From contig CANQEG010000002.1 in assembly GCA_947594705.1 (NCBI GenBank), positions 1-33,735 on the forward strand: a stretch of DNA of 33,735 nt, in the 5' to 3' direction. Source of the DNA: an uncultured Bacilli bacterium. GTDB lineage: Bacteria > Bacillota_I > Bacilli_A > RF39 > UBA660. This document shows, piece after piece, positions 1 through 33,735 of the stretch (within the stretch, counting starts at the first letter, position 1; each line of letters begins with the position of its first letter). Made by a program: the position numbers and the translations under genes. Under the pieces are notes generated by a model. The model did not search any database and was not told where the DNA came from. It worked only from the letters and a program-made list of their open reading frames with translations.

Positions 1-1
1 T

Positions 2-77
2 GGCCCGTTGGTGAAGCGGTTAACACATATGCCTTTCACGCATACATTCATGGGTTCAAATCCCGTACGGGTCACCA
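2..77 (+). tRNA. tRNA-Glu (anticodon UUC)
   Basis: Cloverleaf read by hand: acceptor GGCCCGT/ACGGGTC (one G-U), anticodon stem TATGC/GCATA with loop CTTTCAC, T-loop TTCAAAT, discriminator A and encoded CCA. Closely resembles Bacillus-type tRNA-Glu. Confidence 0.9.
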
Positions 78-82
78 AATAT

Positions 83-159
<77 letters not shown>

Positions 160-171
160 TATTGAAATTTA

Positions 172-198
172 AACTCGGAATATGAATCCGAGTTTTTG
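172..198 (+). terminator. Rho-independent terminator after the tRNA pair
   Basis: Stem ACTCGGA / TCCGAGT with a 7-nt loop, followed by TTTTTG. Confidence 0.75.
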
Positions 199-344
199 TA
201 TGCTTTGAAAAGAAAATAACTTAGACAAAATTTGACATTTTTATTTTTGATTTTCTTGATTTCAAAATTACCTTTTGTTACGATTAAATTAGTGATAAGA
301 AGAACAAAATTCAATTCTAATAAGGTTTATTAAAATGGTTTTCC

Positions 345-372
345 TTGCAAAAGTTTAAAAAATATGTATAAT
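345..372 (+). promoter_or_regulatory. Candidate sigma-A promoter of the fibre operon
   Basis: TTGCAA (345-350), 16-nt spacer, TATAAT (367-372), about 40 nt upstream of the first start codon. Confidence 0.45.
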
Positions 373-410
373 AACAATCACAACATTTTAAAAGAAAGAG
401 GTTGAGTGAA

Positions 411-3167
411 ATGAAAGAAAAAAATAAAATTTTGAAAGGATTTCAAAAACTCCGTTTCAAAACGACTGCATTTTTTTTGGGAGCCTCTCTTTTATCGACA
501 AGTTTTACCAGTTTATTTCCTACGATGAAAGCTTATGCGATGGAAAAAGATAGCATGGAAGCATCTTTGGAGAAAAAAAGTAAGGTTATTTTGGCAGGTT
601 CATCTGAGCAAAGTCTTCGCTCAGATGTTGAGGCGCCTCAACATATAATAATAAATATTATCACCTTACCGAATTTAGATGGAACTTATACGGAAATTGT
701 AACTAAGCAAAATCCTGATACATTGGAAATAGAAGAAGAGAAAACGGTGAAACCTTGCGAATTTGGTCAATGGGTCTATCAGAAAGAAACCAATCAAGAT
801 ATACGGACTTGTTCTATTACGGGGTATCAAGAGGTAAGAGAACATGTTCATCAAAACGTATTGTTCAATCGTGATGATGTTTATGAATATCAAAAATGTC
901 TTGTTTGTAATGAAATAAGTAAAGTACCACATCATTATATGGTAAATACCTTCTTAGATGGTACGACTATTTTAACGTGTAAACATTGTGGAAATAATTT
1001 TGATTTTTTAAAGGCAGATATGAATCAAGTTTATCAAAATGCTTTATTACAAGGAATTCAAACGGTTCATACACCTTTTACTTATGAAAATAAAGTGTTT
1101 TTAAAAAGTGATGCTTATTTTGAATATTGGAAAGATACTGCTACCAATGAAATTTTTAGTGTTGCCCATCAATTAGAAGTTTCGCAATCAGAAAATACGA
1201 CACTTTCAAAATGTTTAAATCCTTCTTGTGGTTATCAAAAAAGTGCTTCTAATACTCATCAACATACGGGGACTACTTTTGTTTCGAAAAATGAAATGAA
1301 TGATGTTCTTACTTGTGAATTATGTCATGAACCTTATGAAGATAGTCATGATTATGAATTTAGAGTGAATCCTGACCAAAGTGTTCAACTTATTTGTACA
1401 AAATGTAATCATAGTTTAGATGTAGAGCAAGTAAGAAATGGCAATTTAAATTCGAATGAACAAAAATTAGTACCAAGTAAAGGTTCTGGAGGTGGCTCTG
1501 GTCGTGGAGGCGGAGGTTCTTCAGGCGGCGGTGGTGGAAGCGGAAGCTCTCATAAACATACCCATAATTATACTGTTTTGACGCAAGTGGATGATACTTA
1601 TGAATATTGGAGCTGTGAAAAAGATGGGGATGTTACCAAAATTCCACATCAATTTGCTACGCAAGAAACAGATAAAGAAATTATCACTTATTGTAAGAAT
1701 AAAGGTTGTACTTATCGGAAAGTAGATTTCAAAGAAATACATGATTATAACCGTTATTTAGGAAACTCAGGAAATCAAGAAGTTTGGGGATGTGCAACGT
1801 GTGATAAAACAGTTTTCAAAGATCATAATTTAGGACCTAAACAAATTGATAGAGATACTTTTGAAGAATATCAAAAATGTGAAACACCGGGTTGTGATTA
1901 TGAAATTAGAAAAGAACATGAGCATGATTACTCTATATTACTTCATTGTGATGGAGTTACTGAAGAAAGAGAATGTTCTGGTTGTGGAAAAAAGAAGACA
2001 ATCGAACATATACATCAATTGGGTAAAGAAACAATTGATAGAGAAACGCATGAAGTAGTGAAAAAGTGTGAAACAGCAGGCTGCAATTATGAAGAAAGAA
2101 AAGAGCATGAACATAATTTTTCTAAATTTGTAAGTTGTGATGGAACAAATGAAGTTTATGAATGTCCTGATTGTGGAAAAACAAATACTATTTTACATGA
2201 ACATAAATTGGGAGAAACTTATCAAGAAGATGTTACTTATGATTATTTAAGAGATTGTGAAACACCGGGTTGTGAGTATGTCGAAAGAACTCCTCATTCT
2301 ACAAAACATGAATATCATTTAGATAGTTATGATGAATATTCGGAGACAATGAAATGTGTGTGCGGTAATAGTTATACAAGAGGACATACTTGGAATGAAG
2401 GAACAAGGTTAGAAAGTGGCGAATATTATCAAGAATGTGAAACTTGTGATGCAACAAGAAATTATCACGATCATATTGTTGGAGATCGAGAATATGTTCC
2501 TTTAAAAAATGAAGAAGGATGTTATAAATATATTTATAATTGTAAGATTTGTGGAGAATATGTAACAGAAGATCCACCAGTGCAACATGTGTGGGATGAA
2601 GAAGATGGCATTAAACAGTGTATAAGATGTCGTTATACTGTGTATACCAATCAGGCTTCAGAAATCAATAATATAGAATTAATGCAAGATATTCCGTTAG
2701 AAGATGAAGTTATCATTGATGAAGATGATTTTGAAATTGAAGAATTAGAAGAAGATGTAACAGAAACATTTACTGAAAAAGAAGACATCAAAGAACCGGA
2801 AGAAAAAGAAATAGAAGAAAAGATGGAAGAACCTGAAGATAGTAGCAATGATTTTATAGAAGTAGAAGAAGATGAAATAATTCCTGAAGATGACGATTTT
2901 GAAATTGAAGATTGGAATCAAGATACTGAATCTTTGGAAGAGGAAGATGATTTTCTAATAGAAGATTTCGAAGAAGAATTTGAAGCAGAAGTATCAGAAG
3001 AGGATAATGAAGATGAAATTATTTTTGAAGAATGGGATTTAGAAGAAGAACAACAAGAAAATGCCAAAGAAGAGTTAAAAGAAATTCTTGAAATGGTTTT
3101 ATTTGAAAAAGAAACTCGTAAACAAACATCAACTCTTGTATTAGAAAAAGAAAGAAAAGGGATGTAA
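411..3167 (+). CDS. Secreted Cys/His-rich modular protein with a Gly/Ser linker and a polyacidic C-terminal tail (unknown family)
   Basis: - Start: ATG 411 lies 9 nt after AGAGG; the TTG at 402 in the ORF track abuts the SD.
- Signal peptide: K-rich n-region, hydrophobic core, AYA|ME cleavage-type site.
- Cys content: about 38 Cys by my count, mostly in CX2C/CX4C pairs, each followed by an HxH-aromatic motif (HEHDY, HIHQL, HEHNF, HEHKL and others).
- Linker: GSGGGSGRGGGGSSGGGGGSGSS at nt 1481-1550.
- Tail: the last ~170 aa are dominated by D/E, with repeated DDF(E/L)IE-like motifs.
- No LPXTG or C-terminal TM seen. Confidence 0.8.
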   Translation: MKEKNKILKGFQKLRFKTTAFFLGASLLSTSFTSLFPTMKAYAMEKDSMEASLEKKSKVILAGSSEQSLRSDVEAPQHIIINIITLPNLDGTYTEIVTKQNPDTLEIEEEKTVKPCEFGQWVYQKETNQDIRTCSITGYQEVREHVHQNVLFNRDDVYEYQKCLVCNEISKVPHHYMVNTFLDGTTILTCKHCGNNFDFLKADMNQVYQNALLQGIQTVHTPFTYENKVFLKSDAYFEYWKDTATNEIFSVAHQLEVSQSENTTLSKCLNPSCGYQKSASNTHQHTGTTFVSKNEMNDVLTCELCHEPYEDSHDYEFRVNPDQSVQLICTKCNHSLDVEQVRNGNLNSNEQKLVPSKGSGGGSGRGGGGSSGGGGGSGSSHKHTHNYTVLTQVDDTYEYWSCEKDGDVTKIPHQFATQETDKEIITYCKNKGCTYRKVDFKEIHDYNRYLGNSGNQEVWGCATCDKTVFKDHNLGPKQIDRDTFEEYQKCETPGCDYEIRKEHEHDYSILLHCDGVTEERECSGCGKKKTIEHIHQLGKETIDRETHEVVKKCETAGCNYEERKEHEHNFSKFVSCDGTNEVYECPDCGKTNTILHEHKLGETYQEDVTYDYLRDCETPGCEYVERTPHSTKHEYHLDSYDEYSETMKCVCGNSYTRGHTWNEGTRLESGEYYQECETCDATRNYHDHIVGDREYVPLKNEEGCYKYIYNCKICGEYVTEDPPVQHVWDEEDGIKQCIRCRYTVYTNQASEINNIELMQDIPLEDEVIIDEDDFEIEELEEDVTETFTEKEDIKEPEEKEIEEKMEEPEDSSNDFIEVEEDEIIPEDDDFEIEDWNQDTESLEEEDDFLIEDFEEEFEAEVSEEDNEDEIIFEEWDLEEEQQENAKEELKEILEMVLFEKETRKQTSTLVLEKERKGM
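1848..2225 (+). repeat. Two tandem 189-nt (63-aa) coding repeats inside the Cys/His-rich gene, with a degenerate third copy following
   Basis: IDRDTFEEYQKCETPGCDYEIRKEHEHDYS...CSGCGKKKTIEHIHQLG aligns with IDRETHEVVKKCETAGCNYEERKEHEHNFS...CPDCGKTNTILHEHKLG. The exact 20-mer TGTGAAACACCGGGTTGTGA occurs at 1878-1897 and again at 2256-2275. Confidence 0.85.
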
Positions 3168-3169
3168 TT

Positions 3170-3916
3170 ATGAAAGAAAATAAAAAATGGTATCAATCTA
3201 TTAGTAATATAGTTTTACTAATTGCTTGTATTATTTTAGTACCGATTTTACTTATTAATATTTGGATTATTGCTCAGTCTAAAATAAATCCTGATGAAAT
3301 ACCAAGTGTATTTGGATTTAAACCATTTATTGTGCTTACTGGTTCTATGGAAACAGAAATTTATAAAGGCGATTTGGTTATTTCTAAAGTAGTAGATCCT
3401 TCGACATTAAAAGTAGATGATATTATTGCTTTTAGAGATGCTGAAAATACAGTTACAACTCATAGAATTATTGATATTGTAGAAGATGATGGGGTCAATT
3501 ATTTTATTACGAAAGGTGATAACAATAATACTCAAGATCAAAATTTAGTAGAATATCAAGATGTGGAAGGCCTTTATGTTATGAGAATTCCGGGTTTTGG
3601 AAGTATGATGAATAGTTTAGCTGAACCTATGACTGTTTTAGTAATTTTCCTTGTGATTTCTCTTGCATTTATTATTGGATTTACTATTTCTAGTAGAAGA
3701 CAAAGAGAACAAGAACGAAAAGAGTTTCTAGAATATAAGAAAATGAAAGAGGAAGAAGAAAAGAAAAAAGAAGAAGAAAGTAAGACCAAGAAAACGAAGT
3801 CTATAAAAGCTGAAAAAACAAGTGCTAAAAAAAGTACAACAAAGAAAGTAACAACTACGAAAAAGAAAGAAGCACCGAAGAAAAGTACAACAACTAAGAA
3901 AACAACAAAAAAATAA
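3170..3916 (+). CDS. sipW: SipW-type (archaeal/ER-type, S26B) signal peptidase I with a long Lys-rich C-terminal tail
   Basis: N-terminal TM, VFGFKPFIVLTGSME (Ser box), THRII (His box), TKGDNNNTQD, a second TM, then a ~75-aa K/E/T-rich tail ending KKSTTTKKTTKK. Starts 2 nt after the upstream stop. Confidence 0.85.
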   Translation: MKENKKWYQSISNIVLLIACIILVPILLINIWIIAQSKINPDEIPSVFGFKPFIVLTGSMETEIYKGDLVISKVVDPSTLKVDDIIAFRDAENTVTTHRIIDIVEDDGVNYFITKGDNNNTQDQNLVEYQDVEGLYVMRIPGFGSMMNSLAEPMTVLVIFLVISLAFIIGFTISSRRQREQERKEFLEYKKMKEEEEKKKEEESKTKKTKSIKAEKTSAKKSTTKKVTTTKKKEAPKKSTTTKKTTKK

Positions 3917-3955
3917 TGGTAAAACCACGTAAGTGTTTTACATAGATAGGAAAAC

Positions 3956-3986
3956 GCATAAATTCCTATGCATAAAAATTTATGCA
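3956..3986 (+). promoter_or_regulatory. Operator-like palindrome upstream of the putative major subunit gene
   Basis: TGCATAAA-AA-TTTATGCA (3969-3986) is an 8-bp-arm palindrome. A third half-site GCATAAATT lies at 3956-3964. The site is 30 nt upstream of ATG 4016. Confidence 0.35.
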
Positions 3987-4015
3987 AAAATAAAAATTAG
4001 AAGGAGGTGAAAACA

Positions 4016-4942
4016 ATGAACAAAAAAATGATAACAGTAATTGCTTTATTGTTAGCTGTAGTTATTACAGGTTATTCTGTAAGTGGTACTTATGCCAAAT
4101 ATGCTACCCAATTAAGTGCTACTAGTGACCAAGCAAGAGTTGCACGTTGGGACTTTAAAATAGGAGATACAGAAGAACCTACTGGAACTACTGTAAATTT
4201 AAATTTATTTAAAAGTTCTTATGAATGCACAACTTCTACAGGTCAAAACTGTGTTCAAGCATTAACAAGTTCAAAAGGTACAGAAAAAGGTACACCTGAT
4301 TCTACTGCTAAAATTATTGCACCTGGAACAAGTGGTAAAGCTGAAATTCACTTATCTGTAGATGCAGAAACAGCTTTCACTTTGGCATTTAGTATGGGTA
4401 GTGGAAATGGAAATAAAGTAACTTTAGACTCAACAGAAGTTGATTCAGCATTAAATGGTTTAAGTAATAAAAGTGATGTTATTGAAGCACTTCAAAATAA
4501 GTTAATTCTTGATGGCGAAAAAAATTACAGTCCAGTCAGATTTAAAGTTTCTGCTGGTTCATCAAGTGGAAGTTCTGAGAAAATAGAAAATTTTGAATAT
4601 TCTAAGTTTGCTGAACAATTAAATGCTTTAATTACTCAACTATCAAATAATCAAGCATTTAAGGAAAGTTATTTTATAGTAAAAGGTGAAAGTGTTGTTA
4701 CATCTGGAAGTAAACCTGTATTTAAACCAGTTTCTAAAAAAGAATTTGCCGTTCCTATTACAGTTGAATGGAGTTGGGCTTATGAATATACAGGAAGCGA
4801 ATATTCTAATAAGAATATTGATGCTGATACTATAAAAAAAGCTGTCAATTTACTAGACACTGCATTAGCTCAAAAAGCTGAGAAAACAATTGATTTCAAT
4901 GTTGTAGTTGATGCTGAACAATATAGTGAAACAGCTGCTTAA
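4016..4942 (+). CDS. TasA/BsaA-like SipW-dependent secreted protein, putative major fibre subunit
   Basis: Strong SD AAGGAGG 8 nt before ATG 4016; the track start at 4007 is a GTG inside the SD spacer. The signal peptide ends VSGTYA|KYATQ, resembling the GGTxA|xF SipW-cognate class seen in TasA and camelysin. Ser/Thr/Gly-rich, with no other TM. Flanked by a peptidase gene and followed by a terminator-like hairpin. Confidence 0.6.
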   Translation: MNKKMITVIALLLAVVITGYSVSGTYAKYATQLSATSDQARVARWDFKIGDTEEPTGTTVNLNLFKSSYECTTSTGQNCVQALTSSKGTEKGTPDSTAKIIAPGTSGKAEIHLSVDAETAFTLAFSMGSGNGNKVTLDSTEVDSALNGLSNKSDVIEALQNKLILDGEKNYSPVRFKVSAGSSSGSSEKIENFEYSKFAEQLNALITQLSNNQAFKESYFIVKGESVVTSGSKPVFKPVSKKEFAVPITVEWSWAYEYTGSEYSNKNIDADTIKKAVNLLDTALAQKAEKTIDFNVVVDAEQYSETAA

Positions 4943-4977
4943 AAATTGTGAAGTTATTAATTTAACTTCCAAATAAG

Positions 4978-5002
4978 TCTATGAACTCTCATAGATTTAT
5001 TT
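4978..5002 (+). terminator. Intra-operon (probably partial) terminator after the putative major subunit gene
   Basis: TCTATGA-actc-TCATAGA followed by TTTATTTG. An alternative pairing is AACTCTC/GAGAGTT. Confidence 0.45.
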
Positions 5003-5028
5003 GAGAGTTAGAAAGGAGTGAAAGAATT

Positions 5029-7788
5029 ATGGAAAAAAATGTGAAAAATGAAGAACAAGAAGAAAAAGAACATAAATTAGAAAAAACATTGATTCGAATT
5101 ATTATTTTAATTATCATAATTCTTTTACTTATTGTGGGTTGTAGTTGTACTTCTAAATTGATTGGAAAGATAGGAAGTTTTTTTGCTAATGAAGGAGAAT
5201 TTCCTATAGATGGAAGTAGTGATGAAGAAGTTATTTTAAATCAAAATTTAAGATTTTATTTAGATAATTATGAAATGTATTTTAGTGATAGTAATGGAAA
5301 ACTTGCTTATTATTATGAAAATATAATTCCAAATGGATTTACTTGTTCTACGAGTGATGCCAATATTGCTACTTGTTATGTAAAAGATAATTATGTTGTT
5401 ATTTTACCGAAAAGTGTTGGAGAGTTTGATGTTTTTTTAGAAACAAAAACGAATGGTTATATTTACCGAGCGAAATCTCATGTTGTTATTCATGATAGTA
5501 ATCGTTATATTACTTTGTCTAGTAAAGGTGGAACAATTGATTTAAAAAAAGGAAAAGAAAAAGTTATTTCGGTAACATTGGTTGGTTTAGAAGGAAAAAT
5601 TTCAGTCACTGTAGATGACTCTTCTATCGCGGATGCTTGGTATGAAAATGGAGTTTTAAAAGTTGTTGGAAAAAAGAAGGGGAGTACCAATGTAAATGTA
5701 TCGGTAACATATGAAGGAAAAACTTATACAGCAACTTATCAAGTAAGAGTGACTGAAACACAAGAAAATACATTAAAAAGTTTAACTTTTTCTGGAGGAG
5801 ATTTACATTTTTCCTCTAATCGTTATCATTATGCTATTTCTGTTTCAAGTAAAACTACCCATGTTACTTTTGAAGAAACGTTAAGTGATAAAAATGCTAA
5901 AACAGAATTTTATTGGAATGGAGAAAAAGTAGATTCTTTAAAAGATTTAGAATTAAAAAACGGAAATAATAAATTAGAAATTGTAGTAAAGGGTGATGAT
6001 GGAAGTACAACAACTTATGAAGTAGATGTTTACAAAGAAACTTCTCATAATACACTTGATAGTTTAAAACCAAGTACAGGAGTGTTATCGCCTAATTTTC
6101 AAGAAAATATTTTATGGTATACGTTAGATGTCGATTATAAAACAAATCATTTAGATGTGTTCTCTTCTTTTCATGATGTTTCTAATGTAAAATATTTTGT
6201 AAATGGAAAAGAAGTAGATTCTTTAAAGGATGTTGTTCTTTCTTATGGTGATACAGATATTTATATTCAAGTAACTGGTGATGATGGAAGTATAAGAGAA
6301 TATCATATTACTGTGCATCGTAAAAAAAGAGAAGTTCTATTTGATTCTAATCATTATGATGTGTTTATAGATTCTAATGAAAAAGCAGTTCCATTTCAAA
6401 TTGTTGAAGATGAACAATTATTAAATTCCAAAGATTATGATTTAAAAAAAGAAGATATTACGATAGATGGTTATGTTGGTGATTATACGGTAAAAAATGG
6501 AGTAGTATATTTTTCTCCAGATATTTCTATGAGTGGAAAAACAGTGAAAATGAAAGTAAAATATGGTGATGAAGAAATTGAAGTTGAAGTGACTTTTAAA
6601 AATCGAGATTATTATTTTGCATCACAAAGTTCTTCTTATTATTTAGAATTATTAGAAGAGGAAGATGAAAAAACAGCTAGTTTTGTTTTTCCAAATAATT
6701 TATTTACGGGAAAAGTGAAATCTAAAAAATTGGATGATGGTACAATTCGAATTTATGATGAAGACCATCCTGATATTTATGTCGATATCATTCCTAAAAA
6801 TGAAAATGCCAAATCTTTAAAAGATGGAGATATTCATGTTCATTTAGAAGATACTTCTTCTTTAGTAGTTGATGTAGATGTTGAAAATGCAGGAGATTAT
6901 GATTTCCATGTAAAAGCAAGTGTTTTTGAAGAAAATATAGGAGAAACTGATGTTTCGTTACATGTTGTAAAAACATATCATTTTACTATTTTAGCTAATG
7001 GTGGTTTCTTTGATGAATTTACAAATGAAGGGTATATTACTAAGTATGAATTTTCTGTGAAAAGCAATGAAACATTTGATTTAAGTCAAATAAAAGCATA
7101 TAAAACTGCGGATGAAACAAACTGTTTATACTATGTTCTAAAAGGTTATAGTATTAGTAGTAATGGAGATATTTTATATTCTCCTTCTGATAAGATTACA
7201 CTCACTCAAAATACTACTTTGTATGCAATATATAAAGAGGAAGAACAAGAAAAAGTAGAATTGCAGGAAAAGAAAAAATTATATTTGACTGATGTAGATT
7301 TATTTGTGAATAAAGATTTTGATGAGCAAAAAGTAATTTATCCGGGAGCAACGGGTTATTATATTATGGATTTTCCAAATGAAAGTAAAGAAGAAATTAC
7401 CATCACGGGAATTACTTTAGAAGAAGATACAATTTGTTATGATGAAGGTTGTTTAAATATGGGTTATTTCTTTAAAAATCAAGAGGATTATCATTATTTT
7501 GGTTCAGTAGGAACGTATGATGTTTTAAATACACATCCTAATACGTTAAAAACTTCTAGTCATACAAAAAATGAAATAGAGTTTCCAAAAGAACAATATG
7601 TAAAAGTTGCAGCTGGAGAAACAGCGAGATTTTTCTTAGGGTGGCAATGGGTAGATGATGGTCTTCATGATGTGTTAGATACTAAGATTGGAAATAATAC
7701 ATTGGTGAAAGATACATATGAACTTACAGTAAGTATTGATTTTTATACCCAGAAAACCAATTGTAGTTTGGACAGTGATAGCCCATGA
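5029..7788 (+). CDS. Large membrane-anchored multi-domain surface protein (Big_2-like, 2x cadherin-like beta-sandwich, Listeria-Bacteroides repeat, C-terminal subunit-like domain)
   Basis: - N-terminus: TM LIRIIILIIIILLLIVGCSC, with a possible lipobox IVGC.
- Ig-like segment: ...VVGKKKGSTNVNVSVTYEGKTYTATYQVRV.
- Two ~95-aa repeats, L(K/D)SL...G.L...Y...V...G....Y.(V/I).V, at nt ~5771-6325.
- Listeria-Bacteroides-type repeat: YHFTILANGG...LYAIYKEE.
- C-terminal ~190 aa share the blocks K(I/V)IxPG(A/T)(S/T)G, (E/G)WxW, LDT and (S/T)IDF with the 4016-4942 product. Confidence 0.75.
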   Translation: MEKNVKNEEQEEKEHKLEKTLIRIIILIIIILLLIVGCSCTSKLIGKIGSFFANEGEFPIDGSSDEEVILNQNLRFYLDNYEMYFSDSNGKLAYYYENIIPNGFTCSTSDANIATCYVKDNYVVILPKSVGEFDVFLETKTNGYIYRAKSHVVIHDSNRYITLSSKGGTIDLKKGKEKVISVTLVGLEGKISVTVDDSSIADAWYENGVLKVVGKKKGSTNVNVSVTYEGKTYTATYQVRVTETQENTLKSLTFSGGDLHFSSNRYHYAISVSSKTTHVTFEETLSDKNAKTEFYWNGEKVDSLKDLELKNGNNKLEIVVKGDDGSTTTYEVDVYKETSHNTLDSLKPSTGVLSPNFQENILWYTLDVDYKTNHLDVFSSFHDVSNVKYFVNGKEVDSLKDVVLSYGDTDIYIQVTGDDGSIREYHITVHRKKREVLFDSNHYDVFIDSNEKAVPFQIVEDEQLLNSKDYDLKKEDITIDGYVGDYTVKNGVVYFSPDISMSGKTVKMKVKYGDEEIEVEVTFKNRDYYFASQSSSYYLELLEEEDEKTASFVFPNNLFTGKVKSKKLDDGTIRIYDEDHPDIYVDIIPKNENAKSLKDGDIHVHLEDTSSLVVDVDVENAGDYDFHVKASVFEENIGETDVSLHVVKTYHFTILANGGFFDEFTNEGYITKYEFSVKSNETFDLSQIKAYKTADETNCLYYVLKGYSISSNGDILYSPSDKITLTQNTTLYAIYKEEEQEKVELQEKKKLYLTDVDLFVNKDFDEQKVIYPGATGYYIMDFPNESKEEITITGITLEEDTICYDEGCLNMGYFFKNQEDYHYFGSVGTYDVLNTHPNTLKTSSHTKNEIEFPKEQYVKVAAGETARFFLGWQWVDDGLHDVLDTKIGNNTLVKDTYELTVSIDFYTQKTNCSLDSDSP

Positions 7789-8435
7789 AATGGTTAAAAA
7801 GAATTCTTTTTTGGATTATTACTGGTATATTAGTTTTGATATTTCTCTTTAATGTAACTATGTTTTTTGAAAAAAATATTTTGAAAAAAGATTTTCCTTC
7901 TTTCTTTGGGTATTCTCTTTTAGAAGTTGTATCAGGTTCTATGGAACCAACAATACATATAGGCGATTATATCGTAGTAGATACCCATGTGAAAGAATTT
8001 CATGAAAATGATATTGTAACATTTAGAGATGTAAATGGTTCTTTTGTAACACATCGTTTAGTAAAAATTCAAGATGATTTGATGATTACCAAAGGAGATG
8101 CAAATGACCCAGAAGATGAACCAATGCCAATGAGTAGCATTGTTGGGTTATATCGTTTTAAACTTACCTCATTAGGAAAGGTATTTGCTTCTTTTAAAAC
8201 ACCTTTTGTCAGTATTATGATTTTGGTGATTGGAATTTTGATTTGTGTTTTATTAAGTACAGATAAAAATGGAGAACCAATTTTAGAAGAAGATGAAAAA
8301 GAATTTCAAGAATATTTAAAAATGAAAGAAGAAAAGAAAGAAAAGAACATTTTAGAAAAATTAAAAGAAAAAGTGTCAAAAAAGAAAAAGAAAAAAACAA
8401 AGAAAAAAAATAAGAAAAAGAAAAAGAAGAAGTAG
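7785..8435 (+). CDS. sipW: Second SipW-type signal peptidase I with a polylysine C-terminal tail
   Basis: ATGA overlap with the upstream gene. FFGYSLLEVVSGSMEPT, THRLV, TKGDANDPED, a second TM, and a tail ending KKKKKKTKKKNKKKKKKK. It shares the post-TM motif KEFxEYxKMKEE with the first peptidase. Confidence 0.85.
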   Translation: MKWLKRILFWIITGILVLIFLFNVTMFFEKNILKKDFPSFFGYSLLEVVSGSMEPTIHIGDYIVVDTHVKEFHENDIVTFRDVNGSFVTHRLVKIQDDLMITKGDANDPEDEPMPMSSIVGLYRFKLTSLGKVFASFKTPFVSIMILVIGILICVLLSTDKNGEPILEEDEKEFQEYLKMKEEKKEKNILEKLKEKVSKKKKKKTKKKNKKKKKKK

Positions 8436-8443
8436 GTGAGAAG

Positions 8444-9073
8444 ATGAAACAGTTATGGAAAAGTAAAAGATTTCGAAAAAATTTATATCGTTGGCTTTTT
8501 ATGTATGTAGGAGTTATGCTTTTATTTACATCGGTGGTAACGTATTCGAAGTATATTTCAACTCTACAAAGTAGTGATGCAGCTCGAATGCCTACTTTTG
8601 ATGTAAAAATTGCAATGCAAGAAAAATGTGATGATGAAGAGACTACTTGTAATACTGGAACTTTTCGACCAACTAGTGAAATTACGTATCAATTTGAAGC
8701 AAAAACTAATTTGGAAGTAAAAACAGAAGTCTTTTATACCATTATGATTAATAATCGTTTTCATTTTTTAGGATTAACTGATATTACTGATGGTACTCTT
8801 GTTCCAGTAACTGATTTTACATCTTCTGATGTTTCAAAAGATATTGTTACAGGAAGTTCTTCAGAATCTTATAAAACATATACTTGGAAAGTATCATACG
8901 ATGCGGGAAGTGAAGAAATCAAAAAGTATCAAGTAAAAGTTCAATTTGATAATTTATATTGCCCAAGTGGTCAAGTAGATTGTAATAAAGATAAAGAAAA
9001 TTATCAAAACATCTCAAAAACTGCTTACGATATATTAAGAATTGGTTATTCTGCAATTCAGTTAAATGATTAG
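8444..9073 (+). CDS. Small secreted protein with the same N-terminal motif as the putative major subunit (minor or accessory subunit candidate)
   Basis: TSVVTYS|KYISTLQSSDAARMPTFDVKI aligns with VSGTYA|KYATQLSATSDQARVARWDFKI of the 4016-4942 product. SD AGGTGAG upstream. Confidence 0.55.
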   Translation: MKQLWKSKRFRKNLYRWLFMYVGVMLLFTSVVTYSKYISTLQSSDAARMPTFDVKIAMQEKCDDEETTCNTGTFRPTSEITYQFEAKTNLEVKTEVFYTIMINNRFHFLGLTDITDGTLVPVTDFTSSDVSKDIVTGSSSESYKTYTWKVSYDAGSEEIKKYQVKVQFDNLYCPSGQVDCNKDKENYQNISKTAYDILRIGYSAIQLND

Positions 9074-9085
9074 AAAGGAGAAAAA

Positions 9086-10759
9086 ATGATAAAATATATG
9101 AAAAATAAAAAAGTAATTATGGTATTCTTTTATACATTTTTTCTCTTTGTTACTTGTTCTTTATTTACAGTAAATTTTTCTGGAGCAAAATTTAAGGATG
9201 ATGAAGAGTATGCTGTTGTTTATAATAGTAATTTATCACAAATTTATTATGATGAACAATTTGTTTCTTATCATGAAAATATTAGTAATCAAGAATATCT
9301 TTATGCTATTGTGGATGTAAAACCAAATCCGGGAAGAGGAGATGGAAGTAGTTATAGTAAGGATAACTATACTATTACAGTATCAGAAGGTTGTACAATT
9401 AAAACAAGAGAAAGCACAAATTATTTAAATAGTAATACAATAACAGTAAATTTAAAAGGAAAGACTACTACACAATTTTTAGATGTTAAATGTTCGGTAG
9501 ATAATCCTAATATTATATATAATAAAGTCTACTGGCGAATTCAAGCTAAAATTGAAGAACAAATTGATAATGAACCTAAATTTTTATATCGAAAAGGGTT
9601 TGTAACAATTGAGTCATTGCCAAAGGAACCAGAAGAAGAAACACCAAAAATCACAAAAACTATTTCTAAATCTATTGGAAATCCTTATCAAGAATTAGTG
9701 AAATGGTTAGAAGCTTATTTAAGTAAATATTATGATGAAGCTGGAAATGAGGATTACCCTTATATTAGAAAAGCAATTTTAGGAAATTCTACTGATGATG
9801 GTTATATAACAAAATATAAAAATAATCAATTTGATTCAGGAGTTTTAGGGTTAAAAATTACAGAAACCGAAGATTCTTATACTTTTCAAATAGAAGAAAA
9901 TTTTATTGGTTATGCTAGAACTTGGGAAAATTTTCATTATAATACAGGTTTAAAATATTTATATTTTAATGAAGAACCTGACAATTTACTAAATTCAGCT
10001 CACATAAAAAATATTTTTGTTAATTATTTAAAAGAATATGTTTATAAAAATGATCTTGGAACATTTGAATTGGTAAAGCAATATATCGATGAAAATGAGT
10101 TTGATATTTCTGGATTTGTTCTCAATGGCACTCCTTCTATTGAAGGATTAGTTCGTAATTTAGTGGGAACTACACCAGCAATACGTGTTTCTAGTTCATT
10201 TTTGAAAAATGCTACTGATTATTTTGATCAACCTATTAGTGTTTTGGTGGATGATAATGTTTTGACGACATTGGAAAGTAAAATAAAAAATAATCCTGTA
10301 TATTATCATCGCGTAACTGATAGTATGATTCAAGAAATGAAAAAAGATTCGGCTTTTCTTCAAGCTTTGGAAAATACTGAAATAATTAATTACTTTTCTT
10401 ATTATGATAAAGAGAAAGGGTATGTTGGAGTTAGTATTTCTCCTAGTAAAACTTTAAATCAAAAAGATATTGCGATTACATCTCTTGATTTTCTAAAAAA
10501 TGTTAGTGATTTTAAATTAGAAAATTTAAGTGATGAAGTTTTAAGTATTACATTAACCATTCCTAATGAAAACGAAAGTGAAGATGATACTTTGATGATG
10601 AATGTGGTATCTTCTTTAGATACATATTTTAAGGTTTCTTCTAGTATTCATAAAGAGGAAGGAAAAACTACTTATGGAACAATTCCAAGTGAAATTGTCG
10701 TAGAACAAAAAAATGGCAGATTGATTTCATTAACATATCATATTGTAAAAAATGTCTAA
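9086..10759 (+). CDS. Secreted or anchored hypothetical protein, last gene of the operon
   Basis: SD AAAGGAG. The N-terminal hydrophobic segment ends TVNFSGA|KFKDDEE, with small residues at -3/-1 and K-aromatic at +1/+2 as in the two subunit-like proteins. I do not recognise any family. Confidence 0.5.
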   Translation: MIKYMKNKKVIMVFFYTFFLFVTCSLFTVNFSGAKFKDDEEYAVVYNSNLSQIYYDEQFVSYHENISNQEYLYAIVDVKPNPGRGDGSSYSKDNYTITVSEGCTIKTRESTNYLNSNTITVNLKGKTTTQFLDVKCSVDNPNIIYNKVYWRIQAKIEEQIDNEPKFLYRKGFVTIESLPKEPEEETPKITKTISKSIGNPYQELVKWLEAYLSKYYDEAGNEDYPYIRKAILGNSTDDGYITKYKNNQFDSGVLGLKITETEDSYTFQIEENFIGYARTWENFHYNTGLKYLYFNEEPDNLLNSAHIKNIFVNYLKEYVYKNDLGTFELVKQYIDENEFDISGFVLNGTPSIEGLVRNLVGTTPAIRVSSSFLKNATDYFDQPISVLVDDNVLTTLESKIKNNPVYYHRVTDSMIQEMKKDSAFLQALENTEIINYFSYYDKEKGYVGVSISPSKTLNQKDIAITSLDFLKNVSDFKLENLSDEVLSITLTIPNENESEDDTLMMNVVSSLDTYFKVSSSIHKEEGKTTYGTIPSEIVVEQKNGRLISLTYHIVKNV

Positions 10760-10772
10760 TGGACATTTTTTT
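10748..10772 (+). terminator. Rho-independent terminator closing the seven-gene operon
   Basis: AAAAATGTC-taatg-GACATTTTTTT overlapping the stop codon. Confidence 0.7.
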
Positions 10773-10824
10773 AGATGACAACCATATTCTTATTTGATAA
10801 ACTTAAAATAAGAGGGAAGTCATT

Positions 10825-11394
10825 ATGAGAAAACAAAGTAAAACTAGAAATAGAATTCGAAGAATTTGTAGAGAAATGGATTATCAAGGGTATCTTTCAC
10901 ATGAAGATGCTTTAAAAATGGAAGAGTTATGTATTGATTCTATTTTAAATTTAGATGAAGTTGGGCCTGTTTTGGCGAAAGTAATGAGTGAAATAGAACA
11001 AAAAACATTTTTCTTTTTACATGGAATTATGCTTTGTAATGATGAAGAAAGAAGTGGTTTTACAGCGAGTATTCCTTGTCAAAAATTTGAAGAATTTTAT
11101 GGAATTGTAAGAGAAGATTTCAACCTTCCTATTTTTTATTCTACTCATGAAAATATTCCCGTATATCGTGTTCTTGATGATTTTGAACATATTTGTAAAC
11201 TGTATTTTGAAGAAATGTTTTTACATGAACGAATTGAAAATGAGATGGAAGAGTTTTCGTTTTACTTTCCTAGTATGGAATTAAAAAATATTCAGGAAAA
11301 TGAAAATATAAAAAGAGAATATTTAAGAAAATTTATTAAAAGATATATTGAATTAAAAGAAGAAAAGAAAGAAGAAAGCATTTTATTTAAATAG
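10825..11394 (+). CDS. Hypothetical cytoplasmic protein
   Basis: Long ORF with SD AGAGGGAAG. No TM and no motif I recognise. Confidence 0.5.
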   Translation: MRKQSKTRNRIRRICREMDYQGYLSHEDALKMEELCIDSILNLDEVGPVLAKVMSEIEQKTFFFLHGIMLCNDEERSGFTASIPCQKFEEFYGIVREDFNLPIFYSTHENIPVYRVLDDFEHICKLYFEEMFLHERIENEMEEFSFYFPSMELKNIQENENIKREYLRKFIKRYIELKEEKKEESILFK

Positions 11395-11447
11395 TTTTTT
11401 GTTTTACAAGAAAGGGTTTTTGTAGTAAAATGTGTGTAGGTGGTAGG

Positions 11448-11666
11448 ATGAAAAAAATTTGTATATTTTTAATAGAGTTCTATCAGATGATGCCTTTTTC
11501 TACGCATCAAGCTTGTCGGTGTATTCCAACTTGTAGTGAATATACGAAAGAAGCTATTTCCTATTACGGAGTAAAAAAAGGAATTCAATTGGGAATAAAA
11601 CGAATTTTAAAATGTCGTCCGGGGGGAATTTATGGGTATCAACCCTTACGAAAGGATGAAATTTAA
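11448..11666 (+). CDS. yidD: Membrane protein insertion efficiency factor YidD
   Basis: LIEFYQ...CRCIPTCSEYTKEAI...GIKRILKCRPGG matches the YidD signature (CRF-PTCS-Y..EA ... RI.RC.P). ATG 11448 follows GGTGGTAGG. The earlier ATG at 11430 lacks an SD. Confidence 0.85.
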   Translation: MKKICIFLIEFYQMMPFSTHQACRCIPTCSEYTKEAISYYGVKKGIQLGIKRILKCRPGGIYGYQPLRKDEI

Positions 11667-12527
11667 ATGAAAAAATTAGTATGTTTGATGGTATTATTTA
11701 CGCTTTTTCTTTTTACTGGTTGTGGTAATAATGAATTGAATACAATTTATACAACTGTGTATCCGATTGAGTTTTTAACAAAGAGTTTATATGGAAATCA
11801 TGCAACTATTACATCTATTTATCCAAATGGAACGAAAATTAATGAATATGAACTTACTAGTAAACAAATCGATACATATAGTAAAGGAACATTTTTTATT
11901 TATAATGGAACAACAGAAGAAAAACAAATTGCTAAAATGATGGTCAATAAAAGAAAAAAATTAAAAATTATTGATGTAGCATATAGTTTGAAATATGAAT
12001 ATGGTATGGAAGAATTATGGCTTAGTCCAAGTAATTTTTTGATGCTTGCGACTAATTTAAAAGATGGATTAGAAAATCAAGTAGGTTCAAAATATACCAA
12101 TGAAGAAATTGATAAAAATTTTCGCGATTTAGAAGAACGTTTATCAATTATGGATGCAGAGATTAGAAGTACAGCGAAGAATGCTGTTGAACGGGGTAAA
12201 AATACGATTATTGCTTCGCAAAATGTTTTTAAATTTTTAGAAGATTATGGTTTTACCGTTATTAGTTTGGCTGATTATGAAAAAGATTCTCCTAATTTTG
12301 AAGCGTTAAAAAATAATTTTAAATCGGGAACTTATACTTATATTTTGGTTTCTAATTTAGATCAAGATAATGAACTAGTAAAGGAATTAAGTGCTGTTTC
12401 TAAAGTGGAAACTATTACAGTACCATTTATGCATACATTAGAGAAAACAGATGTAGAAAATAATAATGATTATTTTACAATGATGAATGATTTTTTATCT
12501 AACTTAAAAACGATGACAAATAATTAA
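11667..12527 (+). CDS. ZnuA/TroA-family metal-binding lipoprotein (ABC substrate-binding protein), orphan
   Basis: Lipobox LFTGC. Overall resemblance to cluster-9 solute-binding proteins (IYTTVYPIEFL..., ...FIYNG...). No permease or ATPase gene adjacent. Confidence 0.6.
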   Translation: MKKLVCLMVLFTLFLFTGCGNNELNTIYTTVYPIEFLTKSLYGNHATITSIYPNGTKINEYELTSKQIDTYSKGTFFIYNGTTEEKQIAKMMVNKRKKLKIIDVAYSLKYEYGMEELWLSPSNFLMLATNLKDGLENQVGSKYTNEEIDKNFRDLEERLSIMDAEIRSTAKNAVERGKNTIIASQNVFKFLEDYGFTVISLADYEKDSPNFEALKNNFKSGTYTYILVSNLDQDNELVKELSAVSKVETITVPFMHTLEKTDVENNNDYFTMMNDFLSNLKTMTNN

Positions 12528-12531
12528 ACAT

Positions 12532-12553
12532 AAAAAAACCCTAAATTTTAGGG
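12532..12553 (-). terminator. Terminator downstream of tRNA-Lys (minus strand)
   Basis: CCCTA/TAGGG stem. On the minus strand it is followed directly by TTTTTTT. On the plus strand the U-run is displaced, so it is at best weak for the ZnuA-like gene. Confidence 0.5.
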
Positions 12554-12568
12554 GTTATCATTCTTTTT

Positions 12569-12644
12569 TGGTGTCCCCACACGGGCTCGAACCGTGGACC
12601 CACTGATTAAGAGTCAGTTGCTCTACCAACTGAGCTATGGAGAC
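12569..12644 (-). tRNA. tRNA-Lys (anticodon CUU)
   Basis: The reverse complement reads GTCTCCA-TA-GCTCAGTTGGTAGAGC-A-ACTGA-CTCTTAA-TCAGT-GGGTC-CACGG-TTCGAGC-CCGTG-TGGGGAC-A-CCA. Confidence 0.9.
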
Positions 12645-12721
12645 ACATTTGTTAACAGTTAACATTATAGCATAATTTTAAGAAAATAAATAGTATTTTT
12701 TTGAAAAAGGAGGTTTTACAG

Positions 12722-13378
12722 ATGGATTTTTTGCAAATTTTTGAAAAAAGAGGATTTAAAATTCAAAATATTGCTCAGATGAAGACAGCATTTACGCATA
12801 GTTCTTATGCGCATGAACATCATGTTGAATCTTATGAACGATTAGAGTTTTTAGGAGATGCTGTTTTAGAATTAATTACTAGTGATTATTTTTATATTCA
12901 TACAAAATTAAAAGAAGGGAATATGACTAAAACAAGAGCGAGTTTTGTTTGTGAACATGCTTTAGCTACTTATGCCAAAGAGATTGGTTTAGATAACTAT
13001 ATTTTAGTAGGACATGGACAAATGGGAAAAGTAAATGATACTATTATTGCTGATGTTTTTGAAAGTGTTTTGGGAGCTATTTATTTAGAATTTGGGTATG
13101 AAAGAGCTAAGGATTATTGTGATGCGATTATTCTTCCTTATATTAAAAATGGAACACATTTTTTAAGTGATTATAAATCTTTATTACAAGAACTTGTTCA
13201 AACAGATAAAGAAAGTTTATCTTATGTTTTGGAAAGTGAAAGTGGGCCTCCTCATAATAAAGTTTTTACAGTTCATGTGACGATTGATGGAATTATTTTT
13301 GGAAGAGGGTCTGGAAGAAGTAAAAAAGAGGCAGAACAAAAAGCTGCATTTGATGCTTATCAGAAAAGGGCGAGATAA
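12722..13378 (+). CDS. rnc: Ribonuclease III
   Basis: ERLEFLGDAVLEL signature and a C-terminal dsRBD (GSGRSKKEAEQKAA). ATG 12722 lies 8 nt after AAGGAGG. The track start at 12701 is a TTG upstream of the SD. Confidence 0.95.
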   Translation: MDFLQIFEKRGFKIQNIAQMKTAFTHSSYAHEHHVESYERLEFLGDAVLELITSDYFYIHTKLKEGNMTKTRASFVCEHALATYAKEIGLDNYILVGHGQMGKVNDTIIADVFESVLGAIYLEFGYERAKDYCDAIILPYIKNGTHFLSDYKSLLQELVQTDKESLSYVLESESGPPHNKVFTVHVTIDGIIFGRGSGRSKKEAEQKAAFDAYQKRAR

Positions 13379-13380
13379 AT

Positions 13381-16326
13381 ATGAAGTTAAAAAGCATTCG
13401 AATGAATGGATTTAAGTCATTCGCAGATAAAACCGATTTAGAATTTAAAACGAATATTACGGCTATTGTTGGACCGAATGGCTCTGGGAAAAGTAATATT
13501 GTAGATGCTGTAAAATGGGTGTTGGGAGAACAGTCCGTAAAATCTTTAAGAGGCTCTACTTCGATGAGTGATGTTATTTTTGCAGGAAGTGAATCAAGAG
13601 ATGCGTTAAAAAGAGCTGAGGTAGCTTTAACGTTTGATAATACAGAACATTTTTTAAATACAGATTTGGTTGATGTGGAAGTAAAAAGAGTTCTTTATCA
13701 AAATGGAGAAAATGAGTATTTTATTAATAATCATAAAGTTCGTTTAAAAGATATTACGACTCTTTTTTTAGATAGTGGTATTGGGAATGATACATTTCAT
13801 ATTATTAGTCAAGGAAGTATTGAAGCAATTGTTAATTCTAAACCGATAGATAGAAGAGTGATTATAGAAGGTGCATCCAAAGTTCTGAAATATAAAACAA
13901 GAAAACAGGAAAGTGTAAAGAAGTTAGAGAAAACGAAAGATAATTTAGAAAAAGTTACTTTAGTAACGGATGAACTTTCGCTTAGTGTTTTGCCATTAAA
14001 AGAACAAAGTGAAATCGCCAAAAAATATTTATCGTTTAAAGAAGAATTAGAAAATTTAGAAATTTCTTTGACTACATTTGATATTTCACAAATACATGAA
14101 ACTTATCATCAAACTATGGCCGAAATGAAAGAATTGGAAAAGAAAAAAGAAAAGTTAGAACTTACTTTTTCTAAAGAGAATGTTGATACCGAAAACTTTC
14201 ATTTAGAATTACTGAAAATAGAAGAAAGATACAACGATTTAAATAAAGAATATATGGAAGTTTTGGAAAAAATTTCTAAATTACAAAGTGAAAAAACTTT
14301 ATTTCAAGAACGGCAAAAGTATGTAATTGATGAAGAAAAGGTAAATGAAAGTTTGTTGTCGTTTAAAGAACAAGAATTGGCTTTGCAAAAAGAATTAGAA
14401 TTAATTCAAAATGATTTAGAAGAAATACGGAAAAATATCAATGAAGAAAAAAATAAACTTCGAGATGAAGAAGAATCGTTTAGTATGCTTTCCATTAAGA
14501 AGAAACATATTGATGTAGAATTAGAACAAACATTACAAAATCAATTTTCTTTACAAAATAAGATTCGATTATTAGAAGCAAATTTAGAACAAGATATGAG
14601 TTTACCAGTGGCTGTAAAAAATATTTTAAATCATCCTCGGTTAACTGGTATTTGTGGAACGATAGGAAAATTATTAGAAGTAGTAGATTATTATGCAACG
14701 GCGATAGATGTTGCTTTAGGGGCATCCGCTAATTTTATTGTTTCGGAAAGTGAAACTGATGCGAAAAATGCGATTGAATATTTAAAGAATAATCGATTGG
14801 GAAGAGCTACTTTTTTTCCATTAAATGTCATTCGTTCTCGAAAGATACCTAATACAGAATTGGCAAGTATTGAAAACGAAAAAGGTTTTCTAGGAGTTGC
14901 CAGTGATTTAATTCAATATGATTCTAAATATCAAAATATTATGGAAAATCAATTAGGAAATGTTTTAGTGGTAGAAGATTTTGATACATTGCAACGATTA
15001 GGTAATAAGCTTTCTCATAAATATCGAATTGTGACTTTAGATGGTGAGATTATGCATGCTGGAGGTTCGTTGACAGGAGGTTTTTTAAAACCTCAAAATA
15101 GTACTTTAAAAGAGAAACAAGAATTATCTCATTATAAAGAAGAACTAGAAAATAATTTGATTTCGACAAATAGTTTACAAGAAAAAAAGAAAGAAATGGA
15201 AAGTGAAAAAGAAGAACTTTCTGAAAGAATTCAAGATTTGGAAAGAAAAATTTTACGATTAGAAGAGGGAGAAAGTCAAAAAGATGCCCAAAGAAAAACA
15301 CTTGAAGAAAAATTACAAGAAGCTAGGACAAATTTAAAAAATGCTGATTCTTTAAAAAAGGGTAAATTAGAAGAAGATTTTATGCAACTATTAGAACAAA
15401 TCAAAGAGGAAGAAGTAAAAAAAGAATTATGTGAAAAAGAAATGGAAACCTTAAAAACAAAAAAAAGTGATCTTTCTTCGCAAATTAATGAATTAGAAAA
15501 AAATAATCGAGAGAAGAGTAGTGCTTATCATTCTGTAGAGATGGCCATTAAAGATCATGAAGTAGAAATTGGTAAATTAGATACGAAAATGGATTATTTA
15601 TTGGGGGTTTTAAGCGATGAATATCATATTACATATGAAAAAGCAAAGAATGAATATACTTTAGATTTGGAACCAGAGTTGGCTCGAATGCGAGTTACGA
15701 GTTTAAAAAAATCTATGCAAGAGTTGGGTGAAGTGAATCTTGGTAGTATTTCTGAATATGATCGTGTAAAAGATCGTTATGAATTTTTAATGAATCAAAA
15801 AACTGATTTAGAACATGCGATGGAAGAACTTTATCATATGATTGAAGAAATGGATTCCATTATGGAAGAAAGACTTACAAATGCGTTTCAAAAAATTCAA
15901 AAAGAGTTTGAAATTACTTTTAAAAAATTATTTCAAGGTGGAAGGGGAATGTTAAAACTTACTGACCCTGAACATATTTTAGAAACGGGAATTGAAATTA
16001 TTGCGGAACCACCTGGAAAAAAACTTAATAATATTCAGTTGTTAAGTGGAGGAGAGAAAACTTTAACAGCAATTGCGTTATTATTTGCTATATTAAATGT
16101 GTATCCTGTTCCATTCTGTATTTTAGATGAGGTAGAAGCAGCATTAGATGAGGCGAATGTCGATATGTTTGGTTCTTATTTACAAGAACAACAAGACAAA
16201 AGTGAATTTATTTTAATTACTCATAAAAAAAGAACTATGGAATATGCCACGACTTTATATGGAATTACCATGCAAGAACAGGGTGTTTCTAAAATAGTAA
16301 GTGTTTCTTTAGAAGGAACAAAATAA
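13381..16326 (+). CDS. smc: Chromosome partition protein SMC
   Basis: N-terminal Walker A GPNGSGKSN, long coiled coils, a hinge, and C-terminal LSGGEKTLTAIALLFA...ILDEVEAALD. Confidence 0.95.
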   Translation: MKLKSIRMNGFKSFADKTDLEFKTNITAIVGPNGSGKSNIVDAVKWVLGEQSVKSLRGSTSMSDVIFAGSESRDALKRAEVALTFDNTEHFLNTDLVDVEVKRVLYQNGENEYFINNHKVRLKDITTLFLDSGIGNDTFHIISQGSIEAIVNSKPIDRRVIIEGASKVLKYKTRKQESVKKLEKTKDNLEKVTLVTDELSLSVLPLKEQSEIAKKYLSFKEELENLEISLTTFDISQIHETYHQTMAEMKELEKKKEKLELTFSKENVDTENFHLELLKIEERYNDLNKEYMEVLEKISKLQSEKTLFQERQKYVIDEEKVNESLLSFKEQELALQKELELIQNDLEEIRKNINEEKNKLRDEEESFSMLSIKKKHIDVELEQTLQNQFSLQNKIRLLEANLEQDMSLPVAVKNILNHPRLTGICGTIGKLLEVVDYYATAIDVALGASANFIVSESETDAKNAIEYLKNNRLGRATFFPLNVIRSRKIPNTELASIENEKGFLGVASDLIQYDSKYQNIMENQLGNVLVVEDFDTLQRLGNKLSHKYRIVTLDGEIMHAGGSLTGGFLKPQNSTLKEKQELSHYKEELENNLISTNSLQEKKKEMESEKEELSERIQDLERKILRLEEGESQKDAQRKTLEEKLQEARTNLKNADSLKKGKLEEDFMQLLEQIKEEEVKKELCEKEMETLKTKKSDLSSQINELEKNNREKSSAYHSVEMAIKDHEVEIGKLDTKMDYLLGVLSDEYHITYEKAKNEYTLDLEPELARMRVTSLKKSMQELGEVNLGSISEYDRVKDRYEFLMNQKTDLEHAMEELYHMIEEMDSIMEERLTNAFQKIQKEFEITFKKLFQGGRGMLKLTDPEHILETGIEIIAEPPGKKLNNIQLLSGGEKTLTAIALLFAILNVYPVPFCILDEVEAALDEANVDMFGSYLQEQQDKSEFILITHKKRTMEYATTLYGITMQEQGVSKIVSVSLEGTK

Positions 16327-16339
16327 AATGTAAATGTAC

Positions 16340-16368
16340 TTGTATCATGTAGCTAAATATTATATAAT
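16340..16368 (+). promoter_or_regulatory. Sigma-A promoter of RNA unit A
   Basis: TTGTAT, 17-nt spacer, TATAAT. Confidence 0.6.
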
Positions 16369-16374
16369 GATTTT

Positions 16375-16786
16375 AAGATACATTTGATGTTAGGTGTTGT
16401 TACTCTCAGTTCATAAATTATTTAAAATTTAATTGAATAGAGAGGAGTGGTCCTAGATGGAGAATTATGGAATATTTGATTATTCTAATAATACTAATTT
16501 TAGTATTACACAAATTCTACAGCAAAGACTAAACATTTTTGATTTTTATATAACAAAAAGACAGCACCTTATACAACTTAGATTGGTGCTGTCCATCCAA
16601 ACAAAAATGGACTGAGATAACACCTAACATGAGAAAATCAGATGTATCTATAAAATCGAACTATGTATTAGTCCATAGTACATAGTATGAAAGATTTCTC
16701 TTTCTTGTATTCATTGTAGCAAAGAAATAGAGATTTTTCAAGTTTAAAATCACAATATACTTCTTTTTGCTAAGGAAGTTTTTTTA
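16375..16786 (+). ncRNA. Unit A: ~410-nt structured transcript of unknown class (ncRNA or fold-back small-ORF mRNA)
   Basis: The 5' arm (16376-16410) pairs with 16609-16649 in an interrupted ~30-bp helix. Further elements are the hairpin ACTATGTA/TACATAGT (16660-16686), an imperfect hairpin (16689-16739), and a terminator CTTCTT..AAGGAAG plus T7 (16758-16786). Confidence 0.5.
16457..16615 (+). CDS. Candidate small ORF (52 aa) inside RNA unit A
   Basis: GAGGAG SD 9 nt before the ATG. Product: MENYGIFDYSNNTNFSITQILQQRLNIFDFYITKRQHLIQLRLVLSIQTKMD. The stop codon lies inside the 3' arm of the closing helix. The ORF is weakly conserved in unit B. Confidence 0.25.
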   Translation: MENYGIFDYSNNTNFSITQILQQRLNIFDFYITKRQHLIQLRLVLSIQTKMD

Positions 16787-16787
16787 T

Positions 16788-16816
16788 TTGTAATACGTAG
16801 ATAATTGTTATATAAT
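16788..16816 (+). promoter_or_regulatory. Sigma-A promoter of RNA unit B
   Basis: TTGTAA, 17-nt spacer, TATAAT. Confidence 0.6.
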
Positions 16817-16822
16817 GATTTT

Positions 16823-17229
16823 AAGATACATTTGATGTTAGGTGTTGTTACTCTCAGTTCATAGATTTTTTTGAATTTAATTGAATAGAGAGGGGATGGT
16901 CCTAGATGGAGAATTATGGAATATTTGATTATTCTAATAATACTAATTTTAGTACTACACAAATTCTACAGCAAAGACTAAGCATTTTTAATTTTTACAA
17001 AACAAAAAGACAGCACCTTATACAACTTGGTTGGTGCTGCTCAATCTAATAATGGACTGAGATAACACCTAACATGTGAAAATCAGATGTATCTCGTAAA
17101 ATCAAACTATGTATTAGTCCTAGTACATAGTATGAAAGATTTCTCTTTCTTGTATACATTGTAACAAAGAAATAGAGATTTTTCAAGTTTAAAATCACAA
17201 TGTACTTCTTTTTACTAAGGAAGTTTTTT
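16823..17229 (+). ncRNA. Unit B: second copy of the structured transcript
   Basis: Same helices as unit A: arms at 16824-16858 and 17054-17094, and terminator at 17204-17229. The terminator abuts the stop codon of the convergent 17231-18979 gene. Confidence 0.5.
16906..17049 (+). CDS. Candidate small ORF (47 aa) inside RNA unit B
   Basis: The first 41 codons are shared with unit A, with 4 non-synonymous and 1 synonymous change. A 1-nt deletion then gives a different C-terminus (..IQLGWCCSI). Confidence 0.2.
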   Translation: MENYGIFDYSNNTNFSTTQILQQRLSIFNFYKTKRQHLIQLGWCCSI

Positions 17230-17230
17230 A

Positions 17231-18979
17231 TTATGGTGTTAGAACAATACGAAAACCAACACCTTTATACCCTCCTCCATGACCATAATAAAAATTACCA
17301 AGACCTGAAAGTGTACCACGATTAAATCCAGCATCACCACCTCTAGTAAACCATGGAAAACCTTTATGCACAAATAAAGCTTTATCTAAAAAAAAACTAC
17401 TTGTTTCACCAGAGAAAGGTCCTAATTCCTTGGTCGCATCTCCTAAATGTCCTCTTTGATATGTTGATCGACTTGTATTATAATCATATAAATCATAATA
17501 TTTAGTAGAAGGCAACTGCATTCCATCTTTTTTTTCACCTACTATATTTGTATATAGTCCGTTAAAACCAGAATTATTAGTTTCATCGGATCCACTTGCT
17601 GGATTAGAATTATTGTTACTCCCTTGCATTACGCCCATTACATATTCATTTGCTCCACCTGACATATCATAAATACCAGAATAATTATTAGTTGTACTAG
17701 CAACAACACTGGAAGAATTATTATAATTCCAGCCATATTTTCCTTCTTCATTTATATCTATATTTTCTTCATATTTATTACATTCTTCATTTGTTTCAGT
17801 ATAACCACAAGTTGGATCAAAGTTAGCAGAATACCCAGTAATATAATTTCCATTATTATTTATTCTAAGCTCAGTACAAGAAGTTTCATTACATCTTCCG
17901 TAAATTGAGTAAGTCAAATAAAAAACTGCACCCCATTCTGAATTTTTCATCATATGGCTTTCTAATTCTCTTAAATAATTATAAGAAGCATAGAAGGCAT
18001 TTCCAACGGAAATATTTCCCCAACTATACATATTTGGTTTTATGACAATTTTGTCTGATTCTTGTGAGTTTTGTTGGGCGCTATTTGTATCAATAGCATC
18101 AGCATAACCAGTTTCAAATTTACCTACCCACATTCCATTACTAGTAAACGATAAAAATGCTGGATGTGTAAGCCATGAATTTTGTGTGCTTCCAGATGAT
18201 ATTCCTTCATTTTTACTTTCAAATTTAATAAAATACGGAGTAATTACATCAGAGTTTCCTTTATTAACATACAAATTATATGCTTCTTCATCATCTTTTA
18301 ATTGATATCTATATCTGGGAATCCATACCAAGTAGGATTCTATATCACCTTCTTTTATTTCATCTCCTGGTTGATAATTATCTACTTTACCATCTTTAAG
18401 TATCACGGCATTGGCCCATTTCTTATTTGTATAACTATACCAAGGGTCGTCTGTATCAGTAATATCTGCTTTTATTACCTTTCCTCCATAGTTATTTTCA
18501 GCATTTGTATATTCTGTAACATCACTTGGCTTTTCTGTATCACTTATTTTTACGGGAATAAGTCTTCCATTTCCTAAATCTGGTATTGCTCCATTTAATA
18601 TTTCTTCTTTGTATATTTGTTTAAACTTTAAATAGCATTTTGTTTTGGTGGTACTTATATTCTTTAACTCAACACTCCATCTTTCATCATTCCATGAAAT
18701 TAAATCACCATTATCACAATAACTTGTACTGGTATCTAAGGAATACCCACTTTCTTTACTTGGTACATCTTTTTGTAAAACATCATCTATATATACCATG
18801 AATCTAATGTCGCCTTCATCTTGTATATTTCCTTCAATCATATTTTGGTTTTCGTTTACCTGAAATATAGCAAAAGTTCTATATAAAATTACGCCAGTGA
18901 TTAATAATATACAACTTATTGTAAATAAAATGATTCCTACTTTTTTAGGATTTTTTTCTTTAAATCTTTTTAATTCCAT
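17231..18979 (-). CDS. Membrane-anchored extracellular protein with an FGE-sulfatase (SUMF1/C-type-lectin-like) domain, paralog 1
   Basis: N-terminal TM. Blocks [42 protein letters not shown] (compare the GxYDMxGNVWEW motif of FGE-like domains), RGGDAG, and a C-terminal GFRIVLTP. Confidence 0.65.
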   Translation of the reverse strand: MELKRFKEKNPKKVGIILFTISCILLITGVILYRTFAIFQVNENQNMIEGNIQDEGDIRFMVYIDDVLQKDVPSKESGYSLDTSTSYCDNGDLISWNDERWSVELKNISTTKTKCYLKFKQIYKEEILNGAIPDLGNGRLIPVKISDTEKPSDVTEYTNAENNYGGKVIKADITDTDDPWYSYTNKKWANAVILKDGKVDNYQPGDEIKEGDIESYLVWIPRYRYQLKDDEEAYNLYVNKGNSDVITPYFIKFESKNEGISSGSTQNSWLTHPAFLSFTSNGMWVGKFETGYADAIDTNSAQQNSQESDKIVIKPNMYSWGNISVGNAFYASYNYLRELESHMMKNSEWGAVFYLTYSIYGRCNETSCTELRINNNGNYITGYSANFDPTCGYTETNEECNKYEENIDINEEGKYGWNYNNSSSVVASTTNNYSGIYDMSGGANEYVMGVMQGSNNNSNPASGSDETNNSGFNGLYTNIVGEKKDGMQLPSTKYYDLYDYNTSRSTYQRGHLGDATKELGPFSGETSSFFLDKALFVHKGFPWFTRGGDAGFNRGTLSGLGNFYYGHGGGYKGVGFRIVLTP

Positions 18980-19009
18980 ATGAAAAAATCACCCTAGTTT
19001 CCTAGAATG

Positions 19010-19660
19010 AGTTTATCACATATACCCCCCCCCCGAGTCAAGTACCACATAATAAATTATGTGGCTTGCTCTCAGGTGCTGAAAGCACATTCCGTGAGTA
19101 AACTCACCCCACTATTCGGAATGTCTCTTCGTATTCATCTTCTTGACTTTCTATATATTTCTTTATCATTTCCTTGTTTATGTCCCCGACACTTCGGCAA
19201 AAATACCCTATTGCCCACATATGTTGTCCCCAATATCTTTTTCTTAACTCCTTATATTCACTCATCATTATTCGTGATGTTTTTCCTTTCAAATGTTGCA
19301 CTATTTTTGATACACTTATGTTCGGCGGGCATGACAACATGAGATGTATATGGTCTTTTCCTATACTTCCTTTTATTATATTTATGTCCATTGCTTGACA
19401 ACTTTGTCTTATTAATTCTCGACATCTTTCTGCTATTTTTCCACTTAATATTCTATATCGATATTTGGTTGTCCATACTATATGATACTCTATATCATAT
19501 CTTACATGTTCTGATTTTCTCATTTCCCCCGCCTCACTTGGCTTTATATTCTACCACTATTTTTGCCTTTGCGGCAATAAATTACCTCTAAATCCTAAAG
19601 GATCTACGTGCTAAAGCACGTGGCCTGAACCTAATTGCCGTAAACGGGGGTGGTCAACGA
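19010..19660 (-). mobile_element. IS200/IS605-family insertion sequence (IS200-like, tnpA only); ends approximate
   Basis: A Y1 transposase ORF is flanked by hairpin-rich ends. On one side: CCACATAAT-aa-ATTATGTGG, GTGCT-gaa-AGCAC and GTGAG-taaa-CTCAC at ~19035-19100. On the other: ACGTGCT-aa-AGCACGT at ~19596-19611. No terminal inverted repeats, as expected for IS200. Confidence 0.7.
19104..19523 (-). CDS. tnpA: IS200/IS605-family transposase TnpA (HUH Y1)
   Basis: YHIVWTTKYRYRIL, HUH motif DHIHLML, Tyr-containing C-terminal helix (KKYIESQ). The 139-aa size is typical. Confidence 0.9.
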   Translation of the reverse strand: MRKSEHVRYDIEYHIVWTTKYRYRILSGKIAERCRELIRQSCQAMDINIIKGSIGKDHIHLMLSCPPNISVSKIVQHLKGKTSRIMMSEYKELRKRYWGQHMWAIGYFCRSVGDINKEMIKKYIESQEDEYEETFRIVG

Positions 19661-19664
19661 ATTT

Positions 19665-21287
19665 TTAATTTTTTCTTTCTAATACTTCCATAATTTTAGG
19701 TAAAATTTGTTTTTTTCGAGAAACTAATTTGGGAAGAAAGGTTCCTTCTTCTATTTCAGTTAAATCAAAACTATCTTCTAATATACTTTTAGAGGCATCA
19801 TTATATAAAACATAAGAACCATTTTTTACGACATCAGTGATGAATAATGTTACGGTATCATAAGTTCCTCTTGCTATATTATTTAACTTATCTACAAATT
19901 CATCTATATGATCTTTCATCCTTTCAAAATCCATAGTAACAATTTGACTAATTCCAAGACTTGATGCTCCCACTTTATAAGATTTAAAATCTTGATAAAT
20001 AATATCTTCTACTTCCATTCCTTCTACAGAACTTCCAGCTTTTAACATTTTGTAACCAAATTCTTCTACATTTTCATTACATATTTTTGCTAAGTTTTCA
20101 ACTGCTTGTTTATCTAAATCAGTTGTTGTTGGACTTTTTAAAATCAAAGTATCAGAAAGGATGGCACTCATCATAAGTCCAGCCATATCTTTCGGAATAG
20201 GAATATGATTTTCTTCATATAAATGATAAATAATGGTACATGTACATCCAACTGGCATACTTCGAAAATTTATTGGAATATTTGTTCCAATTGCTCCTAA
20301 ATTATGATGGTCAATGATTTCAACGATGCTTGCTTCATCAATTCCTGGAACACTTTGTTCTAAGTTATTATGGTCTACTAAAATTACATGTTTTTTATCA
20401 TAATTTGCAGCATCAGTTACCCGAATTAATCCAAGACATTCATTTTTCTTATTTAATACTGGGTAATTTGTAAATCCTTTTTTAGAGCTTTCTTGAATAA
20501 AATCTGTTAAATAATCTAGTTCATGCACTACGGATGGACTTAAGTTTAAAAGAATAGTTTTTACATAATTACTTAAAGTAATTTGATTACAAGTATTATA
20601 AGTATCAAAATTACTACTAATGACACTTACATGATTTTGTTTCGCAAGAGAAAGTAAAGTTTCATCTAAAGTAAAGTTATTTGTCAAAACTATAAGGGCA
20701 ATTTTTTCTTCTAAGGCATGCTCTATTACTTTATAACGGTTACCAACAATTAAAATATCACTTGATTGTAATTTCGTTGTTTCAATAAACGTTTGACTTT
20801 GATAACTTCCTGCAATTACGGTGCCATCAAATTCATCATGAAACTTTAAAATTTCTTTTCCATTTAAAGCATTTACAATATTATCATAACTAGTATATAA
20901 ATGTTCTTTTGAAGTTTCAACGAATAGCATCGCGATTTCTTTTAAAGTAATTAAACTTTTTATATGTTTTCTTTCATCCACGATAGGTATAGCAGTTGCA
21001 TGATGTTCTTGCATATAGTGTGTAACTTCTTTTAAAGAAGCATATTCATCTAACATAACTCCTTTATTATAATGAACATTGCGAAGTTGTACTTTTACGT
21101 TATTTAAATATTCTGGTTCTTTGATTCCAAAATAATTCAAAACAAATTTTGTTTCTTTATTGATATGCCCTAAAACTCTAGGAAACGTATTCTCGCCTCG
21201 TTTATTTTTTAAATAAGATAACGTAATCGCTGCACATACACTATCGGTATCGGGATTACGATGGCCAAATACATAAGTAGATCTCAT
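19665..21287 (-). CDS. ppaC: Family II (Mn-dependent, DHH/DHHA2) inorganic pyrophosphatase with a CBS-domain insert
   Basis: N-terminal VFGHRNPDTDSVCAAI, a DHHN motif and a C-terminal DHHA2 region. A ~250-aa CBS/DRTGG-like insert gives a 540-aa protein. Confidence 0.8.
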   Translation of the reverse strand: MRSTYVFGHRNPDTDSVCAAITLSYLKNKRGENTFPRVLGHINKETKFVLNYFGIKEPEYLNNVKVQLRNVHYNKGVMLDEYASLKEVTHYMQEHHATAIPIVDERKHIKSLITLKEIAMLFVETSKEHLYTSYDNIVNALNGKEILKFHDEFDGTVIAGSYQSQTFIETTKLQSSDILIVGNRYKVIEHALEEKIALIVLTNNFTLDETLLSLAKQNHVSVISSNFDTYNTCNQITLSNYVKTILLNLSPSVVHELDYLTDFIQESSKKGFTNYPVLNKKNECLGLIRVTDAANYDKKHVILVDHNNLEQSVPGIDEASIVEIIDHHNLGAIGTNIPINFRSMPVGCTCTIIYHLYEENHIPIPKDMAGLMMSAILSDTLILKSPTTTDLDKQAVENLAKICNENVEEFGYKMLKAGSSVEGMEVEDIIYQDFKSYKVGASSLGISQIVTMDFERMKDHIDEFVDKLNNIARGTYDTVTLFITDVVKNGSYVLYNDASKSILEDSFDLTEIEEGTFLPKLVSRKKQILPKIMEVLERKN

Positions 21288-21349
21288 TTACATCATTCCT
21301 TTACTTATTAAATATATCATAAAAGTTGTTTTTGAAAAAGATAAATGTT

Positions 21350-23296
21350 TTATTCACTTTGCATTTCAAATAAAATATCTCTGATTTCCATAGCGCGTTC
21401 AAAATCTAAGTTTTTCGCAGCTTCTTTCATTTCTCGTTCCAAAGTTACAATAACTTCTTCTTTTTCCTTTTTCGATAATTTTTTATTTGGCGTAGCCGTT
21501 TTTACTTCATTGGTAACAACATCTTTAATTTCTTTCACAATTGTTTTTGGAGTAATATGATGTTCTTCATTGTATTTTTCTTGTATTTTTCTTCTTCTTT
21601 CTGTTTCCGTAATTGCTTCTTTCATAGAATCAGAATAGGTATCCGCATACATAATGACATGCCCTGAAGCATTTCTAGCACACCTTCCAATTGTTTGGAC
21701 TAAACTTCTTGTACTTCTTAAAAATCCTTGTTTATCCGCATCTAAAATACAAATCAAACTTACTTCGGGAATATCAATTCCTTCTCGTAAAAGATTAATT
21801 CCGACTACAACATCATAAACTCCTGAACGTAAGTCATGAATAATTTTTAGTCTTTCTAATGTTTTTATTTCATTATGTAAATAGGCTACTTTGATATTCA
21901 TTTCTTTCAAATAATTTGTGAGTTCTTCACTCATTCGGATTGTAAGAGTAGTTATTAATACTCGTTCATTTTTCGCTTTTCTTTTTCTTATTTCTTCAAT
22001 AATATCATCAATCTGTCCTTCGGTAGGTTTTACTTCAATAGTAGGGTCTAATAATCCAGTTGGGCGAATAATTTGTTCCACAAAAAGATGATTCGTTTTT
22101 TCAAGTTCATAGTCTCCTGGTGTAGCGGATACATAAATAGCCTCTTTTATTTTATTTTCAAATTCTTCAAATTTTAAAGGTCGGTTATCTAAAGCACTTG
22201 GAAGACGAAATCCATAATCTACAAGGGTTTGTTTGCGCATTCTATCGCCATTATACATACCTCTTACTTGAGGAAGGGTGACGTGAGATTCATCGACAAC
22301 AAGTAAAAAGTCTTCGGGAAAAAAATCAATTAAACAGGTTGGTGTTTCCCCAGGACCTCGAAGAGCAAGATGTCTTGAGTAATTTTCTACACCACTACAA
22401 AAACCAGTTTCTTTTAACATTTCCATATCGTAATTGGTTCGTTCTCTAAGTCTTTGTTCTTCAATTAATTTTCCTTGTTGTTTTAATTCTTCTAATCTTT
22501 CTTTTAATTCTTCTTCAATTCTTTTTATGGCTTCTTGCATTTTTTCATCACTGGTAACAAAGTGTGATGCTGGTGATATAGTAGTACTTTTTATACTTTT
22601 TTGAATAGTGCCAGTTACAGGATCAAAACGTTTGATAGTTTCAATTTCATCACCAAAAAGTTCAATTCTTACCCCTAGGGCATGTTCATTTACAGGAACA
22701 ATGTCAATTATATCTCCTCTTACTCTAAATGTTCCACGATGAAAGTCAATATCATTTCTTTCATAAGCCATATCAATTAACTTGGTAATAATATCATTTC
22801 TTCGAATTGTATCTCCAACTGTTAAAATGAGCATTTTTTCTTTATATTCTTCTTTTTCTCCAATTCCATAAATACAAGAAACTGATGCAACAACAATTGT
22901 ATCTTGATAATTTATTAAAGCACTTGTTGCGGCATGACGAAGTTCATCAATTTCATCATTAATAGAAGAATCTTTTTCAATATAGGTATCACTTGATGGT
23001 ACATAGGCTTCTGGTTGATAATAGTCATAATAAGATACAAAATACTCTACATGATTCTCTGGGAAGACCTCCTTCATTTCCGCATAAAGTTGTCCGGCAA
23101 GTGTTTTATTGTGTGCCAAAACAAGAGTTGGTTTGTTCACATTTTTTATGACATTGGCAATCGTAAATGTTTTTCCAGTTCCCGTCGCACCTAGTAAAAC
23201 CTGATGTTTTTTGCCTTCTTTGATTCCTTTGGTAAGTTCTTCAATTGCCTTTGGTTGGTCACCTGCTGGTTTATAATTTGATACTAAATTAAACAT
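21350..23296 (-). CDS. uvrB: Excinuclease ABC subunit B
   Basis: [28 protein letters not shown], helicase motifs, and a C-terminal UVR domain ([11 protein letters not shown]). ATG 23296 follows AAGGAGGG. The 16-codon extension in the ORF track runs over the SD. Confidence 0.95.
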
Positions 23297-23329
23297 AATT
23301 CCCTCCTTATTATGATTACAGTCAGCCAG

Positions 23330-23375
23330 AAAATTCGTGGCCATTTTTCAAAAATTCGTGTCCAAGACGAATTTT
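23330..23375. promoter_or_regulatory. Repeated AAAATTCGT(G) motif cluster upstream of uvrB (candidate operator)
   Basis: AAAATTCGTG occurs at 23330-23339 and 23351-23360, 21 bp apart. The second copy forms a perfect 9-bp inverted repeat with ACGAATTTT at 23367-23375. A further ACGAAT lies at 23408-23413. Confidence 0.3.
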
Positions 23376-23478
23376 TTGTTTTCAAAATCTGACTTTTTTG
23401 TAAAAAAACGAATGACGGCCACAAAAAAATAAATACTATAAATTTCAGTAATCTATTTTAACACTAATTTATAGACAA

Positions 23479-23520
23479 AACAAGGAAATGACTGTATGTT
23501 TTCCTTGTTATTATTTTTCA
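23479..23520 (-). terminator. Hairpin terminator between the 188-aa gene and the uvrB promoter region
   Basis: AACAAGGAAA / TTTCCTTGTT 10-bp stem with an 11-nt loop. T-runs on both sides, stronger on the plus side. Confidence 0.45.
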
Positions 23521-23614
23521 TTTTTTTTGAAAATTTATGTTAATAATTTACTTGCCATAATATTCATTCAAAATGATAGTATTATTATCTACTAAATTTT
23601 CTTTTTTTATATAA

Positions 23615-24181
23615 TTATTCACTCAAAGCAACACATTCTTTAGTTTTTAAGTTACATTTATAACTAATTCCAATAATTTCATTATTTTCTTTACGAGTTT
23701 CCCCTCTTAAAATAATATAATTTGTTGTTACTTCTTCAATGGATAAAGCATGAAAGTTTGAAATGCGTTCATTTAAAAAACTATCTTTTTCATTTGTTTC
23801 TAAATTATAAATTTCTCCATTCATATAATATAACTTTCCATCATAAAATTTAAAATATCTTTTAGCTTCTTGCATATTAATAAACCTATAAGTATTTAAT
23901 AGTTCATATTTATTTTCATCAATTTCTTTTAACAAACCTGTTTCATAATAATCTTTTACTGGATGTCCTGCTTCATTATATTCTGTAATATCTCCTAATA
24001 AAAATCGACTTCCCTCAAAATAAAAATTAATGGTATCTTTTTCATCATAAGTTTTATAAATATACTCTTTTGTATCTTTATTATTTTTGGTAGCTATCAT
24101 CAACAAACCTATTGTTCCACATAATGTAATTACAAACATACCTATCATAAGAATTATTGTTTTTCTTTTCATATATTCCAT
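23615..24181 (-). CDS. Hypothetical membrane-anchored protein
   Basis: One N-terminal TM (IILMIGMFVITLCGTIGLLMIA). The start is probably ATG 24172, which has better SD spacing than 24181. No recognisable family. Confidence 0.5.
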   Translation of the reverse strand: MEYMKRKTIILMIGMFVITLCGTIGLLMIATKNNKDTKEYIYKTYDEKDTINFYFEGSRFLLGDITEYNEAGHPVKDYYETGLLKEIDENKYELLNTYRFINMQEAKRYFKFYDGKLYYMNGEIYNLETNEKDSFLNERISNFHALSIEEVTTNYIILRGETRKENNEIIGISYKCNLKTKECVALSE

Positions 24182-24355
24182 TTCTCCTTGTGTTAATTAT
24201 ATACTTATAATTATAAAAAAGCAATATTGCAACTTTATTCATTTTTTTAGATTATTTATTGTTTTGTCATAAATTTCTATGTAACCTTCCTACTAGTATT
24301 ATACTTTTCTTGTATAATGAAAAAATACCAAAGATTTATAAATTGGTATTTTTTA

Positions 24356-25114
24356 TTAACTCAAAAAATATGTTTTCTTTAATTTTCTACTATGAAGAGA
24401 TTCATAGATTTGATGGGCATTTTGAAGTAACATATTTAATACTTCCTCATTTTTTAATATATCATTTTTTTTCATTTTTATATATATCATTGCAGTTTCT
24501 AAGTAAATGTCTTCTTCTAAAGATGTTTCTTTTTTTTGGGAATACATAGTAGAAATTTGAAAGATGATATTTTCTATCATAAGTGTATCAGTTGTTTCTT
24601 TTGGAAAAACATATTCATAATACGTTTGAAATCCTAAGGCAACATAATATAAATATTCTACATCTTCAAAAAAAGTAAATAATTCCGATATTTTTTTAAT
24701 AATTTTTGATAATCTATTTCATCTTTTGATCCATATAATATTTGTCCTATCATTTTTTTAACTTCTTTCTTTTTTTATTGGTTTATTTTTTTTCATTTGT
24801 AAGATTGCATAACTATTTTGAAACATTAATTTTCCAACATTTTCATCTATTTGATAATATTTACAAATATACCAAGTTAAAACAAAAATATTTTCTTCTT
24901 TGCTATTGGTTCTTTCTTTTCGAATACTTTCTCTAGTTTCTGATAAAAAGGAGTCTATTTCAATTGGTGCAAGTTTTTTCACATTTTCTAAAAAGAACTT
25001 TTTGACAACATTCGTTAAATAATTTTTATTTTGATATGTTTCTGATTCTTTTAAACAAAATAATGTGAGCGAAAGAAAATATTCTTCTATTTTATTTTCC
25101 ATTTCAAAATTCAT
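24356..25114 (-). pseudogene. Possible decayed gene (in-frame stop plus a frameshift at a homopolymer)
   Basis: The 118-aa ORF (25114-24758) ends at TAA and continues in frame as KMIGQILYGSKDEIDYQKLLKK. After an A7 run, the +1 frame reads ISELFTFFEDVEYLYYVALGFQTYYEYVFPKETTDTLMIENII..., which joins the 74-aa ORF (24580-24356). Confidence 0.35.
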
Positions 25115-25123
25115 TTTTTACCT

Positions 25124-26779
25124 CTACTTTCTAAATAATATTTTTTTACAAAAAGGAATTTTGTTTATAAGACGATTCAGATAAGCACGGCCAAAAACAT
25201 TTTCAAGTATTTTTTGTTTGTATGTTATTACAAGATATACTAAAGCTCCAATTATTGCTATTACAGCAACATAAATTATACTTGATGGTTTACTATATAC
25301 ATTGTAAGGATAGAAAAGATGCACTATATAAATTACAATTGTCATAATGAGGGTTGGAAATATTAATTTTCCAAATAACTCCATTGTTTCTTTGTATTTG
25401 ATGTGATGCTCTTTTCTTAATATATATAGTGTTGTTAATACTGAAACACTGTAACCTAAGATACTTGCCAAAATGGCTCCAATAAAAGGTTCAAGATGAA
25501 GCCCATAACATAAAAGCATAAGGGGAATATCAAGGATAGCATTTGTTGCATAGCCAAGTAAAGTTGTTAAATAAACGGCTTTAAATTTATTTAAACTTTG
25601 TAATGTAGAAGAAGTTATCATGTAAAGATTAAAGAATAAAGCTGAGAAAATGGATACAGATAAGACAAGTCCCCCTAAATCAATGGCATCTGTTCCATAA
25701 AAGATACTCCAAATAGGTTTGGCTAAAAATGAGATACCAATTACCATGGGAATACAGGAAATTAAAATAATTTGTAAGGCTTTATTAAATCTTTTTTCTA
25801 CTAAATCCCATTTTTTTAACGTAAATGCTTCCACAATATTTGGAATTAAACTTACTGATAAACCCATGGCAATAGCATTGACTATCATACTAATTTTTCC
25901 TGACCAAGTCGCGACCGAAGATGTAATAAATTCCGTTGTCATTGCGTCAAACCCTAAATAAGTCATGGTTCTTGAAATAAATACCATATCTACAAAGTTA
26001 TAAACGGATACAGATACATCTATTATAATAAATGGAATGGCATAGGAAGCTATTTTTTTTAATATTTCTTGATTTGTAATCGCATCTTTTTTTGTTTTAC
26101 CATCTAAACTTAGTTCTTTTTTATTTTTATGCATGTTGATTAAAATGTAAAAAATCGCGGCCAGTCCTCCAGCAAAAGCTCCAAAAACGGCAATTCCAAC
26201 CGAAGTTGTTAAAGATAAATGAAAGATATTTAAAGCTAAAAAACTTCCTCCTAAAATTACACCAATTCTTACTACTTGCTCAATTACTTGACTTATACTT
26301 GATACATTAATAATGTTATGTCCTTGTAAATATCCTTTAGAAACACTTAAAAATGGAATTACCAAAATAGCAAAAGAAACACATCGAATCACAAATGTGA
26401 CATCTTCTATGGTATTTCCACCTTGTAATTCTCCTAGTATTAATGTAGCGAGTTCTTTTGCAAAAATAAATAAAATAATAAACGCAGCGACAGATATAAA
26501 CGTAATAATCTTTTTTCCAACCTCATATGCTCTTACTTTGGCATCCATCATTCCAAGTGTATTGTATTCTTTAATAATTTTAGAAATAGCAACAGGAAGA
26601 CCGGCAGATGAAATATCTAAAAAAATCACATAAATATTATAAGCATAAGCATATAAAGCACTTCCTTGTATTCCGATCATGGCATAAAAAGGAATTACGT
26701 AGAGCATTCCTAATATTTTGGTAATAACAATAGCAACAGTCGCGATTACCGTACCTTCAATAAACGAACTTCTTTTCAT
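25124..26779 (-). CDS. MOP-superfamily flippase of the YtgP/SpoVB (MurJ-like) family
   Basis: About 14 predicted TM segments. The N-terminus ...ITKILGMLYVIPFYAMIGIQGSALYAYAYNIYVIFLDISSAGLPVAISKII closely parallels B. subtilis YtgP/SpoVB. ATG 26779 is preferred over the GTG at 26803. Confidence 0.8.
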   Translation of the reverse strand: MKRSSFIEGTVIATVAIVITKILGMLYVIPFYAMIGIQGSALYAYAYNIYVIFLDISSAGLPVAISKIIKEYNTLGMMDAKVRAYEVGKKIITFISVAAFIILFIFAKELATLILGELQGGNTIEDVTFVIRCVSFAILVIPFLSVSKGYLQGHNIINVSSISQVIEQVVRIGVILGGSFLALNIFHLSLTTSVGIAVFGAFAGGLAAIFYILINMHKNKKELSLDGKTKKDAITNQEILKKIASYAIPFIIIDVSVSVYNFVDMVFISRTMTYLGFDAMTTEFITSSVATWSGKISMIVNAIAMGLSVSLIPNIVEAFTLKKWDLVEKRFNKALQIILISCIPMVIGISFLAKPIWSIFYGTDAIDLGGLVLSVSIFSALFFNLYMITSSTLQSLNKFKAVYLTTLLGYATNAILDIPLMLLCYGLHLEPFIGAILASILGYSVSVLTTLYILRKEHHIKYKETMELFGKLIFPTLIMTIVIYIVHLFYPYNVYSKPSSIIYVAVIAIIGALVYLVITYKQKILENVFGRAYLNRLINKIPFCKKILFRK

Positions 26780-26789
26780 TTTTAACCAC

Positions 26790-26969
26790 TCATTCTTTTT
26801 CACTATATATCACCATTGCTGAAAAACAATAAATTTGATCTTCTCCTTGGATTCCAATAGCGACTTCATACTTAATTTCTATTATATCACCTACTAGACC
26901 ACTTAGAAAAGCATTTATTTTTCCTTCTAAATCTTTTTCGGTATTTTCATCAAAACATTTTACTTTCAT
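26790..26969 (-). CDS. Small protein (59 aa), tentatively Cse60/YteV-like
   Basis: Not in the ORF track because it is under 60 aa. SD AAGGAA precedes the ATG. Product: MKVKCFDENTEKDLEGKINAFLSGLVGDIIEIKYEVAIGIQGEDQIYCFSAMVIYSEKE. The pattern KV..FDE..EKDLE..IN.FL...I.Y.V....QIY.FSA matches my memory of the Cse60 family. Confidence 0.45.
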   Translation of the reverse strand: MKVKCFDENTEKDLEGKINAFLSGLVGDIIEIKYEVAIGIQGEDQIYCFSAMVIYSEKE

Positions 26970-27097
26970 TATTTTTCATTCCTTTTTTCTATTAAATCAT
27001 AAAACAAAAGAAAACTTTGTCGAAATAAGAGTTTTTTGATATTTTTCTTTCATTTGCAATTTATAATCATTCATGGCATAATGATAAGGGTGAAAAA

Positions 27098-27769
27098 ATG
27101 AAAAATTTAACAAAAGATGATTTAAAATTTTATCAAAAAAATTCTTTAGAAATTCCTATTGGGATAGATAGAAAAAGAAATTCTGTCAGTTATTTTCATC
27201 TAGAAAGTGCTTCTATTCATCTTGTTTTATCAAAAGAAAAGCAATATTTACCCTTTTTAACTGATTTGGCAAATTTACTTATTTTTTTAAACCCTTATTT
27301 TCAGGTAATTGTTATTGATGAAAATGAAGAAGTTACAAATTTAGATTCTTCGATTATTTATATTTCTAAAAATAAAGTACTTGATTTTTTTTATAACTTA
27401 GATAAAATGGATACAAAACCAAAAATTATGATGATTCATTCTATTTATCATTTATTTCAAAATAAAAATGAAGAACAAATAAAAGTAATAGAATCTTTTT
27501 TAGAAAAAGAAAAATATTTTATTCTTTTTGATAGTTTAGATCATATAAAACATTTTACAAAGAAAGAATGGTTTTTAAAAAATGTAAATTTAGAAAACGG
27601 AATATGGTTAAATGAAGGTTATATTAATGAGCCGTTTTTTTCTATTAAACATCATCATATAAATTTATATAAAGATAATATAAAAGATGAAAATTACGGA
27701 ATACTTATTCAAGATGGTTGTGCAGATATTATTCAAATTATTCATGAAAAAAAGGAAAAAAACATTTGA
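27098..27769 (+). CDS. Hypothetical protein, possibly a degenerate (Walker-A-less) FtsK/EssC-like domain
   Basis: LEIPIGIDRKRNSVSYFHLESASIHLVLS and the C-terminal GILIQDGCADIIQII resemble the start and end of FtsK/SpoIIIE-type domains. No GxxGxGK(S/T) motif is present. Confidence 0.4.
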   Translation: MKNLTKDDLKFYQKNSLEIPIGIDRKRNSVSYFHLESASIHLVLSKEKQYLPFLTDLANLLIFLNPYFQVIVIDENEEVTNLDSSIIYISKNKVLDFFYNLDKMDTKPKIMMIHSIYHLFQNKNEEQIKVIESFLEKEKYFILFDSLDHIKHFTKKEWFLKNVNLENGIWLNEGYINEPFFSIKHHHINLYKDNIKDENYGILIQDGCADIIQIIHEKKEKNI

Positions 27770-27818
27770 AAAAAAATTTTAAAAGTTGTAAAATGAAGAA
27801 GTCTGATCCAGCAATATG

Positions 27819-27851
27819 CGTAAAAACAAGACAGTTTTTACGTATATTTTT
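27819..27851 (+). terminator. Rho-independent terminator after the 223-aa gene
   Basis: CGTAAAAAC-aagaca-GTTTTTACG followed by TATATTTTTTT. It lies inside the track's N-terminal extension of the next ORF. Confidence 0.7.
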
Positions 27852-27891
27852 TTGCCCTAAAATTGGATTAGAAATGGAAAGAAGGAAATAT

Positions 27892-29841
27892 ATGAAAGAT
27901 GAAAAAAACAAATTTTTAGGAGAAGAAAAAATATCTAAATTACTATTTCGTTTCTCTATTCCTTGTATTTTATCTTTGCTTATTAGTTCTTTATATAATA
28001 TTGTTGATCAAATATTTATAGGAAATAGTGAACTTGGATATTTAGGAAATGCGGCGACTGGTATTGTTTTTCCCATTACAATTATTGCTGTTAGTTTTGC
28101 TTGGTGTTTTGGGGATGGTGCTGCAGCGTATTTATCTTTATGCCAAGGAAGAAATGATACAAAAAATGCGGATAAAGCAATTGGAAATAGTATTGTTTTT
28201 ACAGTTATTATTAGTATTTTATTTTTGATTTTTGGTTTTTTATGGAAAGATGAGTTATTGTATTTATTTGGGGCAAGTGAAAAAAGTATTTCTTTAGCGA
28301 GAGATTATTATGTGATTATTTTAAGTGCTATTCCTGTTTATATGCTTGGAAATAGTATGAATGCCGTAATTCGGGCCGATGGCTCACCAGGTTTTTCTAT
28401 GGCTTCTACACTCGTGGGTGCAATTATCAATATTATACTAGATCCCATTTTTATTTTTGGTTTTCATTTAGGAATTAAGGGAGCAGCATATGCTACAATT
28501 CTAGGGCAAATTGTTACACTTGTTGTTTCTATTATTTACTATACCAAAACCAAAACATTTCGTTTGTCTAAAGAAAGTTTTCAAATCAATTTTTCTATTT
28601 TTAAGAATGTGATAAAATTAGGAATTTCTACTTTTATTACCCAAATGAGTATTGTTGTGATTTCTTTGGTTTGTAATATGATGCTTTCTAAATACGGGGC
28701 ATTAAGTGAATATGGAAGTGATATTCCGATCGCGGTTATTGGAATTACTATGAAAGTGTTTTCTATTGTTATCAATATTATTGTAGGAATTATTTTAGGT
28801 GCCCAACCAATACTTGGATATAATTATGGTGCTAAGAAAATAAACCGAGTGAAAGAAACTTTTAAAAAAGTGTTATTTTATTCTTTTCTTGTTGGAATTA
28901 TAGCAACGATTTTATTTGAATTATGTCCAAGTGTGATTATAAGTATTTTTGGTACAAATGATACTTTATATATGGAATTTGCCACTTTAACAATTCGAAT
29001 TTTTTTGATTTTGGTTACATTTACTTGTATTATCAAAATGAGTTCTATTTTCTTTCAAGCTGTTGGAAGTCCATTAAAAGCTACAATTGTGTCTCTTACA
29101 AGAGATATTGTTTTCTTTGTTCCACTTGTCATTATTTTACCAAAATTTATGGGAATCACAGGTGTGTTAGTCGCCTCTCCTATTGCCGATGTATTTGGAA
29201 TGATTATTACTTCTGTTTTGCTCATTCAATTCTTTAAAAATATTGATCATCATGAGTTTGAAGAAAAGATAGATGATTCTGTAAAAAATTCGAAACCAGG
29301 TGTCATTATTACTATTGGAAGAATGCATGGTAGTCAAGGTAAAGGAATTGGAAAGTTGGTTTCCGAAGAATTACATATTCCCTTTTATGATAAAGAAATT
29401 GCCGCGATTACTGCAAAAGAAAGTGGTTTATATGATGAAAGTGACTCTCTTTATCAATTATATTTAACAACATCCCCTGCGAAATATGCAATTGAAGCTG
29501 AAGAAAAAGTACTTCAAGAAATTAGTAAAAAAGGCTCTTGTGTCATTGTGGGAAGAGCTGCTGATTATGTTTTAAGAAATAACCCTAATGTAATCAAAAT
29601 ATTTATTTATGCTCCATTAGAATATCGTATCCAAAAAATTATGGAAATGTATAAAGATTCTAAAGAAAAAGCAAAGAAAAATATTTTGAAATCAGATAAA
29701 AATAGAGCAAGTTATTATGAACTTATTTCTGGTGGAACTTGGGGTAAAGTAGAAAATTATGATTTGTGTATTGATTCAAGTATTGGAAAAGAAAAGAGTG
29801 CGCAAATCATTTGTGAGTATATTAAAAAAAGAAAAAATTGA
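27892..29841 (+). CDS. MATE-family efflux transporter fused to a C-terminal cytidylate-kinase-like (AAA/P-loop) domain
   Basis: The MATE N-terminus (KLLFRFSIPCILSLLISSLYNIVDQIFIG) is followed by ~12 TM segments. From nt ~29290: PGVIITIGRMHGSQGKGIGKLVSEELHIPFYDKE...VIVGRAADYVL...DKNRASYY, typical of the cytidylate kinase-like family. ATG 27892 follows the terminator and GGAAAGAAGGA. Confidence 0.75.
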   Translation: MKDEKNKFLGEEKISKLLFRFSIPCILSLLISSLYNIVDQIFIGNSELGYLGNAATGIVFPITIIAVSFAWCFGDGAAAYLSLCQGRNDTKNADKAIGNSIVFTVIISILFLIFGFLWKDELLYLFGASEKSISLARDYYVIILSAIPVYMLGNSMNAVIRADGSPGFSMASTLVGAIINIILDPIFIFGFHLGIKGAAYATILGQIVTLVVSIIYYTKTKTFRLSKESFQINFSIFKNVIKLGISTFITQMSIVVISLVCNMMLSKYGALSEYGSDIPIAVIGITMKVFSIVINIIVGIILGAQPILGYNYGAKKINRVKETFKKVLFYSFLVGIIATILFELCPSVIISIFGTNDTLYMEFATLTIRIFLILVTFTCIIKMSSIFFQAVGSPLKATIVSLTRDIVFFVPLVIILPKFMGITGVLVASPIADVFGMIITSVLLIQFFKNIDHHEFEEKIDDSVKNSKPGVIITIGRMHGSQGKGIGKLVSEELHIPFYDKEIAAITAKESGLYDESDSLYQLYLTTSPAKYAIEAEEKVLQEISKKGSCVIVGRAADYVLRNNPNVIKIFIYAPLEYRIQKIMEMYKDSKEKAKKNILKSDKNRASYYELISGGTWGKVENYDLCIDSSIGKEKSAQIICEYIKKRKN

Positions 29842-29906
29842 AATATATATTTTCTTTTTTTGTTTATTATTTCTTTCTTTTTACTTAAAATATCCTTCTC
29901 AAAATC

Positions 29907-29935
29907 TTGTCGAAATGAAAAAAAACTGTTATACT
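29907..29935 (+). promoter_or_regulatory. Candidate sigma-A promoter
   Basis: TTGTCG, 17-nt spacer, TATACT, about 18 nt upstream of the likely TTG start of the next gene. Confidence 0.45.
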
Positions 29936-29952
29936 TTTTTTAGGTGGTAAAT

Positions 29953-30246
29953 TTGAAAAAAGAATCAGTTATTACATTAATACTCGTAATCATTATGATT
30001 ATTGTAGGAATTACAATATATTTTAAAACAAATACTTATGATGTTTTATTTGCGGTCGATGGAAATCTTTATCAAAAAATAGAAGTTAGAAAACATACTT
30101 CATTACATGAAATTCCTAAACCTGAAAAAGAAGGATATGCTTTTATTGGTTGGTATGATGAAGAAGAAAATATTTTGGAAACAACAACTGTTATCGATAA
30201 AGATTCTGTTTATTATGCTAGATGGGCTGAAATTGTCACAGAATAG
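29953..30246 (+). CDS. Small membrane-anchored protein with one Listeria-Bacteroides (Flg_new) repeat
   Basis: A TM is followed by YDVLFAVDGNLYQKIEV...PEKEGYAFIGWYDEE...YYARW. The likely start is TTG 29953, 5 nt after AGGTGG. The track uses GTG 29944, inside the SD. Confidence 0.6.
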   Translation: MKKESVITLILVIIMIIVGITIYFKTNTYDVLFAVDGNLYQKIEVRKHTSLHEIPKPEKEGYAFIGWYDEEENILETTTVIDKDSVYYARWAEIVTE

Positions 30247-30251
30247 GAAAA

Positions 30252-30277
30252 ATCATAGAATTTTTGGTTCTATGATT
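30252..30277. terminator. Bidirectional terminator between convergent genes
   Basis: ATCATAGAA-tttttgg-TTCTATGAT with T-runs on both sides. The eno stop codon lies within the stem. Confidence 0.65.
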
Positions 30278-31523
30278 TATTTTTTATTTTTTCTTCTATT
30301 CTCATTAATTCATTGTATTTACAAATGCGCTCACTTCTTGACATAGATCCTGTTTTTATTTGTCCTAAATTTAATGCTACGGCTAAATGCGCAATTGTTA
30401 CGTCTTCGGTTTCTCCACTTCGATGAGAAATAATTGTTTTATAACCATTTTCTTTTGCTAAATGAATTGTTTCAATGGTTTCAGAAAGTGTTCCAATTTG
30501 ATTTACTTTAATTAAAATAGCATTGGCTACGTGCATGTCGATTCCCTTTTTTAATATTTGCGAATTTGTAACAAATAAATCATCTCCTACTAACTGAATT
30601 TTCTTTCCTAAACGTTCAGTTAATTTTTTCCATCCATCCCAGTCATTTTCATCTAGACCATCTTCTATAGAAAAAATAGGATACTTCTCTACTAAAGTTT
30701 CATACCAAGAAATCATTTCATCACTAGTTTTATTTCCACCATTACTTTTTTTTAGTTCATATAATTTTGTTTCTTTATTATAAAATTCACTTGCGGCAAC
30801 ATCTAAAGCAAAAACAACATCTTTTCCAGGAACGTAACCCGCATTTTTTACACTTTCCATCATATATTGAAGTGGTTCTTCATTATTTTTTAAATTAGGC
30901 GCAAAACCACCTTCATCTCCGACTGCTGTTATTTCTTTATTCTTTTTTAATACTTCTTTTAAATGATGAAATATTTCACTACCCATTCTAACTGCTTCAT
31001 GAAAATTTTGGGCCCCAATAGGCACAATCATAAACTCTTGAAAATCTACTGAACTATCAGCATGACTTCCACCATTTAAGACATTCATCATTGGTACGGG
31101 TAATTGATACTCTTTATCTTCTCCTAAATATTCATACAATGGCTTTTTTAATTCATCCGCAGCGCATAGTGCACAAGCAAGACTAATGCCTAATATAGCA
31201 TTTGCTCCATATTTTGATTTATCTTTGGTTCCATCTATTTGAATTAAAGCCTCATCTATTTTTTGTTGATCTTTTACTTCCATTCCTAAAACTGTTTCTT
31301 TTAAAATGGTATTTACATTTTGAACGGCTTTTAGTACACCTTTTCCTAAATAACGACTTTTATCACCATCTCGAAGTTCTAAGGCTTCTTTTTCGCCAGT
31401 ACTTGCTCCACTTGGCACTATAGCACGTCCAAAACCAAGTTCACTTTTTACTTCTACTTCTACCGTAGGGTTTCCTCTAGAATCTAAAACTTCTCTTCCA
31501 TAAACATTTATAATTTTTGACAT
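30270..31523 (-). CDS. eno: Enolase (phosphopyruvate hydratase)
   Basis: [25 protein letters not shown]..., SHRSGETED, and more. ATG 31523. The 58-codon upstream extension in the ORF track is non-enolase sequence covering the promoter. Confidence 0.95.
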
Positions 31524-31539
31524 TTTTATCACCACTTTT

Positions 31540-31568
31540 AGTATATCAAAAGTCCGAATAACATACAA
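31540..31568 (-). promoter_or_regulatory. Candidate sigma-A promoter of eno
   Basis: On the minus strand: TTGTAT (31568-31563), 17-nt spacer, TATACT (31545-31540). Confidence 0.5.
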
Positions 31569-31593
31569 AAGAAATTCAAAAGAAAATGTAAAG

Positions 31594-33318
31594 TTATGGA
31601 GCAAGAACAATACGGAAAGCTTTGTCTTGACCATCTTCATAATAATAAACACCAAATGTACTAATTCCTGCACCACTTCCATTTGTGGCATCTCCACCTC
31701 TTACAATTGATGGAGCATAGGCCGCTATAAAATACGATTGATCAGCAAACCAACTACTGCTATATCTTATTATTTCTGAATTATTATATTGAACTTGATA
31801 AAATGGCCCTAATTCTTTCGTGGCATCTCCTAAATGTCCTCTTTGATATTGTTGATTTGAGGTACTATAATCATATAAATCATAATATTTATTACTTGGC
31901 CAATCATAACCATCGGTTTTTTCTAGTCCCATATCTTCACACTCTGTACAAGTATATGGTCCATTAAAACCAGAATTAAATTCTTTACTATAACCACTTG
32001 CAGGCTTCTTATTTTCTAATGAAGACTCTAAAAAACCCATAACATGCTCCCAAACACCTCCGGCCATATCATAAATTCCTGAATAATTTCCAGTAGTACT
32101 TGCTGCAATACTTTGCGGATTAAAATAATTCCAACTAATTTCTCCATCTAAGCCCGATTTTATACTAATATCATATTTATTACAATCTAAATTTTTTCCA
32201 GACCATTCACAAGAAGGAATAAAATTAGCAGAATTTCCTGTAACAAATCTTACATTATTAACTCTTACTTCTGTACAAGTATTTTTTTCACATCTCCCAT
32301 ATTGAGAATATGTAAGATAAAATATCGCACCCCATTCTATATTTTTCATCATATGACTTTCTAATTCTCGTTTGTAATCATAACTTGTATAAAAATCATT
32401 CGCAATTGTATTCCAACGCCAGCTATATACGTTCGGTTTTATAATAATTTTACTAGAATCTTTAACATTTTTTTGAGCACCTTCTACGGTCCAATTATCC
32501 ACATTATTTATCAATGCATTTACATTTTCATTTTGATTATATCCTGTTTCAAACTTTCCAACCCAAAAACCATTACTATTAAAACTATCAAAGGCTGGAT
32601 GTGATAACCATTTATTCTGATTATCTTCTGTTCTTAGTGTATTTTTGCTTTCAAATATAATTTCATATGGACTATCTTGTCCTAAATTTTTTATAAAACT
32701 ACTATCTTGTATGATTCCTATATTTTTCACTTCCATATATTTATTGTAAGTTTCTTCACTTTCTTTTAATTGATATCTATATCTTGGGATCCACACAAAA
32801 TAGCTTTCAATGTTTTCTTCTTTAATTTCTTCATTATTTTTATATTCTTTTGTTTTGTCTAATAAAATTACGGCATTTGCCCATTGTTTGTTTTCATAAC
32901 TATACCAATTACTACTTAAATCTGCTTTTCTTACTACTCCATGATCATCTATTGTTACTGGTATCAAATCATTTTTAATTTCAGGTAAGGCTCCTTGCAA
33001 TATTTCTTCAGCATATTCTTTTTTAAAATATAAAGTACAATTACTTTTGGTATTTTTTAAATTGTTTATACTTGCATTCCAGTTGTAATAGTCCCAAAAA
33101 ATATTCACTCCATTGGTACAAAAACTTTTTTCTGTATCAAAAGAATATTCTCCTTTTGTAGGTATAGAAGTTTGTTTTTCTCCATCAACAACATAAGCAA
33201 AGGTAATAGTTTCAAATTTATTATCATTTAATTTTATTGATTCTTTCTTTGAAAAATTTAGAAAAAAAAGAAGACTGAAACAAATAATTACAACACTCAT
33301 TAAAATTTTCTTTTTCAT
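31594..33318 (-). CDS. Membrane-anchored FGE-sulfatase (SUMF1-like) domain protein, paralog 2
   Basis: Collinear with the 17231-18979 product: [123 protein letters not shown]. Confidence 0.65.
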
Positions 33319-33336
33319 ATCTTTATTCCTTTCTTT

Positions 33337-33735
33337 TTATGGTGATAGAGCAATACGAAAAGAAGCATTAATTACAGCTAAACCACTTGTTTCAAAAAAT
33401 GAACTAATACCAGCATTTGCTCCAAAACCTTTTCCACCACCTCTGGCAAACCATGGTGCCGATGTTGTAATAAAACCAGCATCAGTATAAAACCAACTGC
33501 TCATATATCTAACTGGTTTTTCATTATCTAAGTATTTTGCAGAATAAAATGGTCCAAATTCTTTTGTTGCATCACCTAAATGTCCTCTTTTAAAATTTGA
33601 ACTATCTAAATTATAATAATCATATAAATCATAGTATTTTGAATCTGGCCATGGAAGCCCATTGTCATTTGTTCCAGTTTCTACAGAATATGGTCCATTA
33701 AAGCCTGAATTTTCGTTAGCGTTTACACCTGAACT
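33337..33735 (-). CDS. FGE-sulfatase (SUMF1-like) domain protein, paralog 3 (C-terminal 132 aa only; 5' end beyond the window)
   Basis: The open frame to the window edge translates to ...SGFNGPYSVETG...[31 protein letters not shown]...ARGGGKGFGANAG...SFRIALSP*. The stop lies 18 nt upstream of the paralog 2 start. Confidence 0.6.
   Translation of the reverse strand, partial: SSGVNANENSGFNGPYSVETGTNDNGLPWPDSKYYDLYDYYNLDSSNFKRGHLGDATKEFGPFYSAKYLDNEKPVRYMSSWFYTDAGFITTSAPWFARGGGKGFGANAGISSFFETSGLAVINASFRIALSP

Follow-up and report, generated by a model that had tools for sequence, protein, structure and literature searches.

A conserved gene cluster of gut Bacilli encodes two SipW-class signal peptidases and candidate TasA-like fibre subunits

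Seven closely packed open reading frames (g1 to g7) occupy positions 411 to 10759 of the plus strand in the window, by which we mean the whole 33,735-nucleotide stretch of DNA analysed here, and their positions agree with those given in a preliminary description of this DNA. We consider it probable that the cluster builds a surface protein fibre of the TasA/BsaA kind, without sortase or chaperone-usher machinery; we infer the polymerization, the cleavage and the role of each part. The evidence for this view comes from the organization and conservation of the locus, the class of its two peptidases, the signal peptides of the proteins that they would process, and the relationship of three of the encoded domains to each other and to TasA.

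Organization of the locus

The preliminary description placed the seven genes in a single promoter-to-terminator block, tightly spaced except around the putative major subunit gene, g3. The spacing is as described: the successive gaps from g1 to g7 are 2, 99, 86, −4 (an ATGA overlap), 8 and 12 nt, such that long spacers flank g3 alone while the remaining junctions are tight. Candidate signals are present at both ends of the block. Upstream of g1, a promoter-like site on the plus strand (TTGCAA-16-TATAAT, positions 345 to 372) matches at 10 of 12 positions, but as the region is not enriched in such sites relative to shuffled sequence (77 observed versus 72 expected), it is best regarded as an unproven promoter. 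At the other end, an A/U-rich hairpin followed by a U run (10747 to 10771, plus strand) overlaps the g7 stop codon and resembles a terminator, but it is weak (−11.1 kcal/mol, z −2.9), and it was not picked up by a consensus terminator scan, which needs G+C-rich stems.

The tRNA pair said to adjoin the operon is present upstream of it, tRNA-Glu at positions 2 to 77 and tRNA-Ile at 83 to 159, and a hairpin and T run at about 170 to 196, read directly from the sequence, stands between these genes and the promoter-like site. This neighbourhood, however, is not conserved, and it seems irrelevant to the operon. A genomic island at the tRNA genes was considered and rejected, as the G+C content is even, the adjacent genes have housekeeping functions and the flanking sequence varies from one species to another. 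The view that the operon is a tandem duplication of a three-gene module was likewise rejected, since g7 displays no similarity to g4.

The two long spacers have features of their own. The spacer that precedes g3 (3917 to 4015, 99 nt, plus strand) contains small hairpins, a promoter-like site at 3937 to 3964 and the ribosome-binding site GAAGGAGG, and across 54 loci the g2-g3 spacer has a median length of 99 nt, compared with about 10 nt at the other junctions. Directly 3' of g3, a plus-strand stem-loop (4961 to 5012) reaches the g4 ribosome-binding site. Its predicted folding energy is −24.3 kcal/mol (z −7.1), and none of 200 shuffled sequences folded as well. Of 52 related loci, 49 have a g3-g4 spacer whose predicted fold is much more stable than that of its shuffled versions (median z −5.25).

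Conservation of the cassette

A search run with a 13-sequence alignment retrieved related loci from 55 gut metagenome genomes, distinct at the species level and carrying the label Bacilli or Tenericutes. The genes are co-conserved in these genomes: every one of the 47 loci long enough to show gene order presents the fixed series peptidase, major subunit, large cadherin-like protein, second peptidase, minor subunit and 550-aa protein (47/47). The cassette order is also kept in distant members of the family.

Two signal peptidases of the SipW class

The genes g2 (3170 to 3916, plus strand) and g5 (7785 to 8435, plus strand, overlapping g4 at the ATGA) each encode a type I signal peptidase with a Lys-rich tail, g2 having N- and C-terminal membrane segments. 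Their proposed membership of the SipW (archaeal/ER, S26B) class is borne out by TIGR02228, the archaeal-type signal peptidase I model, which scored 90.3 bits for g2 and 75.7 bits for g5 against a cutoff of 51.85, and by the presence of the Ser/His boxes GSME(T/P), THR(I/L) and TKGD(N/A)N. These boxes are widely retained, the GSM and THR motifs occurring in 54 and 56, respectively, of the 56 g2-type sequences (the window copy and 55 orthologues), and in 45 and 48 of the 48 g5-type sequences (the window copy and 47 orthologues). No other gene of the block is as well conserved as g2 (53-74% identity). The SipW equivalog model NF046067 gave 98.8 bits for g2 and 76.5 bits for g5, below its cutoff of 190; judged by sequence, the two enzymes are of the same class as Bacillus SipW but are not its orthologues. 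Although g5 is homologous to g2 (hhalign, 100%), it forms a separate lineage, and the g2-type and g5-type peptidases separate in distant loci too. The two are old paralogues, and the substrates are probably divided between them.

A shared predicted cleavage site in the candidate subunits

The predicted signal peptides of g3, g6 and g7 end in small-x-[A/S]↓K-[Y/F], where the arrow marks the predicted cleavage. The candidate major subunit g3 (308 aa, 4016 to 4942, plus strand) is predicted to be cut after Ala27, in the sequence YSVSGTYA↓KY, and the candidate minor subunit g6 (209 aa, 8444 to 9073, plus strand) after Ser35, in SVVTYS↓KY. These are the shared (G/V)TY(A/S)↓KY ends that had been noticed in the products of 4016-4942 and 8444-9073, found here as SGTYA↓KY and VTYS↓KY. 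Within the window the motif is selective: T[YFW][AS]K[YF] occurs in the first 70 residues of g3 and g6 only, among 56 open reading frames of at least 60 aa (one start per open frame, both strands). The KY-site motif does not vary among the g3- and g6-type sequences of the 55 species. By motif alone, the g3 and g6 signal peptides can be assigned to the SipW-cognate type, small-aromatic-Ala↓x-aromatic past the hydrophobic core (GGTWA↓AF in TasA), while none of the NCBIfam signal-peptide models fired on either protein.

The major subunit candidate and its link to TasA

The motifs SVSGTYAKY, PGxxG, WxW and D[TS]xxG and a C-terminal Gln are each found in 55-56 of the 56 g3-type sequences, a set comprising the window copy and 55 sequences from the related loci, with the second copies in two of these (L017 and L038) included. 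Identity among g3 sequences reaches 90% at the cleavage site compared with 31% in the body, and the most conserved part of the protein is the N-terminal strand just past that site. A TasA-like fold in a subunit candidate, on which the preliminary description had staked its reading in advance, is predicted for g3. The AF2 model of g3, which is of moderate confidence (pLDDT 67.8), had the TasA fibre structure 8aur_A as its sole significant PDB match (E 9e-4, probability 0.96), the only entry below E 1e-3 in the fold search, with low TM-scores of 0.28 and 0.35.

At the level of sequence the connection to TasA is faint. Alignment of the family with a six-sequence TasA alignment by hhalign gave P 0.0024 and a probability of 12%, and with TasA alone P 0.02-0.05. 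In the former comparison the landmarks are all colinear, the TasA motifs GGTWA↓AF, LKPGD, WFW and FEATQ corresponding to SGTYA↓KY, APGTxG, WxW and TATQ, respectively, in the g3 family. Neither PF12389 (IPR022121) nor the NCBIfam TasA family protein model matched g3, g6 or the g4 tail. Scans of all seven products, and permissive scans (E up to 1-10) of 32 close and 71 wider family members, against Pfam and NCBIfam returned no TasA, camelysin or SipW-cognate signal hit, and profile searches of PDB sequences with the subunit family found nothing and did not reach TasA. Profile search extends the g3 family to 8,956 clusters at 50% identity, none of which was annotated among those sampled. Bacillus plasmid TasA proteins were retrieved only with TasA itself as the query, and plasmids and phages yielded no homologue of g3 or of a typical family member.

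A candidate minor subunit and a subunit-like domain on a putative lipoprotein

The preliminary description regarded both g6 and the tail of g4 as subunit-like, and profile comparison shows that each is homologous to g3 (hhalign against the g3 family, 95.7% and E 9e-9 for g6, and 95.1% and E 3e-8 for the g4 C-terminal domain). All 48 g6-type sequences have the KY N-terminus and the C-terminal Gln, and none of the 48 has PGxxG or WxW. The cytoplasmic N-region of g6 is unusually conserved, at 70% identity across species versus 26% for the body. The AF2 model of g6 is poor (pLDDT 52.8), its best matches being generic beta-sandwiches with TasA at rank 15.

The product of g4 (919 aa, 5029 to 7788, plus strand) comprises a lipobox, an Ig/cadherin-like stalk and a subunit-like end, as had been proposed for this protein save for the lipobox. 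Its charged N-terminus is followed by a poly-Ile/Leu segment, the lipobox IVGC (Cys38) and a conserved TS-K-x-x-GKIG motif; [IL]TSC and GKIG are invariant in the 48 g4-type sequences, counting the window copy, that the search pattern matched. The stalk contains two Cadherin-like domains (PF12733, E 5e-22), one of them at residues 249-336. Of 52 sequences of the C-terminal domain (approximately residues 745-915, nucleotides ~7261-7788), 40 carry PGxxG, and WxW and D[TS]xxG are each present in 49; the domain has no KY-type N-terminus, and it is conserved in 47 species. The motif sets of g6 and of the g4 C-terminal domain are complementary, and their profiles show that g3, g6 and this domain are paralogues. 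A distant locus (L065) retains the pairing of a membrane segment with a pilin-like domain in a minimal version of 206 aa.

The accessory protein g1 and the 557-aa protein g7

The product of the first gene, g1 (411 to 3167, plus strand), is a secreted accessory protein of 918 aa that begins with a Sec-type signal (MKAYA↓ME). Translation could also start from a TTG at 402, but the ribosome-binding site at 388-398 suits the ATG at 411. The protein contains some 16 short modules of the CxxC/HxH type, together with a Gly/Ser linker and an extended acidic tail, and its 38 Cys and 36 His residues accord with the earlier characterization of it as a Cys/His-modular acidic protein. Of the roughly 44 assessable loci, about 37 have a Cys/His-rich open reading frame immediately 5' of the first peptidase gene, and one subclade lacks it; on this distribution g1 is classed as accessory rather than core. 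No relative of g1 was found in Pfam, NCBIfam or the PDB.

The 557-aa g7 protein (9086 to 10759, plus strand) also has no relative in Pfam, NCBIfam or the PDB, and a word-index search returned only g7 itself; PDB sequence searches with g1, g4 and g7 gave low-complexity linker matches at most. Its position is filled by an open reading frame in most loci. The likeness of g7 to g3 and g6 is confined to the signal region, where the signal peptide ends in FSGA↓KF, a third member of the shared-site group that the preliminary description had not listed. Among g7-type proteins with an N-terminal hydrophobic stretch, [SAGT][KR][YF] follows this stretch in 24 of 29, window copy included.

A model for fibre assembly

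In the model that we favour, g3, g6 and g7 would cross the membrane through Sec and be processed by g2 and/or g5, and cleavage would free a conserved N-terminal strand, KY-x-S...D-x-ARVAKW. The freed strand of g3 would enter the beta-sandwich of the next subunit to form a polymer, as in TasA, the fibres of which form by donor-strand exchange (PMC9674648); the support for this mode of polymerization is the conservation of the strand. Output of g3 would exceed that of the downstream genes because g3 has its own spacers and a hairpin at its 3' side. The lipobox cysteine would hold g4 in the membrane, and the end of the stalk would display a subunit-type body that, having no KY strand of its own, could take a strand but give none. 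The g4 protein would thereby be the base of the fibre or, alternatively, a FimH-like end adhesin, although the domain may carry its own strand in cis, which would weaken the idea that it is an acceptor only. With its strand and atypical body, g6 would act in the manner of TapA, which functions through strand complementation (PMC10151520), as a nucleator or cap. The g7 protein, in which an N-terminus of the same kind precedes a large unrelated domain, would be an end piece or passenger, and g1 a variable accessory protein that is probably metal-binding.

A more far-reaching and doubtful proposal is that the cluster represents a widespread, unnamed class of Gram-positive fibre, a polar heteropolymer made without chaperone, usher or sortase. 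One end would be formed by the lipoprotein with its strand-accepting subunit domain, and the other by the strand-only paralogue and the large strand-bearing protein. The two peptidases would time or order assembly by choosing when each N-terminal strand is freed, and subunits might become covalently locked through the invariant N-terminal Lys and the conserved body residues Glu and Asp.

The cluster could instead be an export and processing module, in which the SipW-type peptidases mature non-polymerizing beta-sandwich adhesins or coat proteins, including the cadherin-like lipoprotein, all of them monomers. We regard this as unlikely. It would accommodate the adhesin-type domains of g4, the want of a recognizable subunit fold in g7 and g1, a g6 model that matches generic beta-sandwiches alone, the weak sequence link to TasA and the so far hypothetical polymerization of g3. 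However, the sole significant structural match is to a fibre subunit, and the N-terminal strand of g3, rather than its body, is the best conserved part, which fits an assembly strand. The hairpin that sets g3 apart is expected of a bulk structural subunit, and a subunit domain on the end of a stalk, alongside a paralogue that retains only the strand motif, is hard to explain if every product is a monomer.

Less probable again is a loose matrix scaffold exactly like that of TasA and lacking a set base or tip; g6 and g7 would then be chaperones or nucleators (comparable to TapA and CapP) and g4 an unrelated adhesin that shares a domain. TasA and BsaA are indeed precedents for matrix fibres (PMC9674648, PMC11580942), the N-terminus of g6 mimics the g3 strand as that of TapA mimics the strand of TasA (PMC10151520), and attachment of the fibre to the cell is an element of the model rather than an observation. 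Against this, the invariant lipobox of g4 and the conservation of its subunit-type C-terminal domain in 47 species speak for a physical connection of the fibre to the membrane, and the 206-aa version in the distant locus keeps membrane segment and pilin-like domain together. A type IV pilus-like or sortase-dependent pilus locus is highly improbable, for although the subunits have hydrophobic N-termini and a few family members gave weak, sub-threshold matches to pilin N-terminal models, the locus has no prepilin peptidase, assembly ATPase, platform protein or sortase, the seven products contain no LPxTG-like motif or C-terminal membrane anchor, the conserved cleavage site lies past the hydrophobic segment and not before it, and the peptidases are type I enzymes of the SipW class.

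Relation to known systems

A close counterpart of the proposed TasA/BsaA-kind fibre locus is tapA-sipW-tasA of B. subtilis (PDB 8aur). In both loci a SipW-class peptidase gene adjoins the gene for a secreted beta-sandwich subunit, whose signal peptide ends in G-T-aromatic-A↓x-aromatic, and the N-terminus of a second protein (TapA there, g6 here) mimics the subunit strand; TasA is, in addition, the only significant structural match of g3. By contrast, the B. subtilis locus has one peptidase where the present cluster has two, and PF12389 and the NCBIfam TasA models fail to detect the subunits described here. The 919-aa cadherin-like lipoprotein with a subunit-type end, the extra 557-aa substrate, the Cys/His-rich protein and the fixed order of six to seven genes also distinguish the cluster.

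BsaA forms membrane-anchored oligomers and is encoded in multi-paralogue operons (PMC11580942). The sipW-bsaA-bsaB-bsaC locus of C. perfringens resembles the present one in having TasA-like paralogues and a large non-subunit protein behind sipW (PMC11580942), but not in the second peptidase. BsaC has a von Willebrand A domain and needs type IV pilus genes (PMC11580942), neither of which was seen here. The lock in BsaA is an Asn-Glu-Lys isopeptide triad (PMC11580942), whereas the conserved candidates in g3 differ, being the Lys at +1, a Glu and the Asp of D[TS]xxG. As with the g3 family, most members of the BsaA/TasA family, studied as a set of 2,172 proteins, lie outside the curated camelysin family (PMC11580942).

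Archaeal AbpA/AbpB loci similarly place a TasA-like subunit gene beside that of a larger secreted protein, which is proposed to be a filament starter or adhesin, but they have no dedicated peptidase (PMC9245690); no sequence or profile link to AbpA/AbpB was found from the g3 family. Chaperone-usher pili of the FimH type are similar by analogy, in that adhesin-like domains are joined in g4 to a subunit-type domain lacking the N-terminal strand, and a downstream hairpin sets the major subunit gene apart. The present cluster, however, involves no chaperone, usher or outer membrane, its fold family is unrelated, and, unlike FimH, g4 has its subunit-type domain at the C-terminus and carries a lipobox.

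The preliminary description suggested a distinct, more elaborate SipW-dependent system. The architecture is indeed new, and no description of the motif strings or of a two-peptidase TasA operon was found in the literature. A 2025 preprint, however, already notes that BsaA/TasA-family operons can include several paralogues as well as a signal peptidase and proteins with adhesin domains, and heteropolymers have been suggested for the family (PMC11580942), so that 'distinct' here means a new architecture within a known kind.

Significance and host bacteria

With two peptidases, a major subunit, a paralogue that has only the strand and a domain that has only the body, the cassette constitutes a simple genetic system, and it could reveal how strand-exchange fibres acquire a set beginning and end when neither chaperone nor usher is involved. 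Assignment of the family as TasA-like would give many 'hypothetical proteins' a tentative function. The hosts are uncultured bacteria that belong to the gut communities of mice and rabbits. A conserved fibre that includes a cadherin-like component could plausibly be a colonization factor for them, and it could provide a handle for their isolation or imaging. The possibility that the hosts are wall-less Mollicutes was rejected, as TGA is read as a stop codon (at the ATGA overlap) and, in one related locus (L034), penicillin-binding protein (PBP) and MraY genes adjoin the operon; the hosts are walled, low-G+C gut Bacilli.

Operon organization and conservation

Seven plus-strand open reading frames, g1 to g7, were called at 411-10759, with intergenic gaps from g1 to g7 of 2, 99, 86, -4, 8 and 12 nt; only g3, the candidate major subunit gene, has long spacers on both sides. 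A tRNA-Glu and tRNA-Ile pair lies upstream and, on direct reading of the sequence, is set apart from the operon by a hairpin with a T run. A promoter-like site at 345-372 on the plus strand is a good consensus match of a kind equally frequent in shuffled sequence, and the 3' end of the operon displays a weak A/U-rich hairpin and a U run. As the remaining genes of the window are housekeeping genes (RNase III, SMC, UvrB, enolase and a ZnuA-type lipoprotein), the operon is chromosomal, without clear island character. The G+C content is uniform throughout the window.

A search with a pattern of the subunit N-terminus, taking one genome per species, identified 55 loci, all in gut metagenome genomes (mouse, rabbit and other hosts) labelled mostly as uncultured Bacilli, Tenericutes or Erysipelotrichaceae. 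The order g2-g3-g4-g5-g6 is retained in 47/47 loci of sufficient length, the other eight being interrupted by contig ends. In most loci a g7-type frame then follows, while a Cys/His-rich g1-type frame precedes g2 in ~37 of ~44 assessable loci. The Cys/His-rich g1 is absent from one subclade (L031, L032, L034, L039 and L049), where a conserved ~140-aa bacterial-PH-domain gene (MAYIKFKELAKYFDFK...) is found before g2 instead. Since g1 is absent from some loci and a g7-type frame is present in most, the core comprises six genes and g1 is accessory. The operon flanks vary by species. In L034 they include adjoining PBP transpeptidase and MraY genes; on this basis, and as TGA is a stop codon, the hosts are walled. 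Tandem major-subunit genes, in two copies with identical N-terminal regions, occur in L017 (1096-2592) and L038 (1593-3117). Several genomes (L004, L033, L039, L044, L055 and L058) are titled 'uncultured Muribaculaceae' (Bacteroidota) despite a Firmicute-type operon, and the L032 genome is titled 'Clostridia'; these titles probably reflect erroneous binning or labelling in public records.

Signal peptidases and cleavage sites

The g2 and g5 products scored 90.3 and 75.7 bits, respectively, against TIGR02228, the archaeal/ER-type signal peptidase I model that includes SipW (curated cutoff 51.85 bits), and both fell well under the cutoff of the Bacillus SipW equivalog. The His box is present in all g2 and g5 copies of the related loci and the Ser box in nearly all, and in both proteins one membrane segment is N-terminal and another C-terminal, with a Lys-rich tail. 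Although mutually homologous, the two peptidases belong to distinct lineages; among distant loci, the g2 profile scores best for the first peptidase and the g5 profile for the second. Conservation within the operon is highest for g2 (53-74% identity). We infer a division of labour between the two enzymes. The Lys-rich cytoplasmic tails that follow the second membrane segment (3700-3916 and 8280-8435) are long, Lys and Arg constituting 30-34% of the last 50 residues of the orthologues, and tail length differs widely among species (187-411 aa for the whole g2 protein).

The g3 signal peptide ends SVSGTYA↓KY (arrow, predicted site), a string invariant in the 56 g3-type sequences (the window copy and 55 from the loci). 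The site fits the -3/-1 rule, and its shape is that of GGTWA↓AF in TasA, for which the sequence was checked against PDB 8aur. Conservation of g3 peaks around this site, at 90% identity versus 31% in the body. In g6, the candidate minor subunit, the signal peptide ends V[IV]TYS↓[KR]Y in 48/48 sequences, and among the 56 script-called frames of the window only g3 and g6 display the tight motif near the N-terminus. The 557-aa g7 protein, the likeness of which to the other products is confined to the signal region, has a looser site, small-[KR]-[YF], present in 24/29 g7-type sequences with an N-terminal hydrophobic stretch. LPxTG motifs and C-terminal anchors are absent from all seven products. 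In the g6 signal peptide, the cytoplasmic N-region (MKGLLxSKRFRKNLxKWLFMY; 8444-8548, residues 1-35) exhibits 70% identity across species, which is odd for a part supposedly discarded; identity in the mature body is 26%. One of the two peptidases may recognise the N-region as a tag; alternatively, g6 may remain uncleaved as a membrane-anchored subunit.

Relationship of the subunits to each other and to TasA

Comparison of family alignments built from the related loci matched g3 to g6 with 95.7% probability and to the last 230 residues of g4, a 919-aa cadherin-like protein, with 95.1% probability. The motif sets of the three are complementary. The KY N-terminus and C-terminal Q are present in all g3 (56/56 for each) and g6 sequences (48/48 for each), and in 0/52 and 21/52 g4 C-terminal domains, respectively. 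PGxxG, WxW and D[TS]xxG occur in 55/56, 56/56 and 55/56 g3 sequences, in 40/52, 49/52 and 49/52 g4 domains, and in 0/48, 0/48 and 8/48 g6 sequences. The N-terminus of g4 combines a charged stretch with a poly-Ile/Leu segment and a lipobox, [IL]-T-S-C, that is invariant (IVGC in the window copy), after which come a conserved F-[FW]-G-K-I-G motif and two Cadherin-like domains.

No Pfam or NCBIfam family matched g3, g6, or 32 close and 71 wider relatives, and profile searches of PDB sequences with the subunit family did not reach TasA. With a threshold of E 1e-3, the AF2 model of g3 (pLDDT 67.8, pTM 0.62) gave one match in the PDB, to the TasA fibre (E 9e-4, probability 0.96), for which its TM-scores are low; the g6 model was poor. 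Profile-profile comparison of the subunit family with TasA and five Bacillus plasmid 'TasA family' proteins returned P 0.0024, with the signal site, PG turn, W-x-W strand and final T-Q strand colinear. With moderate confidence, the predicted structure suggests that the subunits are TasA-like, and the relationship of the g3 family to TasA is taken as distant but real.

Against 1.84 billion cluster representatives, the subunit profile matched 8,956 clusters with E-values of at most 1e-3, of which 1,721 reached 1e-30 or lower. The best members are ~200 aa and align over their full length; sampled members have either no name or the label 'hypothetical protein', and no Pfam family. Five distant loci (L064-L068) were inspected. 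L067 is of the full seven-gene form, while L064 and L068 again have the cassette order, with a subunit, one or more proteins containing a subunit-like domain, a g5-type peptidase and another subunit whose site is similar; the L065 and L066 contigs stop short of the second-subunit position. L065 encodes a minimal 206-aa g4 that joins a membrane segment to the GKIG motif and the subunit-like domain. The L064 cassette closes with a very large frame (6077-11413) of >1,779 aa that runs past the contig edge and may replace the adhesin-like component.

Expression signal and proposed function

The spacers between g2 and g3 and between g3 and g4 are ~100 nt in all loci, with ~10 nt at other junctions. 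In the window a long stem-loop directly after g3 (4961-5012; -24.3 kcal/mol, z -7.1) extends to the g4 ribosome-binding site. In 49/52 loci the corresponding spacer has a far stronger fold than shuffled sequences, the stem-loop recurring (L001-L056) though spacer sequences differ. This pattern is expected if g3 is needed in large excess. The stem-loop probably controls how much major subunit is made relative to the downstream products, whether by attenuation, by stabilising the mRNA or by occluding the g4 ribosome-binding site.

On balance, the data lean towards the operon encoding a TasA/BsaA-type fibre. TasA polymerises by donation of an N-terminal strand (PMC9674648), and TapA initiates this polymerisation via a strand that mimics that of TasA (PMC10151520). 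By analogy, g3 would be the bulk subunit and g6 would nucleate or cap the fibre as TapA does; g4 would serve as a lipid-anchored base or end adhesin with a terminal domain able to receive a strand, and g7 as an end piece or passenger. Subunits might also be locked covalently. The main rival explanation is that the products are processed without polymerising. A fibre system of this kind is already known. A 2025 preprint (PMC11580942) remarks that an operon of the family can combine multiple paralogues with a signal peptidase and proteins bearing adhesin domains. A literature search did not find a paper describing the two-peptidase g1-g7 architecture. The novel features are this fixed two-peptidase, six-to-seven-gene architecture, the lipoprotein that terminates in a subunit domain, the paralogue with the strand only (g6) and the size of the subunit family outside all curated databases.

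The accessory protein g1 and other features of the window

The g1 product (411-3167) has no known-family matches. It contains ~16 short modules, each CxxC or Cx4C then HxH, spaced at ~30 residues, a Gly/Ser-rich linker (residues ~345-385) and a tail of 190 residues that is ~50% Asp and Glu. By its sequence pattern, g1 resembles a secreted protein bearing small metal-binding units in series. The ZnuA-type zinc-uptake lipoprotein gene (11667-12527) lies just downstream of the operon. Between it and the RNase III gene, the region 12537-12644 contains a minus-strand tRNA-Lys (CTT) and an adjoining palindromic hairpin (12537-12556) with a terminator-like score on both strands. Five more frames in the window lack a Pfam family: 17231-18979, 31594-33318, 23615-24181, 27098-27769 and 10825-11394, encoding 582, 574, 188, 223 and 189 aa, respectively. 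As the 574-aa frame overlaps the called start of the enolase frame (30270-31697) by ~100 nt, the enolase start is probably further downstream.

Follow-up and report, generated by a model that had tools for sequence, protein, structure and literature searches.

Cys/His-module proteins at the head of SipW/TasA-like operons in gut Bacilli: candidate metal-clasped surface stalks

RESULTS

Gene and module organization of P0001

The window analysed here, a 33,735-nt stretch of a contig from an uncultured Bacilli bacterium, carries at its left end a single ORF for a 918-aa protein, P0001, followed by genes for a SipW-type signal peptidase and a TasA-like pilin (Table 1). We judge the ORF to be real; an AAGAGG-type ribosome-binding site lies 9 nt ahead of its ATG, and its stop codon ends 2 nt before the sipW start. 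Genes for tRNA-Glu and tRNA-Ile are found upstream, at 2-159.

Table 1. Features of the P0001 gene and the adjoining genes (positions in the window)
Feature	Position	Strand	Remarks
Promoter-like TTGCAA-16-TATAAT	345-372	+	consensus match only
Ribosome-binding site aaagaaagagg	391-401	+	consensus match only
CDS of Cys/His module protein P0001	411-3167	+	918 aa; TAA stop 3165-3167
Predicted N-terminal export signal	411-539	+	aa 1-43; basic n-region, hydrophobic core, KAYA↓ME
Acidic/polar spacer and degenerate first module	540-740	+	aa 44-110
N-terminal module array	741-1475	+	aa 111-355
Gly/Ser hinge	1476-1550	+	aa 356-380
C-terminal module array	1551-2489	+	aa 381-693; ten H(xH)-hairpin-knuckle modules
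Family-invariant terminal cap	2490-2645	+	aa 694-745; C704-x6-C711-x2-C714-x11-H726-x10-C737-x2-C740
Polyacidic low-complexity tail	2646-3122	+	aa 746-904
Conserved C-terminal peptide QTSTLVLEKERKGM	3123-3164	+	family alignment
SipW-type signal peptidase 1	3170-3916	+	TIGR02228, 90.3 bits (cut-off 51.85)
Major TasA-like pilin	4007-4942	+	SGTYA↓KY signal junction

The Cys and His residues of P0001 are patterned far above chance. All 38 Cys fall within aa 116-740 and all 36 His within aa 78-726, and the Cys form 16 C-x1-4-C pairs, here called knuckles, to which one C-x2-D is added. A His at +5 to +12 follows a C-xn-C pair 13 times in P0001, compared with 2.4 +/- 1.3 times in 2000 shuffles, and a downstream HxH follows such a pair 6 times (0.15 +/- 0.39 in 2000 shuffles). 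A first-pass annotation of this DNA had described about 19 modules, each with a Cys pair followed by HxH. Only 6-7 knuckles have a downstream HxH; after most there is a single His, and after three no His at all. In the N-terminal part several modules are without their Cys and are nevertheless retained, and the degenerate first module has QNPD where relatives have a Cys pair. The N-terminal array holds a conserved head module (FGxWxY...R.C...GY.E.R.HxH) and knuckles at C163, C190, C268, C302 and C329, with a Cys-free stretch at aa 195-265. As annotated earlier, a GC-rich hinge splits the array (64% GC versus ~33% locally), and relatives carry equivalent Gly/Ser or Pro/Thr/Ser linkers. Within the C-terminal array are two 63-aa double-module repeats (nt 1848-2225). 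These had been called near-perfect, a description that does not hold: 34/63 residues (54%) and 128/189 bases (68%) are identical, and Tandem Repeats Finder does not report them in this gene. The original observation of a Cys/His module protein is thus partly confirmed.

Export signal and C-terminal tail

The Sec-type signal peptide proposed earlier is supported. The hydrophobic core occupies aa 18-35, after the basic n-region, and aa 1-43 align with lipobox or signal-anchor regions of relatives. At least 12 relatives carry lipoboxes (e.g. LSGC, IGSC, VGGC), others have signal anchors and one contains a CW_7 wall-binding repeat. Because the relatives carry lipoboxes or signal anchors, the family is, on sequence grounds, taken to be exported. 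An Lgt gene and four PBPs were found in the genome. P0001 itself contains no match to the lipobox [LVI][ASTVI][GAS]C and no Cys ahead of residue 116. In place of a lipobox, P0001 has KAYA↓M and the family member P0002 has TSYA↓E, both resembling the GTYA↓K junction of the pilins. Following Sec export the N-terminus would either keep P0001 at the membrane or free it; in most relatives it appears to be a lipobox or an uncleaved anchor, while in P0001 it is an AYA-type site. Given this site without a lipobox, P0001 may be released rather than tethered. The first-pass annotation had noted the lack of a cell-wall anchor, and P0001 indeed has no LPxTG motif, C-terminal hydrophobic segment or membrane helix, but most relatives are predicted to be tethered to the membrane at the N-terminus.

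The C-terminal region (aa 746-918) is 45% Asp+Glu. Three of four DDF-type motifs reported earlier are clear (DDFEIEEL, DDFEIEDW and DDFLIEDF), whereas the fourth, DEIIFEEW, is looser and the tail as a whole is not conserved. The corresponding segment of relatives varies from 22 to 191 residues, and within the family a long acidic tail is found in just P0001 and P0002. The family alignment suggests that the acidic tail with its DDFEIE motifs is a lineage-specific linker and that the conserved element is the short C-terminal peptide, with the motif (KP)-hydrophobic-x-L-x-hydrophobic/basic-[KR][KR]..G, or xLxLxKK in short.

A small family linked to sipW and a TasA-like pilin

Searching 1.84 billion proteins identified 32 cluster representatives of the P0001 family, which is small and undescribed and occurs in small-genome gut Bacilli. 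The modules of P0001 and ten relatives had no match in Pfam and NCBIfam scans, and a PDB sequence search with P0001 returned engineered Gly/Ser linkers only; a match to a known non-metal repeat family, a point that the first-pass annotation had raised, was not among the results of these scans. A word-indexed homologue search with P0001 recovered one relative, the same kind of search with a 25-sequence profile recovered P0001 and nothing else, and a metagenome scan gave 228 pattern matches with no true relative among them. No earlier description was found in the literature on RF39 TasA, sipW-linked cysteine-rich zinc proteins or extracellular zinc-ribbon lipoproteins. Repeat number differs between members, and the Cys and His positions, whose conservation in orthologues had been flagged for checking, are conserved across the family. 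In other Bacilli, related modules act as spacers within three kinds of protein: a BspA-LRR lipoprotein, a GH18 enzyme and a peptidase.

In all 13 loci with enough flanking sequence, the family gene directly abuts sipW, which is followed by a pilin gene. The family gene is always the first of a SipW/TasA-like surface-fibre operon, as the first-pass annotation had suggested for P0001, and the co-occurrence with sipW that it proposed to survey is found at every one of these loci. The P0001 operon comprises seven genes. There are two SipW paralogues, and the second also scores above the TIGR02228 cut-off (75.7 bits); SipW orthologues in six further loci are 62-75% identical. The pilin sequence matched neither TasA/Peptidase_M73 nor any PDB entry. 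Its AlphaFold2 model (pLDDT 75.9, pTM 0.72) had a single Foldseek match in the PDB at E<=1e-3, the TasA fibre 8aur (E 2.9e-4, probability 0.99, with low TM of 0.28/0.36). A ZnuA-family gene (11667-12527; PF01297, E 4e-34) lies 8.5 kb downstream, outside the operon, and at the other loci examined the family gene had no such gene nearby.

Evidence for metal sites and their probable register

The first-pass annotation had likened the CC..HH spacing to that of zinc-ribbon or treble-clef metal sites. In an alignment of 219 units, the second position of the knuckle is occupied by Cys in 186, by Asp in 25 and by another residue in 5, and in two relatives the leading HxH is replaced by HxC. Right after the disordered linker, arrays start with HxH in 23 of 34 members and with a single His in 9 more, and they end with a knuckle without a following His in 26 of 30. 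Neither a Thioredoxin_4 (DsbA-like) nor a DsbB match, the two disulfide-oxidoreductase families searched, was found in the genome, which is 88% complete. Because of the Cys/Asp and His/Cys ligand exchange, the arrays that start with HxH and end with a knuckle, and the lack of Thioredoxin_4 and DsbB, metal sites are supported over disulfides. The metal reading also draws on a profile match: the family profile found the RPA12 zinc ribbon alone in the PDB, marginally (E 0.012 and 0.069).

An AlphaFold2 model of aa 381-745, computed without metal, is read here for strand positions. The model is all-beta with a mean pLDDT of 87.8; its pTM of 0.35 would be expected of an extended chain. Foldseek with the 365-residue rod model returned beta-propellers only, and their scores (TM below 0.1) carry no meaning when the query is an extended repeat. 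The model has the knuckles between strands b and c and the His at strand ends. A knuckle and the His 7 residues later sit at opposite ends of a 5-residue strand, while the His cluster 17-19 residues ahead of a knuckle is at the same hairpin end as that knuckle. HxH and the first Cys are 18-19 residues apart in 133 of 142 cases. We infer that each hairpin module is probably pinned by a metal ion through His and Cys, and that the likely register is HxH, 17-19 residues, C-x1-4-C, clasping the open end of the hairpin. The metal sites of the first-pass annotation are thus retained with a shifted register: a site made within the module by Cys and then HxH is unlikely, with strand geometry and array boundaries against it. 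A Cys4 ribbon between successive knuckles combined with a His3 site is also unlikely, as successive knuckles are on opposite edges of the predicted meander. The classical C2H2 zinc finger (C-x2-4-C-x12-H-x3-5-H, with a helix) has a different spacing, the modelled modules contain no helices and there is no zf-C2H2 Pfam match. In most relatives the Cx4C-type modules, half of all modules, have three obvious ligands only; we conjecture that a conserved Asp in the a-b turn supplies the fourth. Overall, the earlier interpretation of P0001 is partly supported.

DISCUSSION

Proposed architecture and role

We give about an even chance to P0001 being an exported, metal-clasped hairpin rod that serves as a surface stalk or tether for a SipW/TasA-like fibre. 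Its body would consist of two rods of ~6 and ~12 modules (~18 in total) separated by the Gly/Ser hinge, each ~30-residue module being a beta-hairpin with a linking strand. One metal ion, most likely Zn(II), probably clasps the open end of each hairpin, with ligands from the start of the first strand (H-x-H, a single His or H-x-C) and from a C-x1-4-C or C-x2-D knuckle after the second. The array would be closed by the two-knuckle cap, beyond which a variable, disordered acidic linker would bear the strand-like C-terminal peptide. Such a stalk would reach through the wall and hold the fibre at a distance from the membrane, and the C-terminal peptide may start or anchor the fibre.

A more specific proposal, which we put forward as speculative and rather doubtful, is that proteins of this family, in a metal-dependent way, serve a TasA-like fibre both as molecular ruler and as primer. 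The Zn-clasped hairpin chain would form a rigid, N-terminally tethered stalk across the wall whose length is set by module number, and the xLxLxKK peptide, carried by the flexible acidic leash, would enter the first pilin as a complementing strand. If true, fibre initiation and attachment would depend on extracellular zinc, and the H-x-H / C-x-n-C hairpin clasp would represent a new zinc mini-domain, extracellular in location and widespread among the surface proteins of Bacilli.

Location and anchoring bear on two other explanations. P0001 could be a released protein that decorates the matrix or fibre: SipW or signal peptidase I would cut the AYA site and the rod would leave the cell to coat, cross-link or cap fibres or matrix, while its acidic tail would bind to cations or host surfaces. 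The pilin-like junctions of P0001 and P0002 in place of a lipobox, the lack of LPxTG and of a C-terminal membrane helix in P0001, and the restriction of the long acidic tail to these same two proteins are consistent with release. We nevertheless consider it unlikely, as most relatives have, at the homologous position, a lipobox or an anchor that looks non-cleavable, the acidic tail lacks conservation, and the rod, cap and C-terminal peptide are equal in tethered and possibly released forms. That P0001 is instead a cytoplasmic multi-zinc-finger protein, its N-terminal hydrophobic stretch being no export signal, we find scarcely credible. Cys/His zinc modules are usually intracellular and the P0001 core is of only moderate hydrophobicity (maximum Kyte-Doolittle 1.36 over 15 residues), but classic lipoboxes at the homologous N-termini of relatives, the CW_7 repeat, translational coupling to sipW in a secreted-fibre operon, and the related modules of lipoproteins and secreted enzymes all argue against it.

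The Cys/His sites themselves invite two further explanations. Metal sequestration, raised as an alternative by the first-pass annotation, would make P0001 an extracellular reservoir or scavenger, its ~18 Cys/His sites buffering or capturing Zn (or Ni, Cu) at the surface for uptake. The number of potential sites and the downstream ZnuA-family gene fit this idea, which is not favoured and which we rate as improbable: the operon does not include the ZnuA gene, which is absent near the family gene elsewhere, linkage of the family to sipW and pilin genes is strict, the ligands are set in a regular scaffold of hairpins whose aromatic strands are conserved, typical of structural sites, and degenerate modules are retained. 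It is very improbable that the modules are disulfide-stabilised, non-metal cysteine knots in which the His are incidental. Most Cys-rich repeats outside the cell are held by disulfides. Two disulfides are present in TapA (PMC10151520). Against knots, replacement of the paired Cys by Asp and little else (25/216 units) would leave orphan Cys, the His are as conserved as the Cys and exchange with them, and CxC and CxxC disulfides are strained. Furthermore, no gene for the two oxidoreductase families was found, and the source is gut metagenome bins, from which an anaerobic organism is inferred.

If the stalk reading is correct, a surface stalk built as a rod of many Cys/His metal sites would be unusual on the exterior of a walled gut bacterium, and it would couple fibre or biofilm architecture to the metal supply and redox state of the gut. 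Neither Pfam nor NCBIfam contains the module, which recurs as a spacer in proteins such as LRR lipoproteins, glycosidases and peptidases; its definition would aid the annotation of numerous surface proteins.

Comparison with known systems

Several known proteins resemble P0001 in part. The pneumococcal histidine-triad (Pht) proteins are Gram-positive surface lipoproteins with multiple Zn sites; their motif, HxxHxH, lacks Cys, and their genes go with adcAII zinc uptake instead of with fibre genes. Streptococcal Pht proteins, the parallel for a metal-scavenging P0001, feed a ZnuA-family lipoprotein. The variant-specific surface proteins of Giardia, an anaerobe, are extracellular, CXXC-rich and reported to bind zinc, but they are eukaryotic, have a C-terminal membrane anchor and no HxH periodicity, and are unrelated to P0001. 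Zinc ribbons and knuckles (the RPA12/TFIIS C-terminal ribbon) resemble the predicted P0001 modules in having beta-hairpins with C-x2-C knuckles at their ends and ligand positions that tolerate Cys/Asp/His exchange. The predicted secondary structure of P0001 is compatible with such a ribbon, although the profile match is marginal; in P0001 an H-x-H on a strand would replace one knuckle, and the modules are ~30 aa long, stacked 6-20 times and extracellular.

Periscope stalks (SasG/Aap G5-E) and fibrillar-adhesin stalks are, as proposed for P0001, rod-like tandem arrays of all-beta repeats; they vary in copy number between strains and are linked to biofilms. The repeats of the P0001 gene are only 68% identical in DNA, and in one relative (L003) a 183-nt double module is present in 5.1 copies at 87% identity. 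Self-association of Aap is Zn-dependent (PMC9999234, PMC3110253). The G5-E repeats bind Zn between molecules, whereas the site proposed for P0001 is within each module. SasG and Aap are anchored by LPxTG and unrelated in sequence; the anchor of the P0001 family would be N-terminal and its partner a SipW-processed fibre.

The closest parallel is TapA of Bacillus subtilis. The tapA gene is the first of tapA-sipW-tasA, and a terminal strand of TapA, at its N-terminus, is donated to complement TasA and start its filaments (PMC10151520). P0001 occupies the operon position of TapA without being homologous to it. Both are encoded directly before sipW and a TasA-type fibre subunit, both are exported or predicted to be, and both place a folded core between flexible termini, with a short terminal strand that is functional in TapA. 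TapA is a 253-aa protein with one Ig domain and two disulfides, while P0001 has ~18 Cys/His mini-modules and no sequence similarity to TapA; its modelled part is a hairpin array rather than an Ig V-set, and its conserved terminal peptide is C-terminal instead of N-terminal. The family thus fills the TapA-position accessory slot in a SipW/TasA-like system of uncultured, reduced-genome Bacilli and is a concrete candidate for starting or anchoring such fibres without a TapA homologue.

Sequence features of P0001 and its family

P0001, the Cys/His module protein, likely starts at ATG 411, which lies 9 nt after aaagaaagagg and downstream of a promoter-like element; only 2 nt separate its TAA stop from the next gene's ATG. 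Genes for tRNA-Glu(TTC) and tRNA-Ile(GAT) are found directly upstream of the operon promoter, with a GC-poor hairpin and T-run downstream of them. All 38 Cys of P0001 fall inside aa 116-740 and all 36 His inside aa 78-726, the Cys forming 16 C-x1-4-C pairs, one C-x2-D and five lone residues. A C-xn-C pair is followed by His at +5 to +12 in 13 cases (2.4 +/- 1.3 in shuffles) and by HxH in six (0.15 in shuffles). The first-pass annotation had placed HxH after every Cys knuckle, which is true of only 6-7 knuckles, and some modules are degenerate. Its "near-perfect" 63-aa repeats share just 54% protein and 68% DNA identity. Its Gly/Ser hinge (64% GC), its acidic tail (Asp+Glu 45%) with DDFEIE-type motifs and the lack of a cell-wall anchor in the LPxTG sense were all confirmed.

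Pfam and NCBIfam scans gave no model matching P0001, and a PDB sequence search matched linkers only. Searched exhaustively with HMMER, 1.84 billion cluster representatives yielded 32 proteins at E<=1e-3, 20 of them at E<=1e-10; where named, the sources are uncultured Bacilli bins (rabbit gut). A family gene is present in 5 of the 201 genomes of the window's order, representing five genera (the window's genome comprises 1.19 Mb in 105 contigs). The relatives share one architecture: an N-terminal export signal and disordered spacer; a head array, with an internal Gly/Ser or Pro/Thr/Ser linker often present; a regular array of ~60-residue double modules (HxHxY..DDxYEYWxCxCGx6HxL..DGSxxYxCxNxGCxYxK..HxH); an invariant cap (C-x6-C-x2-C-x8-13-H-xn-C-x2-5-C); a linker 22-191 residues long; and, at the C-terminus, a conserved peptide ((KP)-hydrophobic-x-L-x-hydrophobic/basic-[KR][KR]..G). 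Because the linker is variable and acidic in some members only, the polyacidic tail, with its motifs, is a lineage-specific feature, and the element conserved family-wide is the terminal peptide.

In one relative, a 183-nt double-module unit is present in 5.1 tandem copies (87% identity), which shows that the rod has expanded recently. Copy number in the family appears to be altered by tandem duplication, as in variable-length stalk proteins (PMC9999234). At another locus the family gene lies in two ORFs, of 161 aa (lipobox and first module) and 429 aa (the remainder), suggesting a frameshift, pseudogene or assembly error. P0029, an 87-aa database match, has the exact C-terminal ~35 residues of P0001 behind an N-terminus that we take to resemble the start of lysyl-tRNA synthetase; a chimera that arose in assembly or gene calling of a near-identical genome is the probable explanation.

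In other Bacilli, H/C modules that are related to these yet distinct from them (HxHxF..YHWH..CGH.. and Y.C..C), in stretches without a Pfam model, act as spacers in a BspA-LRR lipoprotein of 1360 aa, a GH18 enzyme and an M6/M7-like peptidase. Since none of these carriers has sipW nearby or the C-terminal peptide, the module is a spacer of general extracellular use, with the cap and C-terminal peptide as the marks of the fibre-linked family.

Features of the window and of related loci
Feature	Position	Strand	Remark
tRNA-Glu(TTC), tRNA-Ile(GAT)	2-159		
GC-poor hairpin with T-run	~171-195		
Promoter-like TTGCAA-16-TATAAT	345-372	+	upstream of ATG 411
P0001 CDS	411-3167	+	single real ORF, 918 residues
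Gly/Ser hinge	aa 356-380		
Acidic tail	aa 746-918		
P0029 match	3021-3164		
sipW (SipW1)	3170-3916	+	directly after P0001 gene
Lys-rich SipW tails	3690-3916, 8259-8432		
Pilin	4007-4942	+	follows sipW
Rest of operon, in order			919-aa cadherin-like protein, second sipW, second pilin (8444-9073), 557-aa protein
YidD and ZnuA-family genes	11430-12527		ZnuA-family gene 11667-12527
Tandem repeat	L003 308-1238		
Split family gene	L012 599-2434		G141
Related-module proteins	L022 6546-10628; L023 2813-4924, 4999-5604; L024 212-1576		

Predicted metal sites

The AlphaFold2 model of aa 381-745, built on an alignment of 17 family sequences, has a mean pLDDT of 87.8 with no segment below 50, and its pTM of 0.35 is in line with an extended chain. 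The modelled secondary structure is all beta, each ~30-residue module consisting of strand a, a turn, strand b, the Cys knuckle and strand c. From this strand map we inferred the geometry of the metal sites. The knuckle lies at one end of the five-residue strand c and the His 7 residues later at the opposite end, so that one metal cannot be bound by both. The His cluster that precedes the knuckle by 17-19 residues is at the start of strand a, paired with the end of strand b, and pairing of T388 with C402 would bring H383/H385 beside C402/D405. The within-module site of Cys followed by HxH, as originally proposed, would thus be replaced by one in which the His come from 17-19 residues upstream of the knuckle.

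The sequence statistics agree with the shifted register. In 133 of 142 cases the first Cys comes 18-19 residues after HxH, and directly after disordered linkers the array starts with HxH in 23 of 34 members, a single His in nine and HxC in two. At array ends, the last knuckle has no following His in 26 of 30 members. The ligand positions also behave as those of metal ligands would: across 219 units the second knuckle residue is Cys in 186, Asp in 25 and another residue in five, HxH is replaced by HxC in two relatives, and head modules whose knuckle lacks the second Cys have a Cys at the HxH position. Cx4C-type modules have just three obvious ligands in most relatives. A PDB search with the family profile had the RNA polymerase I subunit RPA12 as its sole match, through the C-terminal zinc ribbon (E 0.012 and 0.069), a marginal but specific result. 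Thioredoxin_4 (DsbA-like) and DsbB had no match in the window's genome, while control genomes match. Given the strand map, register statistics, ligand exchange, RPA12 match and lack of DsbA-like and DsbB genes, we consider Zn-clasped hairpins the most probable reading of the modules.

Export and the fibre operon

The N-terminal region is homologous throughout the family. It ends in a lipobox (LSGC, IGSC, VGGC, IASC and others) in at least 12 relatives, the N-termini of other relatives resemble signal anchors, and a CW_7 wall-binding repeat occurs in one relative. The window's genome encodes Lgt together with four penicillin-binding proteins, indicating a walled bacterium that makes lipoproteins. 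In place of the lipobox, P0001 has KAYA|M and its closest relative, P0002, has TSYA|E. Since these sites are similar to GTYA|K, the junction in the operon's pilins, both proteins may be cleaved, possibly by SipW, instead of lipid-anchored.

Six genes follow P0001 in the operon. Both SipW peptidases score over the TIGR02228 cut-off. The pilin family comprises 131 clusters, every one "hypothetical" and without Pfam assignment, and sequence comparison found no link of the pilin to TasA. Foldseek comparison of the pilin AlphaFold2 model (pLDDT 75.9, pTM 0.72) with the PDB gave one match at E<=1e-3, to 8aur, the TasA fibre; its probability is 0.99, but its TM scores are 0.28/0.36. A TasA-like protein is also present further down the list. 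Both pilins have the N-terminus SGTYA|KYT..ARVAKW, invariant in their family. Judged by fold, this family seems to consist of TasA/BsaA-type subunits without annotation. The SipW scores and the pilin model support the reading as a fibre operon. In agreement with the first-gene position noted earlier, the Cys/His gene adjoins a SipW1 orthologue, then a pilin, at 13 of 13 loci with enough flank (the window and 12 others); SipW1 identity is 62-75% in six loci compared by BLAST. The SipW paralogues and orthologues carry long Lys-rich tails past the second membrane helix, in contrast to the strongly acidic tail of P0001. A YidD gene and a gene for a ZnuA-family metal-binding lipoprotein lie just downstream of the operon, a placement that is suggestive in light of the predicted Zn sites; the neighbouring genes differ in other loci.

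Discussion

By our own estimate, which was not computed, the family is likely to form exported metal-clasped rods. Operon position, export, the conserved terminal peptide and strict linkage lead us to propose a fibre accessory or anchor role, which we hold, on a similar personal estimate, to be somewhat favoured. A stalk of metal-clasped hairpins, N-terminally tethered in most members and split by the hinge, would carry a flexible leash that offers the C-terminal peptide to the pilin.

For P0001 in particular, a released matrix or fibre-coating protein is plausible. A metal reservoir, as the nearby ZnuA-family gene might suggest, is less favoured; that gene is outside the operon and non-syntenic elsewhere. 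Disulfide knots in the modules are disfavoured by the Cys-to-Asp exchanges and by the missing DsbA-like and DsbB matches. We reject a cytoplasmic zinc-finger protein in view of the export evidence.

In the B. subtilis tapA-sipW-tasA operon, the first gene encodes an exported accessory protein; a short strand at its N-terminus complements TasA and initiates filament formation (PMC10151520). The BsaA of Clostridium perfringens forms polymers at the membrane ahead of SipW cleavage (PMC11580942). The P0001 family shares TapA's operon position, but its conserved peptide is C-terminal, whereas the TapA strand is N-terminal; donor-strand-like action of this peptide is, in our uncomputed judgement, unlikely. 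We found neither family nor module in Pfam, NCBIfam or the PDB, and no description in the literature searched. Each of the parts is of known kind (zinc-knuckle/zinc-ribbon chemistry, stalk repeats, the operon position of TapA), and what is new is their combination, a predicted poly-metal hairpin rod outside the cell, dedicated to a SipW/TasA-like fibre.

Follow-up and report, generated by a model that had tools for sequence, protein, structure and literature searches.

Two tandem, self-contained units downstream of smc, in the genome of an uncultured gut lineage, are best explained as type I toxin-antitoxin modules of an undescribed family, a reading to which a probability of about three in four is given and in which the role of the toxin is predicted. 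The units lie head to tail at 16337-16786 (unit A) and 16785-17229 (unit B) of the window, by which the whole analysed stretch of 33,735 nucleotides is meant. Searches of the Rfam, Pfam, NCBIfam and PADLOC libraries turned up no family that represents it, and it would add both a toxin and an antitoxin family that current profiles of these collections do not detect. The initial annotation, made from the sequence alone, had described repeats, promoters, a fold and terminators, and this observation was confirmed as a whole. Its interpretation holds for the anatomy and for the constraint at the RNA level, but the conclusion that the units encode a structured RNA of no recognisable class gives way to a conserved 21-aa hydrophobic ORF and an antisense gene on the minus strand, both of which had been overlooked. 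Most likely, the modules belong to a known type of element, selfish or stress-related, and do not define a new class of RNA.

Each unit is composed of a promoter, a closing helix between the 5' and 3' sides of the transcript, and a weak terminator. The spacing of the direct repeats is 445-449 bp, which bears out the earlier report of two tandem copies with an offset of 448 bp, and both of the sigma-A promoters described, TTGTAT-17-TATAAT and TTGTAA-17-TATAAT, were found in the sequence. A consensus promoter scan listed, of these two plus-strand promoters, that of unit B alone; the promoter of unit A is unlisted because TTGTAT agrees with TTGACA at three of six positions. The features of the plus-strand transcript are as follows.

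16340..16368, plus strand: toxin promoter of unit A (TTGTAT, 17-nt spacer, TATAAT; predicted start A16376).
16788..16816, plus strand: toxin promoter of unit B (TTGTAA, 17-nt spacer, TATAAT; predicted start A16824).
16376..16786, plus strand: predicted toxin mRNA of unit A, ~411 nt, from the 5' arm to a weak hairpin with U7; the ends are predicted.
16376..16414, plus strand: 5' arm of unit A, with H1 at 16376-16388, H2 at 16389-16399 and H3 at 16404-16414.
16607..16649, plus strand: 3' arm of unit A, with H3 at 16607-16617, H2 at 16618-16628, a bulge at 16629-16636 and H1 at 16637-16649.
16824..17229, plus strand: predicted toxin mRNA of unit B, with the 5' arm at 16824-16862, the 3' arm at 17052-17094 and the weak terminator at 17204-17229.

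Seven further units were found in five uncultured rabbit-gut Bacilli MAGs, which gives a small homologue set of nine units from roughly four independent lineages. Seven of the nine are full units, namely the two of the window (WA and WB) and five further ones with both arms. The toxin -10 hexamer and the start position directly before the AGAUA 5' arm are kept in L002-L006. Global alignment of 16340-16786 with 16788-17229 gives 38 differing columns in 450, which replaces an earlier count of about 28, and 32 of the 38 lie 3' of the predicted start. The claim that these differences spare the helices is correct for the H1, H2 and H3 strands and for the hairpin stems named at the time, which contain none, but two differences weaken the base of the minus-strand terminator, a helix that had gone unrecognised. 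Only one difference falls inside the 21-aa ORF, at 16506, and it is synonymous.

The interrupted closing helix is formed by pairing of 16376-16414 with 16607-16649 as proposed, with 13 bp including one G-U pair in H1, and the 8-nt bulge could be placed at 16629-16636. Of the block lengths given initially (13, 10 and 7 bp) the first two stand, H2 having 10-11 bp, but H3 is longer, at about 11 bp. The energy of the arm-arm duplex is -44.6 kcal/mol in unit A and -44.3 kcal/mol in unit B, and ranges from -38 to -45 kcal/mol across the full units (7/7). The helix is present in each MFE structure of the seven full units and also in the RNAalifold consensus, and its occurrence with compensatory changes in all seven (five further units and the two of the window) upholds the idea of RNA-level constraint. 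The arms were compared by per-unit duplex folds and a block-wise structural alignment, not by MAFFT. In this alignment 96.6% of the cells pair and 14 of 31 pairs are changed on both sides, values reached by 0/500 shuffles, with slid controls pairing at 21-43%; the alignment was built by hand, block by block, to fit the structure, and the double changes come mostly from one lineage, L006.

The 411-nt RNA of unit A as a whole has an MFE of -116.4 kcal/mol, compared with -71.5 +/- 5.0 kcal/mol for shuffled sequences (z = -8.9). Downstream of the closing helix, the hairpin at 16660-16686 is real but has 11 bp including one G-U pair and not the 8 bp first assigned to it, and the long imperfect hairpin at 16689-16739 is real as well; read on the opposite strand, the latter supplies the antisense promoter as well as the 5' hairpin of the predicted antisense transcript. 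A hairpin with a U-run does end each unit, as was stated, but it is weak, with 8 bp, -6.4 and -6.0 kcal/mol and U7 and U6 in the two units (the hairpin of unit A, at -6.4 kcal/mol, spans 16759-16779). The plus-strand terminators were not called by a consensus terminator scan of the window and are missing from the relatives.

An exceptionally stable fold with covarying helices and no Rfam match would also suit a structured RNA that is non-coding and belongs to a new class, with the small ORFs being incidental, which was the initial view. This has become highly improbable in the light of the 21-codon ORF, whose length, start, stop and hydrophobic character are all preserved between units that are only 70-76% identical in nucleotides. 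Substitutions show a bias to synonymous changes in this frame only, and a proximal Shine-Dalgarno (SD) sequence stands in front of the ORF in every unit. In agreement with the earlier failure to recognise a class, an Rfam scan of the window and L001-L006 gave no match for the units at gathering score, the only matches being tRNAs, and at E <= 10 over 16200-17400 there were only chance-level matches to unrelated families. Retron, 6S, tmRNA and riboswitch were rejected as candidates, since Rfam gave no signal for them, an RT gene is absent and no plus-strand gene follows.

The 21-aa ORF is read in another frame than the 52-codon ORF noticed initially and has the following position in the two units.

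16467..16532, plus strand: toxin ORF of unit A, 21 aa, MEYLIILIILILVLHKFYSKD.
16916..16981, plus strand: toxin ORF of unit B, 21 aa, with a peptide identical to that of unit A.

The peptides follow a pattern of MEY, 11 aliphatic residues and then x-K-[FY]-x-x-x-D, with a hydrophobic core whose Kyte-Doolittle mean is 4.15 in the window and 3.7-4.15 across units. All further units with an intact ORF (6/6) keep the 21-codon length and the hydrophobic core. The ratio of synonymous to non-synonymous codon differences is 178:231 in the toxin frame, as opposed to 58:324 and 22:365 in the other two. The variable columns of the toxin frame are distributed 13/3/18 over the codon positions, a statistic that is inflated by the fact that most homologues were found with a pattern forcing T at the second codon position. 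Six loci were retrieved by a pattern on codons 1-18 only; D21 and a stop at codon 22 are found in each of them too, and their flanks are homologous. L005a, which was found through blastn alone, has an intact 21-codon hydrophobic ORF as well. Should it prove to be a type I toxin, no shorter one is known to us from a Gram-positive bacterium.

A type I toxin mRNA had been dismissed at first since the peptide was non-hydrophobic, a judgement that was made on the wrong ORF. The hydrophobic run of the toxin comprises 11-12 residues, which is short for a membrane-spanning helix. On the other hand, IbsC, a peptide of 19 aa, remains toxic after truncation to 15 aa, of which 10 are hydrophobic (PMC8309996). 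How such modules escape attention is illustrated by the databases: automated gene prediction seldom calls genes of 21 codons, and a collection of 5.8 billion proteins records for the region no ORF other than the out-of-frame one of 52 codons.

The second gene of each unit lies on the minus strand and runs, in unit A, from a promoter at 16741..16713 to a terminator at 16593..16555.

16713..16741, minus strand: antitoxin promoter of unit A (TTGAAA at 16741..16736, 17-nt spacer ending in TGC, TACAAT at 16718..16713).
17158..17186, minus strand: antitoxin promoter of unit B (TTGAAA, 17-nt spacer ending in TGT, TACAAT).
16554..16706, minus strand: predicted antitoxin RNA of unit A, ~153 nt, with, from 5' to 3', a 5' hairpin at 16704..16689, hairpin 2 at 16686..16660 and the main stem-loop at 16649..16618.
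16593..16585 and 16568..16560, minus strand: stems of the antitoxin terminator of unit A, with a U-run at 16559..16555.
17003..17151, minus strand: predicted antitoxin RNA of unit B, ~149 nt, with a terminator base 1-2 bp shorter than in unit A.

The extended -10 motif TTGNNN-16/17-TGnTAnnAT is found at the homologous place in 9/9 units (6/6 for the further units whose 3' side is covered), and it has only four occurrences on both strands of the whole window. The predicted antisense RNA is 100-155 nt long across units; that of unit A folds at -44.9 kcal/mol (z = -4.5), and a consensus structure from five homologues includes compensatory changes in the terminator. The main stem-loop displays the complement of the mRNA bulge as its loop. 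It is conserved, with L006 building one from different sequence, and exceeds its plus-strand mirror in stability in seven of the nine units, the exceptions being L005b and L006, with rough equality in L006. The predicted antisense RNA is a perfect complement of the mRNA 3' UTR including the whole 3' arm and does not cover the ORF; in the window its terminator ends at least 23 nt past the toxin stop codon.

The toxin ORF is accompanied by two putative ribosome-binding sites and an upstream ORF that overlaps it.

16439..16453, plus strand: extended SD-like element of unit A, AGAGAGGAGUGGUCC, 9 nt 5' of the upstream ATG at 16457.
16457..16615, plus strand: upstream overlapping ORF of unit A, 52 codons, in frame +1 relative to the toxin ATG.
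16906..17049, plus strand: upstream overlapping ORF of unit B, frameshifted, 47 codons.

The extended element is kept across all units and presumably resembles the complement of the 16S 3' tail. This strong SD serves the out-of-frame upstream AUG and not the toxin AUG, whose proximal SD is modest and lies 4 nt away in the window and 6-7 nt away in the relatives. An anti-SD, CUCUC, is located within the 5' arm of unit A at 16403-16407 and pairs with GAGAG of the strong SD in the MFE structure of that unit. Thermodynamic folding forms the anti-SD/SD hairpin in 7/7 full units once the 3' arm is blocked; the accessibility of the SD falls in only four of the seven (WA, WB, L003 and L005a).

The arrangement suggests the following mechanism. 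The 21-aa peptide would insert into the membrane and be toxic in excess. The 5'-terminal helix would stabilise the mRNA and, together with the anti-SD (CUCUC or CCCUC) in the 5' arm, would hold translation low. First contact is expected between the loop of the antisense hairpin and the single-stranded 6-8-nt bulge of the closing helix, its exact complement, from where the antisense RNA could zip over the 3' arm. Since the antisense RNA amounts to the 5' arm of the mRNA with an additional loop, it would displace that arm from the 3' arm. The long duplex of mRNA and antisense RNA would be a substrate for RNase III, so that the mRNA would decay, and the freed 5' arm may re-pair with the strong SD, thereby switching translation off. 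Decay and SD re-pairing combined would constitute a dual action like that of BsrG/SR4. An extension of this model, which is possible but rather doubtful, is a three-way RNA switch. Here the antitoxin, as a loop-bearing mimic of the 5' arm, would read the bulge, displace the arm and hand the anti-SD to the ribosome-binding site, with a hok/mok-like leader ORF that runs exactly to the 3' arm coupling ribosome traffic to the opening of the helix. If borne out by experiment, the compact design of the units might offer a blueprint for portable RNA switches, its parts being bulge-loop recognition, an antisense RNA that copies the 5' arm and an anti-SD embedded in that arm.

The upstream ORFs of 52 and 47 codons are present as described initially, the one of unit A ending at the TGA within GGACTGA of the 3' arm, but the coding frame that is conserved is a different one. 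A strong extended SD about 7-9 nt 5' of the ATG, and a frame that is open over 51-52 codons in WA, L003, L004a and L005a with inter-unit indels in multiples of three, could be taken to mean that the 52-aa peptide (16457-16615) is the real product and the 21-aa frame a by-product. The chances of this are very slim. The amino-acid sequence is unconserved, with 22 synonymous versus 365 non-synonymous codon differences over the overlap, which agrees with the weak protein-level constraint that had been noted for this frame. It is broken or absent in 4/9 units (WB, L002, L005b and L006), and in a search of 5.8 billion proteins the 52-aa ORF matched nothing but itself, with no family match in Pfam, NCBIfam or PADLOC either. 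The upstream ORF is compatible with a type I module if it is the act of translation that matters and not the peptide. By analogy, a mok-like role is offered as a hypothesis only, because the ORF is missing or truncated in four of the nine units; the conservation of its frame would make it a case of leader-ORF control outside enterobacterial hok and ldr.

Type I systems are defined by a short mRNA of 150-400 nt and a small, usually hydrophobic protein of 20-60 aa, and their hallmarks include SD/anti-SD pairing, a 5'-3' long-distance interaction, hydrophobic peptides and tandem repeats, as well as a 3'-overlapping antisense RNA in Gram-positives (PMC8594479). The units have a toxin mRNA predicted to be ~411 nt long in the window and 236-297 nt long in the relatives, a 21-aa product with a hydropathy of ~4, a predicted transcript that pairs in silico with the toxin mRNA as antisense RNA, and cis elements that would block premature translation, namely the anti-SD and the covarying closing helix of 7/7 full units.

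Searches with the 21-aa peptides gave no match in Pfam, NCBIfam or PADLOC. Four peptides had no match to Hol_Tox (PF16935) at E <= 10, with BsrG and TxpA as controls at 1.8e-8 and 1.8e-7, and there was none to Fst_toxin (PF13955), for which the controls Fst and PepA1 scored 8.7e-5 and 2.8e-5. None of the peptides contains P or G, and thus the APxxxG motif of the Fst family is missing. A full-text literature search for the N-terminal hexamers of the peptides returned irrelevant matches only.

Convergent genes and a small hydrophobic toxin connect the units with BsrG/SR4 and TxpA/RatA, as does an antisense RNA, here predicted, that starts 3' of the ORF and is fully complementary to the mRNA's 3' portion. 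In these systems the duplex is cleaved by RNase III, and SR4 also tightens SD sequestration (PMC8309996, PMC8594479); both would be expected consequences in the units too. In contrast to the 21 aa found here, BsrG and TxpA have 38 and 59 aa, and the units lack a PF16935 match. The BsrG and TxpA antisense RNAs cover part of the ORF (PMC8594479), whereas the one predicted here covers the 3' UTR alone; it would target the closing helix at its 3' strand and mimics the 5' arm.

The hok/Sok (mok) and Ldr/Rdl systems resemble the units in an mRNA whose extreme 5' and 3' ends pair to close it and in an out-of-frame overlapping upstream ORF with a better ribosome-binding site. They are, however, enterobacterial with an antisense RNA over the leader, while the units are Gram-positive with the antisense at the 3' end. 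The Hok and Ldr families gave no match in Pfam or NCBIfam, and the likeness to hok/Sok is confined to the 5'-3' pairing and the overlapping upstream ORF. AapA1/IsoA1 of Helicobacter pylori likewise has a small toxin mRNA made inert by a 5'-3' long-distance interaction and successive SD-sequestering structures (PMC5416894, PMC6733600). Its modules are chromosomal and multi-copy, like the units, but its antisense RNA lies inside the mRNA and overlaps the ORF (PMC8594479), in contrast to pairing with the 3' arm that spares the ORF.

Ibs/Sib of Escherichia coli shares with the units a tiny, nearly all-aliphatic toxin, repeated copies and recognition segments that vary between copies. Unlike the antisense RNA described here, Sib covers the entire ibs ORF (PMC8594479); its host is Gram-negative and there is no detectable sequence relationship. 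Fst/RNAII (par) and SprA1/SprA1as have convergent transcripts, a Gram-positive host and an antisense RNA that is not over the ORF, all of which apply to the units as well, but their RNAs make contact beyond the overlapping region, at the mRNA 5' end (PMC8594479).

The distribution of the units bears on two further explanations. Tandem arrangements occur in the window, L004 and L005. The second tandem copies, L004b and L005b, have lost the toxin promoter and the 5' arm and kept the antisense promoter, and the toxin of L004b is frameshifted, which speaks indirectly for a toxic product. Tandem duplication with decayed antitoxin-only copies is the usual life history of type I modules. The same anatomy could belong to a small membrane-protein gene under cis-antisense control whose product is no toxin, on the model of small hydrophobic regulators of transporters or sensors, with the fold-back serving mRNA stability only; toxicity here is a prediction, and the units are chromosomal and lie among housekeeping genes. 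Such a gene is an unlikely explanation for what was found. Duplication, decay and a context that differs between genomes fit selfish toxin-antitoxin modules and not a housekeeping small protein, the orthologous smc loci of the closest relatives have no unit downstream, and several layers of predicted translational repression are present. A p582 paralogue in the same MAG as L005 has no adjoining unit, so adjacency to the p582 gene family is not a rule.

A MITE-like mobile element, with the 35-40-bp arms as terminal inverted repeats, had been suggested as an alternative, and there are indeed inverted repeats around ~220 bp, a unit that occurs in several genomic contexts and an IS200-like transposase 2 kb away. 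This alternative found no support and is barely credible. Between genomes, homology does not stop at the arms: on one side it reaches the toxin promoter, and past the 3' arm it continues for up to 110 nt as far as the antisense promoter. The G-U pairs and the 8-nt bulge of the arms make sense only in RNA, and the ORF between them is conserved. Pattern searches found one or two loci per MAG, there are no dispersed copies within the window, and by these counts from window and MAGs the units lack the many dispersed copies that, along with inverted repeats at the element ends and target-site duplications, characterise a MITE. Unit A had no match in plasmids or phages by blastn in distant mode, nor had degenerate peptide patterns in viral contigs or JGI metagenome contigs. 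As for the gene upstream of the units, the closest Smc among 5.8 billion proteins is 69% identical.

Two head-to-tail units, A (16337-16786) and B (16785-17229), occupy the intergenic DNA that separates the smc stop (16326) from the stop (17231) of a convergent gene for a 582-aa protein. We read them, with a probability of roughly three in four, as type I toxin-antitoxin modules, each predicted to consist of the mRNA of a 21-aa peptide and a convergent antisense RNA. The initial annotation had described two tandem structured units directly after smc, and this observation is confirmed, with a direct-repeat spacing of 445-449 bp. The copies differ more than the approximately 28 positions then given, as global alignment counts 38 differing columns out of 450, and none of the differences falls on any strand of the closing helix, as had been claimed. 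This helix pairs the 5' arm of the mRNA with its 3' arm in three blocks (H1, H2 and H3) and was found as described, as were the plus-strand promoters of both units, of which a consensus scan takes the second alone. The hairpins and U-runs proposed for the unit ends are present but weak (-6.4 and -6.0 kcal/mol in A and B, respectively). The 411-nt RNA of the window folds at -116.4 kcal/mol versus -71.5 +/- 5.0 kcal/mol in dinucleotide shuffles (z = -8.9).

Features of the units; L001-L006 are related loci in other Bacilli MAGs
16376-16414, plus strand: 5' arm of the closing helix of unit A, pairing with the 3' arm
16607-16649, plus strand: 3' arm of the closing helix of unit A, three blocks and an 8-nt bulge (16629-16636)
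16467-16532 (A) and 16916-16981 (B), plus strand: 21-aa ORF, MEYLIILIILILVLHKFYSKD, the same peptide in both copies
16457-16615 (A) and 16906-17049 (B), plus strand: upstream ORF with a very strong extended SD, also at homologous positions in L001, L003, L004, L005 and L006
16741..16713 (A) and 17186..17158 (B), minus strand: antisense promoter TTGAAA-17-TGnTACAAT, read in each unit
16560-16568 and 16585-16593 (stems) with 16555-16559 (A-run), plus-strand coordinates, minus strand: predicted antisense terminator of unit A, G+C-rich hairpin plus U-run

The 21-aa ORF was overlooked in the initial annotation and lies in a frame other than that of the 52-aa ORF reported there; the two copies differ inside it at a single nucleotide (16506), which is synonymous in a Leu codon. 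Scanning one genome per GTDB species with the pattern M-[DE]-Y, 11 codons with T at the second position, and x-K-[FY]-Y returned six loci, all in 'uncultured Bacilli bacterium' MAGs of rabbit-gut ('Lapin') samples. In all six, codon 21 encodes D and codon 22 is a stop, neither of which was imposed by the pattern, and the SD region is homologous. The 5' arm, the 3' arm and the antisense promoter are found in five of the six, with L001, which begins upstream of the SD region and ends just past the ORF, omitted from these counts. Further tandem units were found by blastn in L004 and L005 (first and second units are denoted a and b). The L005a peptide, MEYLIMLVVIILVLNKYDHKD, did not fit the search pattern and is therefore an unbiased confirmation of the 21-aa ORF. 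The same or looser peptide patterns gave no matches in JGI metagenome contigs and viral contigs, and blastn of the unit gave none in plasmids and phages. The nearest Smc among 5.8 billion proteins is 69% identical, and the lineage of the window is poorly sampled.

In an alignment of nine ORFs, variable columns at codon positions 1, 2 and 3 number 13, 3 and 18, a figure that is partly ascertainment because the pattern forced T at the second position of 11 codons; this effect does not extend to the L005a unit, nor to the constant ORF length, stop position and C-terminal D. Comparison of the frames gave the following counts, with 134 of the 231 amino-acid differences in the 21-aa frame being hydrophobic-for-hydrophobic exchanges.

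Codon differences by reading frame
21-aa frame: 178 synonymous, 231 non-synonymous
second frame: 58 synonymous, 324 non-synonymous
52-aa frame: 22 synonymous, 365 non-synonymous

Elsewhere in the window, 5480-5545 (plus strand) is likewise open for 21 codons with a hydrophobic stretch, MLLFMIVIVILLCLVKVEQLI; this ORF is nested in a 919-aa ORF (5029-7788) and probably arose by chance in AT-rich sequence.

In each of the seven full units, the nucleotides right after the predicted start of the mRNA pair with the 3' UTR (-38 to -45 kcal/mol) in the same order of H1, bulge, H2, internal loop and H3. MFE folding of each sequence by itself recovers the closing helix, and so does RNAalifold when given the five closer units together. 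When the paired positions are aligned block by block on structure, by hand and hence with a lean towards the structure, standard pairs occupy 96.6% of the cells and both sides change in 14 of 31 pairs, values reached by none of 500 shuffles; sliding the partner by 1-3 columns reduces pairing to 21-43%. Most of the double changes in the closing helix are supplied by L006, and with this unit left out compensation is still seen at four closing-helix pairs. These four are, in H2 of both L003 and L004a, G-C to A-U and, in L002, U-A to C-G, A-U to U-A and C-G to U-A. The relatives have a T-run directly after the 3' arm, where their mRNA probably ends (236-297 nt). The window lacks this T-run and has its weak terminator separately, past the antisense promoter, so the mRNAs would be about 410 nt long and span the whole antisense gene.

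The minus-strand gene was missed by the initial annotation. Its terminator hairpin lies about 150 nt downstream of its promoter, and the predicted antisense RNA has four hairpins (-44.9 kcal/mol, z = -4.5). Searching both strands of the 33.7-kb window for the extended -10 promoter motif gives only four occurrences, two of which are the antisense promoter sites, and TTGNNN, a 16/17-nt spacer ending in TGn, and TAnnAT are found at the homologous place in 9/9 units. The GAAAGAG...CUUUC 5' hairpin is present in 7/9 units, the terminator, with compensatory changes in its pairs, in 8/9, and the main stem-loop, which L006 builds out of different sequence, in 9/9. This stem-loop is the 3' arm in reverse complement: its strands match H1 and H2, and its loop the bulge. 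G-U pairs make it more stable than the plus-strand mirror in seven of the nine units. Across the window and L002-L006, no part of the element varies more than the bulge/loop segment, as expected of a recognition determinant; its flanking stems are conserved. The bulges of the two window units (16629-16636 and 17074-17081) differ at one base, A16632 versus T17077, and bulge/loop differences may set cognate specificity between copies.

The strongest SD-like element, such as AGAAAGGGGUGGUCC in L004, which we take to complement nearly all of the 16S 3' tail, lies 7-9 nt upstream of an ATG other than that of the toxin. Wherever the upstream ORF is present, it is in the +1 frame with respect to the toxin ATG, at offsets of -10, -13, -13, -13, -16 and -25. 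It stays open for 51-52 codons in unit A, L003, L004a and L005a, ending at the TGA in GGACUGA of the 3' arm, with spacers of 76, 70, 73 and 70 nt, all 1 modulo 3; indels among units in this ORF come as multiples of three. It is truncated or absent in unit B, L006, L002 and L005b, its 52-aa peptide is not conserved, and a search of the protein collection returned the self-match alone. Possible roles for the upstream ORF are those of a mok- or Ldr-like leader ORF, a decoy start and a standby site.

A pyrimidine tract in the 5' arm (CUCUC, CCCUC or CCUC) has two possible partners, the strong purine-rich SD and, in H3, the 3' arm, and in silico the anti-SD to SD hairpin forms in 7/7 units once the antisense-covered region is unavailable or untranscribed. 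With this region unavailable, the unpaired probability of the strong SD drops from 0.36 to 0.22 in unit A, 0.35 to 0.21 in unit B, 0.64 to 0.26 in L003 and 0.63 to 0.20 in L005a, and hardly moves in L004a, L002 and L006. The mRNA is, in silico, closed by pairing of its own ends, and we propose that kissing of the antisense loop and the mRNA bulge would be followed by displacement of the 5' arm by the antisense RNA; RNase III would cut the resulting duplex (~100-150 bp), and the freed 5' arm would lock the ribosome-binding site. Our confidence in this detailed switch is lower than in the type I reading. The proposed mechanism would fit the published account of BsrG/SR4, namely the 3'-overlap interaction, RNase III-dependent decay and SD sequestration (PMC8309996), and the units match the Gram-positive type I layout with the antisense RNA on the 3' side (PMC8594479).

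A role of the 21-aa peptide as a membrane toxin is suggested by its composition, by IbsC (19 aa) as a precedent, and by the decay pattern of the tandem copies, in which the toxin is frameshifted in L004b, and the toxin promoter and 5' arm are lost and the antisense promoter kept in both L004b and L005b. These second units lie at 5290-5535 in L004 and 4556-4850 in L005; the L004b remnant reads ATGGAGTTATTTTTGTTGTAA, then GVIFVVIIIVMHNHFTKQK* in the next frame, and the antisense hairpins of both are intact, with a degenerate antisense terminator in L005b.

No Rfam family matches the units, in line with the initial annotation, and Pfam, NCBIfam and PADLOC models gave no matches to the unit peptides or ORF; as positive controls, the Fst and Hol-Tox models do find short toxins. 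The proposal of a structured RNA of no recognised class is nevertheless not borne out, since the units show every in-silico hallmark of type I systems. Because of these hallmarks, and because membership failed for each named family that could be tested, they are filed as a new family within the known type I kind and not as a new RNA class.

The position after smc is specific to the lineage of the window, as the nearest smc loci (69% Smc identity, including the MAG carrying L004) carry no units, uppS lying 20 nt after smc. The order in these loci (L009, 4946-4967; L010; L011; L012) is smc, about 20 nt, uppS, and further on hrcA-grpE-dnaK; in the window the two units and the convergent gene come after smc, and the usual rnc-smc neighbourhood is broken. 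An IS200-like Y1 transposase (139 aa, 19104-19523, minus strand, PF01797, E = 1.4e-42) lies 2 kb from the toxin-antitoxin pair, adjoining this synteny break. In the L002 MAG, a tRNA gene (1337-1410, minus strand) lies directly upstream of the unit. The convergent 582-aa gene belongs to a large family (p582; ~550-640 aa, N-terminal hydrophobic segment, >6000 relatives) which itself has no Pfam matches, a few longer relatives carrying an extra PF13385 domain. A paralogue at L007 and L008 has no unit alongside. Members occur at 17231-18979 and 31594-33318 (both minus strand) in the window and at L003 1-126, L004 1184-3079, L005 450-2357, and L006 2980-4740 and 5167-6924, and they adjoin the window units as well as those of four of the six related loci.
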